Shown here one piece after another: positions 1 through 64,000 of a stretch of 64,000 nucleotides of DNA. Positions within the stretch are counted from its first letter, which is position 1; each line of letters starts with the position of its first letter. The position numbers were made by a program, and so were the translations under genes. The notes below the pieces were generated by a model that ran no database searches, was not told the DNA's origin, and saw nothing but the letters and a program-made list of their open reading frames with translations. Where the stretch lies: the NCBI GenBank assembly GCA_041584475.1, contig JBFHDX010000007.1, forward strand, positions 248 to 64,247, read 5' to 3'. The stretch comes from Alphaproteobacteria bacterium. Its GTDB lineage: Bacteria; Pseudomonadota; Alphaproteobacteria; UBA8366; JADFVY01.

Positions 1-1710
1 GATTGCCGCGTCTTCCGTCGCCTCGGCGCCGCGGAGCTCGGGCATCTCCGGCATTTCCTCCGGCGGCAGCTCCAGGACGTCGAGATACCGGCTGGGGTGG
101 ATGTCGCGCAGATTGTCCTGCCAGCCGGTGACCTGGCGACCGACGAGATTGCGCGACGCGTGGTGGTACAGCGGTATCACGGCGGCGAGGTCCGCCACGC
201 GCTCGGCAGCGCGGCGCAGCGTCACCGCGCGCGCTTCGGGATCCTGCCGCGCGGCGAGCGTCATCAACTTGTCGAATTCCGCGTCGGCGAACCGCCCGTA
301 GTTGAAGCGTTCCGTATCCGAGCCGAACAGCATCAGGAAGGCCAGCGGGTCGTTGAAGTCGGCGATCCATCCGGCGCGCGCAACCTCGAAATCGGCGGCC
401 CCGAGGTCACCGTAATGCACGGTGTAGTCGCTGCTGTAGAGATCGGTCAGGATGCCGATGCGCTTCCACATGTCGGCGACCTCTTCGGCGACCCTGGCAT
501 GCGTCTCGCTGAGGTTGAAATGCACGGTCAGCCGGATCGCCTCGCGCGCCCCGTACCCCGCGTTGGTCAGGATCTCCTGGGCCTGCTCGCGCTTCTCGCC
601 CGCCGATACCGGGCGCGGTGCGGGGTAGGGCCCCTGCCGTTTCGGCCGTGCCGGTTCACGCAGGCTCGCGAGGCCGTCCGGCAGAAAGCCGTCGGCCGGA
701 ATCTCGCCGCCGCGCAGGGCCTCCTTGACCAGCGTCGGCGAGTCGATCGCCAGGCTCAGGGCCCGCCGCACGCGGGGATCGTCGAACGGCGCCTTCGTCG
801 TGTTGAATACGAGGTAATCGACGGTCAGCGTCGGATAGATCCGCATCGCCCCCGGCGCATCGCGCAGCAGGTCGGCGGCGTACTCGCGCGGGACTCCGGA
901 GAACGTGTCGATTTCGCCGGCGAAGAAGCTCTCGATGCCGTTTTCGGGAACGTCCGCCACCTGGTAATAGACATTGTCGATCCTGACGTCGGCGGACTCG
1001 GTGAAGTTCCAGTTCTTCGCCAGCCGCAAATAGCGGCCCGGCAGCCACTCCGCGAGCGTGTAGGCGCCGTTCGACACCATCTTGCCCGGCCGCGTCCAGG
1101 ATTCGTCCTTGCCTTCGATCAGATCGCGGCGCAGCGGATAGGCGCTGTGGTGGACGAGCTGCGCCAGGAATTCGGGCGAGCGCCGATTCAGCCTGAATTC
1201 GAGGGTGAGGTTGTTCGTCGCGCGGACCCCGAGATCCCGTGCGTCCTTTGCTTGCCCGCGGTGCAGATCCTCGGCGCCGACGATGTTGTAGAACATCGAG
1301 GCGAACGGCGCGCCCGAGCGCGTCGAGAGCAGCCGCTGGAAGGCGTAAACGAAGTCGCGGGCCTCGAGCAGGCGCCCGTCGGACCATTTCTGGTTTCCGC
1401 GCAGGCTGAACGTCCAGGTGAGGCCGTCATCGCTGACCTCCCAGCGCTCGGCCGCCCCCGGAACGATCTCGCCCGCCGCGTCCTCCGTGACCAGTCCGAG
1501 ATAGAGATCGGCCAGGATGGTGCGCTCCGCCGGCAGGATGGCGAACTGGGGATCGAGTTTCACGGGGCCGTCGGCGATGCCGCGGTGCAGTTCCTTTTCG
1601 ATGATCTGCGCCCGCGAGGCGCCGGACGACAGCCCGACGCCCAGTACGATCGCGCCGATCCAGGCGATGGTGCGGCGTCCGCGGAAGGCTGATGACAGGC
1701 TGAAGTTCAA
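1..1710 (-). CDS. ABC transporter substrate-binding protein, family 5 (peptide/nickel/opine type); 3' end runs off the left window edge
   Basis: Absent from the ORF track because no stop lies in the window. Manual reverse-strand translation from a TTG at 1710 gives an open 570-codon frame. It has a signal-like N-terminus (RRTIAWIGAIVLGVGLSSGASRAQ) followed by DPQFAILPAERTILADLYLGLVTEDAAGEIVPGAAERWEVSDDGLTWTFSLRGNQKWSDG, a typical SBP_bac_5 core. The start codon is uncertain. Confidence 0.8.
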   Translation of the reverse strand, partial: MNFSLSSAFRGRRTIAWIGAIVLGVGLSSGASRAQIIEKELHRGIADGPVKLDPQFAILPAERTILADLYLGLVTEDAAGEIVPGAAERWEVSDDGLTWTFSLRGNQKWSDGRLLEARDFVYAFQRLLSTRSGAPFASMFYNIVGAEDLHRGQAKDARDLGVRATNNLTLEFRLNRRSPEFLAQLVHHSAYPLRRDLIEGKDESWTRPGKMVSNGAYTLAEWLPGRYLRLAKNWNFTESADVRIDNVYYQVADVPENGIESFFAGEIDTFSGVPREYAADLLRDAPGAMRIYPTLTVDYLVFNTTKAPFDDPRVRRALSLAIDSPTLVKEALRGGEIPADGFLPDGLASLREPARPKRQGPYPAPRPVSAGEKREQAQEILTNAGYGAREAIRLTVHFNLSETHARVAEEVADMWKRIGILTDLYSSDYTVHYGDLGAADFEVARAGWIADFNDPLAFLMLFGSDTERFNYGRFADAEFDKLMTLAARQDPEARAVTLRRAAERVADLAAVIPLYHHASRNLVGRQVTGWQDNLRDIHPSRYLDVLELPPEEMPEMPELRGAEATEDAAI

Positions 1711-1917
1711 GGGGGCGATTTCCGGAACCGTCTCGCGCCGTGGCTTTCCACGGGGCGAACCTAACCGCAGCCGGACGCCGCTGCAAGCGGGTTCGCACAC
1801 GGCGTCTCGCGGCGTTGTGACCGGCGGGGTAAGCAAATGTTAAGCGCTCGGCGGCTGCAATGGCGGTCGCCGCGCCCGTCGATCCGGCGACCGACGGGCG
1901 TGCGGAAAGGGGGCGAC

Positions 1918-3063
1918 ATGCTGCGCATCCACATTCCCTTCGGCGGCGGGGCCAGGCGCTGGAAGCTCGACGTCAGCGCGCCGCCGGTCGAGGCAACGCA
2001 GACGGGCAGCCGCTTCGGCGCCCTTTTTCTCATCGTCTTCGCTCTCGTCTGGGGCGGGTTCCCGTCCGTCGGCTTGCTGTCGCTGCTGCGCCAGGGTCAA
2101 ACGGGTCCCGAGGCGCTGCTCTTCCTGCTCTTCCCGCTCATCGCGGCGGGCCTGATCCTGTACGGCGTTCAACGCCTGCTGTGGCGGCGCACCGTGGCCT
2201 TCGACGGCACGACGTTCAGCGTCACCGAGCGCGGCCTGCGGGGCGTCAAGCGTTGGCGCGAGCCGCTCACCGCGTTCCAGGGCGTGATGCGCCACAAGCG
2301 CCGCGTCAGGACGAAGAACAGGAGCTACACGCTCTACATGGTCGATCTGCAGCATCGCGACGACGAACGCACGATCAACCTGTACACCGACACCAGCGAC
2401 CGCGGATTTCGTGAAATCTGGGAGGATTATGCGCGCCGCCTCCGGCTGCCGGCGTTCGAGGAGGGCGACGCCGGTATGGTCAGACGCGAGGCGGGCGATC
2501 TCGACAAGACCGTCAGCCAGCTGATCGGCGAGGGCAAGGTTGACGTCGACTACGAGGCGCTGACACGCCGCGCCCGAGGCCTGGCGGTGAGTTTCGAGGG
2601 CGATACGGTGGTGATCACGCGGACCGGGCCGCAGAACAGTTGGTGGGGCTCGCTGATCGCGGTGCTGTTTCCGCTGCTCTTTGTCGGCGCCGGCTTTTTC
2701 GCACCGGATCTGCCGCTCGCCGGGCGCATCGTCTTCGCCGGCGTCGGAATGCTGTTCGAGATCCTGTTCGTCATCGGCGTGGTGCAGGACCTGACGACGC
2801 GCCGCCGGCTCCGGGTCGGCCCGGACGGCGTGCGCGTCAACCGCGTCGGCGGCCGCGGCGAGACGGAAGGCAAGCGGATGCCGCTCGATGCCATCGAATC
2901 AGTGAGCATGGCGCGGACCGGCCGCGGCAGGCGCCCGGCGGTCATCATGGCGGGCGACGCCGCGTCGCTCGATTTCGGCGCCGGCCTGCCGCGGCCGTCC
3001 CTCGATTTCGTCTTGAACACGATTCTGGCGAAGATCGCCGAGTCGGCGCGACGCCGGCGCTGA
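1918..3063 (+). CDS. hypothetical membrane protein with an internally duplicated 2-TM + soluble-domain architecture
   Basis: This is ORF 1837..3063. I prefer the ATG at 1918, preceded by GAAAGGGGG. There are two hydrophobic pairs (FGALFLIVFALVWGGF / LLFLLFPLIAAGLILYG and WWGSLIAVLFPLLFVGAGFF / IVFAGVGMLFEILFVIGVV), each followed by a basic soluble segment. I recognise no family. Confidence 0.6.
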   Translation: MLRIHIPFGGGARRWKLDVSAPPVEATQTGSRFGALFLIVFALVWGGFPSVGLLSLLRQGQTGPEALLFLLFPLIAAGLILYGVQRLLWRRTVAFDGTTFSVTERGLRGVKRWREPLTAFQGVMRHKRRVRTKNRSYTLYMVDLQHRDDERTINLYTDTSDRGFREIWEDYARRLRLPAFEEGDAGMVRREAGDLDKTVSQLIGEGKVDVDYEALTRRARGLAVSFEGDTVVITRTGPQNSWWGSLIAVLFPLLFVGAGFFAPDLPLAGRIVFAGVGMLFEILFVIGVVQDLTTRRRLRVGPDGVRVNRVGGRGETEGKRMPLDAIESVSMARTGRGRRPAVIMAGDAASLDFGAGLPRPSLDFVLNTILAKIAESARRRR

Positions 3064-3086
3064 CGCGCGACCCGTCCGGCGGCCGC

Positions 3087-5120
3087 CTATCTGACGCCGG
3101 CGGGCAGCGCCTCGCCGCCCAGCAGCAGCGCGCCGTCCCATTCGGAATCGCCGACCGTCGCGCCGTCGCGCCGCCGTGGCCGTACGCCGAGCGCGGTCTC
3201 GAGGGCATCGCGCGGCCCGTTGACGTCGTCCTCGGTCATCGCGAGCGCCATCAGGTTGAGCGGGCGCCGAATGATCTCCCGCGTCGCCGTCACGAGCCAG
3301 AGCGGCAGCTCGCGCCCGTCGTCAAGCAGCCTGACGTGCGAATCCCAGACGCGCAGGACGATGCGCGACTCGCGGCCGGGATCGGGGCGGACGAACATCG
3401 CAAGCGGGCGGCGGCCGTCATGCAGCTTGGGCAGCACCGGCAGCGCAGCCGGATCGGCGCCCGGCAAGAGCCAGGCAACGAGGCCCGCGGCGCGCCATTC
3501 CGCCGCGCGCTTCCAGCCCGTGCCGGCGAGTTCCGCGGCGAACGGGTCCAGCCCGCCGCTCCACTGCAGGACGAACGGCTCCTCGATCTCGCCGGCGAGA
3601 TCGATGCGATACGCCGGCAGCCGCCGCCAGCCGCCCTCCGCCCACTGCGACGCCGCGATCACCGTCCGCTCCGCCTGCGGGCGGTAGCGCGCCAGGTCCG
3701 CCGCGTGTGACAGCCAGATGTTGATCGTCCCGGCGACGACGAGCACCAGCGCCGTGACCGCGAGCAGGCCCCGGGTCTGGCCCTCGGCCGGCCGGTGGCG
3801 GATATAGGCGATGCCGAGCAGGCCGACCCAGGCGGCACCGATGCCGAGGCCGCCGGCGACGTCGGAGAACCAGTGGGCGCCCAGATAGAGCCGGGACAGG
3901 GCGATCAGCCCGACGAGCAGCAGGATGCCGCCGACGATCGCGGATCGAATCGCCAGGCCGGCCTGGCGCGTTACCATGACGGCGAGAAACCCGTACAGCA
4001 CGCCGTTGACGGCGGCGTGGCCGCTGGGGAACGAGAACGCGCTCCAGCCGTGGTAGAGGTCCGGCATCGGGCGCGGCGTGTGCAGCGCGACCTTGAGCAC
4101 GGTCGCGAAAAGCTGCGCGAAGGCGATGGCGCAGACCCAGTAGACCGCGTCGGGCCAGGCGCGCCGCCAGGCGAGCCAGAGAAAGCCGGCGATGGCGACC
4201 GGGACGGCGACCTTGGCGTCGCCCAGTTCGGTGATTGCCACCATCAGCGAATCGGCCCAGGGCGAACGCAGGCTCTGGAGCGCATTGAAGATCGCGGCGT
4301 CGGCGCGCACCAGCGGCGCGCCCGAGGTCAGGTCCTCGAGGACGACGGCGAAGCCCACGCCGCCGATGATCAGCAGGCCTGCGAGCACCGCAAGCGCCCT
4401 GGCCTCGCGGTGCTCCGGGTCGAGCAGCGCGAGGATCTCGCGGCCGACGAACGTGTTGTGCGCGCGCGCCCACACGATCAGGCTGCGCGCCGCCCGCGTG
4501 CCCGCCGGAATACCCCAGCGCAGGCAGGCGCGCACCAAGACGATCAGCAGATAGGCGGCGACGAGCAGCAGCAGCAGCAGACCGCCGAGCCGCGCGGTCA
4601 CCGCCCCGGCCAGCTCGAGGCTGGCGCCGATTAGCGCGCCCGGCAGGACGTGCGCGGGCGCCCAGCCGAACGAGGCGATCGCAGCGGCGACCAGGAAACG
4701 CGACCAGGTCACGCCGGCCATGCCGCCGATCGCCGGCAGGATGCCGCGCACCGGCGGCGTGAACCGCCCGAGCAGGATGCCCTTGCCGCCGTGATCCTGG
4801 AAGAATCGCTCCGAGCGCGCGACGAGCTCGGGCCGGCGCGCCAGCGGCCCCCAGCGCAGCAGGTCGCGGCCGTACCGGCGCCCCATCCAGAATGCCGCCG
4901 AATCGCCGGCGATCGAGCCGACGATCGCGGCGGCCAGCACCGGCGTCAGCTCGAGCGCCCCGCTGGGCACCAGGATCGACGCGGCGACGATCAGCGTCGA
5001 GCCGGGGACGAACAGGCCGAAGACCGGGATCGACTCCCAGAACGCGACGATCAGAACGAGCAGATAGGCGAGTTCCTGGTGGGCGGAGACGAAGGCGGTT
5101 AGGGCTTGGAACCAAGACAT
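3087..5120 (-). CDS. DedA-family membrane domain fused to a PAP2 phosphatase domain with a long C-terminal extension
   Basis: 677 aa. The N-terminus is DedA/SNARE-associated-like (FWESIPVFGLFVPGSTLIVAAS, GRFTPPVRGILPAIGG). The middle carries PAP2 motifs (PSGHAAV, SRLYLGAHWFSDVAGG). The C-terminal ~200 aa are soluble. Confidence 0.85.
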   Translation of the reverse strand: MSWFQALTAFVSAHQELAYLLVLIVAFWESIPVFGLFVPGSTLIVAASILVPSGALELTPVLAAAIVGSIAGDSAAFWMGRRYGRDLLRWGPLARRPELVARSERFFQDHGGKGILLGRFTPPVRGILPAIGGMAGVTWSRFLVAAAIASFGWAPAHVLPGALIGASLELAGAVTARLGGLLLLLLVAAYLLIVLVRACLRWGIPAGTRAARSLIVWARAHNTFVGREILALLDPEHREARALAVLAGLLIIGGVGFAVVLEDLTSGAPLVRADAAIFNALQSLRSPWADSLMVAITELGDAKVAVPVAIAGFLWLAWRRAWPDAVYWVCAIAFAQLFATVLKVALHTPRPMPDLYHGWSAFSFPSGHAAVNGVLYGFLAVMVTRQAGLAIRSAIVGGILLLVGLIALSRLYLGAHWFSDVAGGLGIGAAWVGLLGIAYIRHRPAEGQTRGLLAVTALVLVVAGTINIWLSHAADLARYRPQAERTVIAASQWAEGGWRRLPAYRIDLAGEIEEPFVLQWSGGLDPFAAELAGTGWKRAAEWRAAGLVAWLLPGADPAALPVLPKLHDGRRPLAMFVRPDPGRESRIVLRVWDSHVRLLDDGRELPLWLVTATREIIRRPLNLMALAMTEDDVNGPRDALETALGVRPRRRDGATVGDSEWDGALLLGGEALPAGVR

Positions 5121-5218
5121 GGCGCGGATGCTAGCACGATGATATGAGGCGTCCTATTGTAACGGCGCGGCCACTTTCCGTTTTTCGTCGAGGGGCCCGG
5201 CACGGCCGGAAATCGAGC

Positions 5219-6436
5219 ATGAATGAGCGCGACGAAGCGGCGCGAGGCGGCCCGCCGCGCGGTGGCGCGCGGCTGCCGGCGGCCGTGTGGGCGATCGGCC
5301 TCGTCAGCCTGCTGATGGATGTCAGCAGCGAGATGATCCACAGCCTGCTGCCGTTGTTCCTCGTTGCCGGCCTCGGGGTCGGGGCGCTGACGCTCGGCCT
5401 CATCGAGGGTATCGCCGAGGCAACCGCCGCCATGACAAGGGTCTTCTCCGGCGCGCTCAGCGACCGTCTCGGCAGGCGCAAGCTGCTGGCGCTTGCCGGC
5501 TACGGGCTGGCGGCGCTGACCAAGCCGGTGTTCCCGCTTGCAGAGGGGGCGGGGCTGGTCTTCCTCGCCCGTTTCACCGACCGGCTCGGCAAGGGAATCC
5601 GCGGCGCTCCGCGCGACGCCCTCGTCGCCGATCTGACGCCACCGCAGATCCGCGGCGCCGCCTACGGCCTGCGCCAGGCCCTCGACACCGTGGGCGCGAC
5701 CGCGGGGCCGCTCCTCGCCGTCGCCCTGATGCTCGCCTTCGCCGGCGATATCCGCAGCGTCTTCTGGGTTGCCGTGATTCCCGCCGTCGCTGCCGTGCTG
5801 CTGCTCGCGGTCGCCGTGCGCGAGCCGCCCGCCGCGGGGACCGCCGCGCCACCGCGCAACCCGCTGCGGCCTTCCGACCTGCGGCATCTCGGGTGCCCGT
5901 ACTGGACACTCGTGGCGATCGGCGGCTGCCTGATGCTGCCCCGCTTCAGCGAGGCGTTCCTGCTGCTGCGCGGCAGCGGCACGGCGTTGGAAGCGGCGTT
6001 CGTGCCGCTCGTCCTCGTCGTCATGAACGTCGCCTACGCGGTGACCGCCTATCCCGCCGGCTGGCTTTCCGACACGCTCGGCCGACGCGGGCTGCTGGCC
6101 GCCGGCTATGGGGTGCTCGCACTCGCCGACCTGGTTCTCGCGTCGGGCGCGACGACGGCGACCGTGCTCGCCGGCGCGCTGCTCTGGGGCATCCATATGG
6201 GCCTGACACAGGGGCTGCTGTCGGCCCTGGTGGCCGACGTGGCGCCGCCGCGCTATCGCGGCACCGCGTTCGGCATCTTCAACATGGTGGCCGGGCTCAG
6301 CCTGCTCGCCTCGAGCGTTGCGGCCGGTGCGCTGTGGCAGTTCGTGGGTCCGGCGGCGACCTTCGGCGCCGGCGCCGTCCTCGCCGGCATCTGCGCTCCG
6401 GTCGTGCTGCTGATGCTGCCGCCGCTGCGGCGCTAG
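5219..6436 (+). CDS. MFS transporter
   Basis: This is ORF 5144..6436, with the ATG at 5219 preferred. It has about 12 hydrophobic segments and the MFS loop motif GALSDRLGRRKLL, with a second copy, WLSDTLGRRGLL. Confidence 0.85.
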   Translation: MNERDEAARGGPPRGGARLPAAVWAIGLVSLLMDVSSEMIHSLLPLFLVAGLGVGALTLGLIEGIAEATAAMTRVFSGALSDRLGRRKLLALAGYGLAALTKPVFPLAEGAGLVFLARFTDRLGKGIRGAPRDALVADLTPPQIRGAAYGLRQALDTVGATAGPLLAVALMLAFAGDIRSVFWVAVIPAVAAVLLLAVAVREPPAAGTAAPPRNPLRPSDLRHLGCPYWTLVAIGGCLMLPRFSEAFLLLRGSGTALEAAFVPLVLVVMNVAYAVTAYPAGWLSDTLGRRGLLAAGYGVLALADLVLASGATTATVLAGALLWGIHMGLTQGLLSALVADVAPPRYRGTAFGIFNMVAGLSLLASSVAAGALWQFVGPAATFGAGAVLAGICAPVVLLMLPPLRR

Positions 6437-6522
6437 TACATCATCCACTCACATACGATACCGCTGGGTGGCCGGGCGGGGGAGCGGGCTGGAGCGAGCC
6501 AATCGGATAGTGCGCTGGCGCG
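6433..6522 (+). repeat. dispersed intergenic repeat, copy A (5' module + right half of hairpin + 3' module)
   Basis: CTAGTACATCATCCACTCAC...GGGTGGCCGGGCGGGGGAGCGGGCTGGAGCGAGCCAATCGGATAGTGCGCTGGCG aligns with the copies at 19986, 24261 (reverse) and 33461. Its TAG (6434-6436) is the stop codon of the MFS gene. The element fills the whole gap to the convergent ior gene. Confidence 0.8.
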
Positions 6523-9500
6523 CTATTCGGCGGCCGTCGCCCGCGGCTGCGGCGTGCGCCAGTCCGCGAGCAGCTGCGCCTCGCGTTCCCGCGCCGCCTC
6601 GATCGCCCTGTCCTTGACGTGGCCGAAGCCGCGGATCTTCGCCGGGATCGAGGCGATCTCGACGGCGAGCCCGTGATTGTCGGCGCAGAGGCCGGAGAGC
6701 AGCTCCGTCACCGTTTCCTCGTAATCGCGGATCAGCCGGCGCTCCGCCCTGCGCTCGGCGGTGTGACCGAAGACGTCGAACACCGTCCCGCGCAGGCGCT
6801 TGAGCCGTGCCAGCAGCGCAAAGGCCCTGAAGATCCAGGGGCCGTAGGATCGCTTGCGCAGGTGGCCGGTATCGGGATCCCGCCCGGCGATCAGCGGCGG
6901 CGCGAGATGGACCCGGACCCGGTAGTCGCCCGCGAACTCGCGCTCGAGCGCCGCCCGGAACGCGGGCCGCGTAAACAGCCGGGCGACCTCGTACTCGTCC
7001 TTGTAGGCGAGCAGCTTGAAATAGTTGCGGGCGACCGCCTCGGCCAGCCCGTCGCGGCCCGGGACACAGGCCGATTCGCGCTCGCGCACGCGCTCGACGA
7101 AACCGCCGTAGCGGCGGGCGTAGGCGGCGTCCTGATAGTCGCCGAGGAACTCGACGCGCCGCGCGACGACCTCTTCCAGCGTCCGCGCCAGGCCGGGCGC
7201 CGGCTGACCGCCGCGGCTGGCGGCGATCGCCTCGACGGCGCCGATGTCGTGGGCGGCGCGCCGCCCCCACAGGAAGGCCTGCCTGTTCGCATCGACGGCG
7301 ACGCCGTTGAGCTCGATCGAACGCATCAGCGCCTCTTCGCCGAGCGGAATCAGTCCCTTCTGCCAGGCGTATCCGACCATGAACAGGTTGGTGCCGATCG
7401 GGTCGCCGGTCAGCGTCCTGGCGAGGCGCGTGGCGGCGACGAAGTCGACCCGACCCTCGCCGGCCGCCTCGACGATGGCGCTCCGCATGTCGTCGCTCGG
7501 TATCGCGAGATCGGGATTGCGGGTGAAGTCCCCGGTCACCGTCTCGTGCGTGTTGACGACGACGCTCGTGACGCCGCTTCGGATCTTGGCCAGCGAGTCG
7601 AAGCCGGCGCTGACGACCAGGTCGCAGCCGATCACCAGTTTCGCACCGCCGGCGGCGATCTGCACGGCGTGGATGTCGGCCGGCCCGCGGGCGATGCGGA
7701 CATGGCTCGTCACCGCGCCGTACTTCTGGGCGAGTCCGGCGATATCGAGCACGCCGATGCCCTTGCCTTCGAGGTGCGCAGCCATGCCCAGCAGCTGCGA
7801 GACGGTGACGATACCGGTGCCGCCGATACCCGTTACGAGGATGCCGTAGGGCCGGTCGAGCGCCGGCAGCTCGGGCTCGGGCAGCGGCGGAAACGGCGTG
7901 TCGGCGGTCGCGCCTTCGGGTTTGCGCAGCGCGCCGCCCTCGACGGTCACGAAGCTCGGACAGAACCCGTCGAGGCACGAGAAGTCCTTGTTGCACGATG
8001 CCTGGTCGATGGCCCGCTTGCGCCCGAATTCCGTCTCGATCGGGATCACCGAGAGGCAGTTCGAGACCGTCGAGCAGTCGCCGCAGCCCTCGCAGACCGT
8101 CTCGTTGATGAAGGTGCGCCGGGCCGGGTCGGGCATGCGTCCGCGCTTGCGGCGACGGCGTTTCTCCGTCGCGCAGGTCTGGTCGTAGATGATCGCCGTG
8201 GTGCCCGGGATCTCGCGCATCTCGCGCTGGATGCGGTCAAGCCGGCGGCGGTGGTGCACCTCGACGCCGGGGGCGAAGCCGGCGTCGCGCGGGTACTTGT
8301 CGGGCTCGTCGCTGACGACCACGATCCTGGCGACGCCCTCGCCGTTGAGCTGGCGCGTTATCTGCGGCACCGTCAGGCGGCCGTCGACGGGCTGCCCGCC
8401 GGTCATCGCGACGGCGTCGTTGAACAGGAGCTTGTAGGTGACGTTGGCGCCGGACGCGATCGCCTGGCGGATCGCCAGCAGCCCAGAGTGGAAGTAGGTG
8501 CCGTCGCCGATATTGACGAAGACGTGCTTTTCGTCGGTGAACGGGGCCTGGCCGACCCAGGTGACTCCCTCGCCGCCCATCTGCGTGAAGGTGTCGGTGT
8601 TGCGGTCCATCCACTGCACCATGTAGTGGCAGCCGATGCCCGCCAGCGCGCGGCTGCCCTCGGGGACCCGCGTCGAGGTATTGTGCGGACAGCCCGAGCA
8701 GAAATAGGGCACGCGCTTCGGTGCCGGGCGCATCGATTCGAGCGCCTTTTCCTTCGAATCGATGAAGGCGACGCGTTCGTCGATGCGCGGGCTGGTATGG
8801 AAGCGCGCGATCCGTGTGGCGATGACCCGCGCGATGCGGGCCGGCGTCAGGGCGCCCGCCGACGGCAGGATCCACTCGCCCGCCTCGTCGAACTTGCCGA
8901 TGATGCGCGGCCGCTTGGCGGCTTCCCAGTTGTACAGCTGCTCCTTCAGCTGGTTCTCGATCAGCGCGCGTTTTTCCTCGACCACGAGAATCTCGTCCAG
9001 CCCCTCGGCGAAGCGGCGAATTCCCTCGCGTTCCAGGGGCCAGGCCAGGGCCACCTTGTACACCGAGAGGCCGAGCTCGGCGGCGAAGGCCTCGTCGATC
9101 CCGAGATCGTCGAGGGCCTGGCGCACGTCGAGGTAGGATTTGCCGGTCGTGACGATGCCGAAACGCGGGCTCGGGCTCGGCACGGCGACGCGGTCGAGCC
9201 GGTTCGCCCGCGCGAACGCCACCGCGGCATAGAGCTTGTGCCGGTGCAGCCGGTATTCCTGGTCGAGCGGGCTGTCGGGCCAGCGGATGTTGAGACCGCC
9301 CTCCGGCATGGCGAAATCGTCCGGCGCGACGATCTCCAGGCGCTGCGGATCGACCTCGACCGAGGCCGAGGTCTCGACGGTCTCGGCGACCGTCTTGAAG
9401 CCGATCCAGCAGCCCGAGAAGCGGGACATCGCGAACCCGTAGAGGCCGAGGTCCAGTATCTCCTGGACGCCGGCGGGGTTCAGCACCGGGATGCTGGCGT

Positions 9501-9993
9501 CGACGAAGGCGTGATCGGACTGGTGCGGCAGCGTCGAGGACCGGCAGGTGTGGTCGTCGCCGGCCAGGGCGAGCACGCCGCCATGGCGGCTGGTGCCGGC
9601 GTTGTTGGCGTGCTTGAGCACGTCGCCCGAGCGGTCGACTCCGGGACCCTTGCCGTACCACATGGCGAAGACGCCGTCGTGCCGTGCGCCCCGGAACAGT
9701 CCGGTCTGCTGCGTGCCCCAGACCGCCGTCGCCGCGAGGTCTTCGTTTACGCCCGGCTGGAAGCGGATGTTGTTGCGCTCGAGAAACCTTCGCGCCTGCC
9801 ACATCGCGAGGTCGAGGCCGCCGAGCGGCGAGCCCCGGTAGCCGGAAATGAACGCCGCCGTGTCGAGGCCGGCCGCGACGTCGCGCTGGCGCTGCAGCAT
9901 CGGCAGGCGGACGAGGGCCTGCGTGCCGGTCAGATAGATCCGGCCCGAATCCAGCGCGTACTTGTCGTCGAGCGTAACGGCCGCGAGCGGCAT
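6523..9993 (-). CDS. indolepyruvate:ferredoxin oxidoreductase family protein (fused alpha/beta, 2-oxoacid:ferredoxin oxidoreductase)
   Basis: 1156 aa. The N-terminus LDDKYALDSGRIYLTGTQALVRLPMLQRQRD, the TPP-binding region (GDGTYFHSG) and the ferredoxin-like Cys cluster (CEGCGDCSTVSNC) are characteristic of the fused IOR family. Confidence 0.9.
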   Translation of the reverse strand: MPLAAVTLDDKYALDSGRIYLTGTQALVRLPMLQRQRDVAAGLDTAAFISGYRGSPLGGLDLAMWQARRFLERNNIRFQPGVNEDLAATAVWGTQQTGLFRGARHDGVFAMWYGKGPGVDRSGDVLKHANNAGTSRHGGVLALAGDDHTCRSSTLPHQSDHAFVDASIPVLNPAGVQEILDLGLYGFAMSRFSGCWIGFKTVAETVETSASVEVDPQRLEIVAPDDFAMPEGGLNIRWPDSPLDQEYRLHRHKLYAAVAFARANRLDRVAVPSPSPRFGIVTTGKSYLDVRQALDDLGIDEAFAAELGLSVYKVALAWPLEREGIRRFAEGLDEILVVEEKRALIENQLKEQLYNWEAAKRPRIIGKFDEAGEWILPSAGALTPARIARVIATRIARFHTSPRIDERVAFIDSKEKALESMRPAPKRVPYFCSGCPHNTSTRVPEGSRALAGIGCHYMVQWMDRNTDTFTQMGGEGVTWVGQAPFTDEKHVFVNIGDGTYFHSGLLAIRQAIASGANVTYKLLFNDAVAMTGGQPVDGRLTVPQITRQLNGEGVARIVVVSDEPDKYPRDAGFAPGVEVHHRRRLDRIQREMREIPGTTAIIYDQTCATEKRRRRKRGRMPDPARRTFINETVCEGCGDCSTVSNCLSVIPIETEFGRKRAIDQASCNKDFSCLDGFCPSFVTVEGGALRKPEGATADTPFPPLPEPELPALDRPYGILVTGIGGTGIVTVSQLLGMAAHLEGKGIGVLDIAGLAQKYGAVTSHVRIARGPADIHAVQIAAGGAKLVIGCDLVVSAGFDSLAKIRSGVTSVVVNTHETVTGDFTRNPDLAIPSDDMRSAIVEAAGEGRVDFVAATRLARTLTGDPIGTNLFMVGYAWQKGLIPLGEEALMRSIELNGVAVDANRQAFLWGRRAAHDIGAVEAIAASRGGQPAPGLARTLEEVVARRVEFLGDYQDAAYARRYGGFVERVRERESACVPGRDGLAEAVARNYFKLLAYKDEYEVARLFTRPAFRAALEREFAGDYRVRVHLAPPLIAGRDPDTGHLRKRSYGPWIFRAFALLARLKRLRGTVFDVFGHTAERRAERRLIRDYEETVTELLSGLCADNHGLAVEIASIPAKIRGFGHVKDRAIEAAREREAQLLADWRTPQPRATAAE

Positions 9994-10230
9994 GGGCGGT
10001 ACCCTCTCCGTAGGCGGTTCCGGCTCCCCCGAGCGTTATTTTCTTATGCTCGTCGTAAACTAAAGGTTAACCATACCGGGGACGATTTCAATTCGGTCGG
10101 CGGTTTGCGCGCGAATTCGCAACAATCGCGCCGGGCGGACCTGCCGTGCGCCCCGGAAATTTCCCGACTCGACGGCAATACGACCGGACGTTGCCGCGAG
10201 CCTGCGCCGGACCCGGCCGCCGCTTGCCCG

Positions 10231-10833
10231 TCAGGCGCCCCGCGGCCTGACGGTCAGGCAATCGACGACCTCGCGCACGCCCTCGACTTCCGACATCAGG
10301 CGGAGGGCGAGCGCACGTTCTTCCTCGCTCAGCGCCCGGCCGAACACGTAGACGACGCCGTTCACGCTGTGCCAGCGCATATTGGCCGAGCTGACCGCGT
10401 CGGCGTCGCGCAGCCGCTTCTTGATCTTGGTTTCGATGGTCAGGTCCGCCGCGGCGTCCTCGAGGCTTGCGTTCGCCGTCACCTGGATCTTGTTGTACAC
10501 GGTGCCGACCGCATCGACGCTTGCCGCAAGCGTCCCCGCCCGCAGACCGTCGCCCTGCGAGGCGACCGTGCCTACGAGCAGCACCGCCCGCTCGTAGACC
10601 TCGACCTTGACGTCGCGCAACCTGCCCGATTCGTCCTCGATGAAGAGCGCCTGGATGTCGAGCCTGATGCGCGCGTCCTCGCGCGCCTGCGACAGCGACC
10701 GGTCCTCGACGTAGGTTCTCGGGTCTTCGAGCACGACGAGCGTCGGGCTGTCGCAGGCCGCGAGCAGCAACAGGCAAAGACAGGGCGTGGCTCGGCAAAG
10801 GAAAAGCCGCCCGGGCGACATCATTGATTTCAT
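10231..10833 (-). CDS. BON-domain lipoprotein (OsmY-like)
   Basis: 200 aa with a lipobox (LLLLAAC). It has two BON-like segments (VKVEVYERAVLLVGTV and MRWHSVNGVVYVFGRA). Confidence 0.8.
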   Translation of the reverse strand: MKSMMSPGRLFLCRATPCLCLLLLAACDSPTLVVLEDPRTYVEDRSLSQAREDARIRLDIQALFIEDESGRLRDVKVEVYERAVLLVGTVASQGDGLRAGTLAASVDAVGTVYNKIQVTANASLEDAAADLTIETKIKKRLRDADAVSSANMRWHSVNGVVYVFGRALSEEERALALRLMSEVEGVREVVDCLTVRPRGA

Positions 10834-10894
10834 TATATCTTTGATCGTTTCTCGGCTCGACCGGCGCTGTTCTCCGACGCCCCGGCATGCGGCC

Positions 10895-12694
10895 TCAGCT
10901 GCGGTACAGGGCCTCCAGCGAAGCGCCGTACTTGTCCCTGATTATGTGCCGCCGGATCTTGAGGCTCGGTGTCATCATCTCGTTCTCGATGGAGAAGGGA
11001 TCGGACGTTAGCACGAATCGCCGTACCCGCTCCACAACGGATAGACGGGAATTTACACGATCGACGGCGCCGGCGATCGCCTTGCGGAACTCCTTGTCCT
11101 CGACCAGCGCCGCCAGATCCGCGGCCTTGCCGTGTTCCGTGGCCCACGCGGCGGCGAAATCGGCGTCCGGCACGAGCAGCGCCACGAGGTGCGGCTTCCT
11201 GTCGCCGTGCACCATGGCCTGCGCGACCTCCGGCTCGACGGTCAGCATGCCCTCGATGCGCTGCGGCGAGATGTTGTCGCCGCCGGAGTTGACGATGATG
11301 TCCTTCTTGCGGTCGGTGATCGCGATGTACCCGTGCTCGTCGATCACGCCGATGTCGCCGGTGTGGAGCCAGCCATCGCGGATCGCCTCGGCGGTCGCCT
11401 CGGGTTTGTTCCAGTATCCGTTCATCACCATCTCGCCGCGTACCAGGATCTCGCCGTCATCGGCGATGCGCGCCTCGACGCCCTTCAGCGGCAGCCCGAC
11501 GGTGGCGATCTTGATCAGTTCGGGGGGATTGACGCTGATGACCGGCGCGGCTTCGGTCTGCCCGTAGCCTTGCAGCAGCCGGACGCCGAGCGCCAGGAAG
11601 AAGCTGCCGATCTCGTAATTCAGGGCCGCGCCGCCCGACACGAACGCTTTCAGGCGTCCACCGAAACGCTTGCGGACCTTTGCGCGCACCAGCCTGTCGA
11701 GCAGCGCGTCGAGCATGCGCTCGCCGATGCCGAGGCTGCCCGGCGCCTCGAGCCGCTTGCGTCCGAGCTCGACCGCCTTGTGGAACAGCTTCTGGCGCAG
11801 CGGGCTGGCGTCCTTGAGCCCGCGCAGAATGCGCGCATAGATCGATTCGTACAGCCGCGGCACCGCCGTCATGATGGTCGGCCGCGCCTCGGCGATGTTC
11901 GCTACCAGCTTCTCCAGCGATTCCGCGTAATAGATCTCGGCGCCGATCGAGATCGGGAAGAACTGCCCGGCCGTGTGCTCGTAGGCATGGGACAGCGGCA
12001 GGAAGCTGAGAAACACCTCGCCGGGCTCGCTGTATCCGGGCAGTCGCGCGATCACGTCCTGGGCGCCCATGCAGTTGCAGAGAATGGCGCCGTGGCTCAG
12101 CATCACGCCTTTCGGGCGTCCGCCGGTGCCCGACGTGTAGATCAGGCAGCAGGTGTCCCTCCGGTCGGCCCTCGACGCGTGCTGGCGCACGTCGTCGGGA
12201 AGCGCGCGTCCCGCGTCGAGCGCCTCGTTCCAGCCGACCACCTTGACGCCCTGCTCGGGCGGATCGTCCGGATCCTCCATGCAGATCGCGAAATCCGTGT
12301 CGGGGCATTCCTGCGCCGCGGGCAGGGCGCGTCTGGCAAGCGCGGCGGTCGAGATGATGATGCCCTTCGAGCCGCTGTCGCACAGCAGATAGTGGTGGTC
12401 GTCCCTCGAGTTGGTCGTGTAGGCGGGCACCGAAACGGCGCCGGCGGCCATGATCGCCAGGTCGGCGACGAACCAGGCGGGTCGGTTCTCCGACACCAGG
12501 GCGACGCGATCGCCCGGCTCGACGCCGTTGGCGCGCAGCGCCCGCGACAGCGCGCTCACCCGTTCCGCGACCTCGGCCCAGCTCTGCGGGACCCACTCGC
12601 CGTCCCGCTTCGACCACAGGAGCGGCCGCTCGGCGAAGCGATCGGCCTGGTCGAAGAACATCGTCGGCAGATTACGAACTGCACCGTAATCCAT
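10895..12694 (-). CDS. long-chain-fatty-acid--CoA ligase (AMP-dependent synthetase)
   Basis: 599 aa with AMP-binding motifs YTSGTGGRPKGV, GYGQTE, TGDIG and a C-terminal PSLKIRR. Confidence 0.9.
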   Translation of the reverse strand: MDYGAVRNLPTMFFDQADRFAERPLLWSKRDGEWVPQSWAEVAERVSALSRALRANGVEPGDRVALVSENRPAWFVADLAIMAAGAVSVPAYTTNSRDDHHYLLCDSGSKGIIISTAALARRALPAAQECPDTDFAICMEDPDDPPEQGVKVVGWNEALDAGRALPDDVRQHASRADRRDTCCLIYTSGTGGRPKGVMLSHGAILCNCMGAQDVIARLPGYSEPGEVFLSFLPLSHAYEHTAGQFFPISIGAEIYYAESLEKLVANIAEARPTIMTAVPRLYESIYARILRGLKDASPLRQKLFHKAVELGRKRLEAPGSLGIGERMLDALLDRLVRAKVRKRFGGRLKAFVSGGAALNYEIGSFFLALGVRLLQGYGQTEAAPVISVNPPELIKIATVGLPLKGVEARIADDGEILVRGEMVMNGYWNKPEATAEAIRDGWLHTGDIGVIDEHGYIAITDRKKDIIVNSGGDNISPQRIEGMLTVEPEVAQAMVHGDRKPHLVALLVPDADFAAAWATEHGKAADLAALVEDKEFRKAIAGAVDRVNSRLSVVERVRRFVLTSDPFSIENEMMTPSLKIRRHIIRDKYGASLEALYRS

Positions 12695-12792
12695 TGCTGC
12701 GCTCCTCTCTCGCCCCCGTGCCCGACTGCACGCGCTTGTCCTCCCGGCCGCCGCGTCCTATACCGGGCGGGCCGTAACCAAGGAGTATAGGC

Positions 12793-14571
12793 ATGACCAG
12801 TGCCGCTGCGCTAGTTGGGTTGCCGGAGTGGGACCTGTCCGATCTTTACGACGGGCCGGAGTCGCAGGCGCTTGCCGCCGACCTCGAGCAGGCGGGCGCT
12901 GATGCGGAGATTTTCGCCGAGCGCTACAAGGGCCGGCTCGCCGAACTGGATGGCGATTCGCTCGGTACGGCGATCGCGCAGTATGAACGCATCGAGGAGG
13001 TGCTCTCGCGCATCGGCAGCTACGCCCAGCTGGTTTATGCCGGGGACCAGTCCGATCCCGCGAACGGCCGCTTCTACCAGGGCGTCTTCGAGCACCTCAA
13101 CGTGATCTCCTCGACGCTGCTGTTCTTCACGCTGGAGCTGAACCGGATCGAGGACGAACGCCTCGACTCGTTGCTCGACGCGCCGGCCCTGGCCCGTTAC
13201 CGGCCATGGCTGCGCGACGTGCGCGCCATGCGGCCGCACCAGCTGGACGACGAGATCGAGCGCGTGCTGCACGAAAAGCATGTGGTCGGCCGGTCGGCCT
13301 GGGTGCGGCTGTTCGACGAGACGCTGGCGGGGCTGCGCTTCCCGTTCCGCGGCAAGGAGCTGACGGAGGCGGAGATCCTCGACCTGCTTTCGGATCGCGA
13401 CGGCGGCAAGCGGCGCGAGGCCGCCGAGAGTTTGGGCACGGTGCTGGCGGCGAACCTGCGGGTCTTCTCGCTGGTCACCAATACGCTGGCCAAGGACAAG
13501 GAGATCGAAGACGGCTGGCGGCGCTTCGCGCGCCCCGATTCGGCGCGCAATCTCAGCAACTTCGTCGAGGACGCGGTGGTGGACGCGCTGGCCGCGGCGG
13601 TGAAGGCGGCGTACCCGTCGCTCTCGCACCGATACTACGCGCTCAAGGCCAAGTGGTTCGGCGGCGACCGGCTCGACTACTGGGACCGCAACGCGCCGCT
13701 GCCCGAGGCCGACGACCGCGTCGTGCCCTGGGACGAGGCGCGCGAGACCGTGCTCGCGGCCTATGCGGATTTCTCGCCGGACATGGCGGCGGTCGGGCGC
13801 CGCTTCTTCGACAATCCGTGGATCGACGCGCCAACCCGGCCCGGCAAGGCGTCGGGCGCGTTCGCCCATCCGACAGTGCCGTCGTCGCACCCCTATCTGC
13901 TGCTCAACTACCAGGGGCGGACGCGCGACGTCATGACGCTCGCGCACGAACTCGGCCACGGCGTGCACCAGGTGCTCGCCGCCCGTCAGGGCCACCTGAT
14001 GGCGGACACGCCGCTGACGCTCGCCGAGACCGCCTCGGTCTTCGGCGAGATGCTCACCTTCCGCGCGATGCTGCGCAAGACCGAGGCGCCGGCGGCGCGG
14101 CGGGCGATGCTGGCCGGCAAGGTCGAGGACATGCTGAACACGGTGGTGCGCCAGATCGCCTTCTACGAGTTCGAGAAGCGCCTGCACGGCGAGCGCCGGG
14201 AGGGCGAACTGCTGCCCGAACGGATCGGCGAGATCTGGCTCGACGTGCAGACCGAGAGCCTCGGGCCGGCGCTGCGGTTCGACGACAATTACCGCGTCTT
14301 CTGGAGCTACATTCCGCATTTCATCCATTCGCCCTTCTACGTCTACGCCTACGCGTTCGGCGATTGCCTCGTGAACTCGCTGTACGCGGCGTACGAGGAT
14401 GCCGACGCGGGCTTCGCGGAACGCTATCTCGAGATGCTGGCGGCCGGCGGCACGCTGCGCCACAAGGAGCTGCTGGCGCCGTTCGGCCTCGACGCCGGCG
14501 ATCCCGATTTCTGGGGCCGCGGCCTGGCGGTGGTGGCGCGCCTCATCGACGAGCTGGAGGCGCTCGATTGA
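12793..14571 (+). CDS. pepF: oligoendopeptidase F family (M3B metallopeptidase)
   Basis: 592 aa with the zinc motif HELGHGVH and M3-type flanking sequence (TLAHELGHGVHQVLA, ETASVFGE). Confidence 0.9.
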   Translation: MTSAAALVGLPEWDLSDLYDGPESQALAADLEQAGADAEIFAERYKGRLAELDGDSLGTAIAQYERIEEVLSRIGSYAQLVYAGDQSDPANGRFYQGVFEHLNVISSTLLFFTLELNRIEDERLDSLLDAPALARYRPWLRDVRAMRPHQLDDEIERVLHEKHVVGRSAWVRLFDETLAGLRFPFRGKELTEAEILDLLSDRDGGKRREAAESLGTVLAANLRVFSLVTNTLAKDKEIEDGWRRFARPDSARNLSNFVEDAVVDALAAAVKAAYPSLSHRYYALKAKWFGGDRLDYWDRNAPLPEADDRVVPWDEARETVLAAYADFSPDMAAVGRRFFDNPWIDAPTRPGKASGAFAHPTVPSSHPYLLLNYQGRTRDVMTLAHELGHGVHQVLAARQGHLMADTPLTLAETASVFGEMLTFRAMLRKTEAPAARRAMLAGKVEDMLNTVVRQIAFYEFEKRLHGERREGELLPERIGEIWLDVQTESLGPALRFDDNYRVFWSYIPHFIHSPFYVYAYAFGDCLVNSLYAAYEDADAGFAERYLEMLAAGGTLRHKELLAPFGLDAGDPDFWGRGLAVVARLIDELEALD

Positions 14572-15389
14572 CAGCGCCGGGCGGGGTGCAGCCCGGACTC
14601 GAGGTGCTGCGGCGCAGTCCGGACGCGGTCGCGACGCGTGCATCGGCGCCGCTGCTCTTCGTCCATGGCGGCTTCGCCGCCGCCTGGTGCTGGGATGAGT
14701 TCTTCCTCGATTTCTTCGCCGGGCGCGGCTGGCACACGCACGCCGTCAGCCTGCGCGGGCACGGTGCGAGCGAGGGGCACGAAGCGCTGCACGGGTTCGG
14801 CATCGACGACTATGTGGCCGACATCGCTTCGGTCGTCGCGGGACTCGACCGGCCAGCGGTCCTGGTCGGCCATTCGATGGGCGGCTTCGTCGTCCAGAAA
14901 TACCTCGAACGTCACGATGCCGCGGCGGCGGTGCTGCTGGCGCCGGTTCCCGCATCGGGGCTGGCCGGGCCGGGCACGGCGATGGCGATCACGAACCCGG
15001 GGCTGTTCTGGGATCTCGGCATGGTGCACGAGTTCGGCAGCCTGTTCGCCAATGCGAGCCGCATGCACGAGACGCTGTTCGCGGGGAACGTCCCGGAGGC
15101 GGTCGTGCGCCGCTACGCCGGCCGGCTTACCGAGGAATCGCACCGGGCCTGGCTCGACATGTCGGGCTACAACCTGCCGTCGCCCGCACGCATGCGCGAC
15201 GTTCCCGTGCTCGTCATCGGCGGCGCCGAGGACACGATCATTCCCCCGGCGTTCGTCAAATCGGCAGCGCGCCTCGTCGGCACGCGGGCCGAGATCCTGC
15301 CCGACCTTGGCCACGCCCTGATGCTCGAGCCGGGCTGGGAGAGGGTCGCCGAGCGGATCGCCGACTGGCTGGTCGAGCACGGTTTCTGA
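14568..15389 (+). CDS. alpha/beta hydrolase
   Basis: This is the last ~273 codons of the artefactual 727-aa ORF 13206..15389. A TTG at 14568 overlaps the pepF stop; a GTG at 14586 is the alternative start. It has the nucleophile elbow GHSMGG and LLFVHGG. Confidence 0.8.
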   Translation: MTAPGGVQPGLEVLRRSPDAVATRASAPLLFVHGGFAAAWCWDEFFLDFFAGRGWHTHAVSLRGHGASEGHEALHGFGIDDYVADIASVVAGLDRPAVLVGHSMGGFVVQKYLERHDAAAAVLLAPVPASGLAGPGTAMAITNPGLFWDLGMVHEFGSLFANASRMHETLFAGNVPEAVVRRYAGRLTEESHRAWLDMSGYNLPSPARMRDVPVLVIGGAEDTIIPPAFVKSAARLVGTRAEILPDLGHALMLEPGWERVAERIADWLVEHGF

Positions 15390-15516
15390 CGCGTCCGTTC
15401 ACGCCTAACCGGCGTGCATCCGCGGTCGGCGCCGCAGCGCCATTAACCAGTTGGTCGGAAGTTTGTGACAGCATGCCTGCGTCGGAGCGCGCGGGTCGCC
15501 GTCCCAGCGGCTCCGA

Positions 15517-16224
15517 ATGGCAGCGGACGGCGATCATCGGGAACGGTCCATGAGCAAGGCGAGCGCCAGGAAAGCTGACAGCCGGAGCGAGGTCGAGGCA
15601 TCGCCTGCCGGCGACGTTGCTGCGGCGGCCGCCATCCTCGACCACGTCCGGGAGCATATCGGCGTCGTCGATTCGGTGTTCCACGAGATCGATGCGGACG
15701 GGGTCGCCATCGACATCCACCACGTACCGCCGACGAAGAAGCGCAAGGTTCACACGCTGGTCACGTCGGGCATGAGCGACCGGTCGATGCCCGAAGGCGC
15801 CGGCGTCCGCTACGGCGAACTGGTCATCTGCCTGCCGGCCGACTGGCCGCTCGACGAGGACGCGCTGTCGGATGATTCGGCCGCCTGGCCGCTGGAGATG
15901 CTGCGCGCGCTGGGGCGGCTGCCCCATCTGCACGAGGTGGCCTACGATTTCGGCCTGTGCACCGACGACCGCGCGCTGCCGTTCGCGCAGGCGGCGACGA
16001 CCGGCTTCTCCGCCGTGCTGCTGGCGCCGCCGGTGACCGTGCCGGACGCGTTCTGGTGCCTCGATGCGGGCAACGGCAAGATCATCGATTTCTTCGGCAT
16101 CGTGATGCTGTATCCGCAGGAGCTTGCCTTCGCGCGCTTCGAGGGCGTGGTCGCGCTGGCGCGCAAGCTCGATGCGCTCAAGGTTACGGAGCTCGTGCAG
16201 CCGAAGCGAAAGGCCGCCGTGTGA
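15517..16224 (+). CDS. suppressor-of-fused (SUFU)-like domain protein
   Basis: 235 aa. The pattern HTLVTSGMSDRSM...ELVICLPADWPL...WPLEMLRALGRLPH...FSAVLLAPP resembles bacterial SUFU-like proteins. The assignment is from memory of the family, not from a search. Confidence 0.65.
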   Translation: MAADGDHRERSMSKASARKADSRSEVEASPAGDVAAAAAILDHVREHIGVVDSVFHEIDADGVAIDIHHVPPTKKRKVHTLVTSGMSDRSMPEGAGVRYGELVICLPADWPLDEDALSDDSAAWPLEMLRALGRLPHLHEVAYDFGLCTDDRALPFAQAATTGFSAVLLAPPVTVPDAFWCLDAGNGKIIDFFGIVMLYPQELAFARFEGVVALARKLDALKVTELVQPKRKAAV

Positions 16225-16340
16225 GCGGGCGGCGCGGGTCGCCCTGACCGCTTTCCTCGTGCGCCCCGGGCACGGCTGATCCGAATTATTCTGGCGTCCG
16301 TACTATTGCATGTCGACGACGCCACCCCATTCTTGATGCC

Positions 16341-17687
16341 ATGCCGCAATCGGAAAACGACAATCTGGGCCGCCGCGTGCGCCGCTATGCGCGCGTCGGC
16401 AGCGCCATGGGCGGGCTCGCCGCGCGGTTCGCGGGATCGAGGATGCTCGGCATCGAGCTCGACCGCAGCCGCCATGCGGCGGAGCTGACCGCGGCCCTCG
16501 GCGGTCTCAAGGGGCCGCTGATGAAGGTCGCGCAGCTCCTGGCGACGATCCCGGACGCGTTGCCGGCGGAATACGCCGCCGAGCTGCGCCAGCTTCAGTC
16601 GAACGCGCCGTCGATGGGCTGGCCGTTCGTGCGCCGGCGCATGGCGAGCGAGCTGGGGCCGGACTGGCAGTCGAGGTTCAAGTCATTCGAACGCGAGGCG
16701 GCGCACGCGGCCTCGCTCGGCCAGGTCCACCGGGCCGTCGGCCAGGACGGACGCGAGCTTGCCTGCAAGCTGCAATATCCGGACATGGTATCGGCGGTCG
16801 AGGCCGATCTGCGGCAGCTGAAGCTCGTCTTCTCGATCTACGAGCGCTACGACCAGGCGATCTCGACCGATCAGATCCACCGGGAAATCTCCGACCGCCT
16901 GCGCGAGGAGCTCGACTACGACCGCGAGGCGCGGCACATGCGGCTCTATATGCGGATGCTGGCGAAGGTGAACGGGGTCCGGGTGCCGGAGCCGGTCGGC
17001 GAGCTCTGCACCGGGCGGCTGCTAACCATGGGCTGGCTCGCCGGCACGCCGCTGACCGAGTTCGAGCAGGCCGAGGTGGAGCAGCGCAATCGCATCGCCC
17101 ACAACCTGTTCCGCGCCTGGTACGTGCCGTTCTACTACTACGGCGTGATCCACGGCGATCCGCATCTCGGGAACTACAGCGCGGCGGCCGACGGCGCGCT
17201 CAACCTGCTCGATTTCGGGTGCATCCGGATCTTCCATGCCTCCTTCGTGCGCGGCGTCATCGACCTCTATCACGCGCTTCAGAACGACGACCGCGACCTC
17301 GCGGTGCACGCCTACGAGACGTGGGGCTTCCAGAATCTCGGCGACGAGATGATCGACGTGCTGAACATCTGGGCCGAGTTCGTCTATGCGCCGCTGATGG
17401 AGGACCGGGTCCAGCGCATCCAGGAATCGGAAAGCGGGCTCTACGGTGCGCAGGTCGCCGGGCGCGTCCATCGCGAGCTGCGCCGGCTCGGCGGCGTGAC
17501 GCCGCCGCGCGAGTTCGTGCTGATGGACCGGGCCGCCATCGGCCTCGGCTCCGTGTTCCTGCGCCTGAAGGCGGAGGTGAACTGGCACCGCCTGTTCCAC
17601 GGCCTGATCGAGGATTTCGACGAGGCAGCGCTCGCCCGGCGGCAGGCCAAGGCGCTGAAGGCCGAGGGGCTGGAAATCCCGGCCTGA
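16341..17687 (+). CDS. ABC1/UbiB (AarF) atypical kinase family protein
   Basis: 448 aa. It has LKGPLMKVAQLLATIPDALPAEYAAELRQLQ, AAASLGQVH and HGDPHLGN, which are hallmark ABC1 kinase motifs. Confidence 0.85.
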   Translation: MPQSENDNLGRRVRRYARVGSAMGGLAARFAGSRMLGIELDRSRHAAELTAALGGLKGPLMKVAQLLATIPDALPAEYAAELRQLQSNAPSMGWPFVRRRMASELGPDWQSRFKSFEREAAHAASLGQVHRAVGQDGRELACKLQYPDMVSAVEADLRQLKLVFSIYERYDQAISTDQIHREISDRLREELDYDREARHMRLYMRMLAKVNGVRVPEPVGELCTGRLLTMGWLAGTPLTEFEQAEVEQRNRIAHNLFRAWYVPFYYYGVIHGDPHLGNYSAAADGALNLLDFGCIRIFHASFVRGVIDLYHALQNDDRDLAVHAYETWGFQNLGDEMIDVLNIWAEFVYAPLMEDRVQRIQESESGLYGAQVAGRVHRELRRLGGVTPPREFVLMDRAAIGLGSVFLRLKAEVNWHRLFHGLIEDFDEAALARRQAKALKAEGLEIPA

Positions 17688-17775
17688 CGGACGGCCGGCT
17701 CGGCGCGCCGCCTTTGCCCGATATTAACGTCTGGCGGGGTAGGATTTCCGTGCACAGGCAACGCGGAGACCGGAC

Positions 17776-18342
17776 ATGACAGCGGGCAGGGCGCGACGGC
17801 CGGGTGAACTGGCCTGGAGCTACGTCGAGCCGTTCTGGGCGCATGTCAGCGTCTGCGAAGGCCCGGAGCTCTTCCTGCAGCAGTTCGCCACGGTGCCGGA
17901 ATATTGCCGGCATCTGCTTGCGACCCACTACCTGACGACCGAGGTCTGCAACGGCGGCTTCGACCAGCTCTTCTGCAATTCGACCGGGATCGTGGCGCCG
18001 GAGGCGGTGAAGGGCTTCCGCGCCATCGGCATGCCGCAGACCGCCGACGTCGTCGCCGCGGCGATGGGGATGCTGGGGCCCGTCTATCCGCGCGACCACG
18101 GCCTGCGCCAGGACATGCTCGCGGCGCTCTACCCGGACGACGACGTCGACGACGAGGACCGGCCAAGCGTCTTCGACGCCCTCGACGACCGCTTCTACGA
18201 CCTCATCGAACGCGAGAATGGCGGTGCCGAGCGAGCGTCCGACGCCTTTGCCGCGCGCTTTCCGGTGCCCGAGCCGCCGCCGCCCGACTCGTTCGACGCC
18301 GTCGCCTGGCTGCGCGACATCTTCGGCGACCGGCGGCGCTAG
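17776..18342 (+). CDS. DUF4375 / DMP19-like domain protein
   Basis: 188 aa. The motif YLTTEVCNGGFDQLFCNSTG is the signature I associate with DUF4375 (the DMP19 DNA-mimic fold). Confidence 0.6.
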   Translation: MTAGRARRPGELAWSYVEPFWAHVSVCEGPELFLQQFATVPEYCRHLLATHYLTTEVCNGGFDQLFCNSTGIVAPEAVKGFRAIGMPQTADVVAAAMGMLGPVYPRDHGLRQDMLAALYPDDDVDDEDRPSVFDALDDRFYDLIERENGGAERASDAFAARFPVPEPPPPDSFDAVAWLRDIFGDRRR

Positions 18343-19940
18343 AGCATGATCCGATTAGTTCGCACCGGCCCGCTTCCCCCGTCGATCATCAGGGCGGCGA
18401 CGGCGGCGGCTGAGACCGCCAGCGCGGCGGAAATCGCCATGGCGACGCGGAACCCGGTAACGAAGGCGCCGTCGATCGCCGCCTCGAGGGCGGTTCGCGT
18501 GGCGACGTCGAGCCCGGGCGGCGCCGCGGCCCCGGCCAGCCGGATCCGCTCGCCCGCAAGCTCCTGGCGTGCCTGGGCCGGCAGATCCAACGTCGCGATC
18601 GCGCCGTCGAGCGCATTGTTGAAGGCGGCCAGCACGAAGACTCCGATCAGCGCGACCGCCAGCAGTCCCGCGACCCTGGACACCGCGTTGTTGATGCCGG
18701 ACGCGATGCCCGCTCGTTTGTCGTCGACGGCGCTCATGACGACCGTCGTCAGCGGCGCCACCGTTATCGCCATGCCGAGGCCGAGCACGACGATGCCCGG
18801 CATGAACGTCCGCCAGTAGCCGCCGCCGATCCCCGGGAGCGCCAGCAGAACGAAGCCGGCAGCGGCGACCAGCGGGCCGATGATCAGGGGCGGACGGCCG
18901 CCGAACCGGTCGACGAGACCGCCAGACCAGCGCGATAGCGCGAACATGATCGCCACGAAGGGGAGAAAGGCCGCCCCGGCCGCGGTCGCCGAGTAGCCCT
19001 GCACCTGGATCAGGTTGAACGGCAGGAAGAACAGGCCGCCGCCGAGCGCCGCGTAGAGCGGCAGCGTGATCAGGTTGGCGCCGGAAAAGGCGCGCGAACG
19101 GAACAGCCCGAGCGGCACCATCGGCGCCTCGCCGCGCGCCTCGACGAGAAGGAACGCCGCGGCGGCGAGAAGGCCGGCCGCCAGCGCCCCCGCCACCGGC
19201 CAGCTGGCGAGGCCGATGCGGCCGGACTCGACGAGCGCGTAGACGACGCCGCCGAGCGCGAGCGTGGCGAGGACCGCGCCGCCCCAGTCGAGCCGCTGCG
19301 GCTTGGCCGGGGTCGCGGTCTCCGGCACGCCGCGATAAAGGATGAACAGCGTCGCCGCCGCGACCGGCACGTTGAGCAGGAACACCCAGCGCCAGGACAG
19401 GTTGTCGACCAGCCAGCCGCCGAGCACGGGACCGAAGGCCATGGCGAGCGCCGTGAAGGCGGACCAGGTGCCGATCGCCCGGCCGCGCTGCCCGGCGGAG
19501 AAGTGGGCGCTGATCAGGGCGAGGCTGCCGGGCACCAGCAGCGCGCCGCCGATCCCCTGCACGGCACGCGCCAGGATCAGCTGCAGCATGTCCGGCGCGA
19601 GGCCGCACCAGAGCGAAGCGGCGGTGAACAAGACGATGCCCGAGGCGAAGATGCGGCGCTGGCCGAGGCGATCGCCCAGCATGCCGCCGACGAGCAGCAG
19701 CGCCGAAAGCAGCAGCGCGTAGGCCTCGACGACCCATTGCAGGCCGGCGACCGTCGCCTCCAGCTCCGCCTGCAGCACCGGCAGGGCGACGTTGACGATC
19801 GTGCCGTCGACGAACGCCATGCTCGAGCCGAGGATCGAGGCGGCGAGCACGCTGCGGCCGAGGCGACGCGAGCAGGGCGCCACGTCGGGTGCGCTGCGGA
19901 TCGCGGCGTCGTCGCAGGGCAGGCGTACCGATACCGTCAT
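18339..19940 (-). CDS. MFS transporter, DHA2 (EmrB/QacA, 14-TMS) drug-efflux type
   Basis: 533 aa with about 14 hydrophobic segments and the motif LGDRLGQRRIF. Its stop overlaps the DUF4375 stop in a shared CTAG (18339-18342). Confidence 0.85.
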   Translation of the reverse strand: MTVSVRLPCDDAAIRSAPDVAPCSRRLGRSVLAASILGSSMAFVDGTIVNVALPVLQAELEATVAGLQWVVEAYALLLSALLLVGGMLGDRLGQRRIFASGIVLFTAASLWCGLAPDMLQLILARAVQGIGGALLVPGSLALISAHFSAGQRGRAIGTWSAFTALAMAFGPVLGGWLVDNLSWRWVFLLNVPVAAATLFILYRGVPETATPAKPQRLDWGGAVLATLALGGVVYALVESGRIGLASWPVAGALAAGLLAAAAFLLVEARGEAPMVPLGLFRSRAFSGANLITLPLYAALGGGLFFLPFNLIQVQGYSATAAGAAFLPFVAIMFALSRWSGGLVDRFGGRPPLIIGPLVAAAGFVLLALPGIGGGYWRTFMPGIVVLGLGMAITVAPLTTVVMSAVDDKRAGIASGINNAVSRVAGLLAVALIGVFVLAAFNNALDGAIATLDLPAQARQELAGERIRLAGAAAPPGLDVATRTALEAAIDGAFVTGFRVAMAISAALAVSAAAVAALMIDGGSGPVRTNRIML

Positions 19941-19985
19941 CGCGGCTCACCCCGTCGGTTGCCCGCCACATCTAGGCCGCGGCGC

Positions 19986-20120
19986 AAGTATATCATCCAC
20001 TTACGTGGAATCGGCACCGGCCCGCTCCCGCACCCGGCCACCCAACGGCACCGCACGCTGCGGGTGGCCGGGTGGGGGACCGGGCCGGAGCGAAATAATC
20101 GGATAATGCCCTGGCGGGCG
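19986..20120 (+). repeat. dispersed intergenic repeat, copy B (longest copy, with complete internal hairpin)
   Basis: AAGTATATCATCCACTTACGTGGAATCGG is followed by a ~27-bp-arm hairpin (CCGGCCCGCTCCCGCACCCGGCCACCC / GGGTGGCCGGGTGGGGGACCGGGCCGG), then GAGCGAAATAATCGGATAATGCCCTGGCGGGCG. Confidence 0.8.
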
Positions 20121-20140
20121 CAACCGCGCGCAGCCGCCGG

Positions 20141-20176
20141 AAAAAAAGGCCTGCCGCGCGCGAGGCGCGGCAGGCC
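20141..20176 (-). terminator. rho-independent terminator downstream of the vWA lipoprotein gene
   Basis: On the minus strand, a GGCCTGCCGCGC / GCGCGGCAGGCC 12-bp stem is followed by T7. Confidence 0.75.
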
Positions 20177-20204
20177 GCCCGTGGACAGCGGGACGTAATC
20201 CGGT

Positions 20205-20861
20205 TCAGCCGGGCAGCAGCTCGTCGAGATTGTCGAGGTTGTTGATCACCTTCCACTCGCCGCCGCCCTCGATGACCCGCGCCTGCCAGTAGTCGAGACG
20301 GGTCATGTACTCGCGCGGGTCGACGTTGTCGCTGCGCAGCTTGGTGACGTTCAGCGCGACCACGTTGTAGTCCTCGAGCGCGAAGGTCAGGCCTTTGCGG
20401 ACGAAGCCCTTCTTGAGCTCTTCCTTGAGGTCGGAATAGATCACGATGGTCTTGGTCCGGACGCCCTTCTCGTCGAGGAACTCGGAGGCCTGCAGGATGC
20501 CGCCGGTGATGTCGGTGTACTGCGCCGGCTTCACCGAGCGCACGAAGGCGGCGATCTGATCCTGGAACACCCGCTTCTGCTGGTTGGCGACGCTCGGCCG
20601 GTCGTCCAGCGTGACCTTGGCGATGATGTCCTTCTCGCTGAAGCTGCCCGTGTCGATGCGGGCGACGGCGAAGGAATCGCCCGGGTCGAGCTTGGTCAGG
20701 ATGGCGCTGATGATCTGCTGCGCCTTCTTGAGCTCGGCGGTGTAGGTGCCCGAGGTGTCGAGCAGCATGTAGACGCCCTGCCCGGACCCCGTGTTCGAGT
20801 CGCAACCCGAGACCGGCAGCGTCAGCCCGATCGCGACCAAGATGGTTGCCAGCCGGTACAT
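20205..20861 (-). CDS. vWA-like (MIDAS-containing) lipoprotein
   Basis: 218 aa with a lipobox (LTLPVSGC). It has MIDAS-like residues: LLDTSGT (DxSxS/T), YTDITGG and VIYSDLKE. Confidence 0.7.
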   Translation of the reverse strand: MYRLATILVAIGLTLPVSGCDSNTGSGQGVYMLLDTSGTYTAELKKAQQIISAILTKLDPGDSFAVARIDTGSFSEKDIIAKVTLDDRPSVANQQKRVFQDQIAAFVRSVKPAQYTDITGGILQASEFLDEKGVRTKTIVIYSDLKEELKKGFVRKGLTFALEDYNVVALNVTKLRSDNVDPREYMTRLDYWQARVIEGGGEWKVINNLDNLDELLPG

Positions 20862-20862
20862 G

Positions 20863-22335
20863 TCAGGCGGCCTCCTTCCCGAATGAGGTCTGCGGCTCGC
20901 GCTTCTCCTTGGGCCGGCGGCCGGAGGCGTTCGCCGCGCCGCGGCGCAGCACCATCTCCACGCCCAGGGGGACGCAGGCGAGCACGTCGTAAACGTTGAC
21001 GAGCATCAGGCCGAGATGCCGGATGATCGTCCCGGCGACGCGCAGCAACGCGGCGAAGCCGCGCATGCCGGCGGCGATGCCGGTGCCGAAGACGTTGCGG
21101 CCGGTATGGACCAGCGTCTCCAGCGGGATCGCGACCACCGCCAGCACGTAGGGCAGGAAGAAGCCGAGTCCCATCTGCGCGGCCGTGGTGATCCAGTTGA
21201 ACCACTTGTTGGATGCCGCCGCCGCGGCCGCCGCGTCGCCGCGCAGGAAGGCGTTCGTCGCCTGCTCGTCCTGCACCAGGATCTCGCGCATCAGCGCCAG
21301 GCCGGCCTCGATGCAGGCGAACATGGTCAGCAGGAACAGGCAGAAATACGCCATGCGCACGCGCGTCGTGTCCTTCAGCGCGTGGATCACCGGGAACAGG
21401 TTGGTGATGCGCAGCGCCTCCATCAGGAACACGCCCATGAAGACTTCGAGCAGGATGATGACGAGCGCCGCGATCTCGGAGATGCGCAGGCCGCCGACGA
21501 TGACGTTGCCGCCGACCATCTCGGCCATCGGCCGCGCGATCAGGCGGAAGTTGATGCCGGCGCCGACGACGGCGATGCCGAGTACGAACGCCGAGACGAT
21601 GAAATAGGTGAAGGACGAGGTCGAGAGCTTGCGCTGCGCCTGGTCGGTCTTCTTCAGGATGCCCTCGTAGTCCGCCATGTGCTTGTCGATCAGCTTCGAC
21701 TTCTCGAGCAAGTTGCCGACGTCCTTGTCGACCTTGGTCAGCGTCGCGTCGAGCTTGCGGATGTCGGGTATCATCGACTTCAGGTGCTTGTGCCGCTCCT
21801 GCGTGCCCTTGCGGTATTCGTCGGTCGCCGCGGCGTGCGCCTTGACCAGCGAGGAATGGATGACCTCGAGGATCTTCGAGACCATCGGGTCGCCCTTCGA
21901 ATTGATGTTGGCGACGGCCTTGACCGCCTCGACCCAGCCCGGCGGCGAGGGCGGCACCTCGGTACTCTTCTGGTGGTCTTCCTCGACCTTGGTGATGTAT
22001 TCGGTGACCCGCCGGGACAGCGTCGGTACGTCGGCCAGATCGCGCTTGACCGCGCCCTCGATGCGCTCGAACTCGCGCTCGATGTCGCGCTCCTTCTGCT
22101 CGCGCCCGTGCGACAGCAGCACTTCGCGGTTGCGCAGCGCGAAGTTCGCCTCCGCGCGCAGCACCGACCGCGCGGCGACGCGCAGGCCGCGGTACAGGGC
22201 GTACGTCAGGGTCAGGATTGCCTGATGCGCCGGCTTCCGTGCCAGATAGAGAACGATCGAGAGCAGGACGAACCAGATCACTCCCGACATCGCGACATTG
22301 TTCGGCACGAGCATGAAAGCCTTGTCGAACGTCAT
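20863..22335 (-). CDS. hypothetical polytopic membrane protein with a ~200-aa coiled-coil/helical insert
   Basis: 490 aa. It has an N-terminal TM (VIWFVLLSIVLYLA), then a charged helical region (EQKERDIEREFERIEGAVKRD...KLDATLTKVDKDVGNLLEKSKLIDKHMADYEGILKK), then at least 5 TM segments. Its stop lies 1 nt before the ATG of the downstream lipoprotein gene. I recognise no family. Confidence 0.7.
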   Translation of the reverse strand: MTFDKAFMLVPNNVAMSGVIWFVLLSIVLYLARKPAHQAILTLTYALYRGLRVAARSVLRAEANFALRNREVLLSHGREQKERDIEREFERIEGAVKRDLADVPTLSRRVTEYITKVEEDHQKSTEVPPSPPGWVEAVKAVANINSKGDPMVSKILEVIHSSLVKAHAAATDEYRKGTQERHKHLKSMIPDIRKLDATLTKVDKDVGNLLEKSKLIDKHMADYEGILKKTDQAQRKLSTSSFTYFIVSAFVLGIAVVGAGINFRLIARPMAEMVGGNVIVGGLRISEIAALVIILLEVFMGVFLMEALRITNLFPVIHALKDTTRVRMAYFCLFLLTMFACIEAGLALMREILVQDEQATNAFLRGDAAAAAAASNKWFNWITTAAQMGLGFFLPYVLAVVAIPLETLVHTGRNVFGTGIAAGMRGFAALLRVAGTIIRHLGLMLVNVYDVLACVPLGVEMVLRRGAANASGRRPKEKREPQTSFGKEAA

Positions 22336-22414
22336 GGAATCTCCTTTCCCGGCGCACCCGCGCGGTGGCGCCTGATACCGAAAATGCTAGCCGACATCTA
22401 TGCCGCAAAAGCCA

Positions 22415-22429
22415 TTAACACCAAGTTAA
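22415..22429. promoter_or_regulatory. perfect CtrA-type box TTAA-N7-TTAA
   Basis: TTAAcaccaagTTAA lies in the divergent intergenic region, about 87 bp upstream of the ATG at 22335 (minus-strand gene). Confidence 0.45.
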
Positions 22430-22509
22430 GAGCTGGGCATTTATTTGGCATTTTAGCTTTGCGTATTTGCCGGGACTGGCGCATTTACATTGGCGACACC
22501 ACGATCATT

Positions 22510-22545
22510 GTGTCGCGCGAACGAATCGTGTCGCGCGAACGAATC
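22510..22545 (+). repeat. perfect 18-bp tandem duplication (GTGTCGCGCGAACGAATC x2) upstream of purE
   Basis: Read directly from the sequence. A partial third GTGTCGC occurs at 22552, and another GCGCGAACGAA occurs at 22598-22610. Confidence 0.9.
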
Positions 22546-22672
22546 CCGCCGGTGTCGCCACTTCGCCGCAACCAGGATCGGGGCAACCCGTCCTCCTTGC
22601 GCGAACGAAGGCCCTCCCTATAATGCGCCGCTCTTGATACATCCGCATTGCGACAAAAAAAGGGCAATCGTC

Positions 22673-23164
22673 ATGGCCCAAGCGCCGGTCGTCGGCATCA
22701 TCATGGGCAGCCAGTCGGACTGGTCGACCATGCGCCATGCCGCGGAAACCCTGGAGAATCTGGGCATTCCCTGCGAAACCCGGATCGTCTCGGCGCATCG
22801 CACGCCGAGACGCATGGTCGATTATGCGGAAGACGCCCGCGCCCGCGGCCTGAAGGTCATCATCGCCGGCGCCGGCGGCGCCGCGCACCTGCCGGGCATG
22901 GTGGCGTCGCTGACGTCGCTGCCGGTGTTCGGCGTGCCGGTCGAGAGCGCCTCGCTGCGCGGCATGGACAGCCTGCTGTCGATCGTGCAGATGCCGCCGG
23001 GCGTGCCGGTCGGCACGCTCGCCATCGGCCGCGCCGGCGCGATCAACGCGGCGCTGCTGGCGGCCGCGGTCGTGGCGCTGCAGGACGAAGCGGTCGCCGA
23101 GGCGCTCGACGCGTGGCGGCAGCGGCAGACCGACACGGTTGCCCGCGAGCCGAAGGATGACTGA
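22673..23164 (+). CDS. purE: 5-(carboxyamino)imidazole ribonucleotide mutase
   Basis: This is ORF 22490..23164. The real start is the ATG at 22673 ([17 protein letters not shown]...SAHRTP...[10 protein letters not shown]). Confidence 0.95.
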
Positions 23165-24248
23165 CCGCATTCCGCCGAACGCGACGATCGGCATCTTCGG
23201 CGGCGGCCAGCTCGGCCGCATGACCGCGATGGCGGCCGCGAGGCTCGGCTACAAGTGCCATGTCTACGCGCCCGAGGCCGGCGGCCCGGCGTCGCAGGTC
23301 GCCGCGCGCCGCACGGTCGCGGCCTACGACGACGCGGCACAGCTCGAGGCGTTCGCGCGCGCGGTCGACGTGGCGACGCTCGAGTTCGAGAACGTTCCCG
23401 TCGAGGCCGTGCGCCGCGTCGCCGCGATCACGCCCGTGCACCCCGGCGCCGACGTGCTCGAGATCGCCCAGGACCGGGCGCGCGAGAAGGCGTTTCTGAA
23501 CGACATCGACGTTGCCACCGCGGCGTGGGCGGAGGTCGTCGACGTCGCCTCGCTAGAGCACGCCGCGCGCGCGATCGGCACCCCGGCGGTGCTCAAGAGC
23601 GCGCGCCTCGGTTACGACGGCAAGGGACAGGCCGCGGTCGAACCCGGTACCGACCTCGCCGGCGCCTTCCGCAAGGTCGGCGGCGAGCGCTCGATCCTCG
23701 AGGGCTGGGTCGATTTCGCGTGCGAGATCTCGGTCCTCGTCGCACGCGATGCCGACGGCGCCATGGCCACCTGGCCGGCGGCGGAGAACCACCATGTGCG
23801 CCACATCCTCGACACCAGCATCGTGCCGGCGCGCATCGCGCCGGAAACGGCGGACCGGGCCGAAGGCATCGCCCGCCACGTCGCCCGCGAGATCGGCCTC
23901 GTCGGGGTGCTTGCGGTCGAGATGTTCGTCGCCGGCGACGGCGCCGTGCTGGTCAACGAGCTGGCGCCGCGCCCGCACAATTCAGGGCACTGGACGATCG
24001 ACGGCTGCGCCACGAGCCAGTTCGAACAGCTGGTCCGCGCGGTCTGCGGCCTGCCGCTCGGCTCGACCGAGCGGAACGCCGACGCGGTCATGAAGAACCT
24101 GATCGGTGACGAAGTCGACGACTGGCCCCGGCTGCTCGCCGAACCCGGCGCGCGCGTGCACCTCTACGGCAAGCCGGAGGTTCGGCCGGGGCGCAAGATG
24201 GGCCACGTCACGCGGCTGAGCCCGCGCCGCGACCGCGAGTCGGGCTAG
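23157..24248 (+). CDS. purK: 5-(carboxyamino)imidazole ribonucleotide synthase
   Basis: It has an ATP-grasp fold pattern ([38 protein letters not shown]). The ATG at 23157 overlaps the purE stop. Confidence 0.95.
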
Positions 24249-24260
24249 CGCGCCGGCGCC

Positions 24261-24288
24261 GATTCCACGCACGTGGATGACGTACTAG
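24261..24288 (-). repeat. dispersed intergenic repeat, copy C (5' module only, inverted orientation)
   Basis: The reverse complement reads CTAGTACGTCATCCACGTGCGTGGAATC. Its TAG is the stop codon of the minus-strand COQ9-like gene. Confidence 0.7.
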
Positions 24289-24926
24289 CGCCGTTCGGCC
24301 CGGAACGATCCGAAGGGTCGGGCCATGCCCGCTGCGCGTTCGCGCAGCCGCCCGCTGGCGCGGCCGAATCGGGCGGCGTCGGCGAGCCGGCGGTCGAGGA
24401 AGTCCCAGCTGTCGGCGAAACCGTCGGAGCGGTCGCCCAGCCAGTACAGCACGGTGGCGCCGTACACGGCCGCGAGCAGCCCTCGCTTGCTGTAGAAATT
24501 CCAGTCGGTGGCCGTATCCCCCGCGGCGCGCCAGATCGCGTCGACGGTGCGATAGAGGCAGCGCGCGCCAAGCGCCGCGTGCTGCGGCATCGACAGGAAG
24601 GCAAGTGCACGCTGCACCGCCTCCCGATGCGGCGCCGCCTGCTCGAGGCGCATGCGGACCGCCGCCTTGACGCGCGCCGTCGTGCCCGCGGATTCGAGGT
24701 CCTGCTTTGCCAGCGCCTCCAGCATCCGGCGGTCGGACAGCCGGCTGAAATGCTCGACCATGTCGGTCGGACCGTGCGGGAACGCCCGGTGCGCATCGTC
24801 CATGCCGACGCCGGCATCGCCGGCCGCGCGCCGCAGCGCCGTCAGCGTCCAGCCGTCGAACGGCACGTGCGCGACCACGGCGTCGAGCAGACGATCGCGC
24901 ATCCCGTCGAGGTCGGCCGCCGTCAT
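24285..24926 (-). CDS. COQ9-family / rpsU-divergently-transcribed protein
   Basis: This is the C-terminal 213 codons of the artefactual 503-aa ORF. It starts at MTAADLDGMRDRLLDAVVAHVPFDGWT and sits in the conserved position near rpsU. Its ATGA overlaps the def stop. Confidence 0.8.
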   Translation of the reverse strand: MTAADLDGMRDRLLDAVVAHVPFDGWTLTALRRAAGDAGVGMDDAHRAFPHGPTDMVEHFSRLSDRRMLEALAKQDLESAGTTARVKAAVRMRLEQAAPHREAVQRALAFLSMPQHAALGARCLYRTVDAIWRAAGDTATDWNFYSKRGLLAAVYGATVLYWLGDRSDGFADSWDFLDRRLADAARFGRASGRLRERAAGMARPFGSFRAERR

Positions 24927-25507
24927 ACCGCCTTCGCCTCGGGTCGCGCCTCGGGGTCGCCGATGGCCGCCCGCATCCGCTCCGGCATGCCGTGGCGCAA
25001 CTCCTCCTGGAACATCAGCAGCGACAGGTCGGTCATGCGCTGCGGGTAGAGGATGCCGTCGAGATGGTCGCATTCGTGCTGTACGACCCGGGCGTGGAAA
25101 TCGGCCGCTTCGCGCTCGATCCGCTCGCCCGTCGGCGTCAGCCCGGCATAGCGGATGCGCGTGAAGCGGGGCACGGCGCCGACCAGCCCGGGCACCGACA
25201 GGCAGCCCTCCCAGCCGAGCGCCGTCTCGTCGGTCAGGGGCTCGATCTCGGGGTTGATCAGCACGGTCGGCGGCTGCGGCGCCGCGGGCTCGGCGTCGCC
25301 GGCCCGCTCTTCGGGGACGTGGAAGACGACGACGCGCAGCGGAACGTGGACCTGCGGCGCGGCAAGCCCGGCGCCGTCCGCGTCCCGCATCGTCTCGATC
25401 ATGTTGCGCACCAGCGCCTGGATCTGCGGTGCCGTCGGGTCGTCGACCTCGGCGGCGCGGCCGCGCAGGACGGGATGGCCCATGCGGGCGATTTTCAGAA
25501 TGGCCAT
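24923..25507 (-). CDS. def: peptide deformylase
   Basis: The sequence MAILKIARMGHPVLR...GAGLAAPQV...EGCLSVPG...QHECDHLDG carries all three PDF motifs. Confidence 0.9.
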   Translation of the reverse strand: MAILKIARMGHPVLRGRAAEVDDPTAPQIQALVRNMIETMRDADGAGLAAPQVHVPLRVVVFHVPEERAGDAEPAAPQPPTVLINPEIEPLTDETALGWEGCLSVPGLVGAVPRFTRIRYAGLTPTGERIEREAADFHARVVQHECDHLDGILYPQRMTDLSLLMFQEELRHGMPERMRAAIGDPEARPEAKAV

Positions 25508-25719
25508 GGACGGCAATATGGGGCCTTGGGGACGGACGGTAAAGGCCGCGGAACCGTGCCCGTCCGCGCGCCGAAAATGTGCGCCCGCGGGCGGTTTCGG
25601 CCGCTTGCCGCCCTTCACAATCCGCACCGGTTATGCTATAAGCCGCCTGCCGTCGGGCCGGAGGGCCGGTTCGGGACAGGCGGTTTGTCCCCGCGCAGCA
25701 TGGAAAGGATGAGCACAAG

Positions 25720-25923
25720 GTGCAGGTAACCGTTCGCGACAACAACGTCGACCAGGCGCTCCGCGCGCTGAAGAAGAAGATGCAGCGCGAAGGCATCTTC
25801 CGCGAGATGAAGCTTCGCCGCTCCTACGAAAAGCCGTCGGAGCGCCGGGCGCGCGAAAAGGCGGAGGCGGTGCGCCGCTATCGCAAGCTGCTGCGCAAGC
25901 GCAAACAGCGCGAGGGGTTCTGA
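25720..25923 (+). CDS. rpsU: 30S ribosomal protein S21
   Basis: 67 aa, starting at a GTG: [31 protein letters not shown]... Confidence 0.95.
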
Positions 25924-25960
25924 GGCCCGCGCTTCGGACATGCTGCAGGGACACGGAAAA

Positions 25961-25995
25961 GCGCCCGGGGTATCGGCCCGCGGGCGTTTTTGTTT
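25961..25995 (+). terminator. rho-independent terminator after rpsU
   Basis: A GC stem (CGCCCG...CGGGCG) is followed by TTTTTGTTTG. Confidence 0.7.
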
Positions 25996-26012
25996 GTCCG
26001 GCGGCTGAATAG

Positions 26013-26447
26013 ATGGCCAGGAAGCGCAGCGGAGAGCCGTGGCTGCCGGCCGACGCCTACGGCCGCACCCTGAAGGGGTTCGGCGTCAATCTCCTGGTGC
26101 GCGACGTCGCCGAGTCCGTGGCCTTCGCGACCGGCGTGCTCGGCGCCGAGATCGTTTACAGCGACGCGGATTTCGCAGTGCTGCGCCGGGGCGCGGCGGA
26201 ATGGATGCTGCACGCCGACCACGCTTACGACCGGCACCCGCTGTACGGCTTCGTCGTCGATGCCGAGGGGCGCGGCGCCGGTGCCGAGCTGCGGCTCTAC
26301 GATTGCGATCCGGATGCGGCCGAGGCGGCCGCCCGCGCGCACGGCCATACGGTGCTGGCCGGGGCGGCCGACAAGCCGCACGGGCTGCGCGAGGCCTATC
26401 TGCTCGATCCCGACGGCTATTGCTGGGTGCCCAGCCGGCCGCTTTGA
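26013..26447 (+). CDS. VOC/glyoxalase-family protein
   Basis: 144 aa. It has a beta-alpha-beta-beta-beta-like pattern (FGVNLLVRDVAESVAF...HGLREAYLLDPDGYCWV). Confidence 0.7.
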   Translation: MARKRSGEPWLPADAYGRTLKGFGVNLLVRDVAESVAFATGVLGAEIVYSDADFAVLRRGAAEWMLHADHAYDRHPLYGFVVDAEGRGAGAELRLYDCDPDAAEAAARAHGHTVLAGAADKPHGLREAYLLDPDGYCWVPSRPL

Positions 26448-26676
26448 GCGCCGGGGAACGCCGGAAAGACCAGAGTACAACGCCCCTTTTTGGCGGTGCC
26501 GGACGGTTGCTTCTGGTTGGGGACGCGAGGCTCAAATTGGCGAGCACCGAGTTCCAAGATGCAATCGGCCCAGGCAGTTCGGGTTTTGACCCTAGAAGTT
26601 GTATGGATACTATCGGCGAGCCGCATTTGGCCGACGTGAAATCAGGACCGGGTGAGTAACCCGAAGGGGGTAGGAC

Positions 26677-26691
26677 TTAACACGTCCTTAA
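26677..26691. promoter_or_regulatory. perfect CtrA-type box TTAA-N7-TTAA
   Basis: TTAAcacgtccTTAA lies in the 449-bp AT-richer gap, about 205 bp upstream of the EB_dh-like/MCP gene pair. Confidence 0.45.
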
Positions 26692-26802
26692 CCCGATTCG
26701 CCGCATATTCTTGACGAAAATCCCCGTTTTCGCGGGATTTTCACGGTGGAAACATCGTCGGGAGTCTTGAACCAGGTTCCCTGTAACACTTGAAACCGCT
26801 CG

Positions 26803-26828
26803 GGAACGGCATCGCCGACAAACGCGTT
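26803..26828 (+). promoter_or_regulatory. candidate EcfG-type (general stress response ECF sigma) promoter GGAAC-N17-CGTT
   Basis: GGAAC (26803-26807), a 17-nt spacer, then CGTT (26825-26828), lying 69 nt upstream of the ATG at 26897. Confidence 0.35.
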
Positions 26829-26896
26829 GGCACGCTTGTTGCGTACGACTGCCGGGCGCCCGTTCGCGGGTAATTCTGACCAAGAGGGTTTTATAG

Positions 26897-27766
26897 ATGT
26901 GCAATCATGAATTGAATAAGACGCTTGCCTTGGCGGTTTTGACCGCCGGATTTGCCGCAGGATCCGTCCTGCCGGCCACGGCGCAGACGGCAATCCAGGC
27001 CACGGCGCTGCAGAAGCCGATCCAGGTCGACGGCGATCCCGCAGACTGGACCGGCGTGCCCGGCCATCGCATTGCCCTGCGGGGCGCCGGCGGGGTCGAC
27101 TCCGTCGAGATGAAGTTCGGTATTCGCGGCGACACGATTTACGTGCTCGCGATCTGGGATGACGCGACCGAGAGCCGGCTGCACAAGCCGTATGCGTGGA
27201 ATGAGGAGCTGCACACCTATCGCCGTACCGATCAGCTGGAGGACCGGTTCGCCATCAACTTCCTGATGTCGGGCGAGTTTTCCAACAGCAAGATGTCCGG
27301 TGCCGAGTTCACCGCCGACGTCTGGCACTGGAAGGCCTCGCGTTCCGATCCGGCCGGCATCGCGCACGACAAGATGTGGCGGGTGTCGAGGACCGAGTTC
27401 GAGGGCTCGAAGAAATGGACCGGCGAGAACGGCCAGACCATTTACCTCGCGCGTCCGAGCGACGAGGGCGACCGGCTGTATCGCCCGGTGAAGTACGTCA
27501 CCAGGCAGGGCGATCTGATGCCGCGTTACGAGGTCAACCTGAACCCGCGCGGCAGCGTTGCCGATATCCGGGCGAAGGGCGTCTGGCGGAACGGCCGCTG
27601 GTATCTGGAGCTCTCGCGCAAGCTCGATACGGGCAACGCGGACGATGCGGTAATCCCGGCGTCCGGCCGGATTCCGTTCGCCGTTGCGGCGTTCAACGAT
27701 GTCGACAGCGAGAAGCACAGCGTGTCCGAGGCGTTGGTCCTCCATACGGGCAATTACGGAAACTGA
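26897..27766 (+). CDS. secreted EB_dh/DOMON-like (ethylbenzene-dehydrogenase gamma-type, putative haem-binding) domain protein
   Basis: 289 aa with a signal peptide (LALAVLTAGFAAGSVLPATAQ). The motifs IQVDGDPADWTGVP and ADVWHWKASRSDPAGIAHDKMW fit my recollection of PF09459. Confidence 0.6.
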   Translation: MCNHELNKTLALAVLTAGFAAGSVLPATAQTAIQATALQKPIQVDGDPADWTGVPGHRIALRGAGGVDSVEMKFGIRGDTIYVLAIWDDATESRLHKPYAWNEELHTYRRTDQLEDRFAINFLMSGEFSNSKMSGAEFTADVWHWKASRSDPAGIAHDKMWRVSRTEFEGSKKWTGENGQTIYLARPSDEGDRLYRPVKYVTRQGDLMPRYEVNLNPRGSVADIRAKGVWRNGRWYLELSRKLDTGNADDAVIPASGRIPFAVAAFNDVDSEKHSVSEALVLHTGNYGN

Positions 27767-27838
27767 CGCGATAGCGCTTGCCCCGGCGGCCGACTTTTTT
27801 CTGGCGGCCGTCGGGGCGACATCGCGGGGGATCTCGAA

Positions 27839-29983
27839 ATGACAACAAGAACGAGCAAGACCGTGGAGACGACACTGCAGGACAGCACACGGCGCGCGCG
27901 CCTCAGCTGGTCGCTGATGCTGTTCGCCGGGTTGCTGATCGGCGTCCTGCTTGTCGTCGGCGTCACCATCGGAGGCGGCCTCAATTCGATCCACAAGAGG
28001 GCAGAAGATACCACGCGAGCCACGATTCCCGAGTCGGTTGAACAAAACCGTCATGCCTTGATCGCCGAGCAAATCGCCCACTACGCCGAACAGGTGCGGT
28101 TCGGCCGCGAGGCGACGTCCCGCGAGAGAGCGTTCAAATCGGTCTCCGCCTTGAGCGATGAGCTGGCTGCCGGCGTGAACCCCATGCTTCGGCCCGACGT
28201 GGAGCGGGCGGCGGAACTGATCCGCGAGGCCTTCGAGGCGGCCCAGACCGCACATTCGGCGAACAGCCGAATCGCCAGCAAGCTCGTTGATGCGGAGAAT
28301 CTGATCGGTGAAATCGACGACGGTCTGTCGGCGATCATGGACGACAGCGCCTATCGTGCGCTGGAGTTGGTCGAGGAGACCGACGAACTGCTGGACGCCG
28401 CCCAGTCCGGAAGCGCGATTTCAAGCGTCCGGAGGGTGTTCGGCGGCGTTCGGGAAACAATTGGCTTCAACACGGCAAGCCAGCAGCTGCTCGTCGCGCT
28501 GCGCGCCTTGCGCAACATCCTCCTCCAGGTGCGCACACTCGACAGCCGAACGGCGCTGGATGCCGCCGAAAGCAGGTTTGGGGCGCTCTACAAACGCCTT
28601 GATGTCCTTGTCGAGAACCTGCCCCGGGCCGGCACGGCCGCCAGCGATTTCGAGTATCTGCCGGAACAGGTGGAGCAGTTTGCGAGTTTCAATGACATCT
28701 TTGAGATGCGCAGAACGGCGATCGAGTCGCACACTGCGGCCAACGTGCAGGTCGAGGCGGCCTTGGAGATCCTTGCGAATCTGCGGGAAAATCTCTCGGC
28801 CGACGCCGCGGACAAGGCGATTTCCAGCGTCGGCGAGATTGCCGCGGACGCGGAGCGGATCATGACCATCAGCATCGCGCTGATGTCGGTTCTCGGGCTC
28901 GTCACGGTCCTCGCGGTTGTCCGCGTGCGCCAGGAGGCGCTGCTCCCATTGTCCGTCGCGAGCCGCGCGCTCGACGGGCTCAGGCGCGGCGATTTCGACG
29001 TCGACATTCCGCGATCCCGTTTCGAGGAGTTTGCCTCGATACGCGAATCGCTGCACAGCTTCCGCAATGCGCTCGCCGATCGCGAGCGGCTGGAGAAGGA
29101 GCAGGCGGCCCGCAAGCAGGAGGCAGAGGAGGAGAAGCGCCGCATCATGCTCGAGCTCGCCAACGGGCTCGAGGGCAGCGTCCAGGCGGTGGCGTCGGGC
29201 GTTTCCGCCGCCGCCGTCCAGATGGAGACCGCGGCGTCGCGGATGTCGACGACCGCGGACCAGACGCGCAGCCAGGCGGCCACGGCCGCATCCGCCTCGA
29301 CCGAGGCGAGCGCCAGCGTCGAGGGCGTGGCGACGGCGGCCGAGGAGCTGTCGAACTCGATCGAGGAGATCCTGCGTCAGGTCGACCGCTCGACGCAGAT
29401 CGCCAACCGCGCGGCGGGCGAGGCCGAGCGCACCAACAGTGCGGTCGACGGGCTGGTCGACGCGGCGCGCGAGATCGGCGAGGTCGTCGAGCTGATCTCC
29501 GAGATCGCCGGCAAGACCAACCTGCTGGCACTGAACGCGACCATCGAGGCGGCGCGCGCCGGCGAGGCGGGCAAGGGCTTCGCCGTCGTCGCCAACGAGG
29601 TCAAGACGCTCGCCAGCCAGACGGCCAAGGCGACCGATCAGATCGGCAAGCGCATCGAGGCGATGCGCGGCGTCACCGGCGAGGCGGCCGACGCGATCCG
29701 CAAGATCGCCGACACCATCGTCGAGATGAACGAGATCTCGACGACGGTCGCGTCCGCCATGGAGGAGCAGGGCGCAGCGACCAAGGAGATCGCCCGCAAC
29801 GCGATGGCGGTGACGGGCAGCGCGAAATCCTCGAACGAGAGCATCGGGCTTGTCGCGAGCGCCGCCGACGATGCCGGCGCGGCGGCCGGGCAGGTGCTGG
29901 GCGCGGCCGGCGACCTGAGCAAGCAGTCGCGCGAGCTCAAGGAGGCGGTCGAGGGCTTCCTCTCCCGCATCCGCGCCGCCTGA
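27839..29983 (+). CDS. methyl-accepting chemotaxis protein with a ~310-aa helical periplasmic domain
   Basis: 714 aa with two TM segments, a HAMP domain (LDGLRRGDFDVDI) and the conserved signalling hairpin ([38 protein letters not shown]). Confidence 0.9.
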   Translation: MTTRTSKTVETTLQDSTRRARLSWSLMLFAGLLIGVLLVVGVTIGGGLNSIHKRAEDTTRATIPESVEQNRHALIAEQIAHYAEQVRFGREATSRERAFKSVSALSDELAAGVNPMLRPDVERAAELIREAFEAAQTAHSANSRIASKLVDAENLIGEIDDGLSAIMDDSAYRALELVEETDELLDAAQSGSAISSVRRVFGGVRETIGFNTASQQLLVALRALRNILLQVRTLDSRTALDAAESRFGALYKRLDVLVENLPRAGTAASDFEYLPEQVEQFASFNDIFEMRRTAIESHTAANVQVEAALEILANLRENLSADAADKAISSVGEIAADAERIMTISIALMSVLGLVTVLAVVRVRQEALLPLSVASRALDGLRRGDFDVDIPRSRFEEFASIRESLHSFRNALADRERLEKEQAARKQEAEEEKRRIMLELANGLEGSVQAVASGVSAAAVQMETAASRMSTTADQTRSQAATAASASTEASASVEGVATAAEELSNSIEEILRQVDRSTQIANRAAGEAERTNSAVDGLVDAAREIGEVVELISEIAGKTNLLALNATIEAARAGEAGKGFAVVANEVKTLASQTAKATDQIGKRIEAMRGVTGEAADAIRKIADTIVEMNEISTTVASAMEEQGAATKEIARNAMAVTGSAKSSNESIGLVASAADDAGAAAGQVLGAAGDLSKQSRELKEAVEGFLSRIRAA

Positions 29984-30002
29984 AGTTTTACGTGCCGACG
30001 AG

Positions 30003-30034
30003 AAGGGCCGGCCCGCGCCGCGCGGCCGGCCCTT
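30003..30034 (+). terminator. GC-rich hairpin downstream of the MCP gene (possible terminator, no U-tract)
   Basis: An 11-bp stem, AAGGGCCGGCC / GGCCGGCCCTT. Confidence 0.4.
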
Positions 30035-30099
30035 GGCGTGACCGGGCGCCTGCCCTATACCGGTAGTCGGCTGCCAGGCGACGGCCCGGGAGACATCGG

Positions 30100-32424
30100 A
30101 TGAGCAACGGCACGGCCCGCGATCTGCGCGGTTCGGCGACCCACTGGGGCGCGTTCGACGCGGACGTCCGCGACGGGCGCGTCGTCGGCATCGTGCCTTC
30201 GGCGACCGACCCCGATCCGTCGCCGATCCTGCGCTCGATTCCCGACGCCCTCTATCACGAAAGCCGCATCGACCGGCCGTACGTCCGCGCCGGCTTTCTC
30301 GAGAAGGGCGCCGCAGGCGGCGGTGCCGGCCGCGGCGCCGAGCCTTTCGTGCCGGTCGACTGGGAGACGGCGCTCAACCTCGCGGCGTCGGAGCTGGCCC
30401 GCGTGCGCGACGCTTACGGCAACGAGGCGATCTTCGGCGGCTCCTACGGCTGGGCCAGCGCCGGCCGGCTGCACCATGCGCGCACGCTGCTGCATCGCTT
30501 CCTCAACGCCGCCGGCGGGTTTACCGGTCAGGTGACGAACTACTCCTACGCCGCGGGCATGATCGTCATGCCGCACGTCGTCGGCACGGTGCAGCCCGTC
30601 AGCGGGCCGGGGACGAGCTGGCCGAGCATCGTCGGGGCGACACGCCTGATGGTGATGTTCGGCGGCGTGCCGTTGAAAAACACGCAGATGGATTCCGGTG
30701 GCACCGGCGAGCATACGGCCGCGGCATGGCTCAAACGTGCCCGCGAGGCCGGCGTCCGCTTCGTCTCGATCAGCCCGATCCGCGGCGATGCGGCGGAATT
30801 TCTCGATGCCGAATGGCTGGCGCCGAGGCCCGGCAGCGACACCGCGGTCATGCTGGGGCTCGCGCACACGCTGGTCACCGAGGACCTGTACGACCGCGCG
30901 TTCCTCGAACGCTACACGGTGGGATTCGAGCGCTTCCTGCCCTATCTGCTGGGCGAATCCGACGGCTGCCCGAAGGACGCGGACTGGGCGGCCGGCCTCT
31001 CCGGACTGCCGGCGCAGGCGATCCGCGAGCTCGCCCGCCGCATGGCGGCGACGCGCACCTTCATCACCGCAAGCTGGTCGCTGCAGCGCGCCGACCACGG
31101 CGAGCAGCCCTACTGGATGACCGTCGTGCTGGCGGCGCTGCTCGGGCAGATCGGCTTGCCCGGCGGCGGTTTCGGCTTCGGCTACGGCGCCGTCAACGGC
31201 ATGGGCAATCCGCGGCGCAACGCGCCGGTCCCGCGCATGCCGAAGGGGCGAAAGCCGGCCGGCATCGATATTCCCGTGGCGCGCATCGCCGACATGCTGC
31301 TGCAGCCCGGGACGACGATCGATTTCGACGGGCGCCGGCTGACCTACCCCGAGATCCGGCTCGTCTACTGGGCGGGTGGCAATCCGTTCCACCATCATCA
31401 GGACATCAACCGCCTGCTCGCGGCGTGGCGCCGCCCGGAGACGATCATCGTGCACGAGCCGTGGTGGACCGCGACCGCGCGCCATGCCGATATCGTCCTG
31501 CCGGCGACGACGCCGCTCGAGCGCAACGATATCGCCGCATCCTCGCTGGACCGTTTCGTGATCGCCATGCGCCGCGCGGTCGATCCCGTCGCCGACGCGC
31601 GCGACGACTTCCGGATCTTCGCCGACCTCGCGGACCGGCTCGGCTTCGGCGACGACTTCAGCGAGGGGCGCGACGAGATGGGCTGGCTGCGGCACAACTA
31701 CGACGTGGCGCGGCAGCAGGCGGCCCATCACGAGCTGGAGATGCCCGATTTCGATACCTTCTGGGAGGCCGGCAGGATCGAGTTCCCGGCGCCCGAGCGG
31801 CCCTACGTGCTGTTCGGGAAGTTCCGGAGCGACCCGGAAGGCGCGCCGCTGCGCACGCCGTCCGGGCGCATCGAGATCTTCTCGGAGACGGTCGACTCCT
31901 TTGGCTACGACGAATGCCCGGGGCACCCGGTCTGGCGCGAACCGTTCGAGTGGCTCGGCGCCCCGGAGGCGCGCGCGTTCCCGCTGCACCTGATCTCCAA
32001 CCAGCCGGCCGCCCGCCTGCACGGCCAGATGGACAACGGCAGCGTCAGCCGCGAGAGCAAGATCCGCGGCCGCGAGCCGGTGCGGATCCACCCGGCCGAC
32101 GCCGCCGCGCGCGGCATCGGCGACGGCGACGTCGTGCGCGTCTTCAATCGCCGCGGCGCCTGCCTCGCGGGGGCCGTGGTCAGCGACGCGGTCCGGCCCG
32201 GCGTCGTGGCGATGCAGACCGGCGCCTGGTACGACCCGCTCGAGGCGGGGCGCGCCGGCACGCTCGACCGGCACGGCAATCCCAACGTGCTGACGCGCGA
32301 TGCGGCGACCTCGCGGCTCGGCCAGGGGCCGGTGGCGCAGAGCGCCCTCGTCGAGATCGAGCGCTGGCAGGGCGCGCTGCCGGAGATCACCGCGCACCGC
32401 CGTCCGGCGATCAAGGATTCGTGA
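30100..32424 (+). CDS. molybdopterin-dependent S-/N-oxide reductase (BisC/TorZ-type, cytoplasmic)
   Basis: 774 aa. The N-terminus THWGAFDADVRDGRVVGI has no Tat signal. The DMSO-reductase-family body (WSLQRADHGEQPYW, NPFHHHQD) is present. Confidence 0.9.
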   Translation: MSNGTARDLRGSATHWGAFDADVRDGRVVGIVPSATDPDPSPILRSIPDALYHESRIDRPYVRAGFLEKGAAGGGAGRGAEPFVPVDWETALNLAASELARVRDAYGNEAIFGGSYGWASAGRLHHARTLLHRFLNAAGGFTGQVTNYSYAAGMIVMPHVVGTVQPVSGPGTSWPSIVGATRLMVMFGGVPLKNTQMDSGGTGEHTAAAWLKRAREAGVRFVSISPIRGDAAEFLDAEWLAPRPGSDTAVMLGLAHTLVTEDLYDRAFLERYTVGFERFLPYLLGESDGCPKDADWAAGLSGLPAQAIRELARRMAATRTFITASWSLQRADHGEQPYWMTVVLAALLGQIGLPGGGFGFGYGAVNGMGNPRRNAPVPRMPKGRKPAGIDIPVARIADMLLQPGTTIDFDGRRLTYPEIRLVYWAGGNPFHHHQDINRLLAAWRRPETIIVHEPWWTATARHADIVLPATTPLERNDIAASSLDRFVIAMRRAVDPVADARDDFRIFADLADRLGFGDDFSEGRDEMGWLRHNYDVARQQAAHHELEMPDFDTFWEAGRIEFPAPERPYVLFGKFRSDPEGAPLRTPSGRIEIFSETVDSFGYDECPGHPVWREPFEWLGAPEARAFPLHLISNQPAARLHGQMDNGSVSRESKIRGREPVRIHPADAAARGIGDGDVVRVFNRRGACLAGAVVSDAVRPGVVAMQTGAWYDPLEAGRAGTLDRHGNPNVLTRDAATSRLGQGPVAQSALVEIERWQGALPEITAHRRPAIKDS

Positions 32425-32477
32425 GTCACGCAGCCGTGACTTGCCGGAACCGGCGTTTTCTCCGGACACTGCGGGGC

Positions 32478-33464
32478 ATGAGACGGCTGTCATGCATTTC
32501 GGCGGTCCTGGCGCTGGCGATCGCGGCGTCCGGGCCGGGCTGGGCGCTGTCGGACTATCGCCGCGCGGCGTGGCCCAACACCGATTTCGACAAGGCGTCG
32601 GTGCCGCTCGACGAGATCATCTCGGGGGGGCCGCCGCGCGACGGCATCCCGCCGATCGACGATCCGCGCTTCGTGCCTGTCGCGGAAGCGGCGGACCTGG
32701 CGGATGTCGAGCCGGTCATCGGCGTGACGCTGGGCGGCGTCGCCAAGGCCTATCCGCTGCGCATCCTGATCTGGCACGAGATCGTCAACGACAGCGTCGG
32801 CGACGTTCCCGTCGCCGTGACCTTCTGCCCGCTGTGCAACGCGGCGGTCGTGTTCGATCGCCGCGTCGGTCCGCGCGTGTTCGATTTCGGGACGACGGGG
32901 ATGCTGCGCAATTCGGACCTCGTGATGTACGACCGCCAGACCGAGAGCTGGTGGCAGCAGTTCCTCGGCCGCGCGATCGTCGGCGAAATGCTGGGAACCG
33001 AGCTTGCGATCCTGCCGTCGCGGCTCGAATCCTGGGCACGGTTCAAGGAACGCGCGCCGGACGGGCTCGTCCTCGTGCCCAACGCGCCGCACATGCGGGC
33101 CTACGGGCGCAATCCCTACGCCGGCTACGACAGCTTGGTGCAGCCGTTCCTCTATCGCGGCGACCTGCCCGAGGGCATCGCCCCGCTGGCGCGCGTCGTC
33201 TCGCTCGAGGATCGCTCGCAGGCCTGGAGCCTCGACCTGCTGCGCCAGGAGCGCGAGGTGGCGCTGCCCGACGGCACCGTCATCACGTGGGAGCCCGGCC
33301 AGGCGTCGGCGCTGGGCAGCGGCTGGATCCCCGACGGTGCCGACGTCGGCAACATCGTGGTGCGTCGGCCGGCCGACGGCGGCTGGCAGGACGTCCCGTA
33401 TTTCGTCGATTTCGCGTTCGCGTTCTATGCCTTCCACCCGGAGGCGCCGATCCACCTGCCCTAG
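32478..33464 (+). CDS. DUF3179 domain protein (secreted)
   Basis: This is the tail of the artefactual 912-aa ORF. The ATG at 32478 is followed by a signal peptide, then GGPPRDGIPPIDDPRF and FCPLCN motifs. Confidence 0.8.
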   Translation: MRRLSCISAVLALAIAASGPGWALSDYRRAAWPNTDFDKASVPLDEIISGGPPRDGIPPIDDPRFVPVAEAADLADVEPVIGVTLGGVAKAYPLRILIWHEIVNDSVGDVPVAVTFCPLCNAAVVFDRRVGPRVFDFGTTGMLRNSDLVMYDRQTESWWQQFLGRAIVGEMLGTELAILPSRLESWARFKERAPDGLVLVPNAPHMRAYGRNPYAGYDSLVQPFLYRGDLPEGIAPLARVVSLEDRSQAWSLDLLRQEREVALPDGTVITWEPGQASALGSGWIPDGADVGNIVVRRPADGGWQDVPYFVDFAFAFYAFHPEAPIHLP

Positions 33465-33534
33465 TACGTCATCCGCTTAAGTGGAACCGGCAGCGGGCAG
33501 GAGCGAACCAATCGGGTAATGCCCTGGGCGGCGT
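33461..33534 (+). repeat. dispersed intergenic repeat, copy D (5' + 3' modules, hairpin deleted)
   Basis: CTAGTACGTCATCCGCTTAAGTGGAACCGG...GGAGCGAACCAATCGGGTAATGCCCTGGGCGGCG. Its TAG (33462-33464) is the DUF3179 stop codon. Confidence 0.8.
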
Positions 33535-33627
33535 GCCCGCCGGGCCGGGGACGAATAAAGGGGGACGATCGCTCGTCCCCCTTCGCCACACTATCAACCC
33601 GGCGTCCGCCGGTCGCAAAATACGCGC

Positions 33628-33933
33628 TCAGAAAACCTTCTGGTTCGCCGGCTTCCGGTCCGGGATCGATTCCCAGTTCTCGCCGGCGGCGATCAAGCAG
33701 CTCATGCCGTTGGGCTGGGTCATGAGGAGCGTCCAGCTCCCCTTCTGAGAAGTATAGAGCTCGACCACGCCGCCGTTTCCGGCGAGGCCCAGCGCCGATA
33801 CCTTCTCATTGTATCCCGATTCGAGGCGCGACACGATTTCGTTGCGATCGCCGCAGACGGCCTGCGCGTTCGCCGGCGTGGCGAAAAGCGGCGCCGTCAT
33901 CGCACACATCAAGACAACTATCGAACGCTTCAT
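33628..33933 (-). CDS. small secreted two-cysteine protein (paralog of 47317..47664)
   Basis: 101 aa with a signal peptide ending ANAQA. It shares C..(E/K)I..L...(Y/F).E...GL...G...(L/V)(Y/F).S..G..WT....P.G.SC(L/V)(I/L)A.GE.W with the second copy. Confidence 0.6.
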   Translation of the reverse strand: MKRSIVVLMCAMTAPLFATPANAQAVCGDRNEIVSRLESGYNEKVSALGLAGNGGVVELYTSQKGSWTLLMTQPNGMSCLIAAGENWESIPDRKPANQKVF

Positions 33934-34191
33934 ATCCAGTTCCTTTCCGGGACCACACCGAAATCCCGTCTAACCGTCTCCCCTTTCCCGGCCCGGGCAA
34001 GGGTCGGGCCCGCAGCTGCGTTCGATCCCCAACTCGTCTTCTCGCTTTCGACTTTACAGGAAGAGTTCTAATGAACCTTTAACCAAAGCCGATTTTTATT
34101 TCGAATGCCGACGGCAATATCTGCTGTCTAGAGGCAAATCCCTAAGATTTTATTAAACTGTTTTTTTCACAATTTGCCCGTTCGCGCGCGC

Positions 34192-34265
34192 AAAAAAAGC
34201 GGAGGCCATACGACCCCCGCCTGACTCGCTGAACGCAGCGACGACCGGCGGCGGCCGGTCGTCGC
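34192..34265 (-). terminator. tandem hairpins / rho-independent terminator after pntB
   Basis: On the minus strand, an 11-bp stem (GCGACGACCGG / CCGGTCGTCGC) is followed by GCGGGGG-loop-CCTCCGC and T7. Confidence 0.7.
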
Positions 34266-34277
34266 ATGCCCCGAATG

Positions 34278-35666
34278 TTATTCGAACACCTTGATCACGT
34301 CCTCGCACATCTGCTTGGCGTCGCCGAACAGCATCATCGTGTTGTCGCGATAGAACAGCGGGTTGTCCACGCCGGCGTAGCCCGAGGCGAGCGAGCGTTT
34401 GACGAACAGCACGGTACCGGAGCGTTCGACGTCGAGGATCGGCATGCCGTATATGGGGCTCGACGGATCGGTCTTCGCCGACGGGTTGGTGACGTCGTTG
34501 GCGCCGATGACGAAGGAAACGTCGGTCGACGGGAAATCACGGTTGATCTCTTCGAGCTCGAACACCTCGTCGTAGGGGACGTTCGCTTCGGCCAACAGGA
34601 CGTTCATGTGGCCCGGCATGCGCCCGGCCACGGGATGGATAGCATAGCTGACCTTGACGCCGCGTTTCTTGAGCAGGTCCGCCATCTCGCGCAGCGCGTG
34701 CTGCGCCTGGGCGACGGCCATACCGTAGCCCGGCACGATGATCACGCTGGCGGCGTTCTCCATGATGAAGGCGGCGTCGGCGGCGCTGCCGGATTTCACC
34801 GTGCGATCGCCGAGGTCCATCGCCGCGGCGTCGACCTCGCCGCCGAAGCCGCCGAGGATGACGCTGAAGAACGAGCGGTTCATGCCCTTGCACATGATGT
34901 AGCTGAGGATGGCGCCCGACGAGCCGACCAGCGCCCCGGTGATGATCAGCGCGAAATTGCTCAGCGTGAATCCGATGCCGCAGGCCGCCCAGCCGGAATA
35001 GCTGTTCAGCATCGAGATCACCACGGGCATGTCGGCGCCGCCGATCGGGACGATCAGCAGGACGCCCAGCAGCAACGAGACGAGAACGATCAGCACGAAG
35101 GCGACGCCGAGCTGCCCCATCGTGAACCACACGATGAGCGCGACCAGCAGGATGCCGAGCGCAAGATTCAGCAGATGCTGACCCGTAAACACCAGCGGCT
35201 TGCCGGAAATCAGGGCCTGCAGCTTGCCGAAAGCGATGACCGAGCCGGTAAAGGTGATGGCGCCGATGGCCGTGCCGAGGCTCATCTCGATCAGGCTGCC
35301 GGCCGCGATGTTGCCGGGCGTGCCGAGCCCGTAGGCCGCGGGCGACAGGAACGCGGCGCCGGCCACCAGCACGGCGGCGAGGCCGACGAGGCTGTGGAAG
35401 GCCGCGACCAGCTGGGGCAGCGCCGTCATCTGGATCCTGAGCGCGATCACCGTGCCGGCCGCCCCGCCGAGCACGACCGCGATGATGATCCAGGTGTAGC
35501 TCAGCACCTCGGGCGAGGCGAGCGTCGTGGCGACCGCGATCACCATGCCGACGATGCCGTAGATGTTGCCCTGTCGTGCCGTGGTCGGCGACGACAGGCC
35601 CCGCAGCGCCATGATGAACAGGATGCTGGCGATCAGATAGGCGAAGGCGGAAGCGTTTGCGCTCAT
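34278..35666 (-). CDS. pntB: NAD(P) transhydrogenase subunit beta
   Basis: 462 aa with a membrane N-terminal half and the dIII NADP(H) domain (GYGMAVAQAQH, HPVAGRMPGHMNVLLAEA). Confidence 0.95.
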   Translation of the reverse strand: MSANASAFAYLIASILFIMALRGLSSPTTARQGNIYGIVGMVIAVATTLASPEVLSYTWIIIAVVLGGAAGTVIALRIQMTALPQLVAAFHSLVGLAAVLVAGAAFLSPAAYGLGTPGNIAAGSLIEMSLGTAIGAITFTGSVIAFGKLQALISGKPLVFTGQHLLNLALGILLVALIVWFTMGQLGVAFVLIVLVSLLLGVLLIVPIGGADMPVVISMLNSYSGWAACGIGFTLSNFALIITGALVGSSGAILSYIMCKGMNRSFFSVILGGFGGEVDAAAMDLGDRTVKSGSAADAAFIMENAASVIIVPGYGMAVAQAQHALREMADLLKKRGVKVSYAIHPVAGRMPGHMNVLLAEANVPYDEVFELEEINRDFPSTDVSFVIGANDVTNPSAKTDPSSPIYGMPILDVERSGTVLFVKRSLASGYAGVDNPLFYRDNTMMLFGDAKQMCEDVIKVFE

Positions 35667-35684
35667 GACTCGGCCATCCTCTCG

Positions 35685-36152
35685 CTACTTCTTCTTCTTG
35701 AACATCTGCAGCATGCGCTGCGTGACGATGAAGCCGCCGAAGATGTTGACCGATGCCAGCAACACCGCAATCACGCCGAGCACCTTGCTGAAGTGCATCT
35801 CGAGCGGCCCCGCCGCGATCAACGCCCCGACGATGATTACCGACGAGATCGCGTTGGTGACGCTCATGAGCGGCGAGTGCAACGCCGGGGTGACGTTCCA
35901 CACGACGTAGTAGCCGACGAACACGGCGAGCACGAAGATCGTGAAGAAGAATACGAAGATCCCGCCGTACTCCGCCGCTATCGCGGTCCCTGCCGTCCCC
36001 GCCGCCTGCGACGCGAGGACATAGGCCTGGCCCGTTACCGCGTCAGCGCCGTCGGCCAGACGGTTGGCGCCGACGGTGAATCCATCGCCGATCAGCCCGG
36101 CAGCATCGGCCGCCAGCCGCTCCAGCATCGTCTTGATCGTTTCGTACGCCAT
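35685..36152 (-). CDS. pntA: NAD(P) transhydrogenase subunit alpha part 2 (membrane)
   Basis: 155 aa. The C-terminal ~100 aa match PntAB ([28 protein letters not shown]...[11 protein letters not shown]). Confidence 0.9.
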
Positions 36153-36158
36153 GGCGGA

Positions 36159-37430
36159 TCAGTCTCCCTTGGCCTTGCTCTTGGCGGCGCTGCTGCTCTT
36201 CTTCTTCGGCGCCTTGCCTTTCGAGGATTTTGACGGCGGCGACTTCTTCGCCGCGGCTTTCGGTTTCGGCTTCGCGGCGGCCGCCGCCGCGGGAACCGAC
36301 TCGTGGACGATCCTGCCGTCCCTGCACACGAGGGTGCCCTTTACGATCTCGTCCTCGGTGTCGATCTTCAGCGCCTTGGCCTCCTGATCGACCAGCAACC
36401 CCATGAAGCTCAGCACGTTGCGGGCGAACAGGTTGCTCGCGCTCTCGGCCAGCCGGCCGGGGACATTGGCGTGGCCGACGATGGTGACACCGTGCTTCGT
36501 GACCACCTTGTCGAATTCCGACAATTCGCAGTTGCCCCCCTGTTCGACGGCCAGGTCGACGATGACCGAACCGGGCTTCATGGTCTTGACCATCTCGGCG
36601 GAGACGAGCTTAGGCGCGGGCCGACCCGGGATCAGCGCGGTGGTGATGACCAGATCCTGTCTCTTGATCGTCTCGGCGATCAGCTCTGCCTGTTTCTTCT
36701 TGTAGGCATCGCTCATCTCCTTGGCATAGCCGCCTGCGGTCTCGGCCTGTTTGAATTCCTCGTCTTCGACCGCGACGAAGGTTCCGCCGAGGCTCTCGAC
36801 CTGCTCCTTGGCGGCCGGGCGCACGTCGGTCGCCGAGACCACGGCGCCGAGCCGCCGCGCCGTGGCGATTGCCTGCAGACCCGCGACTCCGGCCCCCATC
36901 ACGAGTGCGCGCGCCGGTGGAATGGTGCCGGCCGCGGTCATCATCATCGGAAATGCACGACCGAACACCGCCGCGCCGTCGAGCACCGCACGATAGCCCG
37001 CAAGATTTGACTGCGACGACAGCACGTCCATCGACTGGGCGCGAGTGATGCGCGGCATCAGTTCGAGCGCGAAGCCGGCAACGCCCGTCGCCGCCAACCG
37101 GGCGGCGTAGGCGGGATCGCTCAGCGCGTTCATGATGCTTATCAGCGCTTGGCCGCGCGCCAGCAACGCGCATTCGTCCGTGCCCTCGTCCGCCGTCATC
37201 GGTCGCTGAACCTTGAGGATGACGTCGGCGCCGGAGACCGCGGCCTTGGCATCCTTGGCGATCGTCGCGCCAGCCTTCTTGTACGCCTCGTCGGCAAACG
37301 ACGATCCGTCGCCCGCGCCGCTCTCGATCACCACCGCGAGACCCATGCCGACAAGCTTCGAGACGGACTCCGGTGATGCCGCGACACGCGTCTCGTGCGG
37401 GCGTCTCTCCTTCAGTACGGCGATCTTCAT
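36159..37430 (-). CDS. pntA: NAD(P) transhydrogenase subunit alpha part 1 (dI) with a Lys/Ala/Pro/Ser-rich C-terminal tail
   Basis: This is ORF 36159..37481. The start is at MKIAVLKERRPHETRVAASPESV (37430). It has the Rossmann motif (MGAGVAGLQAI) and ends in AAAAAKPKPKAAAKKSPPSKSSKGKAPKKKSSSAAKSKAKGD. Confidence 0.9.
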   Translation of the reverse strand: MKIAVLKERRPHETRVAASPESVSKLVGMGLAVVIESGAGDGSSFADEAYKKAGATIAKDAKAAVSGADVILKVQRPMTADEGTDECALLARGQALISIMNALSDPAYAARLAATGVAGFALELMPRITRAQSMDVLSSQSNLAGYRAVLDGAAVFGRAFPMMMTAAGTIPPARALVMGAGVAGLQAIATARRLGAVVSATDVRPAAKEQVESLGGTFVAVEDEEFKQAETAGGYAKEMSDAYKKKQAELIAETIKRQDLVITTALIPGRPAPKLVSAEMVKTMKPGSVIVDLAVEQGGNCELSEFDKVVTKHGVTIVGHANVPGRLAESASNLFARNVLSFMGLLVDQEAKALKIDTEDEIVKGTLVCRDGRIVHESVPAAAAAAKPKPKAAAKKSPPSKSSKGKAPKKKSSSAAKSKAKGD

Positions 37431-37668
37431 GAAACGATATCCCGATTGCCTGCTCTGCCCAATGCCGGGCCAAACGCCCACGGGATCGCACCCGATGGGG
37501 CGTCGGGCCTGCGTAACGTCTTCCGGGTTGTCCCCTCCGGCGGCGGGCCTTATTGCCTGGCCCGAAGCCGCCCCAATATACAGACCGGCCGCGCGGGAGC
37601 AAGCGGTAATACCCGCAAATTTCGTATGGGGATGAAATGTCGCAGAAACGTTCCGGATTCTGCGCCGT

Positions 37669-37926
37669 TCAGTTGGTTCGCCCGGTCTCCGGGCGCATGT
37701 TGCCGTCGCGCTCCACGATCAGCCGCGCGACCCGCGTCCGATAGCGAAAGGTGATTCGCAGGAATCCGTCGGCCTCGGCGGGCTCCTCCGCCGAATGATA
37801 GATCTGTCCCGCACGCAGCTCCGCCATCAGCCGCTCCGGCGTAAGCCCGAGCAGCGGCGCGATTTCGCGGGCATCCAGACGGAGCATGTCGGCGCCGCTT
37901 TTCATCGCTTCCGGGTGCTCGCTCAT
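37669..37926 (-). CDS. small hypothetical protein
   Basis: This is the C-terminal 85 codons of ORF 37669..38139, starting at MSEHPEAMKSGADMLRLDAREIAPLLGLTPERL. The upstream part of the ORF looks non-coding. I cannot assign a family with confidence. Confidence 0.45.
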   Translation of the reverse strand: MSEHPEAMKSGADMLRLDAREIAPLLGLTPERLMAELRAGQIYHSAEEPAEADGFLRITFRYRTRVARLIVERDGNMRPETGRTN

Positions 37927-38243
37927 CCCGACGATCCCGGCTGCCGGGGCGAGCCGGCCCGTCGCGCGGGCTGCGCCATGCCGCCCGTGAACTTGCCGGA
38001 TCCCGGTACCCGTCGACGGCTGTTCTGGACCATGTGCACCTCCGCCAATCGCCTGCGCGTTGGTGATCCCGGCCCGGTTGTCCGCCGACGATTCCGAAGC
38101 CGGACAGAGTGGGGCCTCGGTAACAATCCAGCGCACCAATTGGTGAAGATTTCTCTATGGGTTCTGGTAAAAAAACCGTCTACGCTGCGGCCCCGTGGCG
38201 GGTCGTTCCGCGAGGCGCCGCATAGGCTGGCGGCCGAATCACG

Positions 38244-38456
38244 TCAGGCGATGATGTCGGGGAGCAGAAGACTCTCGATGCGTGCGATCTGATCCTTCAG
38301 CTGAAGCTTCCGCTTCTTCAGCCGCTGCATCTGCAGCTGGTCGAACGGGGCTGCTTCGGCGATGCGGGCGATGACATCGTCGAGGTCCCGGTGTTGGGTG
38401 CGCAATTCCTCCAGTCTGTGTTTCAGCGTCTCCTGATCGACCGCGTCGTCCGTCAT
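38244..38456 (-). CDS. DUF465 (YdcH-like) family protein
   Basis: This is the tail of the artefactual 440-aa ORF: MTDDAVDQETLKHRLEELRTQHRDLDDVIARI...LQMQRLKKRKLQLKDQIARIESLL. Confidence 0.75.
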   Translation of the reverse strand: MTDDAVDQETLKHRLEELRTQHRDLDDVIARIAEAAPFDQLQMQRLKKRKLQLKDQIARIESLLLPDIIA

Positions 38457-38507
38457 GTCGCACCGTGGTTTGTTCGCGGACGCAATAGTAGCTAAATAGG
38501 AGAGTCG

Positions 38508-39635
38508 TTGGAAAGTGTACAGGATCGACGGGAGGGAGCCATTTCGGGAACAGCGGTGAAGCGGATCGGGGTGTTGACCAGCGGCGGCGACTGCGCCGGC
38601 CTCAATTCGGTGCTGCGGGCCGTCGTGCATCGCGCCATCGAGGGCTACGGCTGGACCGTGGTCGGCATCGAGCAGGGGACCGCCGGCCTCATGGAGCGTC
38701 CGCCGAGGGCGCGGGAGCTTGGCCTCGACATATTCGACGGATCGCTGATGCGGCAGGCGGGGACGATTTTGGGGACGACGAACAAGGGCGATCCGTTCGC
38801 CTTCCCGTCGCGCGACGGCACGCTCGTCGACCGTTCGCAGGAAGTCGTCGAAGGGTTCCGGTTGCTCGCGCTCGACGCCCTGATCGCCGTCGGCGGCGAC
38901 GGCAGTCAGGCGATCCTCCGGCGGCTGGCGCAGCAGGGCGGGTTCGGGCTCGTGACGATCCCCAAGACGATCGACAATGACGTGGCCGAGACCGAGGTCG
39001 CGATCGGTTACGATACGGCGGTGCAGGTGGCGACGGAGGCGCTCGACCGGCTGCAGCCCACGGCGGCAAGCCACAGCCGCGTGATGGTTCTGGAAGTCAT
39101 GGGGCGCGACGCCGGTCATATCGCGCTGGTCGCCGGCATCGCCGGTGGCGCCGACGTGATCCTGATTCCGGAGATTCCCTGGAAGATCGAGTGCATCGCG
39201 CAGCAGATCGGTCGCATCCGCAGGCAGGGACGGAATTTCGCGCTCGTCGTCGTCGCCGAGGCGGTGCCGACCGAAGCCGGCGACACCGTCGTCCAGTCCG
39301 ACCCCGGGGAGGCCAAGCGGTACGGCGGCATCGGCCATTATCTCGGCGAGCGTATCGAGGAGGCGACCGGCGCCGAGGTCCGCGTCACCGTGCTCGGCCA
39401 CGTCCAGCGCGGCGGCGTGCCCGACGCGCGGGACCGGATCGTGGCTGCGGCCTTCGGCGTCCATGCCGTCGATCTCGTCGCCGAGGGCCGGTTCGACCGC
39501 ATGGTCGCATGGCACGCGCGCAACGTCATCGACGTGCCCATCGAGGCCGTGATCGCCCGTCCCCATCTCGTCGATATCGACGGCGCCATAGTGCGCACGG
39601 CGCGCGGACTCGGCATCTGCCTCGGCGACCGGTGA
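38508..39635 (+). CDS. pfk: 6-phosphofructokinase (PfkA family)
   Basis: 375 aa with IGVLTSGGDCAGLN, GGDGS, PKTIDND and MGR motifs. Confidence 0.9.
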   Translation: MESVQDRREGAISGTAVKRIGVLTSGGDCAGLNSVLRAVVHRAIEGYGWTVVGIEQGTAGLMERPPRARELGLDIFDGSLMRQAGTILGTTNKGDPFAFPSRDGTLVDRSQEVVEGFRLLALDALIAVGGDGSQAILRRLAQQGGFGLVTIPKTIDNDVAETEVAIGYDTAVQVATEALDRLQPTAASHSRVMVLEVMGRDAGHIALVAGIAGGADVILIPEIPWKIECIAQQIGRIRRQGRNFALVVVAEAVPTEAGDTVVQSDPGEAKRYGGIGHYLGERIEEATGAEVRVTVLGHVQRGGVPDARDRIVAAAFGVHAVDLVAEGRFDRMVAWHARNVIDVPIEAVIARPHLVDIDGAIVRTARGLGICLGDR

Positions 39636-40189
39636 ACGGCGAGGCCGCGCAGTCGCTCTGGGAGTTCTCGCTGGCGCTCTATGCCCGCCCGGGGGTCGAA
39701 GCGGCCTGCCTGGACTTGCAGGACCGGCTCGGGCTCGACGTCAATCTGCTGATGTTCGCATGCTGGGCCGCAAGCCGCGGGCACGGCCGGATCGGCCGCG
39801 GGGACTGGCAACGGCTGCTGGCCGCCAGCGCCGCGTGGCGGGCCGATGTCGTGGAACCGCTGCGTGCCGTCCGCCGCGGCATGAAGGGTGCGGCTTGGCC
39901 GGGCGTTCCCGATGCCGACGCCGCGTCGCTGCGGCGGCAGGTCAAGGATCTGGAACTGACGGCGGAGCGCATCCAGCAGACCGCGCTCGCATCGCTCGTG
40001 CGCTTGCGGCCACGCGAATCCCGCGAGCACGGGCGCGCCGCCGCCCTGGCGAACCTCGAAGGCTTCGCCGCCGCGGCGGGCGTCGAGGTCGGTGCCGATG
40101 ATCGGGCGGGCCTCGAACGTCTCGCGGAGGCGGCGGAGGCGATGATGCGCACCGCGGCGCCCACGGCGCCCCTGCCGCCCAAAAATTGA
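39632..40189 (+). CDS. TIGR02444-family conserved hypothetical protein
   Basis: A GTG at 39632 overlaps the pfk stop. LWEFSLALYARPGVEAACLDLQDRLGLDVNLLMFACWAA matches my recollection of this family. Confidence 0.6.
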   Translation: MNGEAAQSLWEFSLALYARPGVEAACLDLQDRLGLDVNLLMFACWAASRGHGRIGRGDWQRLLAASAAWRADVVEPLRAVRRGMKGAAWPGVPDADAASLRRQVKDLELTAERIQQTALASLVRLRPRESREHGRAAALANLEGFAAAAGVEVGADDRAGLERLAEAAEAMMRTAAPTAPLPPKN

Positions 40190-40440
40190 TCGGTTGCGTG
40201 CTGACATCGCGGTCGTTCGGGCGTATCATAACGACCACAGATGACCGGTTTCGGAACTGACTCCACTTCCCGGCGGACCGCCAGACGTCCGAAGAGGCAC
40301 CCCCGAGGGGTGTCTTTCGCTTGCCCCGAATCGCGTGCGCCGCGTGCGCCGCGTGCGCGTCGGGGCCGGCCCCGGCCGGCGGGCGCGGGTTGCGTGGTGA
40401 CCGGCAAGCATGATCGGTAATTGCAGATGGGAGTGAGACG

Positions 40441-40608
40441 ATGTCGCTTCAGGATCGAGTGAAGGCCCTCAAGGAAAAACACGCTGACCTCGAAAAGCTG
40501 CTCGAGGACGAAGAATCCAGGCCGTTGCCCGATACCGTGGTGTTGCACGACATCAAACGACAGAAGCTGGCGATAAAGGACGAAATTGAACGTCTGATGC
40601 ATTCCTGA
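40441..40608 (+). CDS. DUF465 (YdcH-like) family protein, second copy
   Basis: 55 aa, below the ORF-track cutoff and found manually: MSLQDRVKALKEKHADLEKLLEDEESRPLPDTVVLHDIKRQKLAIKDEIERLMHS. The SD GGGAG lies 7 nt upstream. Confidence 0.7.
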   Translation: MSLQDRVKALKEKHADLEKLLEDEESRPLPDTVVLHDIKRQKLAIKDEIERLMHS

Positions 40609-40812
40609 CACGGCCGATCGACCGCGGAGAAGCCGGCGGCGCGCCCGGCGGGGCGTCGAACGCGCGCCACAACAGATCGGGGCCGTGCCCGCGGGTGTTG
40701 CCCGGCCGGCCAGCGCTGACGCTGCGCCGTACCGGCGACAGCGTGGGCTTGCTTCACGTCGTCGCCGAGATCGGCGCCACGGCGCCAGCCGGCGCCATGG
40801 CGTCTGATTTTC

Positions 40813-42441
40813 TCAGAGCGTCCGCGCCTGTTCGCGCAGCAGGAATTTCTGGACCTTGCCGGTCGACGTCTTGGGCAGATCGCCGAAGACCACCGTGCGC
40901 GGACATTTGAAATGCGCCAAGTTGTCGCGGCAGAAGGCGATGATCTCGTCCTCGGTCGCCGACGCTCCCCGCTTCAGCGTCACGAAGGCGCACGGGGTCT
41001 CGCCCCATTTCTCGTCGGGCCGCGCCACGACCGCGGCCTCCAGCACCGCGGGATGCTTGTAGAGGATGCCTTCGACCTCGATCGTCGAGATGTTCTCGCC
41101 ACCGGAGATGATGATGTCCTTCGATCTGTCCTTGAGTTCGATGTAGCCGTCGGCGTGCATGACGCCCAGATCGCCCGTGTGGAACCATCCGCCCTTGAAC
41201 GATTCGCGCGTCGCCGCGGGATTCTTCAGATAGCCCTTCATGACGATGTTGCCGCGCATGAGCACCTCACCCATGGTCTCCCCGTCGCGCGGCACCGGCT
41301 CCAGCGTCGACGGGTCCGCAACCGTCAGATCCTCGAGCACCGCGTAGCCAACGCCCTGGCGTGCCTTGAGCCGCGCCTGCTCGCCGATCGGCAGTTCGCT
41401 CCATTCCGGGTGCCAGGCACAGACGGTGGCGGGCCCGTAAACCTCGGTCAGCCCATAGACGTGGGTGATGTGGAAGCCCTGTTCCTCCATGCGCTGCAGC
41501 ACCGCAGCCGGCGGCGGCGCTGCCGCGGTCATCACCGCGACCCGGTGCGGCAGCGGCCGCACGCGCTCTTGCTCGGTCGCGTTGATCACCATGTTGAGGA
41601 CGATCGGCGCGCCGCAGAAATGCGTCACGCCGCGGTCGTGGATCGCGGCATAGATGTTTCCGGCGCCGACCTTGCGCAGGCAGACGCTAGTGCCGGCAAC
41701 CGCGGCAAGCGTCCATGGAAAACACCAGCCGTTGCAGTGGAACATCGGCAGCGTCCAGAGGTAGATGGGGTGGTTCGGCAGGTTCCAGGTCAGCACGTTG
41801 CCGATCGCCAGCAGGTAGGCACCGCGGTGGTGATAGACGACCCCCTTGGGGTTGCCGGTCGTACCCGACGTATAGTTCAGCGCGATCGCGTCCCACTCGT
41901 CGCTGGGCGGCGTCCATTCGAAATCGGCGTCGCCGGATTCCAGGAACGTCTCGTACTCCATCTCGCCGATGAAGTCCCCTGCCGACACTTCCGCGTCGTC
42001 GACGTCGATCACCGCCGGCGGGGTCCGGCAGCGGCCGAGCGCATCGCGCAGGACGGCTGAAAACTCGCGGTCCGCAAGCAGCATCTTCGCCTCGCCATGG
42101 TCGAGGATATGCGCGATCGTCGCCGCGTCGAGGCGCGTGTTGATCGCGTTCAGGACGCCGCCGGCCATGGCGACGCCGAAATGCGCCTCGTAGAGCGCCG
42201 GGACGTTCGACAGCATCGCCGCAACGGTATCGTTGCGGCCGATGCCGCGCCGGCTCAGCGCGCTCGCGAGCCGGCGGCAGCGCGCATAGGTCTCCGCCCA
42301 GGTGAACCGGCGGTCACCGTGTATGATCGACGGGTGGTCCGGATAGACCGATGCCGCCCGGCGGATCAGGCTCAGCGGGGTCAGGGCAGCGAAATTCGCC
42401 GAATTGCGATCGAGGTCGGTGTCGTAGGAGTTGCCTGCCAT
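40813..42441 (-). CDS. acyl-CoA synthetase (AMP-binding, medium-chain type)
   Basis: 542 aa with YTSGTTGNPKGV, YGLTE, TGDLG and PKTSTGKVQK. Confidence 0.9.
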   Translation of the reverse strand: MAGNSYDTDLDRNSANFAALTPLSLIRRAASVYPDHPSIIHGDRRFTWAETYARCRRLASALSRRGIGRNDTVAAMLSNVPALYEAHFGVAMAGGVLNAINTRLDAATIAHILDHGEAKMLLADREFSAVLRDALGRCRTPPAVIDVDDAEVSAGDFIGEMEYETFLESGDADFEWTPPSDEWDAIALNYTSGTTGNPKGVVYHHRGAYLLAIGNVLTWNLPNHPIYLWTLPMFHCNGWCFPWTLAAVAGTSVCLRKVGAGNIYAAIHDRGVTHFCGAPIVLNMVINATEQERVRPLPHRVAVMTAAAPPPAAVLQRMEEQGFHITHVYGLTEVYGPATVCAWHPEWSELPIGEQARLKARQGVGYAVLEDLTVADPSTLEPVPRDGETMGEVLMRGNIVMKGYLKNPAATRESFKGGWFHTGDLGVMHADGYIELKDRSKDIIISGGENISTIEVEGILYKHPAVLEAAVVARPDEKWGETPCAFVTLKRGASATEDEIIAFCRDNLAHFKCPRTVVFGDLPKTSTGKVQKFLLREQARTL

Positions 42442-42689
42442 CTCACGCGCTCCCCGGGATACGGATAAGCCTCAGCGACCGCTGTCGCGCCGTGATCCAT
42501 AATGGACGCAACGCGCGACCGCCGACAAGGCGGCGCCGGCCAAGCGAGCGACCGCCGGCGGCAACCGTTCCGGTGACGATGGAGGGGCACGGCGGGGCGA
42601 TGTGCCGCACGGGAAGGCACTCGCACGGCTGGTCGGCGCCGGGCCGCCCGGTTACGGTCCGGGCGGTCGCTCCGTCCCCGAGTGTGCGA

Positions 42690-44840
42690 TCAGCCGGCGC
42701 GGACGCCCGACAGGAAGCGCTCCACTTCCTTGCCCAGGACATCGGCCTGCTCGCTGAGCCCGGTTGCCGCCCGCAGCACCTCTTCGGCCGTGGCGCCGGT
42801 CTCTCCCGCGGCCCGGGCGACGTCCTCGATATTCTGCGAGACGCTGTGCGTGCCCTTCGCGGCCTCCTGGACGCCGCGCGCGATTTCCTTGGTTTGCGCG
42901 CTCTGCTCCTCGACCGACGAGGCGATCGTCGCGGCGATTTCGCTGATCTCGTGAATGATGTCGAGCACCCCGGCAATCGCCTCTGCGGTGCCGCGCGTCT
43001 CGGTCTGGATGGCGGTGATCTGGGCGGCGATCTCGTCGGTCGCCTTTGCCGTCTGGTTGGCGAGGTTCTTCACCTCCTGGGCGACCACCGCGAAGCCCCG
43101 CCCGGCCTCGCCCGCCCGCGAGGCCTCGATCGTCGCGTTCAGGGCAAGAAGGTTCGTCTGCCCGGCGATCTCGCTGATGACGTCGACGATTTCGCCGATG
43201 CGCTGAGCCGAGCCGGTAAGCCCCTTGACCGCCTGTTCCGTGTCGCGGGCCCGTTCCACGGCCTTTCCGGCGATCTTCGAGGATTGCACGGCCTGGCGCC
43301 CGATCTCGCCGATCGAAGCGTCGAGCTCCTCGGTCGCGGTCGCCGCCGTCTCGACGTTCGCGCTGGCCTCCTCGGAGGCCGCCGAGACGTTGGCTGACTG
43401 GCGGTTGCTCCGCTCCGCGGCGGACGACATCTGCTGCGCGGCGTCGCGCATGCGCTGCGCCGATGCCAGGACGTCGCGGGCAAGCGCCTGGACCTGCGAT
43501 TCGAACCGGTCGGCAAGGTCGAGGACGGCGCGGCGTTTCTCTTCCTCGGTGCGCTGCTTGCTCAGCTCCTGCTCCGCGTGCATGCGCTCCTTCTCGATCG
43601 CGTTGTCCTTGAACACGGCGAGCGCGCGCGCGATGGCGCCGATTTCGTCTACCCGCGACAGCGATGGCACTTCGATCGACACGTCGCCCTCGGCCAGCCG
43701 GCCCATCGCCCTGGTCATGCGGCTCAAGGGCTGGGTCACGCGGCGCTGCACGACCCATATCGCCGCGAATATCCCGAGCAGGCCGAGCACCAGCAGCTCC
43801 AGATCGACGCGGATGTTGCGCGAGCCGCGGGCAACCGCCCGCTCCGCAAGTTCGGACGACACGCTGCTTGCCAGCTCCGACAGTTTCCGGACCGCCTCGG
43901 CCGCGACAACCGACTGCGAGCGCCAGGCCTCCGCCGAGACGGGATAGGCAGTGCCGTCGATACCGGCTGCCAGAACGGCCTCGCGCAGCTCCGAGAACTC
44001 GCCGAAATACTGGCGTTCCGCCTCGCTGATGGCGCGGACGACGGATTGATCGGCGTCCGGATGCAGGGCGTAGGCGCGCAGCATCGTCCAGCCTTCCATG
44101 ATGCGGCCGCGGCATTCGCCGATGCGCTGCAGCTGCCTCGGCGTAAGGGCGCGGCCGCCGGAGATCGCGTTGGCGATCTCGGTGCGCTCGCGCGCCGTGA
44201 ATTCCTGGATGCTCCACGTCGCCTGCTTCAGCATCGTGTTGGCCTGGATCCAGGCGAAGGGATGCGCCATGTCGAGGCGGCGGTCGGCGCGAAACGTGAT
44301 CGCCGCCCGGTAGTCGCCCAGCGCCGCAAGCAGCGCGCTGACGGCGGTCGACCAGTCGTCGAGCAGGCCACCGCCGGGCAAGGCGCTGCCGGTGCGGAAG
44401 GCCTCATCGACGCGGCGCCGCACGTCCTCGACATTGGCATGTCGGCTGCGCACGGCATCCAGAAGGGCCGTCCGGCTGCCGACGACATAGTCGGTTTTGC
44501 GCCCCTGCTCCAGGATTCGCCGCACGCCGTCGCGCGCGGCCTCTCGATGACGCTCGACGGAGCGCAGCAGATCCCGCCGCATCGCTCCGGAGCGGGCCAG
44601 CGTCGCAAGGCCGATTTCGATCGCTTCGCGCTCACCGGCCAACGCGCTGGATGTTTCGAGCACGAGGTCGGCGGCGCGATTGCTCCAGGCGGCGGCGACC
44701 GCGTTCTCGCGATTCTTGTAAGCTTCGACGGCGAGACCGATCGTGTAGTAGAGAATGATCACGCTCAGCACGAAGATCAGAACGAACAGCAAATGCCGTA
44801 TCGTTGCGGCCTTTCGCAGAGTCGTCCAGATCGTCGTCAT
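42690..44840 (-). CDS. methyl-accepting chemotaxis protein
   Basis: 716 aa with an N-terminal TM, a ~300-aa helical sensor region, a second TM, HAMP ([13 protein letters not shown]) and the signalling hairpin ([38 protein letters not shown]). Confidence 0.9.
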
Positions 44841-44983
44841 ATGCCCGGGCCCTGACTTCCTGCACCAATCGATTCACCGCCGAAACCCGCAGCGACTGAG
44901 GGTGCGGTCGGTGTCCGGCTCGCCATGGGGTATCGACGCGCCAAATACGTTCGTTCAGCGGCCCTATCCTGTAATAGGTATGG

Positions 44984-44998
44984 TTAAGACGCACTTAA
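44984..44998. promoter_or_regulatory. perfect CtrA-type box TTAA-N7-TTAA
   Basis: TTAAgacgcacTTAA lies about 150 bp upstream of the MCP start at 44840 (minus strand). Confidence 0.45.
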
Positions 44999-45361
44999 CC
45001 GCTCACAAGCTCGTTATTCGAAGTAATCACTCACGAATTACTCGCCGGCAACTCAACCATTCCGCGTTCTCGCGGTCGCGGCCCATTGGTTCGCCGCCGA
45101 TCGGCGGCAGTCGTCCGCGATGTGACGCCGGCGTGAGGAGCGGCGCCGCTGGTTGCCGCCGGCCTGCGTTTCGCGCGGTCATGCAGAACGGACTTGCGGC
45201 GACGTGCCGGTGTCTGCCACAAGGGGCGCAAAACAGGCCGTCGGCCGCGCGGGGTGGGTCTCTTCCGGTCCCGATCATCGTCCCGCTATAATCGCACGGC
45301 CAACGAACAGGGAAGCCCGGGAAGGTGAGGGTACACTTTTCCGACGTGAGGAGACAGACAG

Positions 45362-47260
45362 ATGGCCGGCCGATTCGATGAGATCTATGACCGTTCGCTA
45401 GCCGACCCGGAAGGTTTCTGGGCGGAGGCGGCCGAAGGTATCGACTGGATAAAGAAATGGGACAAGGTACTGGACGATTCCCGGACGCCCTTCTACCGCT
45501 GGTTCGCGGGCGGCGTCGTTAATACCTGCTACAACGCGGTCGACCGTCACGTCGAGGCGGGTCGCGGCGATCAGGCGGCGATCATCTACGACAGCCCGAT
45601 CACCGGCACCAAGCGGATCCTCAGCTACGCTGAGCTCAAGGACAAGGCGGCGCGCTTTGCCGGCGTGCTGCTGGGGCTCGGCGTCGGCAAAGGCGATCGC
45701 GTGATCATCTACATGCCGATGGTGCCGCAGGCCGTGGTCGCCATGCTGGCCTGTGCGCGCATCGGCGCGGTCCACTCGGTGGTGTTCGGCGGCTTCGCGG
45801 CGAACGAGCTGGCGACGCGGATCAAGGACGCCAACCCGAAGGTCATCGTCAGCGCCTCGTGCGGGATCGAGCCGGGTCGCGTCATCGCCTACAAGCCGTT
45901 GCTCGACGAGGCGATCGAGATCGCCGGCAACACGGTCGCGAACTGCGTGATCCTGCAGCGCGAGCAGCGGACCTGCGAGCTCGTCGCCGGTCGCGACATC
46001 GACTGGAAAGAGGCGATGGACGGGGCAGCCCCGGCCGACTGCGTGCCCGTGGCGGCGACGGATCCGCTTTACATCCTCTATACCTCGGGCACGACCGGCC
46101 GGCCGAAGGGCGTGGTTCGCGACAATGGCGGGCACATGGTCGCGCTGAAATGGTCGATGAAGAACATCTACAATGTCGACCCCGGCGAGGTGTACTGGGC
46201 CGCGTCGGACGTCGGCTGGGTCGTCGGGCATTCCTACATCGTCTACGCGCCGCTGCTGCACGGCTGCACGACCATCGTCTTCGAGGGCAAGCCCGTCGGC
46301 ACGCCGGACGCCGGCGTGTTCTGGCGCGTCATCGCGGAGCACGGCGTTTCCACCCTGTTCACGGCGCCGACCGCGTTTCGCGCCATCAAGCGCGAGGATC
46401 CGCAAGGAGCACTCATCGGCAAGCACGATCTGAGCCGGTTCCGGGCCCTGTTCCTCGCCGGCGAGCGTACCGATCCGGATACCCTGCACTGGGCGGAGGA
46501 GAGGCTCGGCGTGCCTGTCATCGACCACTGGTGGCAGACGGAAACCGGCTGGGCCATCGGCGCCAACTGCCTCGGCATCGAGCATCTGCCGGTCAAGGCC
46601 GGCTCGCCGACACGGGCGGTTCCCGGTTACGACGTGCAGATACTCGACACGGCCGGGCATCCGCTGCCGCGCGGCGACATGGGGGCGATCGCCGTCAAAC
46701 TGCCGTTGCCGCCCGGCTGTCTGCCGACGCTGTGGAACGCGGACGACCGTTATGTCGAGTCCTATCTCGCGGAATTCCCGGGCTACTATCAGACCGGGGA
46801 CGCCGGCTACTTGGACGCGGACGGCTATATCTTCGTCATGGCCCGCACCGACGACATCATCAATGTCGCCGGGCACCGGCTCTCGACCGGCGGTATGGAA
46901 GAGGTGCTGGCGAGCCATCCGGACGTCGCCGAATGCGCGGTGATCGGCGTTGCCGACCAACTCAAGGGCGAGTTGCCGCTCGGTTTCCTCGTTCTCAAGT
47001 CGGGCGTCGGCAAGTCGAACGAGGATATCGTCAAGGATGTCGTCGGCATGGTGCGCCAGAAGATCGGCCCGGTCGCCGCCTTCAAGACCGCGACGGTGGT
47101 TCAGCGCCTGCCGAAGACGCGCTCCGGCAAGATCCTGCGCGGCACGATGAAGAAGATCGCCGACGGCGAGGAGTACCGCATGCCGGCGACGATCGACGAC
47201 CCGGCGATTCTCGGCGAGATCGCCGACGCCCTGAAGACGGTCGGATATCCGCCGAAGTAA
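45362..47260 (+). CDS. prpE: propionate--CoA ligase (acetyl/propionyl-CoA synthetase family)
   Basis: 632 aa. The N-terminus YDRSLADPEGFWAEAAEGIDWIKKWDKVLDDSRTPFYRWFAGGVVNTCYNAVDRH, and the length, resemble PrpE more than Acs. Confidence 0.8.
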   Translation: MAGRFDEIYDRSLADPEGFWAEAAEGIDWIKKWDKVLDDSRTPFYRWFAGGVVNTCYNAVDRHVEAGRGDQAAIIYDSPITGTKRILSYAELKDKAARFAGVLLGLGVGKGDRVIIYMPMVPQAVVAMLACARIGAVHSVVFGGFAANELATRIKDANPKVIVSASCGIEPGRVIAYKPLLDEAIEIAGNTVANCVILQREQRTCELVAGRDIDWKEAMDGAAPADCVPVAATDPLYILYTSGTTGRPKGVVRDNGGHMVALKWSMKNIYNVDPGEVYWAASDVGWVVGHSYIVYAPLLHGCTTIVFEGKPVGTPDAGVFWRVIAEHGVSTLFTAPTAFRAIKREDPQGALIGKHDLSRFRALFLAGERTDPDTLHWAEERLGVPVIDHWWQTETGWAIGANCLGIEHLPVKAGSPTRAVPGYDVQILDTAGHPLPRGDMGAIAVKLPLPPGCLPTLWNADDRYVESYLAEFPGYYQTGDAGYLDADGYIFVMARTDDIINVAGHRLSTGGMEEVLASHPDVAECAVIGVADQLKGELPLGFLVLKSGVGKSNEDIVKDVVGMVRQKIGPVAAFKTATVVQRLPKTRSGKILRGTMKKIADGEEYRMPATIDDPAILGEIADALKTVGYPPK

Positions 47261-47316
47261 CCGGTGCGGCGATCGCATGAAGTCCGCTGCACGGCCGCGA
47301 CCGGGCGCGGACGAAT

Positions 47317-47664
47317 TCACGCGCCCGGACCAGGCTGCGGCCTGACCGCCTCCTGCCACGCTTCGCCGACGGCGAGCACGCAGCTGGTGCCGTCCGGAGC
47401 GGTGGCGACCATGGTCCAGGTCGCCCCGTCGCTGCTGGCGAACACTTGCAGCAGACGGCCGCTGCTCTCGAGACCGGCGGCCACCGGGGCCTCCGCGAAG
47501 CGGCCCTGGAGCAGCCGCGCGATCTTGTCGTGCGTGTTGCAGGCCTGCTGGGCGGTCGCCGCGGGCACGATCGCGAGCATGAGCGTCAGCGCGACCGCGA
47601 CCGCGGCGAAGATGCGCACGATCGCCGTGCGGGGATTCGGATTGTCGCGTCCTTCGCGTGCCAT
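47317..47664 (-). CDS. small secreted two-cysteine protein (paralog of 33628..33933)
   Basis: 115 aa with a TM/signal segment followed by the same C...GL...WT...P.G.SC.LA.GE.W pattern. Confidence 0.6.
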   Translation of the reverse strand: MAREGRDNPNPRTAIVRIFAAVAVALTLMLAIVPAATAQQACNTHDKIARLLQGRFAEAPVAAGLESSGRLLQVFASSDGATWTMVATAPDGTSCVLAVGEAWQEAVRPQPGPGA

Positions 47665-47874
47665 TGCCCTCTCCTTTGCTGTGTCGGACCGGCCCGTCGC
47701 CGGTCCGCGTGCCCTTACCCTGCCGCAGAACCCGACGCGGGGCGGTGATGCGCGTCACAGCTCGCGTCGATGTCAGCGGGTGTGAACGCGGATGGCCGCG
47801 CCGCGCAGTCCCTTGCGGGCGGAATCCGCGCGTGGCAGCCTGCACGGCGACCCATGCGAGCGGAGGATCGGGAC

Positions 47875-48651
47875 ATGAGGCTCAAGGACAAGGTGGCGGT
47901 GGTGACGGGCGCAGCGCGAGGGATCGGGCGCGCCTGCGCGGAATGCATGGCGACCGAAGGTGCGCGCGTCGTCGTCTCCGATGTCGACGCGGGTGAGGGT
48001 GAGCGCACCGCCGAGGCGATACGCGGCGCCGGCGGCGAGGCGACGTTCGTCCCCTGCGACGTCGGCGACAAGGCGCAGGTCGAGGCACTTATCGAGCGGA
48101 CCGTCGAGGCCTACGGCCGCGTCGACAGCGCGGTCGCCAACGCCGGCATCGTCCATGCCTGCGAATTCCTCGATCTCTCGGAAGAAGACTTCGATCGCGT
48201 GCTGCGGGTGAACCTGAAGGGCGTGTTCCTTACCGGTCAGGCCGCGGCCCGGCGCATGGTCGCCCAGGGCGGCGGCGGCACCATCATCAACATGTCCTCG
48301 GTCAACGCCGTGATGGCGATCCCGACGATCACCCCCTACGTCGTCGCCAAGGGCGGGGTGAACCAGCTGACCAAGGTCATGGCGCTCGCGCTCGCGGACA
48401 AGGGAATCCGCGTCAACGCGATCGGACCCGGCTCGATCATGACGGACGTCCTGAAGTCGGTTGCGAGCGACCAGGCGGCGATGGCGCGCATCCTCATGCG
48501 TACGCCGCTCGGACGCATCGGCGAGCCCGCGGAAATCGGTCGTATCGCGGTCTTCTTGGCGTCGGACGACGCCAGCTATATCACCGGTCAGTCGATCTAC
48601 GCCGACGGCGGCCGGCTCGCGTTGAACTACACCGTGCCCGTCAAGCCGTGA
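47875..48651 (+). CDS. SDR-family oxidoreductase
   Basis: This is ORF 47770..48651. The ATG at 47875 follows GGAGG. It has TGAARGIG, NAG and YVVAKGG (YxxxK). Confidence 0.9.
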   Translation: MRLKDKVAVVTGAARGIGRACAECMATEGARVVVSDVDAGEGERTAEAIRGAGGEATFVPCDVGDKAQVEALIERTVEAYGRVDSAVANAGIVHACEFLDLSEEDFDRVLRVNLKGVFLTGQAAARRMVAQGGGGTIINMSSVNAVMAIPTITPYVVAKGGVNQLTKVMALALADKGIRVNAIGPGSIMTDVLKSVASDQAAMARILMRTPLGRIGEPAEIGRIAVFLASDDASYITGQSIYADGGRLALNYTVPVKP

Positions 48652-48682
48652 CGTCCCGGCGGTCGCCGGGGCGCCGCGGCGA

Positions 48683-49285
48683 TCAGTCGCCGGCCGGTTC
48701 GTCGAACTTCACGGGATCGCGCGATTCCGACTGCATTTCCATGGGAATGGCCGCGCCCCGGCGCCCCGACCGGCGGGCCTTCTCGACCGCCTCGGTCAGC
48801 TCCATGTGCGAGCAGAGCCCCAGTTCGACCGGGCTGCGCGGCCGCAGATTGGCGATGTTCCAGTGCGACCGGTCCCGAACCGAATTGATCGTCGGCTTGG
48901 TGGTCCCGATCAGCCGACCGATCTGGGCATCGCTCAGCTCCGGGTGATGGCGCAGCAGCCAGGCGATCGCGTCGGGCTTTTCCTGTCGTTTGGACACCGG
49001 CGTGTAGCGGGGCCCCTTCGGGCGTGCCACCGGCGCCGGCATGTCGCTCACCGCAAGCTGCAGGCGATAGTCCGGATCGGCCTCGGCGCGCGCGATCTCC
49101 TCCTTGGTCAGCTGCCCGTTGGCGACCGGATCCATGCCGGTCATGCCGCCCATCACCTCGCCGTCGGCAATGGCCTGGACCTCCAACCTGTGCAGTCCGC
49201 AGAACTCGGCAATCTGATCGAAGGAAAGCGTGGTGTTATCGACCAGCCATATGGCGGTCGCCTTCGGCATGAGCGGTTTGGGCAT
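48683..49285 (-). CDS. trcR: DUF1013 family protein (TrcR-type cell-cycle transcriptional regulator)
   Basis: The start at MPKPLMPKATAIWLVDNTTLSFDQIAEFCGLHRLEVQAIADGEV (49285) follows GGAGAG. The longer 268-aa ORF is an over-extension. Confidence 0.75.
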   Translation of the reverse strand: MPKPLMPKATAIWLVDNTTLSFDQIAEFCGLHRLEVQAIADGEVMGGMTGMDPVANGQLTKEEIARAEADPDYRLQLAVSDMPAPVARPKGPRYTPVSKRQEKPDAIAWLLRHHPELSDAQIGRLIGTTKPTINSVRDRSHWNIANLRPRSPVELGLCSHMELTEAVEKARRSGRRGAAIPMEMQSESRDPVKFDEPAGD

Positions 49286-49520
49286 CGTCTCTCCAAGGAT
49301 TTTCTGGGCCGGACCGGCAGCGGCCGGGGCGACCCGTTCTTCGTCGTGCTGTGGCCTTATATAACGCCGGGGGTCGGCGGTGCAATCGCGCTCGACGCCG
49401 GCGGGCGGCGTCGGCTCGCGCGCCGCTCGCAACCATCGGCCCGCCGACGCGGCCGGTGCGCACTTGCGGCTTCCGCCCGATGCCGCCACTATTCCGGTCT
49501 GTTGCCGTCATGGCGGGGGT

Positions 49521-49712
49521 ATGGGACGAATGGAAGACGAGGACCGGGAGCCGCGCAAACAGAAACCGGTCGTTAAGAATCTCGATATACTGTCGATAGA
49601 GGCGCTTGAGGAATATATCGTCGAACTTCAGGCGGAAATCGAACGGGTACGCGCGGAAATAACAAAGAAACAGGGTGCCCGGTCGGCGGCCGAGTCGGTG
49701 TTTCGCAAGTAA
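49521..49712 (+). CDS. DUF1192 family protein
   Basis: 63 aa: MGRMEDEDREPRKQKPVVKNLDILSIEALEEYIVELQAEIERVRAEI. It is divergent from trcR, which I recall as a conserved arrangement. Confidence 0.7.
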   Translation: MGRMEDEDREPRKQKPVVKNLDILSIEALEEYIVELQAEIERVRAEITKKQGARSAAESVFRK

Positions 49713-49859
49713 TCGACCCGGCCAGAGCCATCGGGGTTTTGTCAAAAGTTCATTATTTCAGTGCTTTATCGACCATTCCGTGCAAAAACACCGGGGTCGG
49801 CGGTTTTTTTGAGGAATTTTTTCCCCGCGTTAACCATTTGTTAGTTGGCAGGGATGCAT

Positions 49860-49965
49860 AAAGGGGGTGCCCTATGAGGCCCCTAGTTAGCATACTCTGG
49901 GTATTCGATCCCCCGTTTATGCCTCCCTGTCCAACTTGAGCCGCTGATGCGGCTCATTTTTTTTT
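49860..49965 (+). ncRNA. candidate ~100-nt trans-acting sRNA ending at a strong intrinsic terminator (5' end not determined)
   Basis: No plausible ORF is present. It contains a C-rich single-strand-type motif, TGCCTCCCTGTCC. The terminator is at 49938-49965. A TTAA-N7-TTAG box lies at 49830-49844, just upstream. Confidence 0.35.
49938..49965 (+). terminator. rho-independent terminator
   Basis: GAGCCGC-TGAT-GCGGCTC, then A, then T9. Confidence 0.85.
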
Positions 49966-50127
49966 GACGATTGTCACATTCGGCGCTACCTTATCGTCCG
50001 TGGGCAAGTTGGACAGGTAGGCAGACCAGCAGTGCCCGGCAAGGCCGGTTTCCAGCCGTTTTTGCGGCAGCCGTTCGTGCCATGCGGGATGAGATCCGTG
50101 TCTGCTGGAACTGCTCAACAATCAATA

Positions 50128-50152
50128 GGGGCCGTCTCTACCGGGACGGCCC
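50128..50152 (+). terminator. 9-bp GC hairpin with weak U-tract (possible terminator of a second short transcript or leader)
   Basis: GGGGCCGTC-tctaccg-GACGGCCCC followed by AATATTT. Confidence 0.4.
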
Positions 50153-50222
50153 CAATATTTCGACCGCTGCCGGCCCCCGCGCTGCGCCCGATGGCGTTCG
50201 CACGATCGCGGTGCTGCCGAAA

Positions 50223-50678
50223 ATGACCGACGACAACGAGCTGAAACGCAGCGATTTCCCGCATTTCCGCGCGATACCGACGCGCTGGATGGACAACGAC
50301 GTCTACGGGCACGTCAACAACGTCGTCTACTATTCCTACTTCGATACCGTGGTGAACGCCCACCTGGTCGAAGCCGGCGGGCTGGATATTCATGCGGATG
50401 CGGCGTTCGGCGTGGTGGCCGAGACGCAGTGCCGCTTCCTGCGCGAGCTGGCTTTTCCGGATATCGTCGACGCCGGCCTGCGGGTCGTGCGGTTGGGTCG
50501 CTCGAGCGTCGCCTACGAGATCGGACTGTTCCGGCGCGGAGACGAGGCGCCGGCGGCGCTCGGCCGGTTCGTGCACGTCTATGTCGACCGCGCTTCGCGG
50601 CGCCCGGTGCCGGTGCCGGACAAGATCCGCGCCGCGCTCGAACCGCTCGTGGTCGCCGCTTCCGCGCCGGCGCGATAG
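50223..50678 (+). CDS. acyl-CoA thioesterase (4HBT/YbgC-like hotdog fold)
   Basis: This is ORF 49971..50678. The real start is at MTDDNELKRSDFPHFRAIPTRWMDNDVYGHVNNVVYYSYFD (50223). Confidence 0.8.
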   Translation: MTDDNELKRSDFPHFRAIPTRWMDNDVYGHVNNVVYYSYFDTVVNAHLVEAGGLDIHADAAFGVVAETQCRFLRELAFPDIVDAGLRVVRLGRSSVAYEIGLFRRGDEAPAALGRFVHVYVDRASRRPVPVPDKIRAALEPLVVAASAPAR

Positions 50679-50690
50679 CGCCCGCGCGAA

Positions 50691-50715
50691 GGGCGCGCCG
50701 GGGATCGGCGCGCCC
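50691..50715. terminator. GC hairpin between convergent thioesterase and hsp20 genes (possible bidirectional terminator)
   Basis: A 9-bp stem, GGGCGCGCC / GGCGCGCCC, with no clear U-tract. Confidence 0.4.
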
Positions 50716-50743
50716 TCCCTTGGTTACAGGCTGCAAACGGCCG

Positions 50744-51211
50744 TCAGGCCGCTTTCTTGCCGGTCAGCGACTTCTTGCCGGACGGCCCCGAGATCGTGAT
50801 CGTCCGCGGCTTCATCGCCTCGGGCACGTTGCGGACCAGGTCGACGTTGAGAAGACCGTTGTCGAGATGTCCGCCGCTCACCTCGATGTAGTCGGCCAGG
50901 CTGAAGCGCAGCTCGAAGGCGCGCCGCGCGATGCCGCGATGCAGGTAGCTGACCTCCTCCTTCTCGCTGTCGTTCGCCGCCACGCTGCGGATGGTCAACT
51001 GGCCGTCCTGGGTCTTGACCTCCAGCTCGTCCGCGTCGAAGCCGGCCACGGCAACCGAGATCCGGTATGCGTCGTCAGCGAGCTTGACGATGTTGTACGG
51101 CGGATAGCTGGGCGCCTCGCCGGTCGCGCTCATGCTGTCGAGCAGGCGCAGCATCCGGTCGAAGCCGACCGTCGAACGGGTGAAGGGGGAGAAATCGAAA
51201 GCGGTACGCAT
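50744..51211 (-). CDS. Hsp20/alpha-crystallin small heat-shock protein
   Basis: MRTAFDFSPFTRSTVGFDRM...PPYNIVKLADDAYRISVAVAGF...GLLNVDL. I prefer the ATG at 51211, 7-8 nt after AAGGAGGA, over the GTG at 51217. Confidence 0.9.
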   Translation of the reverse strand: MRTAFDFSPFTRSTVGFDRMLRLLDSMSATGEAPSYPPYNIVKLADDAYRISVAVAGFDADELEVKTQDGQLTIRSVAANDSEKEEVSYLHRGIARRAFELRFSLADYIEVSGGHLDNGLLNVDLVRNVPEAMKPRTITISGPSGKKSLTGKKAA

Positions 51212-51325
51212 AGCCACATCCTCCTTTGATCAAGCGATATGGTCGTCTTGGCCCACCAAATCGGTCGAGCCTGACGGGAACGTTCCCGTTCCCCGGGGCC
51301 CCGACCCTCGTACGGCGTCGGGACG
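51212..51325 (-). promoter_or_regulatory. ROSE-like RNA thermometer leader of hsp20
   Basis: The minus-strand leader contains several hairpins (CCCGAC/GTCGGG and the 16-nt palindrome ACGGGAACGTTCCCGT). In the final hairpin, CCAUAUC pairs with GAUGUGG, and UCGCU(U) lies opposite the AGGAG Shine-Dalgarno. UYGCU is the ROSE hallmark. Confidence 0.45.
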
Positions 51326-51331
51326 ATTTCG

Positions 51332-51359
51332 ATGTAGGAAAGGGCTTTTTCGATTCAAG
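51332..51359 (-). promoter_or_regulatory. candidate RpoH (sigma-32) promoter
   Basis: The minus strand reads CTTGAA-N16-CTACAT (equivalently CTTG-N17-CCTACAT). The alphaproteobacterial RpoH consensus is CTTG-N17-CYTATNT. Confidence 0.5.
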
Positions 51360-51458
51360 GGGGTGGTTGGTTAACGGCGCGGAAATTTGCGGCATCGGGA
51401 AAAATCATCTATATTAAATACTTAGCGATGGTCGATTGCGCCGTCGCGGCGTCAGGAG

Positions 51459-51908
51459 GTGGCGATGGACGATCGAACCGGGAAGGACGATGCGGAAACG
51501 GTCCGTGCGCCGCTTTTCTTTCGCGGCACCTACGACGAAGCCTTCGACCTGCTCGTCGAGGCGCGCAATTACGTCGAGTTCGCGGTACCCGCCCTGCGCA
51601 TCAGCGACGAACCGACGGACCAGCTGACGCTGACGCAGGAGACCATGCGGCTGACCAGCCGCCTGACGCAGGTCATGGCGTGGCTGCTCGCCCAGCGCGC
51701 GGTGCAGGAAGGCGAGATCGCGGAAGAGGATTTCGGGGAGGACCGCTATCGCCTCGAGGGACAGGCGGTGTGTCTCAGGCGCGTCATCGACGACATGGAC
51801 GACCTGCCCGACGGGCTGCAGGACCTGATGGAACGCAGCTATCGGCTTTACAGCCGCATCCAGCGACTGGACGACGCGTTCGTCAACTCCCGCAAGACCG
51901 AAATCTGA
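51459..51908 (+). CDS. rcdA: DUF1465 family protein (RcdA-type regulator of CtrA degradation)
   Basis: 149 aa: FFRGTYDEAFDLLVEARNYV...LTQETMRLTSRLTQVMAWLLAQRAVQEGEI. Confidence 0.7.
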   Translation: MAMDDRTGKDDAETVRAPLFFRGTYDEAFDLLVEARNYVEFAVPALRISDEPTDQLTLTQETMRLTSRLTQVMAWLLAQRAVQEGEIAEEDFGEDRYRLEGQAVCLRRVIDDMDDLPDGLQDLMERSYRLYSRIQRLDDAFVNSRKTEI

Positions 51909-51921
51909 CCGCCGGCCAGGC

Positions 51922-52146
51922 CTATTTCTTGAGGCCGAATTTCTCGAATCGCTTCTGGAACTTCGCCACCTGGCCACCGCTGTCGACGAGGCGGTGCACG
52001 CCGGTCCATGCCGGATGCGATTTCGGATCGATGTCCAGCTTCATCACGTCGCCCGCCTTGCCCCAGGTCGAGCGCGTCTTGTAGGTGCTGCCGTCGGTCA
52101 TCTCGACGGTGATCTCGTGATAATCCGGATGGATTCCGTCCTTCAT
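51922..52146 (-). CDS. rpmE: 50S ribosomal protein L31
   Basis: This is the last 74 codons of the artefactual 740-aa ORF: [49 protein letters not shown]. Confidence 0.95.
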
Positions 52147-52407
52147 CGCTCGTCCCCAAATGTCCCGTCCACCGCCCTCCGGCCCTGAGCAGGGGCGGGG
52201 CACCGTCATATCGCCGCACATCATGCGGCAGTTCCAGCGCCGGGCGCCGCCCGTCGCAACCGGAACCCGGCGGCGGGCATCGGTGCTGCCCGGCGCGGCT
52301 CTATACAGGAAGCCTCGCGCGATTGCAAGGCCGGGCGAGCGGCCGCCTGCCCCCTTGCCTTGCGCGCGGGCTTGTGCAATCTGGCCGCACACAAAGGTCG
52401 GGTAACG

Positions 52408-54249
52408 ATGACCCTGCGCCACCCCACATATGTCGACGCGCGGCTCAAGGAAGAGCGGGAAGCCACGCGCGACCTGCGGACGCTCGTCGCATTGCTGCGG
52501 TTCGTCCGCCCCTACTGGCCGGCGGCTGTCGGCGCGGGCGTCGCGCTCGTCGTCGCCGCGGCGACGGTGCTGGCGCTCGGACAGGGTCTGCGGGCCCTCG
52601 TCGACAAGGGGTTCCGCAGCGGCGACGTGGCGCTGCTCGACACCGCGTTGCTCGTCCTGCTGATCGTCATCGTCGTCCTCGCCGTCGCGACCTACAGCCG
52701 CTTCTACCTCGTGTCGTGGATCGGCGAGCGCGTCGTCACCGATCTGCGGCGCGCCGTCTTCGACCATGTCGTCGGGCTGAGTCCCGGCTTTTTCGAGGTC
52801 ACCCGGACCGGCGAGATCCTCTCCAGACTGACGACCGACACGACGCTTCTGCAGGTCGTGATCGGATCCTCGGCCTCGGTGGCGCTGCGGAATTTCCTGC
52901 TTTTCTGCGGCGCGACCGCAATGCTCGCGATCACAAGCCCGAAGCTGACCGGTTTGGTGTTTCTCTTCGTGCCGCTCGTCGTCGCGCCCATCGTGATCTT
53001 CGGTCGCCGCGTGCGTCGCCTCAGCCGCGAAGCGCAGGATCGCGTGGCCGACCTGTCCGCCCATGGCGACGAAGCCCTGCACGCCGTGCGCATCATGCAG
53101 GCCTACACCCACGAGGACCTGGACCGACGTCGATTTGGATCGCTGGCGGAGACGGCGTTCGCCACCGCCGTGCGCCGGGTGCGGATGCGGGCGCTGCTCA
53201 CCGCGGTCGTGATCATGCTCGTTTTCGGGGCGGTCGGGACGATCCTGTGGATCGGCGGCCACGACGTCATCGCCGGGCGGATCACGGCCGGCGACCTGTC
53301 GGCCTTCGTCTTCTACGCGGTCGTCGTCGCCGGCTCGGTCGGCGCGATCTCCGAGGTGATCGGCGACGTGCAGCGCGCGGCAGGCGCGGCGGAGCGCCTG
53401 CTCGATCTGCTCGCGACCGCGCCGGAGATCTCGGCCCCCGAAAATCCGCGGCCGCTGCCGGAGCCGCCGCGCGGCGAGGTCCGGTTCGAGGCCGTCCGCT
53501 TCCACTACCCCGCGCGTCCCGAACTGCCGGCGCTCGACGGCCTCGATCTCACCGTCGCGCCGGGCGAGACGGTCGCGCTGGTCGGCCCGTCCGGCGCCGG
53601 CAAGACCACGGTGCTGCAGCTCGTGCTGCGCTTCTACGACCCGGACGGCGGGACGGTGCGCGTCGACGGCATCGACGTGCGCGACACCGACCCGGCGGCG
53701 CTGCGCCGACGATTCGCGCTCGTCCCCCAGGAACCGGTGATCTTCGCCGCCAACGCCTGGGACAACATCCGCTACGGCCGACCCGGTGCGAGCGACGAGG
53801 AGGTGCGCGCGGCGGCGCTGGCCGCGGCGGCCGGCGAATTCCTCGACCGCTTGCCGGACGGCTTCGACAGCCATCTTGGCGAGCGCGGCGTGCGGCTGTC
53901 GGGTGGCCAGCGCCAACGCATCGCGATCGCCCGCGCCATCCTGCGCGACCCGGCGATTCTGCTGCTCGACGAGGCCACCAGCGCCCTCGACGCGGAGTCG
54001 GAGCGTCTCGTGCAGGTCGCGCTCGACACGCTGATGCGCGGCCGCACGACGATCGTCATCGCGCACCGGCTGGCGACGGTCCTCAAGGCGGACCGTATCG
54101 CCGTGATGGATCATGGCCGCATCGTCGACCAGGGGACGCATCACCAGCTCGTCGAGGCCGGCGGGCTCTATGCGCGGCTCGCCAAGCTCCAGTTCGACCA
54201 GGGCCGGGCGCTCGGATCGCGGCCGGACGACGCGGCGGTCGCGGAATAG
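52408..54249 (+). CDS. ABC transporter, fused permease/ATPase (MsbA/Atm1-like exporter)
   Basis: This is ORF 52360..54249, with the ATG at 52408 preferred. It has a 6-TM domain, then Walker A (GPSGAGKTT), the signature LSGGQRQR and Walker B ([12 protein letters not shown]). Confidence 0.9.
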
Positions 54250-54288
54250 CCTCGCGGGCCCGTCGGCCGCACCCGACCCGCACGCATG

Positions 54289-55671
54289 TCAGCAGCGTGG
54301 CCGGAGGATAACCCTGAGCCCGTGGCGTGGTCGCAGGGTGATCGCCGGCTCCGGCGTCACCGTCTGCCCGGCGACCGGTACCACGCGGTAGCGGCCGGCG
54401 ATCATGGCGAGGATCAGCTGCCCTTCCATCATGCCGAAGCGCTTGCCGAGGCAGTTGCGCGGGCCGCCGCCGAACGGGATGTAGGCGTAACGCGACCGTT
54501 GGGCGACGGCCTGCGGCGAGAACCGCTCGGGGTCGAAGCGTTCGCTGTCGGGCCAGAATTCCGGGTGACGGTGCAGCACGTAGGGCGAAATCATCACGGT
54601 GGTGCCGGCCGGGACGTCGGTGTCGCCGATCCGGTCGTCGGCGATCGCGGCGCGCGAAATCGTCCATACCGGCGGGTAAAGACGCATCGCCTCTTCGAAG
54701 ACCATGCCGGTATAGCGCAGTTTCGGGAGGTCGGCGAAGGTCGGCGGGCGAAAGCGGAGGACCTCGTCGATCTCGGCGTGCAGCCGTGCCTCGATATCGG
54801 GGTGCTGCGCCAGCAGGTGCCAGGTCCAGGCCAGCGCCACGGCGGTCGTCTCGTGACCGGCGACGAGGAACGACAGCAACTGGTCGCGCAGCAGTTCGCG
54901 GCCGCTCCGTGTCGACGGGTCACAAGCGTCGATCAGCATGTCGAACAGGTCGGCCGATGCCCGGGGCCGCGCGACACGCTCGTCGATCAGGCCATAGATG
55001 ACGCGGTCGATCTCCTCGACCGCGTCGCGGTAGCGCCGGTTGATACGCTTCAGCAGGCCGTGCGACAGCAGCCCGCCGGTCCAGACCGACTGTTCGGCGT
55101 GGCGGAACACCAGCGTCACCGCGTCGTGGAAGGCGTCGTAGCGACGTTCCTCCATGTGCAGGCCGAGCAACGCGCTGGCGACGCCCTCGAACGTGACCCG
55201 CATCATCTCGCGCGCGACGTCGAAATCGCCGTTGGCGTCGTCCGCCGACGGCCAGTGCTGCATCCGCCGCTCGGTCGCCGCGACGATCTGCCGGGCCATC
55301 TCGTCGAACCTGTGGCCCGAGAAGGCCGGCGTCGCCGATCGCCGCTGACGCACCCACTCGTCGCCCTCGCTGACGAAAATTCCGCGGCCGAGCAGCGGCT
55401 TGAGAGGCTCGTAGAACTTGCTCTTCCGGTAGTTCGTGTGGTTGTCCTGCAGGACGTGCTTGATGTCTTCAGGGCGCGCCAGCATGACGATCGTATCGAG
55501 ACCGACCCGAAACCAGACGACGTCGCCATACTTTCGCCGTGCCTTGACGAAATAGCCGAGGGGGTCCGAGCGCACGGCGCGCGCGACCCCGAAGATCGGC
55601 ACGCCGCGCGGACCCGGTCTCGCAACCCGCGTGTCGCGCCGACGCGTTTTCGCCTTGACCGGCGCTACCAT
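54289..55671 (-). CDS. cytochrome P450 (E-class, CYP4/CYP102-like features)
   Basis: 460 aa with the PGP hinge (RPGPRGVPIFG), the I-helix AGHETT, ExxR (EEAMR) and the haem loop FGGGPRNCLGKRFG. Confidence 0.9.
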   Translation of the reverse strand: MVAPVKAKTRRRDTRVARPGPRGVPIFGVARAVRSDPLGYFVKARRKYGDVVWFRVGLDTIVMLARPEDIKHVLQDNHTNYRKSKFYEPLKPLLGRGIFVSEGDEWVRQRRSATPAFSGHRFDEMARQIVAATERRMQHWPSADDANGDFDVAREMMRVTFEGVASALLGLHMEERRYDAFHDAVTLVFRHAEQSVWTGGLLSHGLLKRINRRYRDAVEEIDRVIYGLIDERVARPRASADLFDMLIDACDPSTRSGRELLRDQLLSFLVAGHETTAVALAWTWHLLAQHPDIEARLHAEIDEVLRFRPPTFADLPKLRYTGMVFEEAMRLYPPVWTISRAAIADDRIGDTDVPAGTTVMISPYVLHRHPEFWPDSERFDPERFSPQAVAQRSRYAYIPFGGGPRNCLGKRFGMMEGQLILAMIAGRYRVVPVAGQTVTPEPAITLRPRHGLRVILRPRC

Positions 55672-55916
55672 CCTCCGGACCCGCGGTCGTTCCCGCTCGA
55701 ACGCGATGATTTCTCGGCCCGACGCGCCGGATCGAACGGGATCACCATGCAGTCGCTGCGTTTCCCCTCGTAGACCTTCATCGCCTCGGCGGCGACGCCG
55801 ATGAAGTGGGCCGGAAAAAGCCAGCCATGGGCGACCGCCTCGTCATACAGATATCGGAGGGCCTGGCGAAACGCCTCCGGGGTGCATTCGGTGAACGCCC
55901 CGTCGTCTTGCTCCAT
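55665..55916 (-). CDS. small hypothetical protein between luxI and the P450 gene
   Basis: 83 aa. Third-position GC is high and consistent with coding. Its stop overlaps the P450 start by 7 nt. I recognise no family. Confidence 0.5.
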   Translation of the reverse strand: MEQDDGAFTECTPEAFRQALRYLYDEAVAHGWLFPAHFIGVAAEAMKVYEGKRSDCMVIPFDPARRAEKSSRSSGNDRGSGGW

Positions 55917-55973
55917 GATTTCGTTCCTTGCTGTACGGTCCTCGTTTCGGATTTCCCTCGCCGTCGCGGTTTG

Positions 55974-56612
55974 CTACGCAGCCTGCGTTACGAGCCACGG
56001 CGCGCTGCGGATCACCGAGCCGGTTATGCCGTTGGCGCGCCGGATCTTTTCGAGCGCCTGCTCATTGATGTAGAAGCGGCCGGCCAGGGTCACGGTCCCG
56101 TCGATCAGGTGCCGCCGACTCTGCCATTGCGGGTGGCAGCCGATGCGCGGCAGCAGCCGCGCGATACGGCCGTCGTAGACTGTAACCACCTCGCGCAGGC
56201 CCAGCGCGAGACCGAACTCCACGACGGCACAGAAGATCTCCGCGGTCACCTTGCCCGGCGTTCCGAGGCCGTTCCTGCGGTGCCTGCTGCAGTCGACGGC
56301 GAAACGGCTGCCCTCCCAGATTTTCGGGTTCGCCGGGGCGGGGTCGCCGTCGAGCAGCTGCGGAAAGACGTCGCGCAGCATGTAGGGCCCGACGGTCGGC
56401 AGCATGCGCCACGTGCCGACAAGCTCGCCGTTGTCGTTATTGGCCAGTAGGTAGAGCGGATTGAGATCGTCGAAGCTGTCGTGCTCCTTGTCGCCGCGCG
56501 TCGAGACGCGCCACGCGAGGCGTTCGTGGAACACCCGGTAGCGCAAGCGGAACATCGCCTCGAGCATGGCTGGATAATTGTTCAGTTCGCTCCGCGACAC
56601 GACGTCGATCAT
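55974..56612 (-). CDS. luxI: acyl-homoserine-lactone synthase (LuxI family)
   Basis: The start is at MIDVVSRSELNNYPAMLEAMFRLRYRVFHERLAWRV. It also has DSFDD, PTVGPYMLRDVFPQLL and WEGSRFAVD, which are LuxI/TraI-type motifs. The symbol is family-level only. Confidence 0.9.
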   Translation of the reverse strand: MIDVVSRSELNNYPAMLEAMFRLRYRVFHERLAWRVSTRGDKEHDSFDDLNPLYLLANNDNGELVGTWRMLPTVGPYMLRDVFPQLLDGDPAPANPKIWEGSRFAVDCSRHRRNGLGTPGKVTAEIFCAVVEFGLALGLREVVTVYDGRIARLLPRIGCHPQWQSRRHLIDGTVTLAGRFYINEQALEKIRRANGITGSVIRSAPWLVTQAA

Positions 56613-56657
56613 CTGCCCCTCCGCGCTTGACCACGCGCTGCGATTGGAGCCGCAAAT

Positions 56658-56689
56658 CGAAATCGGGGCATTCCCCCGAAATCGGGGGG
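56658..56689. promoter_or_regulatory. two direct copies of CGAAATCGGGG spaced 19 bp, upstream of luxI (candidate LuxR-type operator)
   Basis: The copies lie at 56658-56668 and 56677-56689. An inverted third copy (CCCCCGATTTCC) is at 57723-57734, upstream of luxR. Confidence 0.35.
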
Positions 56690-56739
56690 TTGCCCGCACG
56701 TCCTCTCTCTTCGTGGATGGGCCCGCTAAGTGCCGGGAA

Positions 56740-57474
56740 TCAGGGTACGATTATGCCCAGGATGATGGCTTTGACGACCGCGTGCGTCTTGCTGTAGACG
56801 CCCAGCTTGCGCGCCGCGGACTTCAGATATTCGGCGACGGTTTCCTGCGACAGCGACAGGATCTCCGAGATCTCCCAGACCGTCTTGCCGCGCGACGACC
56901 AGAGGAGGCATTCGCGCTCGCGCGGGGCAAGCAGAATGGGCTCCTCGCCGCGTGCCATCAGGACGTGATCGACCACCGACTGGTGACTGTACATGGCCGT
57001 CAGATGAATCGAATGCCGTTGTGCATCGCAGAACCGCTCGAAGTCGTGCGGCGCCATGTCGGCGACGAAATTGAATGTCGCGAGGCACTGGCCCGGGCCA
57101 TGGGCCGGCACCGTGATACCCTGGCTCAGCCCGAACTCTCCGGCTTCGTTGAAGAATTTCTCCCATTTCGGGTTCTTGCGCCGGCCGTGCCGCAGCGACG
57201 GCCACGAGAAGGGCAGCACGGTCGCCGAAGCGAGCGGCGCGATCGGGTCGATGTTGACGTATTCGTGCTCGATATAGTGGTTGACCCATTCGCTCGGATA
57301 ATTCGACAGGAAGAAACGCTTCCGCGGACCTTCCGGCGGCCGCACCACGTGGTACGTGAATTTCTCGAAGCCGAGGCCCCGCACCTGGGCTTCGATGGCC
57401 TGATAGATGTCGTCAAGGGAACGGGCCGCCCGAATCGACTCGATGAACTGATCCAGTTGTTGCATCGAAGACAT
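56740..57474 (-). CDS. luxR: LuxR-family autoinducer-binding transcriptional regulator
   Basis: The start is at MSSMQQLDQFIESIR (alternative start at 57516). It has an AHL-pocket pattern (YPSEWVNHYIEHEYVNIDPI) and a C-terminal HTH (LAPRERECLLWSSRGKTVWEISEILSLSQETVAEYLKSAARKLGV). The symbol is family-level only. Confidence 0.9.
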   Translation of the reverse strand: MSSMQQLDQFIESIRAARSLDDIYQAIEAQVRGLGFEKFTYHVVRPPEGPRKRFFLSNYPSEWVNHYIEHEYVNIDPIAPLASATVLPFSWPSLRHGRRKNPKWEKFFNEAGEFGLSQGITVPAHGPGQCLATFNFVADMAPHDFERFCDAQRHSIHLTAMYSHQSVVDHVLMARGEEPILLAPRERECLLWSSRGKTVWEISEILSLSQETVAEYLKSAARKLGVYSKTHAVVKAIILGIIVP

Positions 57475-57722
57475 CGTCGGCACCTCCGCCGCAGATGTAC
57501 GCAACGATTCCGTCATGGCAGCCACTACACCCTGGTATCCGGTCGCAGCGCGCTCTTCGCGCTCTGGACGCCACCCCGCGTCGTGCACGTCTGGAGGCCT
57601 TCCGGTCTCGTGCGCAGCGGTCGGTCGTTCGCGGTAACGCGCCGAACGACAAGGTCCGCGGGCCGGTAAGCCCACTCACTGCCCGTACTATCGATCAATT
57701 CACAATGCCCTTGCCGAAGCGT

Positions 57723-57734
57723 GCCCCCGATTTC
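57723..57734. promoter_or_regulatory. third (inverted) copy of the GAAATCGGGG motif, upstream of luxR
   Basis: CCCCCGATTTCC on the plus strand, which is GGAAATCGGGGG on the minus strand. Confidence 0.3.
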
Positions 57735-57914
57735 CACCCGTCTTGGCGGGTACTGCCATATTTTTGGCGCGACCGTGCATCGATTGCAAGAAACTATCGC
57801 CTTTCGTGTACCATCCCGAAGTACGTACGCGCCGCCGCCGGTCGGCCATGCGACGACCTCGGCGCCGCCGCGTGGCGCCGTGATCCGCGCAGGCCGCAGC
57901 GTCGCGGCGTCGAA

Positions 57915-59339
57915 TCAGCGTTGCGTCAGCTTCAGTTCGATGCGCCGGTTGCGCGCGTACGCGTCCGGCGTGTTGGTGGGATCGAGCGGCTGGTACTCGG
58001 CATAGCCTGTCGCCGCGAGGTTGCGCGCCGGTATTCCCTGCAGCTGCAGAAAGCGAACGACCGAGATCGCCCGGGCCGTCGACAGCTCCCAGTTGGACGG
58101 AAACTGCTCAGTCCGGATCGGATTCCTGTCGGTATGGCCGTCGACCTGCAGGATCCAGTCGATGTCCTTGGGAATCCGGCCGGCGATGTCGATCAGGGTG
58201 CGCGCCAGCGCCCCCAGCTGCTCCTTGCCGGCCTGGCCGAGCTCGGCTTCCCCGGAAGCGAACAGCACCTCGGACTGGAACACGAAGCGGTCGCCGACGA
58301 TACGGATGTCCTGACGGTCGCCGAGCACATCGCGCAGGCGGCCGAAGAATTCGGAGCGGTAGCGGGACAGTTCCTGCACCTTGCTGGCGAGTGCCGCATT
58401 GAGCCGCGATCCGAGGTCGGCGATCTGCGCTCTCTGCTCCTTGTCCCTCGCTTCCGAGGCCTCCAGCGCCTCGTTGAGCGCGGCGATCTGGGCGCGCAGC
58501 TGCGACAGCTGACGGTTCAGGAGGGCCAGCTGGGCCTTGGCCGCGGCCGAGATCTCGCGCTCGCGCAGCAGCTCCTCCTCTCCGGTCTTCGTCTTTCGCA
58601 TCATCTGCTGCAGCTGTTGTTCCAGCTCCTCGCGGTACGCCTGCATGGCGATGATATCCTGGCGCAACTCGGCAAGCTCCCTGAGCTGCAGCTCGACCGT
58701 CTCGCGCTCCGTCGTGACCGTCTTGTTCGCCTCCTCCAGCTCCTTCATCCGTCGCGCCAGCTCGGCCGCGCTGTCGGCGTAGGCTTGCTCGCTGCGCGCC
58801 AGCGCCTCCTCGGTCAGGCGGAGCTTCTGCGTCGCCTCCTCGAGCGCCTTCAAGCGCTCTTCCAGCGTCGCCTGCGTCGACGTCAGCTGGCCGCTGCGCT
58901 CGGCGAGCAGGGCCTCGGAGGCCTGCAGCGCCGCGGCCAGACGGCTGCGCTCGGCATCGGAGGAATCGATGCGGTCCTGCAGCTCGGCGACCTGCGACGT
59001 GAGCCGGTCGCGGAGACCGCGCAGCGAGCCCAGCTCGCCGGCGAAGCGGTCTCGTTCGGCGAGCGTGCTCTGGAGTTCCGCGGAGAGCTGGGCGACCGAC
59101 GACTGCAAATCGGCGTTGGCCTCCTGCTCGAGGGCCAGCTGGTTCGCCAGTTCCGCGACCTGCCGGTTGAGCCGGTCGAGCGCCTCGTCGCGCCCGCTGA
59201 GCGCCTCGCTCAGGTAGAACTGGGCGACAACGAAGATCATCAGCAGGAAGATGATGACCATCAGCAGCGTCGCCAGCGCGTCGACGAATCCGGGCCAGAT
59301 GTCGACGGCGTTGCGGCCCCGGCGGGAGAGCGCGGCCAT
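57915..59339 (-). CDS. MotB-like protein: N-terminal TM plug, ~300-aa coiled coil, C-terminal OmpA-type peptidoglycan-binding domain
   Basis: 474 aa. It has WPGFVDALATLLMVIIFLLMIF (MotB-type TM with Asp), a long Q/E/L/A/R heptad-like region, then GHTDRNPI...NWELSTARAISVVRFL. Confidence 0.85.
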   Translation of the reverse strand: MAALSRRGRNAVDIWPGFVDALATLLMVIIFLLMIFVVAQFYLSEALSGRDEALDRLNRQVAELANQLALEQEANADLQSSVAQLSAELQSTLAERDRFAGELGSLRGLRDRLTSQVAELQDRIDSSDAERSRLAAALQASEALLAERSGQLTSTQATLEERLKALEEATQKLRLTEEALARSEQAYADSAAELARRMKELEEANKTVTTERETVELQLRELAELRQDIIAMQAYREELEQQLQQMMRKTKTGEEELLREREISAAAKAQLALLNRQLSQLRAQIAALNEALEASEARDKEQRAQIADLGSRLNAALASKVQELSRYRSEFFGRLRDVLGDRQDIRIVGDRFVFQSEVLFASGEAELGQAGKEQLGALARTLIDIAGRIPKDIDWILQVDGHTDRNPIRTEQFPSNWELSTARAISVVRFLQLQGIPARNLAATGYAEYQPLDPTNTPDAYARNRRIELKLTQR

Positions 59340-59342
59340 GGC

Positions 59343-60488
59343 TCAGGCCTTCTTCGCAGGCTGTCCGGAGGCAGCGGCGACGGTGCGGGCGAGCAAGCGG
59401 ATCTCGCCGCGCAGCTCCTCGAGCGTCTGCGCGCGGCCGGACGATGCCTCCTCGGCGACGCGGGTCAGCGTCTTGTCCATGTTGCGGACCGCCTGGCGGA
59501 TCGCCGGATCGCCGCCGACCGTCTCGGCAAGCTTGCCCAATACCGGTTTGAGCTCCGCCTGCGCCTCCGCCAGCTTGACCAGCAGATGCTGTTCCGAGCG
59601 CATCTGGTCGCCGAGCGCGCTCAACTTTTCGGTGAGTTCCAGCATGTGCCGGTCGGTTGCGCCGCGGTTGGTTTCCGCCTTGCCCATCGTCCGTTCGAGC
59701 CTTTCGAGGCTGTCGGCGGTCTTCTCGAGCAGCGCCTGGATGTAGGCCGGGACCGAGCCCTCGCCCTCGGCGACGATGCCGCCGCTGAGCCGGGTCAGGC
59801 CCGACAGCCAGTCCTCCAGCTCGTTGTAGAAGCGGTTCTGGGCGTGGCCGGCGACCAGGTCCAGGATGCCGAGGGCGAGCGAACCGGCGAGGCCGAACAG
59901 CGACGAGCTGAACGCCGTGCCCATGCCGCCGAGCGGCGATTCGAGGCCGGCCTTGAGGCTCTCGAACATCGCCGTCATGTCGCCGCCGACGCTCAGTTCG
60001 CCGATCACCTGGCCGATCGCGCTGACCGTCTGCAGGAGGCCCCAAAAGGTGCCGAGCAGGCCGAGGAAGATCAGCAGTCCGATCATGTAGCGGGAATATT
60101 CGCGACGCTCGTCGAGCCGCGTCGAGATGCCGTCGAGCAGGGTGCGCATCGCCACCGTCGACAGGCTGAGGCGGCCGCGCGCACGCTCGCTGCGCTCGCC
60201 GAGCATCGTCGCCATCGGCGACAGCAGGCGCGGCACGGCGTCGCTCGAAACCGAGGCCTGGTCGCGCTGGAAGCTCTCGATCCAGTTCACCTCGGGCGCG
60301 AGCGAGCCGACCATTCGCAGCGTGTGCAGCACGCCCATCACGAACACGAAGAGGATGATCCCGTTGATCACCACGTTGGCCATGAAGGCGTCGATCAGGT
60401 CGCCGTAGATCGTCGCGGCGCCGATGCCGGCGATGATGAACCCCAGGATTAGGATCATCCGGGCAAGGAAGCCGCTGGGTCTCGTCAT
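59343..60488 (-). CDS. MotA/TolQ/ExbB proton-channel family protein with a ~170-aa helical C-terminal tail
   Basis: 381 aa with four TM segments and the MotA_ExbB core (IFLGLLGTFWGLLQT...GMGTAFSSSLFGLAGSLALGI). Its stop lies 3 nt before the MotB-like start. Confidence 0.85.
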   Translation of the reverse strand: MTRPSGFLARMILILGFIIAGIGAATIYGDLIDAFMANVVINGIILFVFVMGVLHTLRMVGSLAPEVNWIESFQRDQASVSSDAVPRLLSPMATMLGERSERARGRLSLSTVAMRTLLDGISTRLDERREYSRYMIGLLIFLGLLGTFWGLLQTVSAIGQVIGELSVGGDMTAMFESLKAGLESPLGGMGTAFSSSLFGLAGSLALGILDLVAGHAQNRFYNELEDWLSGLTRLSGGIVAEGEGSVPAYIQALLEKTADSLERLERTMGKAETNRGATDRHMLELTEKLSALGDQMRSEQHLLVKLAEAQAELKPVLGKLAETVGGDPAIRQAVRNMDKTLTRVAEEASSGRAQTLEELRGEIRLLARTVAAASGQPAKKA

Positions 60489-60543
60489 GAAATGCTCCTC
60501 AACTCGATGCCGTGCATGACCGTGCCCGGAGTCACCGGCTGCG

Positions 60544-61416
60544 TCATTGTGGCGGCACCTTCACGTCGACCCGATTTCTCGGTGTTTCCTCGGTTCGGGA
60601 CCCGAGCGCACGCACGTCGATGCGGGTGCTCAGAACGCCGCGGTCCACGAGGTAGCTGCGCACGTCGCGGGCGCGCAGCAGCGACAGGCGCCGGGCCTCG
60701 CTTTCCGTCGGCGAAGGCGTCTCCGCGTAGCCAACGACCTCGATGCGCGTCGACGGGTTTTCGCGCAGCCATGCCGCCAGCCCGTCGAGCGCCGCCCTCG
60801 CCGTATCGGGCAGTTCCGTCGCCTCCGCGGCGTAGCTGATACGGATGTCGCCGGGCCGGGCGAGCGGTTCGACCACCGCATCCGTCGCGCCACTGGTATC
60901 GTCGGAATCCGGCGGAAGTGTGGCCAGTTGCGGCGATCCGGGCGGATTCGACAGGTCGGGCGGAGCCGGCGGCGTGGCGGCCCGCGCGGCAGGCGGGGCG
61001 GCTGCAGGCACGCCCGGCGCGGTGCTCGGGACCGGCGCAGCTGCCGGCGCGGCGGGAGGCGGCGCGAGCGACGGCGGCGGCGGGGACGCGAGTTTCGGCG
61101 GCGGCGGCGGGGACGCGAGCCGCGGCGGTGGCGGCGGGGCCGTCAGCCTTTCCGGCGGTTGTTCCGGCGGCGTTGCCGCCAGCCGCGCATCCTGCGGCGT
61201 GGCCGACATCCAGCGCTCGAATTCGTGCGGCGTCACCAACAGCCGCGATGCGGGCGCGCTCGGCGGCGGGTCCTGCAGGTCCTGCGTCGCCGTCTGTGCG
61301 GCCGCCGGCCCGCCGGCGACGAGCATCGGCACGGCGAGCACGGACATGGCGGCGCGGCTGCGCCAGCGACGGCCCGCGGGCCGCCGCACGCGCTTCTGGC
61401 TGTCCCTCTGTGTCAT
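60544..61416 (-). CDS. secreted proline-rich protein with a degenerate OmpA-like C-terminal domain
   Basis: This is ORF 60544..61497. I prefer the start at MTQRDSQKRVRR...MSVLAVPMLVAGGPAAAQ (61416). It has ~150 aa of P/A-rich sequence with RLASPPPPP repeats. The C-terminus reads IEVVGYAE...ARRLSLLRARDVRSYL. Confidence 0.7.
   Translation of the reverse strand: MTQRDSQKRVRRPAGRRWRSRAAMSVLAVPMLVAGGPAAAQTATQDLQDPPPSAPASRLLVTPHEFERWMSATPQDARLAATPPEQPPERLTAPPPPPRLASPPPPPKLASPPPPSLAPPPAAPAAAPVPSTAPGVPAAAPPAARAATPPAPPDLSNPPGSPQLATLPPDSDDTSGATDAVVEPLARPGDIRISYAAEATELPDTARAALDGLAAWLRENPSTRIEVVGYAETPSPTESEARRLSLLRARDVRSYLVDRGVLSTRIDVRALGSRTEETPRNRVDVKVPPQ
61051..61140 (-). repeat. ~27-bp tandem repeats inside the proline-rich coding region
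   Basis: GGCGGCGGCGGGGACGCGAG units on the plus strand encode (R/K)LASPPPPP x ~3. Confidence 0.7.
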
Positions 61417-61563
61417 CGGCTGTGGAACCGCGGCCGTCCATTTCGTTGTCTGCCGTTCCGGCTTCCGCCCGCCGCAACAGGCCGCGCCGGCGCGCACCGA
61501 ACATACCCCGGACCGTGGCTGGCGGACAACATCCGCCGGCGCACGGCGCCCGGGCCCGTCCGT

Positions 61564-62367
61564 TCAAACCGCATCCCGCAGGATCTTGACGAATTCCGCG
61601 TGCAGCCGGTCGTTGGCGGCAAGGATCGACGGCGACTCGAGGCGGTGGGCCGCGCCGTCGATCTCGGTCACGTAGCCGCCCGCCTCGCGCACGAGGACGA
61701 CGCCCGCCGCGAAGTCCCACGGGTTCAACGCGCTCTCCCAGAAGCCGTCGTAGCGGCCGGCCGCGACGTAGGCGATGTCGAGCGCCGCCGAGCCCCAGCG
61801 CCGCACGCCGGACGTATGGCGCATGGCGCTGGCGAGCTGGGCGATGAAGGTCCGGTGACCGTCGCCCTCCTGGTGGCCGAGGAACGGGATGCCGGTGGCG
61901 AGCAGCGCGTCGGCGAGCCGGCTGCGCCCCGAGACGCGCAGACGGCGGTCGTTGAGAAAAGCGCCGACGCCCTTTTCCGCCCAGAACACCTCGTCCTTGA
62001 CCGGGTCGTAGACGACGCCGGCGATGATTTCCCCGGCGCGTTCGAGCCCGATCGACACGGCGAAATGCGGCAGCCCGTGCAGGAAGTTCGTCGTTCCGTC
62101 GAGCGGGTCGACGATCCAGCGGTGCTCGCTGTCGCTGCCCTCGACCGCTCCGCCTTCCTCCATCAGCAGGCCGAAAGCCGGGCGCACCTTGGTCAGCTCC
62201 TGGCGGACGATGCGCTCCGCCTTCATGTCGGCGGTGGAGACGAAATCCGCGGGTCCCTTGCGGCTGACCTGCAGCTGCTCGACCTCGCCGAAATCGCGGA
62301 TCAGCGCGCGGCCGGCCTTCTCGGCGGCGCGCACCATGACGTTGATGTTGGCCGATCGCAGGGGCAT
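61564..62367 (-). CDS. suhB: inositol monophosphatase family protein
   Basis: 267 aa with WIVDPLDGTTNF and WDFAAG motifs. Confidence 0.9.
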   Translation of the reverse strand: MPLRSANINVMVRAAEKAGRALIRDFGEVEQLQVSRKGPADFVSTADMKAERIVRQELTKVRPAFGLLMEEGGAVEGSDSEHRWIVDPLDGTTNFLHGLPHFAVSIGLERAGEIIAGVVYDPVKDEVFWAEKGVGAFLNDRRLRVSGRSRLADALLATGIPFLGHQEGDGHRTFIAQLASAMRHTSGVRRWGSAALDIAYVAAGRYDGFWESALNPWDFAAGVVLVREAGGYVTEIDGAAHRLESPSILAANDRLHAEFVKILRDAV

Positions 62368-62405
62368 GCGGGCTCCAATACGCTGTGCGAGTTGTGCGGC
62401 GCCGC

Positions 62406-62975
62406 TCAGTCGCGCGCCCGCTCGACGTAGCTTGCGTCTGCGGTGTTGACGACGATGCGGGTCCCGGATTCGATGTGCGGCGGCACCATGACGCGCACGC
62501 CGTTCTCAAGCAGCGCCGGCTTGTACGACGACGCCGCGGTCTGGCCCTTGACCACCGGGTCCGCCTCGACGATGCGCATCGTCACCGTCTCGGGCAGCTC
62601 GACGCCGATCGGCGACTCCTCGTAGGACTCGATCGTCACGGTCATGCCGTCCTGCAGGAACCGCGCGGCCTCCTCGCCGATCAGGTCGACGTTCAGCGTG
62701 ATCTGCTCGTAGGTGTCGCTGTCCATGAAGGTGTAGTCGTCGCCGTCGGAGAACAGGAACTGGTATTGCTTCTGGTCGAGCCGCACGCGCTCGACCGTCT
62801 CCGACGAGCGGAACCGCTCGTTCAGCTTGGTGCCGTCACGGATGTCCTTGAGCTCGACCTGCAGGTAGGCGCCGCCCTTGCCGGGCTGGGTGTGCTGGAT
62901 TTTCGTCGCGCGCCACAGCCGGCCCTGGTGCTCGATGATGTTGCCGGGGCGGATCGCGTTGCCGTTGATCTTCAT
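62406..62975 (-). CDS. efp: elongation factor P
   Basis: 189 aa: [21 protein letters not shown]...[14 protein letters not shown]. Confidence 0.95.
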
Positions 62976-63035
62976 GACCTGATGAAACCGCGTGGTGTCG
63001 GGAAGGGCGGCGCGGTTATAGCGGCTGCGTCGGGC

Positions 63036-63674
63036 CTACGCAACGCCGGCGATGACGTCGTTGAAGGCGCGCACCGCGGCGCCCGGCCCCTCGGCATGGT
63101 CCCAGACCGCCGAGACGACGGCGATGAAGTCAGCGCCGGCCTCGACGAGCACGCGGCAGTTCTCCACCGTGATCCCGCCGATGGCGACGCAGGGCACCTC
63201 CATCAGCTCGCTCCACCAGGTCAGGATCTCCGGCTCGGCGCGCGTCTTCGGCGCCTTGGTGCCGGTCGGGAAGAAGGCGCCGAACGCGACGTAGTCGGCG
63301 CCCTGCTCGGCGGCGACCATGGCGAGGTGGCGCGAGTCGTGGCAGGTCACGCCGACGATGGCGTCGCGCCCGACGATGCGGCGCGCCTCGGCGTAAGTCA
63401 CGTCCTCCTGGCCGATATGGACGCCGTCGCAGCCGGTTTCGGCGGCGAGGTCCGGGCGGTCGTTCATCAGGAAGGCGACGCCGCGCTGCTGCGCCAGCGG
63501 GCGCAACGCGTCCGCCGCGCGGCGGATCTCGTCGTCGGAGGCGTCCTTGAGGCGCAGCTGCACGCAGGCGACGTCGCCGGCGTCGAGCGCCTCGGCCAGC
63601 CCGTCGCGGAACGGCGCCGGGTCGAGCGCCGGCGGCGTGATCAGGTAGAGCCGGCAGCGCGTGCGCCCGGTCAT
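63036..63674 (-). CDS. thiE: thiamine-phosphate synthase
   Basis: The start is at [15 protein letters not shown] (63674). It also has [27 protein letters not shown] and AIGGI. Confidence 0.9.
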
Positions 63675-64000
63675 GCGATGTGCCCCTCGAGCCAGTCGCG
63701 GCAGGCCGCGGCGGGGTTGCCGGCGACGCCCTGCAGGTCGAGCGCCTCGGGCCGCTCGCGGATCACGCGGGCGCCGCATTGCTCTGCGATCTCGGCGACC
63801 TTGTCGGCGGTCGCGCCGGCGAAGCGGATCGCCGTGACGCCGTCGCGCAGCGCCGCCAGCGCGTGGCCCGGCATGTCGCCGCAATCGAGCACCGGCGTGA
63901 CCTCGGCGTCGGGATGCGCGGCGCGGGCCTTGTCGACGACGGCGCGGAACCAGCCCGGCCCGGCATAGGCGGCCGCGCCCGGCGCGCTCAGCAGCGTCAC
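63671..64000 (-). CDS. hypothetical protein, 5' end beyond the right window edge
   Basis: An open frame to the window edge. Its stop overlaps the thiE start (ATGA-type overlap). Composition is coding-like. I recognise no family. Confidence 0.45.

Follow-up and report, generated by a model that had tools for sequence, protein, structure and literature searches.

A conserved operon encoding a polytopic membrane protein and a vWA lipoprotein in Alpha- and Gammaproteobacteria, with a predicted CtrA-type promoter in Alphaproteobacteria

Analysis of a 64-kb stretch of DNA from an alphaproteobacterium (the whole stretch is referred to here as the window) revealed a conserved two-gene operon, co-translated and closed by its own terminator, which encodes a two-protein envelope module of a type not described so far. 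Its products are MEMB, an integral membrane protein whose family has no annotation, and LIPO, a vWA lipoprotein. On the basis of an alphaproteobacterial CtrA box and of gammaproteobacterial synteny with fliA, flgM, fleQ, che or fli genes, the module would most likely act as an accessory of the motility/chemotaxis programme.

Operon organization and conservation

The original prediction of 490-aa and 218-aa open reading frames lying 1 nt apart and followed by a clean terminator was confirmed in every element, and the following features of the operon were located in the window:

20863–22335, minus strand: MEMB gene (490-aa membrane protein, from the ORF list; family not described before)
20205–20861, minus strand: LIPO gene (218-aa lipoprotein, from the ORF list)
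20862–20877, minus strand: coupling junction, with AAGGAGG (20871–20877) within the 3′ end of MEMB, then TGA, c and ATG
22341–22345, minus strand: Shine-Dalgarno sequence AGGAG, 5 nt ahead of the MEMB ATG, as read from the sequence
20141–20176, minus strand: intrinsic terminator of the operon, with a 12-bp stem containing 11 G-C pairs (20148–20176), then T7 (20141–20147)

In the window sequence, the stop codon of MEMB (TGA, 20865–20863) is separated from the LIPO start codon (ATG, 20861–20859) by a single base, c, and the terminator downstream is a strong one. The genes neighbouring the pair encode an MFS transporter, PurE and PurK. No flagellar structural genes were found in the 64-kb window, and an Rfam search of the region 19900–22750 gave no credible RNA.

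The conservation of the pair was surveyed in 80 reference loci (26 alphaproteobacterial and 54 gammaproteobacterial), or 85 when metagenome loci are included. LIPO was located directly downstream of MEMB in 78 of the 80 reference loci, the remaining two being truncated by contig ends, so that the joint conservation on which the original prediction depended was observed in 78 of the 78 loci that were long enough. The same adjacency was present in 5/5 additional metagenome loci, one of them carrying a frameshift. Of 76 loci, 31 have a 4-nt and 21 a 1-nt overlap between the stop codon of MEMB and the start codon of LIPO (52 in all). Such strict translational coupling suggests that LIPO and its polytopic inner-membrane partner form a complex of fixed stoichiometry.

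At least 559 alpha- and gammaproteobacterial species genomes contain relatives of the pair, and grouping of the family at 50% identity gave 945 clusters, with thousands at 90%. A total of 110 MEMB positions, including E272, E297, E306, E343 and E351, are at least 97% identical across 80 species, and LIPO shows 55–84% identity across classes, with 55 near-invariant positions. Purifying selection on MEMB and LIPO is very strong across the whole range from Alpha- to Gammaproteobacteria. No published description of the MEMB/LIPO pair was found in a literature search; a vWA cluster of Azospirillum up-regulated by RpoE6 was rejected as the same system, since it constitutes a separate six-gene system.

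The vWA lipoprotein and its membrane partner

Inspection of LIPO located the VSGC lipobox and the DTSGT, TDITGG and SDLKE motifs where they had been predicted:

20802–20813, minus strand: lipobox V-S-G-C, residues 17–20 (Cys20; LPVSGC), with Asp as +2 residue
20745–20759, minus strand: MIDAS motif 1, D35-T-S37-G-T39, in the beta1-alpha1 loop, after model strand 28–34
20499–20516, minus strand: MIDAS motif 2, T116-D-I-T-G-G (residues 116–121), with T116 invariant
20421–20435, minus strand: MIDAS motif 3, S143-D144-L-K-E (residues 143–147), at the end of model strand 136–142

A signal peptide or hydrophobic leader followed by a Cys at the equivalent place is present in 76/76 LIPO orthologues. 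The residue after the lipid Cys, which is Asp in the LIPO of the window, is Ser or Gly in 47 of the 63 orthologues scored, and according to the E. coli rule such +2 residues send a lipoprotein to the outer membrane. Residues D35, S37, T39, T116 and D144 are 100% invariant in the 76 orthologues, and the MIDAS is of a DxSxT variant in which T39 replaces the final Ser of DxSxS.

The AF2 model of LIPO (pLDDT 81.6, pTM 0.81) is composed of strands alternating with helices. The structural alignment of the MIDAS residues, a point raised in the original prediction, was borne out by this model, which shows a vWA fold, and by the alignment with the vWA domain of ITIH1: the residues occupy the canonical beta1-alpha1, alpha3 N-terminal and beta4 C-terminal positions, DTSGT being aligned with DISGS of ITIH1 and T116 with the Thr of its 'ATNLNGG' segment. 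A Foldseek search of LIPO against PDB resulted in 68 matches at E ≤ 1e-3, the top 50 of which were all vWA domains (best E about 1e-5, TM-scores ~0.5). The LIPO of the window had no Pfam match at E ≤ 1; among 40 close family members, 25 matched PF13519 (best 1.1e-7) and three matched PF00092. Altogether, sequence and model identify LIPO as a single, divergent vWA domain, the MIDAS of which is complete, invariant and predicted to bind metal.

MEMB, for its part, had been matched to no family by eye in the original prediction, and the database searches assigned it to none either. Comparisons with Pfam, NCBIfam and PADLOC produced sub-threshold noise alone, and a Pfam search of ten longer family members, seeking informative fusions, gave no match. 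Searched against PDB sequences, a profile of the full-length alignment retrieved coiled-coil noise (Sso1, IFT57) and no more, and a profile of the TM domain had zero matches even at E ≤ 10. Foldseek comparison of the MEMB model with PDB was non-significant as well (best E 0.11, TM-score 0.17); its top match, TTYH2, was rejected on account of these values and of a different order of domains.

Family-averaged hydropathy and K+R counts placed TM1 at residues 15–32, followed by a long-helix stalk (33–241) that carries an invariant V127-P-P-x-P-P-x-W134 loop, and by a TM bundle (242–405) that holds the invariant residues E297, E306 and E343. Past TM1, four strong hydrophobic segments (242–262, 288–308, 328–349 and 384–405) and a weak one (441–463) were observed; the single N-terminal TM of the original prediction was thus retained, whereas its "at least 5" further TMs were reduced by hydropathy to these four strong segments and one weak. 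The loop at 263–287 has the invariant residues N262, F263, L265–A267, P269, E272, M273 and G275 in or beside it, a second predicted periplasmic loop spans residues 350–383, and the C-terminus after the bundle is basic and predicted to be cytoplasmic. Family-averaged K+R counts by loop were 0.1 / 34 / 2.3 / 4.3 / 2.6 / 3.9+5.3. With hydropathy and the positive-inside charge rule as the only two criteria, MEMB probably adopts an N-out topology, with TM1, a cytoplasmic long-helix domain of ~210 residues and a four-TM bundle containing three intramembrane Glu residues. On the periplasmic side there would then be no more than a short N-terminal tail and two short, near-invariant loops. Placing the stalk in the periplasm instead was considered and disfavoured, since the loops with 4.3 and 3.9 K+R would then lie outside. 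The AF2 model of MEMB (pLDDT 77.6) is all-helical, with long helices at 33–99, 150–227 and 402–470.

Promoter and genomic context of the operon

The region upstream of MEMB contains the following elements:

22415–22429, no strand assigned: CtrA-type box TTAA-N7-TTAA, TTAACACCAAGTTAA, 80–94 nt upstream of the MEMB ATG
22384–22389, minus strand: putative -10 hexamer TAGCAT, as read from the sequence
22437–22486, minus strand: AT-rich tract with three AAATGC and one AAATAC at spacings of 18, 15 and 11 bp

Outside Caulobacter, the CtrA regulon consists mainly of motility and chemotaxis genes. CtrA sites have been defined as a TTAA-N7-TTAA(C) full site or as a TTAAC or TTAACCAT half-site (PMC3692519). 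The box upstream of MEMB begins 40 nt upstream of the -10-like TAGCAT; a stringent sigma-70 scan of this region of the window called no promoter, TAGCAT included. The 64-kb window (68% GC) contains 18 TTAA sequences, six of which make three pairs at offset 11, and no pairs at any other offset from 5 to 30 were found in it. Since all three pairs have the same offset, and three perfect boxes per 64 kb greatly exceed the 0.005–0.01 expected, the box is not attributable to chance. The remaining two perfect boxes precede the only two chemoreceptor (MCP) genes of the window.

A perfect TTAA-N7-TTAAC at −100 was present in 7/7 of the closest orthologues (L001–L007), with differing N7 spacers and flanks, and the L006 promoter additionally carries TTAACCAT. 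At positions −135 to −75 (near −100), TTAAC was found in 24 of 26 alphaproteobacterial loci vs 0 of 54 gammaproteobacterial loci; in the neighbouring bins the alphaproteobacterial counts were 0/26 (−75 to −15) and 7/26 (−195 to −135), and two independent loci, L082 and L083, agree with this placement. These data suggest that the alphaproteobacterial operon has a promoter with a CtrA box beside the -35 region, like the chemoreceptor operons of this genome. The perfect box noticed in the original prediction hence lies far beyond chance and is kept in alphaproteobacterial orthologues. As for the cell-cycle control proposed from it, membership of the CtrA regulon is upheld, but would be better phrased as belonging to a motility/chemotaxis regulon than as cell-cycle control. 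The TTAA-N7-TTAA(C) site, or its TTAAC half-site, is shared by the operon promoter with CtrA-regulated motility and chemotaxis genes of Alphaproteobacteria, and CtrA binding is predicted. According to PMC3692519, flagellar motility in Ruegeria is under the control of the CtrA pathway, and in Magnetospirillum the role of CtrA in motility is an ancestral one (Greene et al. 2012, cited therein). The MEMB/LIPO pair was not named as a CtrA target in the literature found.

The GCATTT-like repeats that had been noted upstream of the box are real, with spacings of 11–18 bp (GCATTT at 22437–42, 22448–53 and 22481–86; GTATTT at 22463–68), though they are absent from the closest orthologous promoters (L001–L007). 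Window-wide, the GCATTT hexamer is not enriched (20 observed vs 17.9 expected).

In Gammaproteobacteria, the operon adjoins fliA, flgM, fleQ, che or fli genes in 27 of 54 loci, which belong to one large clade. FliA is encoded directly upstream and on the same strand in 23 of these loci (NF005413, 280 bits vs a cutoff of 201), and FlgM or FleQ/FliG upstream in four further ones. This linkage is retained at MEMB identities as low as 56% and through rearrangements between che-type and fli-type contexts. Essentially a single clade accounts for the flagellum-linked loci, so the fliA-type synteny may reflect one historical event; several other gammaproteobacterial clades have no such neighbours. None of the 26 alphaproteobacterial loci had flagellar or chemotaxis genes within 6–10 kb, their contexts including purEK, the cox cluster, hydrolases and others.

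Using TAAA-N15-GCCGATAA as the sigma-28 promoter model, the -10 element GCCGATAA (≤1 mismatch) was found in 10/54 gammaproteobacterial loci in sense vs 5/54 in antisense orientation, a weak, non-specific signal, and no convincing sigma-28 promoter was seen ahead of the operon. A sigma-54 promoter was discarded for the gammaproteobacterial orthologues, the GG-to-GC spacing being two bases short. A conserved gammaproteobacterial element was identified, TGTGA-N6-TTGGCGGTTT, followed by TAnnAT at the same distance from it as TAGCAT from the CtrA-type box.

Proposed function and alternative explanations

We tentatively propose, with a confidence somewhat below an even chance, that MEMB and LIPO form a new envelope complex co-regulated with motility, in which a MIDAS-docked lipoprotein, a Glu bundle and cytoplasmic coupling are combined. 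The lipid-anchored vWA domain of LIPO would dock onto the periplasmic loops of MEMB, and its MIDAS metal would be completed by an invariant acidic MEMB residue, E272 or E351, in the manner of the contacts of integrins with their ligands and of alpha2delta with its channel. Through this contact, ion conduction by the Glu-lined bundle, or its conformation, would be controlled, and the stalk on the cytoplasmic side, with the invariant VPPxPPGW loop at its tip, would couple this to a cytoplasmic partner. The module as a whole would be an accessory of the motility/chemotaxis programme. A more specific version, which we regard as distinctly unlikely, is that the pair represents an unrecognised flagellar/chemotaxis accessory, a Glu-lined ion-conducting or signalling complex clamped by a MIDAS lipoprotein, with the stalk docking a motor, export gate or chemosensory component.

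The closest working analogy is provided by the alpha2delta/CaV and CLCA1/TMEM16A systems, in which a lipid-anchored or secreted vWA domain engages extracellular loops of a polytopic membrane protein via its MIDAS; a comparable LIPO–MEMB contact is proposed here. The vWA domains of alpha2delta-1, Cachd1 and CLCA1 are among the fold matches of LIPO, with the highest sequence identities (18–21%); the likeness is limited to the common vWA fold, MEMB being unrelated to CaV or TMEM16. In MotA/PomA, ExbB and TolQ, an N-out TM, a long cytoplasmic helical domain continuous with the TMs and conserved intramembrane charges are found. In its predicted general architecture MEMB resembles these proteins, and MotA also in its flagellar gene context. 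However, no sequence or fold similarity to them was found in the PDB searches, the libraries of which presumably contain their structures, and the number and order of TMs differ. The partners differ as well: a lipoprotein for MEMB, and single-TM MotB, ExbD or TolR with a critical Asp for MotA, ExbB and TolQ.

A function in ion or metal homeostasis, independent of motility, is an unlikely competitor. MEMB would then be a Glu-lined cation channel or transporter, and LIPO the periplasmic subunit that senses metal or gates it; the CtrA box would be explained by the breadth of the CtrA regulon, and the link to fliA would be a gene order inherited within one gammaproteobacterial clade. The invariance of E297, E306 and E343 within the membrane, the metal-binding nature of the MIDAS motif, the housekeeping neighbourhoods (purEK, cox cluster) of the alphaproteobacterial loci and the restriction of the flagellar linkage to one of several gammaproteobacterial clades would all be consistent with it. 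It fits less well with the position of the window's only other perfect CtrA boxes ahead of chemoreceptor operons, with a gammaproteobacterial linkage that outlasts rearrangements and involves four flagellar partners (fliA, flgM, fleQ and fliG), or with MEMB searches that gave no transporter family signature. Known vWA systems, in turn, have hardly any probability of accounting for the pair, be they a Bat/MoxR-vWA chaperone, a TerY stress module or a vWA anti-phage conflict system. MoxR-vWA/BatA-D (Bacteroides aerotolerance) and NorQ-NorD share with LIPO a MIDAS vWA domain, often membrane-associated and encoded in small operons, and BatB (3ibs) and NorD appear among the Foldseek matches of LIPO, a resemblance confined to the vWA fold. 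An AAA+ MoxR/CbbQ ATPase partner is the defining trait of MoxR-vWA, Bat and NorQD systems, with DUF58 in addition for Bat, whereas LIPO has a polytopic partner and no ATPase. In the window and the 85 surveyed loci, no AAA+/MoxR, DUF58, kinase/phosphatase or effector genes are adjacent to the pair, nor are TerY-type kinase/phosphatase or ter genes found beside it, in line with the exclusion of BatA-D, TerY and MoxR-vWA in the original prediction, which had noted the missing AAA+ partner. Furthermore, LIPO is an exported lipoprotein, whereas the vWA proteins of Bat and NorD are TM-anchored or cytoplasmic and TerY, NorD and ViaA are cytoplasmic; PADLOC was empty for MEMB and LIPO at E ≤ 1, and the stable vertical conservation in housekeeping contexts is unlike that of defence islands.

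The remaining alternative, quite improbable in our judgement, is a swim-to-stick device in which LIPO would be an outer-membrane or surface MIDAS adhesin, co-expressed with flagella, and MEMB its regulatory or delivery partner. It would agree with the S, G or A found at +2 in most LIPO orthologues, since by the E. coli rule such residues favour sorting to the outer membrane. So sorted, LIPO would be too far from the short MEMB loops for direct contact, which speaks against the docking proposed above. CtrA and flagellar co-regulation would also suit an attachment programme, and vWA lipoprotein or MIDAS adhesins are known, namely CglB (PMC9946355) and Bd0875 (PMC11003981). CglB of Myxococcus is, like LIPO, a bacterial vWA/MIDAS lipoprotein; it is located in the outer membrane and tied functionally to the gliding machinery (PMC9946355), a complex with at least 17 protein components in which it is a surface-exposed adhesin (PMC11761067). 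LIPO differs from it in being a minimal, highly conserved domain with a single inner-membrane partner in flagellated lineages. It is a bare vWA domain of 190 residues on a tether of ~9 residues, without a stalk or surface-export feature, and its high conservation contrasts with adhesins, which are usually variable; its coupling to MEMB likewise suggests a stoichiometric complex rather than an adhesin. Nothing specific was found in favour of the adhesion role originally proposed for LIPO.

The pair represents a large and very conserved family without functional annotation, MEMB having neither a family nor a fold assignment. Operon and promoter geometry are shared by the two classes, but the element at the equivalent position is a CtrA box in alphaproteobacterial and TGTGA-N6-TTGGCGGTTT in gammaproteobacterial promoters, which would constitute a case of regulatory rewiring. 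Were the specific flagellar/chemotaxis complex to be correct, it would be a bacterial counterpart of the alpha2delta–channel arrangement. If the motility link holds, the module would illustrate for bacteria how a MIDAS subunit can control a membrane protein with several TMs, and would add a component to the flagellar/chemotaxis apparatus of marine and sediment Alpha- and Gammaproteobacteria, including many MAGs of sulfur oxidisers.

A strictly conserved, co-translated gene pair

The genes encoding the 490-aa membrane protein (MEMB) and the 218-aa vWA/MIDAS lipoprotein (LIPO) form a compact unit in the window, followed on the same strand by an MFS transporter gene.

20141-20176: terminator of the unit, 12-bp stem with 11 GC, then T7
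20205-20861, minus strand: LIPO gene (218-aa ORF), preceded by AAGGAGG and starting 1 nt past the MEMB TGA
20863-22335, minus strand: MEMB gene (490-aa ORF), AGGAG 5 nt ahead of the ATG
22673-23164: purE, divergent, upstream of MEMB, with purK also there

One genome for every GTDB species was scanned, and MEMB relatives turned up in at least 559 species genomes; an exhaustive HMM search gave 945 clusters at 50% identity. The best 80 of the at least 559 genomes, all of them MAGs, were taken for locus comparison; their alphaproteobacterial carriers belong to Rhodospirillales, Kiloniellales, Geminicoccaceae and Inquilinaceae, and the gammaproteobacterial ones to Thiohalomonadales, Chromatiales, Thiotrichales, Ectothiorhodospiraceae, Thioalkalispiraceae and Granulosicoccaceae. 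The proposed pairing of the two genes was borne out in this set: LIPO lies directly 3′ of MEMB in 78 of the 80 loci, the remaining two contigs ending before the LIPO position, and the adjacency recurs in five further metagenome loci, with a frameshift in one. The MEMB stop and LIPO start overlap by 4 nt in 31/76 loci and by 1 nt in 21/76, and no third gene was universally linked to the pair among the surveyed loci.

Some individual loci deserve comment. Contig CAYFYY010000023.1 (L005) is labelled Flavobacteriales, yet it is collinear with the Rhodospirillales-type loci L001-L004 and 74% identical; likewise, JALSGY010000027.1 (L048) is labelled Rhodobacteraceae, yet it shows a gammaproteobacterial cheB-fliA context and groups with Chromatiales loci. 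Both contigs are probably mis-binned. On metagenome contig L083 (9464-10082), MEMB is intact and the LIPO gene is broken across two reading frames, the result of either an assembly-error frameshift or pseudogene formation.

Features of the two proteins

MEMB matched no characterised family. No match was found in Pfam, NCBIfam or PADLOC, and ten longer relatives carried no Pfam domains. Against PDB sequences, the full-length profile retrieved coiled-coil noise only and the TM-domain profile had zero matches at E≤10, while the best Foldseek match of the model to the PDB reached E 0.11 and TM 0.17. The AF2 model (pLDDT 77.6) contains helices only, with very long ones at 33-99, 150-227, 231-273 and 402-470. 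Family-averaged hydropathy identified five strong TM segments (15-32, 242-262, 288-308, 328-349 and 384-405); thus, of the at least five segments originally predicted after the first, four are strong, whereas the fifth is only weak (441-463).

K+R counts along MEMB
N-terminal tail: 0.1
33-241: 34
Loop 263-287: 2.3
Loop 309-327: 4.3
Loop 350-383: 2.6
406-440: 3.9
C-terminal tail: 5.3

Because of this K+R distribution over the loops, together with hydropathy, we favour an N-out, C-in topology with a cytoplasmic 210-residue helical domain. Identity was at least 97% at 110 positions across the 80 species compared. These include most of predicted periplasmic loop 1 (N262, F263, L265-A267, P269, E272, M273 and G275), glutamates E297, E306 and E343 inside TM3 and TM4, and E351, D322, R325 and E406. 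Residues 124-142 (window ~21910-21966), between the two longest predicted cytoplasmic helices, carry the invariant motif S-x-x-V-P-P-x-P-P-G-W-x-x-A-V-x-A-V-A, in which V127, P128, P129, P131, P132 and W134 reach the same level of identity; it resembles a docking site for some cytoplasmic partner.

LIPO starts with a signal peptide and a VSGC lipobox; the residue after the lipid Cys is Asp in the window protein, but most orthologues have S, G or A there. The window protein had no Pfam call, and 25 of 40 close relatives matched PF13519 VWA_2. Strands alternate with helices in its AF2 model (pLDDT 81.6, pTM 0.81), whose top 50 Foldseek matches in the PDB were all vWA domains (E ~1e-5, TM ~0.5), including TFIIH p44, BatB, ITIH1, NorD, integrin I domains, alpha2delta and CLCA1. 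The complete MIDAS anticipated by the original prediction was upheld: D35-x-S37-x-T39 directly follows strand 1 and aligns with ITIH1 DISGS, T116 aligns with the Thr in ITIH1 'ATNLNGG', D144 directly follows strand 136-142 of the model, and none of the five varies among 76 orthologues. The export signals, fold matches and invariant residues therefore indicate that LIPO is a divergent vWA domain of minimal size that retains a full MIDAS, predicted to be exported and lipid-anchored.

Promoter elements and genomic context

Every sequence motif reported in the original prediction is present in the window, including a perfect CtrA-type box upstream of the pair. CtrA sites have been defined as full TTAA-N7-TTAAC or half-site TTAACCAT (PMC3692519), and that paper and Greene et al. 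(2012), cited there, place flagellar motility under CtrA control outside Caulobacter.

22415-22429: CtrA-type box TTAACACCAAGTTAA, 80-94 nt from the MEMB start
26677-26691: perfect TTAA-N7-TTAA box, 206 nt upstream of an EB_dh-like exported-protein gene, then an MCP gene (26897-29983, plus strand)
44984-44998: perfect TTAA-N7-TTAA box, 144 nt upstream of an MCP gene (42690-44840, minus strand)

The spacing of the box is not due to chance: the window (68% GC) has just 18 TTAA, six of which form three TTAA-N7-TTAA pairs against 0.005-0.01 expected, and N7 alone occurs among spacings from 5 to 30. The window holds no MCP genes besides these two, each downstream of such a box. A perfect TTAA-N7-TTAAC stands at -100 to -103 from the MEMB start codon in each of the seven orthologous loci closest to the window (67-74% identity), with differing spacers and AT-rich flanks otherwise unrelated to those of the window; more distant alphaproteobacterial clades retain one TTAAC half-site, the other half being degenerate. 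TTAAC occurred at -135 to -75 in 24/26 alphaproteobacterial vs 0/54 gammaproteobacterial loci, and, in the neighbouring bins of the alphaproteobacterial loci, in 0/26 (downstream) and 7/26 (upstream); independent metagenome loci L082 and L083 agree with this. The window box starts 40 nt 5′ of a putative -10-like TAGCAT, so it would abut the -35 region; a strict sigma-70 scan called no promoter in this region. Judged from these sequence comparisons, the putative CtrA box is a real, conserved and lineage-specific site.

Other repeats occupy the same intergenic region. The GCATTT repeats originally noted are present, immediately upstream of the box (22437-22486, minus strand: AAATGC three times plus AAATAC, spacings 18, 15 and 11 bp), but their meaning has to be corrected, as the tract is missing from the most closely related orthologous promoters and the window as a whole shows no enrichment of the hexamer. 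The purE-proximal half contains an 18-nt tandem duplication at 22507-22542 (ATTGTGTCGCGCGAACGA / ATCGTGTCGCGCGAACGA), flanked by an imperfect 30-nt inverted repeat (22491-22520 / 22531-22560), and a third copy of GCGCGAACGAA at 22599-22609. This region had no Rfam match; the duplication and inverted repeat may be a purE regulatory element.

Gammaproteobacterial loci revealed a flagellar linkage. In 23 of them fliA (NF005413, ~280 bits vs cutoff 201) lies directly upstream of MEMB on the same strand, preceded by MCP-cheR-cheD-cheB or fliG-H-I-J-K; two loci have flgM as a divergent neighbour and another two carry fleQ upstream together with flgM or fliG, giving 27/54, with flanks too short to judge in five of the 54. 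These loci form one large clade with MEMB identity down to 56% and interleaved contexts, and therefore the linkage survived rearrangement; it may trace to a single ancestral event. Neighbours are unrelated in other gammaproteobacterial clades and in every alphaproteobacterial locus (purEK, cox cluster, T2SS-like genes, GGDEF, DsbC). In L082 (4387-17283, alphaproteobacterial) the pair sits amid a cytochrome c oxidase cluster ordered COX2/COX1, CtaB, CtaG, COX3, DUF983, pair, SURF1, CtaA. Directly downstream of LIPO, 18-19 gammaproteobacterial loci (L012-L079) have DUF1249 and SPOR-domain genes on the same strand; a Thiotrichales-like clade has a convergent 500-aa coiled-coil SPOR protein instead.

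Where alphaproteobacterial loci have the CtrA box, gammaproteobacterial promoters have TGTGA-N6-TTGGCGGTTT (28/54 vs 6/26 alphaproteobacterial loci), at about -110 to -50 relative to the start of MEMB in L012-L080 (e.g. L018 5922-5975), often within the inverted repeat AACCG-N5-CGGTT and with TAnnAT 38 nt after TGTGA. The element is a poor match to sigma-28 and has the wrong spacing for sigma-54.

A candidate motility-associated module

The original prediction of a two-component envelope module was real and essentially right, and gains weight from the wide conservation of the pair and from two lines of evidence independent of each other, the CtrA-type site and the gammaproteobacterial flagellar synteny, that on sequence grounds appear to tie the operon to motility regulation. 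As a hypothetical mechanism, LIPO and MEMB would bind each other directly, the MIDAS metal being completed by an acidic residue that is invariant in a MEMB periplasmic loop, the Glu-lined bundle would have some ion-conducting or conformational role, and the MEMB stalk would lie in the cytoplasm. The closest working analogy is the eukaryotic alpha2delta-CaV or CLCA1-TMEM16A arrangement.

The main rival to this reading is an ion or metal homeostasis module independent of motility; second comes an outer-membrane adhesin, LIPO, with an inner-membrane partner. As for the closest bacterial vWA systems, the pair lacks a defining feature of each of MoxR/Bat, TerY, NorQD and CglB. Under the motility reading, the pair would act within the motility/chemotaxis programme. 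The exported vWA lipoprotein with its MIDAS and its polytopic partner, which belongs to an undescribed family, constitute a new, unannotated two-protein module, outside every described vWA system.

Follow-up and report, generated by a model that had tools for sequence, protein, structure and literature searches.

We describe a luxR-luxI locus in which a small gene, orf83, and a cytochrome P450 gene closely follow the synthase gene. The locus lies in a 64,000-nucleotide stretch of DNA from an alphaproteobacterium (GCA_041584475.1), referred to below as the window. The best explanation, which we hold with a confidence somewhat short of even, is a self-contained quorum-sensing cassette of four genes whose P450 would oxygenate the acyl chain of the LuxI product. 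The recurrence of the same gene set in related loci suggests that the signal is modified enzymatically. The diversity of acyl-homoserine lactones (AHLs) is currently attributed to LuxI's choice of acyl-ACP or acyl-CoA, and we know of no LuxI/LuxR system that needs a tailoring enzyme. A conserved P450 encoded along with the synthase would put a further layer on top of this choice, namely tailoring of the signal by its own producer or its programmed inactivation. The predicted structures may then escape standard biosensors and targeted LC-MS. Should the P450 be a mere output of quorum sensing, the finding would amount to no more than a conserved neighbour within the regulon, and its interest would be modest.

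All four genes are encoded on the minus strand, and translation of the window gave the same coordinates as the first-pass annotation: luxR at 56740..57474, luxI at 55974..56612, orf83 at 55665..55916 and the P450 gene at 54289..55671. Independent gene calls on metagenome contigs with identical genes agree on all starts and on the lengths of 244, 212, 83 and 460 aa. As previously claimed, 57 nt separate the luxI stop from the orf83 ATG; this spacer (55917..55973, minus strand) carries an AAGGA ribosome-binding site. It was also said to lack a terminator, and indeed it holds no terminator-like site and its RNA fold is weaker than that of its own shuffles (z = +1.73). The reported overlap of the orf83 stop with the P450 start, ATGGTAG (55665..55671, minus strand), is 7 nt long when read from the sequence (GGA TGG TAG / ATG GTA G) and is a predicted case of translational coupling. 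Across ten loci, the spacer between luxI and the small ORF measures 10-57 nt, and the small ORF and the P450 gene meet at junctions of -14 to +21 nt in nine cases and of +59 nt in the tenth, L095. The picture of a co-oriented unit of four genes with operon-like spacing is borne out, and luxI, orf83 and the P450 gene (cyp) are presumably co-transcribed.

The receptor is an AHL-responsive transcription factor of the LuxR family. It matches the Pfam models Autoind_bind (2e-32, 112 bits) and GerE (4e-14, 52 bits), both above the Pfam cut-offs, and aligns over its full length to LasR; across the nine module LuxRs aligned, there is no variation at the equivalents of LasR Y56, W60, Y64, D73, P74, W88 and G113. 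LuxI is an AHL synthase that matches Autoind_synth (7e-37) with 127 bits against a gathering cut-off of 24. Its segments RYRVFHERLAW, EHDSFDD, WRMLPT and WEGSRFAV have counterparts at equivalent sites of LasI, TofI and BjaI, and the conserved R/F/W, D..D, R and E-x-S-R positions, which comprise the N-terminal SAM and catalytic residues, are kept in each of ten module LuxIs. The closest NCBIfam model is of the TraI type, yet membership in the TraI equivalogs was rejected, as the scores for NF052393 and NF010408 (140 and 145 bits) fall below the respective cut-offs of 250 and 292; LuxR likewise scores well below the cut-off of the NCBIfam TraR equivalog. The locus shares with canonical LuxI/LuxR loci (LasI/LasR, TraI/TraR) an Autoind_synth synthase with conserved catalytic residues, a receptor that keeps all hallmark AHL-binding and HTH residues, and a palindrome 5' of the synthase gene at a spacing that fits positive autoregulation. 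Unlike in these loci, the synthase operon has two extra conserved genes, those of the small protein and the P450.

The palindrome ACCCCCCGATTTCGGGGGAAT (56670..56690, minus strand; CCCCCGA-TT-TCGGGGG) is centred 68 nt 5' of the luxI ATG. It is unique in the window at up to three mismatches, with 0 matches expected, and constitutes the sole conserved block of the luxR-luxI intergenic regions across divergent loci. In ten loci, related palindromes, e.g. CCCACCAGTTCTGGCGGG, lie 67-71 nt 5' of the luxI start as defined by homology; in L100 the distance is 79 nt. Some of these distances were counted by hand. The element is an inverted repeat of the lux-box type (16-20 bp), located 5' of the synthase gene and conserved in relatives, and we consider it a putative LuxR-AHL site for luxI-orf83-cyp. 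A terminator scan scored it as terminator-like; alternatively, it could form the hairpin of a luxR terminator.

According to the proposed model, AHL-bound LuxR would bind this palindrome, ~68 nt 5' of luxI, and switch on a single luxI-orf83-cyp transcript, so that synthase, small protein and P450 would be produced jointly and under autoinduction. The P450 would hydroxylate or epoxidise the acyl chain installed by LuxI, acting on either the finished AHL or its acyl precursor. The oxygenated AHL, not the plain one, would be emitted by the locus and sensed by the cognate LuxR. The two-helix 83-aa protein would be an obligatory accessory, either a LuxR-directed feedback factor or a partner of the P450; the latter role is proposed because of the translational coupling to the P450 gene. 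The module is compact, with four genes and a candidate operator, and hence directly testable by heterologous expression.

The first-pass annotation had called for a genome survey of luxI-P450 adjacency and would have given up the idea had the adjacency been unique to this genome. The survey, which was non-exhaustive, found the order luxI-small ORF-P450 conserved in at least 16 distinct loci, so the idea is not refuted on this ground. All carriers known so far are uncultured Alphaproteobacteria (Rhodospirillaceae and Dongiaceae), an example of how metagenomes can be mined for signalling chemistry. In all module loci whose contig extends that far, luxR is located 5' of luxI. The recurrence spans P450 identities from 40 to 100% and about six distinct flanking contexts (OmpA-like/ABC exporter; Fer2-MoCoBD/AsnC; malate synthase/MoCF; BBP2_2/DUF2062; HMGL-like/MarR; Rieske/ligases), an arrangement far beyond chance. 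Furthermore, all four proteins co-diverge: when identities between loci are tabulated separately for LuxR, for LuxI, for the small protein and for the P450, the resulting matrices correlate with Spearman coefficients of 0.81-0.91, values that are inflated by shared phylogeny. That a P450 gene and a small ORF came to lie beside a luxRI pair by accident in one genome might be argued from the abundance of both P450s and luxI genes in Alphaproteobacteria, and antiSMASH 'hserlactone' regions have listed P450s by proximity alone (PMC8197338). The synteny survey effectively refutes this reading, to which we assign a negligible probability: the gene order is common to all these loci with differing flanks, divergence runs in parallel across the four proteins, the linked P450s have a clade to themselves, and the small-protein family is seen in this position only.

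The P450 is a soluble monooxygenase (PF00067, 7.5e-89, 299 bits; pLDDT of the AF2 model 88). The motifs AGHETT and FGGGPRNCLG and the PGP hinge (RPGPRGVP), all described beforehand, are present in the translation; FGGGPRNCLG (Cys-ligand loop FxxGxRxCxG), EEAMR (ExxR) and AGHETT (I-helix (A/G)Gx(D/E)T) are hallmarks of the superfamily, and these positions are invariant among 28 relatives. The earlier placement in the E-class, near CYP4 and CYP102, was upheld; relatives of CYP3 are in this group as well. In the PDB the best match is CYP184A1 (7wzl; 7wzm with oleic acid) with 36% identity and a TM-score of 0.86, followed by CYP97, CYP4B1, CYP170A1, CYP3A4 and CYP102. Membership in the CYP184 family was rejected, the identity being below the family threshold of 40%, and so was a self-sufficient enzyme of the CYP102 type with its fused FMN/FAD reductase domain, given the 460 aa of P450 domain alone and the 22-24% identity to BM3 haem domains. 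At 36% identity to the nearest characterised relative, the substrate is not predictable by homology. CYP184A1 from the actinomycete Streptomyces avermitilis is, like the window enzyme, a soluble bacterial P450, and was crystallised with oleic acid; we know of no link between it and quorum sensing. It has been described as metabolising fatty acids and cited for fatty acid epoxidation (PMC11214959).

In a neighbour-joining tree computed without bootstrap support, the linked P450s fall into one clade of 55 leaves that excludes all non-linked P450s. No luxI or luxR was found within 10 kb at 79 other GTDB P450 loci (up to 46% identity) among the matches listed. Among these listed loci, the clade thus appears to be found only beside luxI, and it resembles long-chain fatty-acyl oxidases. 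The module itself encodes no redox partner gene. We found no description of a luxI-linked P450 in the literature, in agreement with the earlier remark that none was known.

Judged by synteny and family resemblance, the most likely target of oxidation by the P450 is the acyl chain, either of the LuxI signal or of the signal's precursor. A different role is suggested by the position of the genes. Neighbours of luxI/luxR pairs are commonly quorum-sensing targets, and orf83 and the P450 gene may be such co-induced outputs; an example is ginA, which lies 3' of ginI in Komagataeibacter (PMC8102297). We regard this role as unlikely, if still of appreciable weight. The P450 would then act on another lipophilic substrate, for instance a terpenoid, a xenobiotic or a lipid from the environment or a host, and leave the signal untouched. 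Consistent with it, the relatives CYP97 and CYP170A1 oxidise carotenoids and sesquiterpenes, the best NCBIfam scores of the P450 are those for albaflavenone and pentalenene oxygenases, and the window module has no enzyme that links the P450 chemically to AHLs. Nevertheless, a lone P450, accompanied by no scaffold-forming enzyme, stays strictly beside luxI in about six flanking contexts and over 40-100% identity, and its divergence parallels that of LuxI and LuxR. Quorum-sensing outputs usually vary between lineages.

Modification of the signal or its precursor is also suggested by one subclade, in which the operon is extended by an efflux-type MFS transporter gene and one or two fatty-acyl-CoA-ligase-like genes, joined to it by gaps of 3-16 nt or by overlaps. 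These genes link the P450 with the metabolism of acyl chains around LuxI, and ligases plus exporter look like a short pathway centred on the synthase. Acyl-CoA ligases within the luxI operon are found in L036 and L095-L100, and in this the extended relatives are like the CoA-dependent BjaI, RpaI and BraI systems; their ligases suggest, by analogy with BjaI and RpaI, a synthase fed with acyl-CoA. To our knowledge, no dedicated ligases and P450s have been described beside bjaI or rpaI. The window's own minimal module differs from BjaI/RpaI in having no ligase gene, and in comparisons with its LuxI the acyl-ACP enzymes LasI and TofI reach 99 and 87 bits, BjaI and RpaI only 70 and 66 bits. The LuxI product is presumably an AHL with ACP or CoA as the acyl donor; sequence similarity hints at the ACP type (LasI, TofI, TraI), while in the extended relatives the operon ligases hint otherwise. 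As to the step at which the P450 would act, the ligases favour a role on the precursor side and make it a serious alternative to post-synthetic tailoring; in the minimal form, which does without a ligase, the P450 may act at either step. The more specific proposal, that the P450, with help from the small protein, is the dedicated tailoring enzyme of an AHL 'biosynthetic gene cluster', oxygenates the LuxI product or precursor in mid-chain or at the omega end (to a hydroxy or epoxy AHL) and so makes the true LuxR ligand, is possible but on balance doubtful. As far as we know, it would be the first case in which an oxidase devoted to the signal and encoded beside the synthase contributes to AHL diversity, in addition to the synthase's choice of acyl donor.

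The architecture of the module fits turnover of the signal equally well. Small genes such as rsaL, rsaM and traM in luxI/luxR loci are typically negative homeostasis factors, and a P450 in an autoinduced operon is the wiring expected for negative feedback. The P450 might then oxidise the AHL of its own cell, lower the activity of the signal and so produce self-limited or pulse-like signalling. Such an effect is on record for CYP102A1 (P450 BM3) of Bacillus (Priestia) megaterium, which hydroxylates AHL chains subterminally (Chowdhary 2007, as cited in PMC12501872) and lowers their activity about 18-fold, according to the same source. CYP102A1 takes long acyl chains and belongs to the same broad E-class group as the window P450. 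It is, however, a P450-reductase fusion from a Gram-positive that produces no AHL, where it quenches foreign signals, whereas the window enzyme is a stand-alone protein in the producer's own luxI operon. We rate turnover as distinctly unlikely: making and destroying a signal off one transcript is wasteful, the strict co-divergence of LuxR fits better if LuxR reads the oxidised product, and the exporter and ligases of the relatives suggest production and export, not destruction.

The protein encoded by orf83 matches no Pfam or NCBIfam family. Its core motif is C[TS]PExLxxxLxYLYxEAxxAGxxxPAHFIGVAAEA, and the AF2 model (mean pLDDT 66) shows a two-helix hairpin (residues 13-29 and 33-49) followed by a variable tail, with no meaningful fold match in the PDB. 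The family comprises 46 clusters among 5.8 billion proteins; a profile search returned 17 matches among 1.84 billion cluster representatives, and those whose source was looked up are all unnamed metagenomic proteins. In every context examined, the family has luxI on its 5' side and a P450 on its 3' side. The first 50 codons evolve with a dN/dS of 0.05-0.14, which indicates a real gene under purifying selection. A ferredoxin-type Cys motif is lacking, as had been noted: the only cysteines are C11 and C56, neither conserved family-wide, and the idea of a ferredoxin or P450 redox partner was rejected for want of a conserved Cys cluster for an Fe-S centre and of any Pfam domain, a flavin-binding one included.

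The arrangement could also be read as a RiPP-like pair under quorum-sensing control, with orf83 as a precursor peptide that is cross-linked or oxidised by the P450. The conserved N-terminal part with its variable C-terminal tail, the position directly 5' of the P450 gene with coupling to it, and a weak NCBIfam match of the P450 to the RiPP P450 ApyO (4e-46, far below the cut-off) are in line with this reading, which we nonetheless judge very improbable. The ApyO score is lower than those for terpenoid P450s, and the minimal module has no conserved peptidase or exporter. That orf83 relatives conserve a terminal Trp follows from the ATGG which the gene shares with the P450 start, and in other subgroups the C-terminal tails are unrelated and non-aromatic (...STEGH, ...GTGS, ...NGSR, ...PHDA). 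Given these differences between subgroups, a precursor with a conserved aromatic core was rejected.

TraM, RsaL, RsaM and GinA are likewise short proteins encoded within or adjoining a luxI/luxR pair, and they are co-induced with quorum sensing, as orf83 would be; unlike them, orf83 always precedes a P450 gene. TraM is a dimerising two-helix hairpin with helices much longer than those of orf83. A TraM-type protein was rejected at the sequence level, as none of 29 family members matches Prok-TraM with E up to 10. GinA of Komagataeibacter intermedius has 89 aa and is encoded beside ginI (PMC6695853, PMC8102297); the unnamed metagenomic origin of the orf83 matches looked up speaks, if only indirectly, against close homology to it. 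With GinA compared by its description alone, orf83 appears to be a new family that has no Pfam or PDB match, and it may represent a novel kind of modulator of quorum sensing or of accessory to the P450. Binding to LuxR with a block of DNA binding, in the manner of TraM, is conceivable by analogy with the hairpin and with P0138, a member of the family in which the orf83 motif occurs twice in tandem.

The four genes of the module lie on the minus strand in the order luxR (57474-56740; Pfam: Autoind_bind and GerE), luxI (56612-55974; Pfam: Autoind_synth), orf83 (55916-55665; 83 aa) and cyp, the gene of a 460-aa cytochrome P450 (55671-54289; Pfam: p450, 7.5e-89). The small protein orf83 is assigned to no family by Pfam or NCBIfam. 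The first-pass annotation had described this locus from the sequence, and its observation is confirmed: all four co-oriented reading frames are found at the positions it had given, and gene calls on metagenome contigs of identical sequence return the same starts and lengths. The finer details hold as well. The luxI-orf83 gap measures 57 nt and contains an AAGGA ribosome-binding site; the stop of orf83 and the start of cyp share the 7 nt ATGGTAG; and the motifs AGHETT, FGGGPRNCLG and RPGPRGVP are all present in the P450 translation. Long plus-strand ORFs across the region are the usual antisense ORFs of DNA with 68% G+C.

The gene order recurs in at least 16 distinct loci, spread over about six flanking contexts, and the adjacency is thus not unique to this genome. 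The exact P450 of the window is present on 99 short-read contigs, all of which (99/99) show the same order. The order is kept in L005 and L007, two loci whose P450s share 67-69% identity with that of the window, and luxR-luxI-small ORF-P450 also stands among wholly different neighbours on three unrelated contigs (L088/L089, L090, L091), where the identity is down to 50-52%. Three short contigs recovered by a metagenome scan with the small-protein profile (L092-L094) are identical in order. In five further loci found through members of the small-protein family (L095-L098 and L100, one Dongiaceae MAG included), luxI is always located upstream and the P450 downstream. Across loci, the spacing is 10-57 nt from luxI to the small ORF and -14 to +59 nt from there to the P450. 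A P450 profile scan in which each GTDB species is represented by one genome is useful as a negative control: among the matches listed, from which the source genome and its close relatives are absent, luxI and luxR accompany only one of 80 P450 loci (≤46% identity). This locus, L036 from a Rhodospirillaceae MAG (P450 identity 40%), again has a small ORF between luxI and the P450. Given such recurrence, we attach a negligible probability to the idea that luxI and the P450 adjoin by chance.

In a neighbour-joining tree of 203 P450s, calculated without bootstrap support, a clade of 55 leaves holds all luxI-linked P450s and none of the 79 non-linked GTDB P450s among the matches listed. Pairwise identities of the four proteins correlate (Spearman 0.81-0.91); because this figure is inflated by shared phylogeny, we take from it no more than that the four genes are inherited together. 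The carriers are all metagenomic and belong to Alphaproteobacteria, Rhodospirillaceae or Dongiaceae, their proteins being annotated merely as 'cytochrome P450' or 'hypothetical protein'. The module is absent from the sequenced plasmids of PLSDB, since these yield no orf83 homolog and no P450 match of 60% identity or more (best listed: 41%).

The first-pass annotation had also known of no description of a dedicated luxI-linked P450, and a full-text literature search for luxI operons that include a P450 or a tailoring enzyme likewise found none. The nearest published item, a table in PMC8197338, lists P450s for their mere position within antiSMASH 'hserlactone' regions. LuxI, LuxR and P450 are each of a known kind; it is their conserved combination with a new small-protein family that appears to be undescribed.

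In the luxR-luxI intergenic regions of divergent loci, an inverted repeat is the sole conserved block. In the window it is a lux-box-like palindrome, CCCCCGA-TT-TCGGGGG (56670-56690, minus strand), which occurs there only once; Dongiaceae-type loci carry it as CCCACCAGTTCTGGCGGG, which resembles las/lux-type boxes. In ten loci the centre of the palindrome precedes the homology-defined start of luxI by 67-71 nt (some distances were counted by hand), and in L100 by 79 nt. This spacing is compatible with a putative box near -42 relative to the transcription start and a 5' UTR of ~25 nt. A role as luxR terminator only was rejected: the hairpin is real, but as both sequence and distance to luxI are conserved across divergent loci, a LuxR box fits better. 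The same hairpin could also terminate luxR. Between luxI and orf83 there is no such palindrome, nor were terminator-like sites found in this gap, as the first-pass annotation had noted, and its RNA folds more weakly than its own shuffles (z = +1.73). The simplest reading is a single LuxR-AHL-activated transcript, luxI-orf83-cyp.

On the minus strand, the 11-nt sequence CCCCGATTTCG is directly repeated (56687-56677 and 56668-56658). Its first copy belongs to the palindrome; the second has no conserved counterpart in L005, the closest relative. In three loci the called luxI lengths are 223-233 aa (L088:3889-4560, L090:3997-4698, L091:4062-4763). In L088 and L090 the call begins upstream of the homology-defined start; the palindrome then lies at or inside the called N-terminus, so that both start calls are probably wrong. 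The L091 start matches that of the homologs, the extra length being C-terminal.

LuxI keeps the conserved residues of its family. It is closest to TraI-type models, with scores below their cut-offs; LasI and TofI give it better scores than do BjaI and RpaI, which are CoA-dependent. LuxR aligns with LasR end to end, and all hallmark ligand-binding residues are invariant across the module LuxRs; by these features it is a canonical AHL receptor. A comparison of the LuxR pocket with that of LasR as a sign of a hydroxylated ligand was abandoned as too speculative; the residues vary by subgroup, with some polar substitutions.

The product of cyp is a monooxygenase of the soluble, stand-alone type (AF2 model pLDDT 88). 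Its nearest solved relative, at 36% identity, is CYP184A1 of S. avermitilis, which was crystallised with oleic acid; it is described as a fatty-acid-metabolising enzyme and cited for fatty acid epoxidation (PMC11214959). CYP97 carotenoid hydroxylases, CYP4B1, CYP170A1, CYP3A4 and CYP102 follow; the earlier description of the P450 as CYP4/CYP102-like is supported, with CYP184A1 ahead of both. From these relatives a long lipophilic chain is plausible as substrate, which at 36% identity is not predictable.

Tentatively, we propose that LuxR-AHL would activate the luxI-orf83-cyp operon, resulting in autoinduction, that the P450 would act on the acyl chain used or installed by LuxI, and that the oxygenated AHL so formed would be the cognate signal. 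Of the readings considered this is the likeliest, although by itself somewhat less likely than not. Should the substrate be another one, orf83 and the P450 would represent an output under quorum-sensing control, which we consider rather unlikely. Programmed turnover of the signal, in the manner of CYP102A1, is unlikely in our judgement; this enzyme is reported to reduce AHL activity about 18-fold (PMC12501872).

What bears on the acyl chain is the organization of six loci in a sister clade (L036:6691-15660; L096:2060-10288; L097; L098; L095:574-5618; L100:383-5597), in which the operon runs on into two or three more genes that overlap or lie only a few bases apart. The added genes encode an efflux-type MFS transporter and AMP-forming ligases (one or two per locus) that match long-chain fatty-acid-CoA ligases best; hence, acyl-chain activation and export are tied to the module. 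A gene for the alpha subunit of a Rieske ring-hydroxylating oxygenase precedes luxR in L036 and L096-L098, four of the six loci. To our knowledge, no LuxI accompanied by its own ligases and exporter has been described. Because of the ligases, oxidation of the finished AHL has a serious rival, in which the P450 would act on the precursor side, from oxidised acid via CoA thioester to LuxI. The window has no MFS, ligase or Rieske genes of the module type; its AMP-binding paralogs are generic, with 23-27% full-length identity and one partial match of 36% over 166 residues.

A decayed copy is found on a 7.4-Mb contig (L099:4734-10447). Here luxR and luxI are separated by a DDE transposase (IS), a frameshift breaks luxI in two, and the small ORF has lost part of its length. 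The P450 is intact; after it come a truncated MFS gene, which alone remains of the extension genes, and further IS elements. Errors of long-read assembly might account for the frameshifts.

The small protein has relatives in 46 clusters among 5.8 billion proteins, and its profile has 17 matches among 1.84 billion cluster representatives; those whose source was looked up are metagenomic and bear uninformative names. With a dN/dS of 0.05-0.14 over the first 50 codons, orf83 is a real coding gene. The family shares a core of ~35 residues, C[TS]PExLxxxLxYLYxEAxxAGxxxPAHFIGVAAEA, followed by a variable, often charged tail; homology of the L036 protein is detectable only profile versus profile (hhalign probability 81%). 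The C-terminal Trp conserved in the window's subgroup follows from the ATGG overlap of start and stop, not from function. In the AlphaFold model (mean pLDDT 66), helices 13-29 and 33-49 form a hairpin with a disordered tail, and a fold search against the PDB gave merely non-significant helical-hairpin matches (E above 3). A metal site, suggested by ferritin and sulerythrin among these folds, was dropped, as E26, H37 and E44 are not invariant. One family member, P0138 (131 aa, JGI metagenome), contains the two-helix motif in two tandem copies. Such a tandem hints at a functional unit of two hairpins, and suggests that single-copy proteins may act as dimers in a four-helix bundle.

As the first-pass annotation had remarked, orf83 lacks a ferredoxin Cys motif; the family has no conserved Cys at all, which speaks against a ferredoxin, and the reading as a redox adaptor was rejected on the same ground. 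A RiPP-like pair, with orf83 as precursor of the P450, was likewise rejected and is very improbable, since the tails differ among subgroups and a RiPP core is therefore unlikely. Its product may be either a partner of the P450 or a LuxR-directed feedback factor. The latter would be an analog of TraM, RsaL, RsaM or GinA (PMC8102297, PMC6695853); none of the 29 family members matches a Pfam family, TraM included, even at E up to 10.

The window (1-64000) has a G+C content of 63-72% throughout with no compositional break at the module, no tRNA genes, and no Rfam family at the gathering threshold. An ABC exporter gene (ABC_membrane and ABC_tran, 629 aa; 52360-54249, plus strand) is convergent with cyp, 39 nt separating the stops. 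The two genes are neighbors in L001-L004 and L007 too, with overlapping 3' ends; as the exporter is missing from more distant modules, it probably belongs to the chromosomal surroundings only. The region directly upstream of luxR (57915-60488, minus strand) encodes an OmpA/MotB-family protein of 474 aa, which has a long coiled-coil region, and a MotA/ExbB-like protein of 381 aa; synteny with L005 extends to the OmpA-like gene. The OmpA-family protein GmpA of Komagataeibacter is a target of GinA, a small protein adjoining luxI, and the parallel to the OmpA-like neighbor is probably a coincidence.

What the first reader, a model, noticed from the sequence alone, without database searches (positions are those of the whole stretch)
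57915..61416. Orphan three-gene MotA/TolQ/ExbB-type proton-channel module with a giant coiled-coil MotB-like partner and a proline-rich OmpA-like protein
Seen in the sequence: three co-directional genes lie with gaps of 3 nt and 55 nt.
- Gene 1 (60544-61416) encodes a signal peptide, about 150 aa of Pro/Ala-rich spacer with RLASPPPPP repeats, and a degenerate OmpA-like domain.
- Gene 2 (59343-60488) is a 4-TM MotA_ExbB channel core with an additional ~170-aa helical cytoplasmic tail.
- Gene 3 (57915-59339) has a MotB-type TM plug with the conserved Asp (PGFVDALATLL), about 300 residues of uninterrupted heptad-like sequence, and then a canonical OmpA_C peptidoglycan-binding domain.
Established knowledge: MotAB/PomAB, ExbBD-TonB, TolQRA, GldLM/PorLM, AglRQS and ZorAB are ion-driven 5:2-type motors, each coupled to a distinct output.
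Inference: this module fits none of them. There are no fli/flg/che motor genes adjacent, and no ExbD/TolR, TonB/TolA/TolB/Pal or ZorC/D/E. The flanking genes are suhB-efp and a quorum-sensing locus. The long spacer sits on the B (stator-anchor) subunit rather than the A subunit. At about 0.15 nm per residue, a continuous 300-aa helix would be about 45 nm, longer than a typical periplasm. That implies either a folded hairpin or a structure reaching the outer membrane or beyond. The second, proline-rich PG-binding protein could be the outer partner. This is my best candidate for an uncharacterised PMF-powered envelope machine.
Basis: partly seen in the sequence, partly recalled or inferred. Interest (0 to 1): 0.72.

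Follow-up and report, generated by a model that had tools for sequence, protein, structure and literature searches.

The report
Conserved non-flagellar MotAB-like envelope motor
The genes are real and encode a proton-channel protein and a cell-wall anchor, often with a third wall-binding protein; they are a widely conserved, apparently unstudied relative of the flagellar-stator, Tol/Ton and Zorya motors, and the anchor carries a rigid periplasmic stalk whose length varies more than four-fold between species, almost always in whole heptads.

Summary
In detail: three co-directional minus-strand genes with the described architectures.

The word "orphan" is wrong. The A-B pair (59343-60488, 57915-59339) is a core-genome module. 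B follows A in 73/73 related loci from other species. It usually lies in thiE-efp-suhB-(gene 1)-A-B-ABC transporter-rpmE synteny, and the same synteny holds in Sinorhizobium meliloti. B passes an NCBIfam equivalog named only "peptidoglycan-binding protein". Pipelines call A "MotA".

Gene 1 is optional (46/72 loci).

A has an ExbB/TolQ-type channel helix with an invariant Thr (250/250) and a constant cytoplasmic coiled-coil tail of about 150 aa. B has an invariant transmembrane Asp, a true heptad coiled coil and a MotB-type peptidoglycan-binding domain.

New here: the distance from the Asp to the end of the stalk ranges from 167 to 727 residues, yet equals 6 mod 7 in 17 of 20 distinct lengths. 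This indicates a continuous, phase-locked dimeric rod of about 23 to over 100 nm (44 nm here).

It is not a flagellar stator, a Tol/Ton motor or a Zorya defence system. The best reading is an uncharacterised, housekeeping, wall-anchored 5:2-type proton motor. Its output is unknown. I found no paper on it.

The parts
57915..59339 (-). Gene B: MotB-like anchor subunit, 474 aa (member of NCBIfam NF006543 / PRK09039.1-2, 'peptidoglycan-binding protein')
   Evidence: ORF. NF006543 scores 502 bits against a cutoff of 305. It lies directly after A on the same strand in 73/73 related loci with room downstream.
59214..59300 (-). B residues 14-42: single transmembrane helix, IWPGFVDALATLLMVIIFLLMIF, with invariant Asp20 (codon 59280-59282)
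   Evidence: Kyte-Doolittle peak at 21-39. D20, W15, G17 and F18 are invariant in 45 homologues. The motif is present in 118 of the ~120 listed B homologues.
58323..59207 (-). B residues 45-339: continuous heptad coiled coil, about 295 aa and about 44 nm if straight. The two ends are conserved and the middle varies in length.
   Evidence: AlphaFold2 predicts helices 15-250 and 255-339. The 3.5-residue power is 5.51 against a shuffle maximum of 1.25. The distance from the Asp to the YRSEFF motif equals 6 mod 7 in 17/20 distinct lengths over 167-727 residues.
57918..58313 (-). B residues 343-474: MotB/PomB-type OmpA-like peptidoglycan-binding domain (GHTD...SNWELS..RA...NRRIE)
   Evidence: Pfam OmpA, E = 7.9e-16. 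hhalign to E. coli MotB residues 156-262 gives probability 96.6%. Foldseek finds the MotS, MotB and PomB periplasmic domains at E down to 5e-11.
59343..60488 (-). Gene A: MotA/ExbB/TolQ/ZorA-superfamily channel subunit, 381 aa
   Evidence: ORF. The top Foldseek PDB hits are ZorA 8vvn_D, TolQ, ExbB and MotA. PADLOC ZorA1 gives E = 2.9e-12. More than 8000 homologues of about 380 aa exist.
60027..60083 (-). A residues 136-154: channel helix motif IGLLIFLGLLGTFWGLLQT, with invariant Thr147
   Evidence: It aligns to TolQ 139-159 (Thr145) and ExbB 136-160 (Thr148). G143, G146, T147 and G150 are invariant in 250/250 sequences; in the next helix F193 and G199 are 250/250 and S196 is 249/250.
59346..59846 (-). 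A residues 215-381: cytoplasmic helical coiled-coil tail of constant length. A conserved E(I/L)RLLARTIA motif lies about 10 residues from the C-terminus.
   Evidence: AlphaFold2 predicts helices 246-323 and 328-373. The 3.5-residue power is 2.89 against a shuffle maximum of 1.18. The distance from FYNELEDW to the C-terminal motif is 144-153 residues in most homologues.
60544..61416 (-). Gene 1: secreted Pro/Ala-rich OmpA-domain protein, 290 aa. It is an accessory partner, present upstream of A in 46/72 loci.
   Evidence: ORF and gene calls. Pfam OmpA scores 50.8 bits. It is absent in S. meliloti and in the Rudaea-labelled MAG loci.
61297..61416 (-). Gene 1 residues 1-40: predicted cleavable signal peptide (arginine-rich N-region, hydrophobic core, AAA|Q)
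   Evidence: Read directly from the sequence. Homologues have non-conserved hydrophobic regions ending in AxA|Q, which is typical of cleaved signal peptides and unlike a conserved TonB/TolA-type anchor.
60847..61284 (-). Gene 1 residues about 45-190: Pro/Ala-rich spacer, including the 27-nt x 2.7 tandem repeat at 61068-61139
   Evidence: Composition is P 30% and A 18%. Tandem Repeats Finder score 109.
60589..60831 (-). Gene 1 residues about 196-276: OmpA-like domain (GYAE...RRLSLLRA...NRVDV). The key Arg is kept; Asp is replaced by Glu.
   Evidence: The Pfam OmpA match covers profile positions 3-84 of 98. It is not closely related to B's domain (BLASTP not significant).

Best explanation
A and B form a vertically inherited, housekeeping, non-flagellar member of the 5:2 ion-driven motor superfamily. 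I infer the A5B2 stoichiometry; I did not test it.

B most likely dimerises through an unbroken parallel coiled coil. The coil runs straight out of its transmembrane helix and ends in a MotB-type peptidoglycan-binding dimer, so B acts as a stiff, torque-bearing anchor to the cell wall. The stalk is about 44 nm here and about 23 to over 100 nm across relatives.

A surrounds the B helices. Protons passing between B-Asp20 and A-Thr147 (and probably Ser196) would turn the A ring around the wall-fixed B dimer. The only part of A that could deliver an output is its constant cytoplasmic coiled-coil tail of about 150 residues, which ends in a conserved motif. I therefore infer that the complex works like an inverted Zorya core: long on the periplasmic side and short on the cytoplasmic side. 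It would couple or report the state of the inner membrane-wall interface to an unlinked cytoplasmic partner.

Gene 1 is a lineage-restricted, secreted, wall-binding accessory protein, not a core part.

Shown here: the anatomy, the conservation, the synteny and the heptad phase-locking. Inferred: the stoichiometry, proton use, rotation and the output.
For: Anatomy:
- ORFs and domains.
- The AlphaFold2 model of A matches only 5:2 A subunits in the PDB.
- A's channel helix aligns to the Thr-bearing helix of TolQ and ExbB, and Thr147 is invariant in 250/250 sequences down to about 36% identity.
- B's Asp20 is invariant.
- B's C-terminal domain is MotB/MotS/PomB-like by sequence and by fold.

Coiled coil:
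- Helical prediction and heptad power 29 standard deviations above shuffles.
- The distance from the Asp to YRSEFF equals 6 mod 7 for 12/16 and 17/20 distinct lengths between 167 and 727 residues. A sub-clade sits at 2 mod 7, the classical +4 stutter.
- Steps of a single heptad (167/174, 188/195, 258/265/272, 300/307/314) fit a continuous parallel coil better than a hairpin.

Unit and inheritance:
- B is adjacent in 73/73 loci. A-B gaps range from -4 to 69 nt, and a ribosome-binding-like site lies inside the end of A.
- Synteny is thiE-efp-suhB-(gene 1)-A-B-ABC transporter-rpmE in Rhodospirillales and thiE-rgsF-suhB-A-B-ABC transporter-rpmE in S. meliloti (44% and 57% identity).
- Rhizobiaceae orthologues are common.

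Background: dimeric coiled coils as torque anchors are discussed in PMC9389320. The ZorAB precedent for a wall-anchored motor with a cytoplasmic tail as output is PMC11946911.
Against: - No multimer model or experiment supports the 5:2 stoichiometry.
- A does not reach the Pfam or NCBIfam cutoffs (20 bits against 22.9; ZorA_4 20.7 bits against 500), and a sequence profile of A finds no solved 5:2 subunit.
- The AlphaFold2 model of A has only moderate confidence (pLDDT 68), and the Foldseek E-values are weak (about 4e-3).
- No partner for the tail is encoded near A-B in any of the 80 loci, so the output is a guess.
- A stalk two to eight times longer than the distance from inner membrane to wall has no obvious geometry for a simple anchor.
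- Heptad-preserving indels are expected for any long coiled coil. They prove continuity, not torque transmission.
- The literature search covered only open-access PMC and bioRxiv, so a characterisation in a subscription journal could have been missed.
Confidence: 0.6

Rival explanations
1. It is an accessory or alternative flagellar stator (a MotAB paralogue), as automated annotation says ('flagellar motor protein MotA', 'chemotaxis protein MotB').
For: Source names. B's peptidoglycan-binding domain is closest to MotS/MotD/PomB. A has four predicted transmembrane segments like MotA. Most hosts are flagellated; this is general knowledge and was not tested here.
Against: - hhalign of A against E. 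coli MotA gives probability 5% and aligns the wrong helix.
- No NCBIfam MotA model hits A at E <= 0.1.
- The loop between the second and third transmembrane segments is only about 75 aa and carries no recognisable torque-generating domain.
- A's channel helix is of the ExbB/TolQ type.
- No flagellar gene lies in the window or next to the pair in the related loci.
- S. meliloti has a separate, well-studied motA/motB/motC set (established knowledge).
- A rigid 44-nm stalk replaces MotB's flexible linker.
Confidence: 0.05
2. It is a Zorya-like anti-phage sensor: a ZorAB core whose effectors are encoded elsewhere.
For: PADLOC ZorA1 E = 2.9e-12 and ZorB3 E = 6.6e-21. The top Foldseek hit is ZorA from a type I ZorAB complex. 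The overall logic is shared: a wall-anchored B plus a cytoplasmic coiled-coil tail on A.
Against: - NCBIfam ZorA_4 scores 20.7 bits against a cutoff of 500.
- No ZorC/D/E-like gene lies in the window or in the neighbourhoods examined.
- The pair sits at a fixed core-genome position shared by Rhodospirillales and Rhizobiales, unlike the patchy, island-borne distribution of defence systems.
- The tail is about 150 aa against 507 aa in ZorA. ZorA has three transmembrane helices, and ZorB has no linker at all.
- No homologue was found on true plasmids. The phage collection was not searched.
Confidence: 0.05
3. It is a Tol/Ton-like energiser. A-B would power gene 1, a Pro-rich TonB/TolA-like transducer that reaches the wall or outer membrane.
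For: A's channel helix is ExbB/TolQ-like. Gene 1 has a Pro-rich spacer like TonB and a folded C-terminal domain. In some relatives gene 1 overlaps suhB and precedes A.
Against: - Gene 1 has a variable, cleavable signal peptide (AxA|Q), not a conserved membrane anchor that could dock into the motor.
- It is absent from 26/72 loci and from S. meliloti.
- B carries its own wall-binding domain and does not resemble TolR (hhalign probability 3%).
- No TonB, TolA, TolB or Pal gene lies nearby.
Confidence: 0.1
4. It is mainly structural: a static inner membrane-to-wall tether or periplasmic scaffold. The channel would be vestigial or only regulatory, with no sustained rotation.
For: - The stalk is long, of variable length, and wall-anchored.
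- No output partner is encoded nearby.
- The context is housekeeping.
- Many Alphaproteobacteria lack Braun's lipoprotein and use other tethers (established knowledge).
Against: - The residues that carry protons in homologous motors are absolutely conserved: B-Asp20; A-Thr147, Gly143/146/150, Phe193 and Gly199 at 250/250; Ser196 at 249/250. This is hard to explain for a passive tether.
- The constant-length tail with a conserved end motif suggests a specific cytoplasmic interaction.
Confidence: 0.15

Closest known systems
ZorAB core of the Zorya anti-phage system (E. coli / Shewanella; PMC11946911; PDB 8qyd, 8vvn)
   Same: - B has a transmembrane Asp and a dimeric MotB-like peptidoglycan-binding domain.
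- A is of the non-flagellar type and has a cytoplasmic coiled-coil tail.
- It gives the best PADLOC and Foldseek matches for A.
   Different: - The tail is about 150 aa against 507 aa (70 nm).
- A has four predicted transmembrane segments against three.
- B has a coiled coil of about 295 aa where ZorB has no linker.
- There are no ZorC/D/E effectors.
- It is inherited in fixed core-genome synteny, not in defence islands.
Flagellar stator MotAB / PomAB / MotPS
   Same: - The B subunit has the WxxF(V/A)D transmembrane motif with an Asp, and a PEM/OmpA-type wall-binding domain.
- A has a four-segment topology.
- The genes are adjacent and probably translationally coupled.
   Different: - A lacks the FliG-contacting cytoplasmic domain and does not align to MotA.
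- The channel helix is of the ExbB/TolQ type.
- A rigid heptad stalk replaces the flexible plug-linker.
- There is no flagellar gene context.
ExbBD-TonB and TolQR-TolA
   Same: A's G-x-x-G-T-(F/V)-W-G channel helix with the conserved Thr. It belongs to the non-flagellar 'generic ion transporter' side of the family, in the terms of PMC12505986.
   Different: - B is not ExbD/TolR-like.
- There is no membrane-anchored TonB/TolA partner.
- A has an extra N-terminal transmembrane segment and a C-terminal tail.
GldLM / PorLM (type IX secretion and gliding motor)
   Same: It is the B-type subunit that carries a long dimeric periplasmic extension (an 18-nm shaft in GldM; PMC9389320), while the A-type subunit has a cytoplasmic helical extension.
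   Different: - GldM's shaft is built of globular domains, does not bind peptidoglycan and is thought to rotate.
- Here the shaft is a coiled coil capped by a wall anchor.
- No sequence relationship and no T9SS genes were found.
NCBIfam NF006543 / PRK09039 family, 'peptidoglycan-binding protein'
   Same: B is a member (502 bits against a cutoff of 305). It also passes NF006544 and NF006545.
   Different: The family is a name without a function. Its models are 342-350 aa (one is 627 aa), so this B carries about 130 extra stalk residues.

Membership tests
NCBIfam NF006543 (PRK09039.1-2) peptidoglycan-binding protein | Whole-protein score above the curated cutoff (305 bits) | tested here: met
   502.2 bits, E = 1.2e-150
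5:2 ion-driven motor superfamily (MotA/ExbB/TolQ/ZorA + MotB/ExbD/TolR/ZorB) | B-type subunit with a single transmembrane helix carrying a conserved Asp | tested here: met
   Asp20 is invariant in 45 aligned homologues, and the motif is present in 118 of the ~120 listed B homologues
5:2 ion-driven motor superfamily (MotA/ExbB/TolQ/ZorA + MotB/ExbD/TolR/ZorB) | A-type subunit fold and channel-lining helix with a conserved Thr/Ser | tested here: met
   All top Foldseek hits are A subunits. Thr147 aligns to TolQ Thr145 and ExbB Thr148 and is invariant in 250/250 sequences. Pfam MotA_ExbB itself is just below its cutoff (20 against 22.9 bits).
5:2 ion-driven motor superfamily (MotA/ExbB/TolQ/ZorA + MotB/ExbD/TolR/ZorB) | A5B2 stoichiometry and ion-driven rotation | not testable with these tools
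   No multimer prediction is available here. It needs AlphaFold-Multimer, cryo-EM and mutants.
Flagellar stator MotAB/PomAB | MotA cytoplasmic torque-generating domain that contacts FliG; membership of MotA families | tested here: not met
   hhalign to E. coli MotA gives probability 5%. No NCBIfam MotA hit. The loop between the second and third transmembrane segments is about 75 aa with low pLDDT.
Flagellar stator MotAB/PomAB | MotB-type peptidoglycan-binding domain | tested here: met
   hhalign to MotB gives 96.6%. Foldseek finds MotS/MotB/PomB at E down to 5e-11.
Flagellar stator MotAB/PomAB | Genomic or regulon association with flagellar genes | tested here: not met
   None in the 64-kb window or next to the pair in the related loci
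Zorya (ZorAB plus effectors) | ZorA family membership | tested here: inconclusive
   PADLOC ZorA1 gives E = 2.9e-12 with no curated cutoff, but NCBIfam ZorA_4 scores 20.7 bits against a cutoff of 500
Zorya (ZorAB plus effectors) | Adjacent effector genes (ZorC/D, ZorE, ZorF/G) | tested here: not met
   No such genes in the window or in the neighbourhoods examined. PADLOC gives no hit for gene 1.
Zorya (ZorAB plus effectors) | Long ZorA tail (about 500 aa) and a linker-less ZorB | tested here: not met
   The tail is about 150-165 aa. B has a coiled coil of about 295 aa. ZorAB values are from PMC11946911.
Ton / Tol systems | ExbD/TolR-type B subunit | tested here: not met
   hhalign to E. coli TolR gives probability 3%. 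B ends in an OmpA/MotB domain.
Ton / Tol systems | Membrane-anchored TonB/TolA transducer encoded with the motor | tested here: not met
   Gene 1 has a variable cleavable signal peptide, not a conserved anchor. It is absent in 26/72 loci.
GldLM/PorLM | GldM-type periplasmic domains and T9SS gene context | tested here: not met
   No GldL/GldM or T9SS family matched at significance. The only T9SS-related hit is gene 1's OmpA domain to PorE at 30 bits against a cutoff of 600. There is no T9SS neighbour.

The most novel reading that the evidence does not exclude
A-B is a previously unrecognised functional class of 5:2 motor that is part of the alphaproteobacterial core genome. In this reading, the phase-locked periplasmic coiled coil of B is a mechanical element: a lever, torsion bar or tension sensor lying along the wall rather than across the periplasm. 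The constant cytoplasmic tail of A delivers the output. The machine would couple proton-motive force to a housekeeping envelope process such as wall-membrane spacing, growth-zone mechanics or envelope-stress signalling. Gene 1-type proteins would be clade-specific adaptors.
Probability: 0.3. Interest if true: 0.8.

Novelty: new variant of a known kind. Interest (0 to 1): 0.6.

Why it matters
Reviews up to January 2026 list five or six functional classes of 5:2 motors: MotAB/PomAB, ExbBD, TolQR, AglRQS, GldLM and ZorAB (PMC9389320, PMC12905483).

This pair would add a housekeeping class that is conserved, in the same chromosomal slot, from Rhodospirillales to Rhizobiales. It is currently mislabelled as 'MotA/MotB' in many of the database entries seen.

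It occurs in genetically tractable species such as Sinorhizobium meliloti (1021 B protein CAC47355.1 / UniProt Q92JX6) and in cultured Rhodospirillales. The question 'what does it power?' is therefore directly testable.

The heptad phase-lock over a more than four-fold length range is an unusually clean natural experiment on how a coiled coil links a membrane motor to the cell wall. If instead the pair proves to be a passive tether, it would still matter for how bacteria that lack Braun's lipoprotein hold the envelope together.

Tried and rejected
Literature (all 10 searches used):
- Combined terms for the known 5:2 motors; 'PRK09039'; MotAB-like/ZorAB-like/stator-like terms; '5 2 motor' phrases. 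None returned anything on this family.
- I recalled Caulobacter CrbA as a coiled-coil protein. It is a carboxypeptidase with a SPOR domain. Rejected.
- S. meliloti Rgs polar-growth proteins: none is MotA- or OmpA-like. A and B (which I guessed to be NP_386882/3) do not appear in the held pull-down supplements. RgsF is only a neighbour.
- Magnetospirillum CcfM: the primary paper is not held. The protein reportedly links the cytoplasmic magnetoskeleton proteins MamY and MamK, which argues against a periplasmic stalk. Not pursued.
- I guessed that SMc03993, which contains a ChvI-bound fragment (PMC3687685), might be gene A. The locus-tag numbering does not support this, because SMc03994 is ribosomal protein S21. 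No claim is made.

Computation:
- A sequence profile of A against PDB sequences found only coiled-coil noise.
- The promoter/terminator scan was uninformative in this high-GC DNA.
- Looking up remote representatives gave only unnamed MAG proteins.
- Choosing genes by longest ORF failed because of long antisense ORFs and was replaced by a GC3-based choice.
- The hairpin model for the stalk was considered and disfavoured, because lengths change in single-heptad steps.

Full report
**1.

The three minus-strand ORFs are at the stated coordinates: B 57915-59339 (474 aa), A 59343-60488 (381 aa) and gene 1 60544-61416 (290 aa). Three independent gene calls on identical contigs from a Rhodospirillales-like MAG (GCA_041634095.1) agree, including the 290-aa start of gene 1.

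The A-B gap is 3 nt, with GAAGAAGG just upstream of B's ATG. The gene 1-A gap is 55 nt, with GAGGAG upstream of A's ATG. A 985-aa ORF on the opposite strand across A and B is a high-GC artefact.

**2. What each protein is**

*B.* It matches Pfam OmpA (E = 7.9e-16) and passes the NCBIfam equivalog NF006543 (PRK09039.1-2, 'peptidoglycan-binding protein') with 502 bits against a cutoff of 305. The family is therefore known to databases but has no functional name.

- The C-terminal domain aligns to E. coli MotB residues 156-262 (probability 96.6%).
- By fold it is closest to the periplasmic domains of MotS, MotB and PomB (E down to 5e-11; sequence level).
- It has one transmembrane helix, IWPGFVDALATLL..., in which Asp20 is invariant.

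*A.* It has four hydrophobic segments.

- It falls just below Pfam's MotA_ExbB cutoff (20 against 22.9 bits) and has no NCBIfam family. A profile of 57 homologues finds no solved 5:2 subunit by sequence.
- Its AlphaFold2 model (pLDDT 68) nevertheless retrieves 5:2 A subunits throughout the top of the PDB hit list: ZorA 8vvn_D, then TolQ, ExbB and MotA.
- PADLOC's ZorA1 profile matches at E = 2.9e-12.
- The helix FLGLLGTFWGLL aligns to the Thr-bearing channel helix of TolQ (Thr145) and ExbB (Thr148). E. coli MotA does not align meaningfully (probability 5%).
- Across 250 homologues down to about 36% identity, Gly143, Gly146, Thr147, Gly150, Phe193 and Gly199 are invariant, and Ser196 is present in 249 of 250.

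*Gene 1.* It has a positively charged N-terminus, a hydrophobic core and AAA|Q. A Pro/Ala-rich spacer follows (P 30%) with a 27-nt x 2.7 tandem repeat. It ends in a bona fide OmpA domain (50.8 bits). Its homologues have non-conserved signal peptides ending in AxA|Q. It is therefore a secreted periplasmic protein, not a TonB/TolA-like membrane-anchored transducer.

**3. The stalk is a real, continuous coiled coil**

AlphaFold2 predicts one helix running from the transmembrane segment to residue 250, a four-residue break, and a second helix over residues 255-339. Core-residue periodicity at 3.5 residues over residues 45-335 has power 5.51, against 0.19 +/- 0.19 (maximum 1.25) in 500 shuffles, and the register is largely constant.

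The most informative result is comparative. I measured the number of residues between the invariant transmembrane Asp and the conserved YRSEFF motif at the end of the stalk.

- Among database homologues it takes 16 distinct values, of which 12 equal 6 mod 7.
- Among B proteins read from genome loci of other species it takes 20 distinct values from 167 to 727, of which 17 equal 6 mod 7. With a chance rate of 1/7 the probability is about 1e-12.
- A sub-clade sits at 2 mod 7 (198, 254, 261). This is a +4 'stutter' that is itself then kept in phase.
- The S. meliloti orthologue has 174 residues, also 6 mod 7.
- Lengths differ by single heptads (167/174, 188/195, 258/265/272, 300/307/314). A symmetric hairpin could not absorb such steps, but a continuous parallel coil can.

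Both ends of B must be dimers: two helices inside the A ring, and a MotB-type wall-binding dimer. I therefore infer an unbroken parallel dimeric rod. It would be about 44 nm here and about 23 to over 100 nm across the family. That is longer than the distance from inner membrane to wall (established knowledge), so in most species it cannot simply stand upright. I cannot explain this.

In contrast, the cytoplasmic tail of A has a constant length, 144-153 residues between two conserved motifs. It also has heptad periodicity (2.89 against a shuffle maximum of 1.18). It ends in a conserved E(I/L)RLLARTIA motif about ten residues from the C-terminus.

**4. It is not an orphan**

- In a library clustered at 50% identity, 525 clusters match at E <= 1e-30 and 2689 at E <= 1e-3.
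- In a collection holding one genome per species, 442 matched stretches encode a relative.
- In the 80 best loci from other species, B follows A on the same strand in 73 of 73 loci with room downstream. A gene 1 homologue is directly upstream in 46 of 72. suhB and efp are upstream in 50 of 67.
- A-B gaps range from -4 to 69 nt.
- Independent gene calls on contigs of 0.5 to 7.4 Mb give thiE-efp-suhB-OmpA protein-A-B, then a convergent ABC transporter, then rpmE.
- In this window the same ABC transporter, rpmE, DUF1465, HSP20 and TrcR genes follow. They come only after an inserted luxR-luxI-P450 segment.

A mislabelled 3.7-Mb 'plasmid' record, which is really the Sinorhizobium meliloti chromosome, shows thiE-rgsF-suhB-A-B-ABC transporter-rpmE. 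There A is 44% identical, and B is 57% identical over its last 220 residues. No gene 1 is present. Orthologues fill the Rhizobiaceae under the names 'flagellar motor protein MotA', 'MotA/TolQ/ExbB proton channel family protein' and 'hypothetical protein'.

Three MAG loci, two of them labelled Rudaea (a gammaproteobacterial genus), carry A-B alone in a different context. In one sub-clade an unrelated secreted protein of 630-700 aa occupies gene 1's slot.

The conserved unit is therefore the A-B pair. Gene 1 is a frequent, lineage-restricted accessory.

**5. What it is not**

*Not a flagellar stator.* A lacks any MotA-type cytoplasmic domain or family match. There is no flagellar context in the window or in the related loci. 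S. meliloti has its own separate, well-studied mot genes (established knowledge).

*Not Tol or Ton.* B is not TolR-like, and there is no anchored transducer.

*Not Zorya.* There are no effector genes. The chromosomal position is fixed. The tail is about 150 aa against 507 aa. ZorB's wall-binding domain is fused to its transmembrane helix without any linker (PMC11946911), whereas B has the longest linker known to me in this superfamily.

Two reviews list only MotAB/PomAB, ExbBD, TolQR, AglRQS, GldLM and ZorAB as 5:2 motors (PMC9389320; PMC12905483). [quoted passage not shown] Ten full-text searches found no paper on it. The library holds only open-access literature, so this absence is not proof.

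**6. How it most likely works**

Shown: the proton-path residues of homologous motors are absolutely conserved in both subunits; the two genes are inseparable; B ends in a wall-binding domain on a rigid, phase-locked dimeric rod; A carries a constant cytoplasmic coiled-coil tail.

Inferred: an A5B2 complex in which proton flow through B-Asp20 and A-Thr147/Ser196 turns the A ring around the wall-fixed B dimer. The stalk takes up the reaction torque; dimeric coiled coils are discussed as torque anchors in PMC9389320. The tail would be the output to a partner encoded elsewhere. In effect this is a Zorya-like core turned inside out and recruited to a housekeeping role at the membrane-wall interface.

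I give 0.6 to this architectural and mechanistic reading, and much less to any particular cellular role. The main rival is a largely static tether or scaffold (0.15). It is weakened by the invariant channel residues.

**7. Verdict**

However, it is a widespread, database-known, functionally uncharacterised family rather than an orphan, and it is a two-gene rather than a three-gene unit. It is a new variant of a known kind of machine. The heptad phase-lock of the periplasmic stalk is the most striking new observation. The presence of orthologues in tractable species makes the open question directly testable. Interest: 0.6.

Noticed in passing
window 54289-57675: luxR (56740-57474), luxI (55974-56699), an 83-aa ORF and a cytochrome P450 (54289-55671) lie between B and the ABC transporter/rpmE. 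In relatives and in S. meliloti, the ABC transporter and rpmE follow B directly. This quorum-sensing/P450 block therefore looks like a lineage-specific insertion into conserved core synteny.
   Followed up: partly
window 57495-60452 (+): A 985-aa open reading frame runs antisense across A and B. Several other long antisense ORFs occur nearby. They are high-GC artefacts with no coding signature and could mislead a longest-ORF gene caller.
   Followed up: yes
window 20205-22335 (-): Two adjacent genes have no Pfam match and show the strongest third-position GC bias in the window. One encodes a 218-aa lipoprotein-like protein (LPVSGC) and the other a 490-aa membrane protein.
   Followed up: no
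window 27839-29983 (+) and 42690-44840 (-): Two methyl-accepting chemotaxis protein genes. They were the only chemotaxis- or motility-related genes found in the window, and they lie 13-28 kb from the module.
   Followed up: no
L031 (ORF 4), L033, L036 and related loci, directly upstream of A: In one sub-clade the slot held by gene 1 is occupied by an unrelated, conserved, secreted protein of 630-700 aa. It has an acidic low-complexity N-terminus and no OmpA match.
   Followed up: partly
L090 (CP090106.1, 3077139-3094002): The PLSDB record labelled 'S. meliloti Ak57 plasmid pSymB' is 3.7 Mb and carries rpmE, purEK, thiE and suhB, so it is evidently the chromosome. Four other multi-megabase 'plasmids' of Sinorhizobium and Shinella behave the same way.
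   Followed up: partly
L090 5340-6485: In S. meliloti the gene between thiE and suhB, two genes upstream of A-B, is the Sel1-repeat protein RgsF (SMc03995). RgsF is an essential polar-growth and septation factor (PMC7327166). Neither A nor B appears in the held Rgs pull-down tables.
   Followed up: partly
gene 1 homologues in L011, L017, L038, L047, L052, L058, L068, L076 and others: Right after the signal peptide, many gene 1 homologues share a short motif, roughly (V/I)(V/I)IGG...P.VEVN..VLD.LG. The window's own clade has SRLxVTPxEFERWL instead. It could be a docking peptide.
   Followed up: no
L080, L081, L083 (7001-9200): Three MAG loci, two labelled Rudaea (a gammaproteobacterial genus) and one labelled only Proteobacteria, carry the A-B pair at 48-49% identity. 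It lies between an HrpB-like helicase and an isocitrate dehydrogenase-like gene, without efp-suhB or gene 1. This is either horizontal transfer or mis-binning.
   Followed up: partly
window 22490-25923: purE, purK, peptide deformylase and ribosomal protein S21 lie in the same window. purE and purK also lie within 7 kb of thiE-suhB-A-B in S. meliloti, which hints at wider regional synteny.
   Followed up: no
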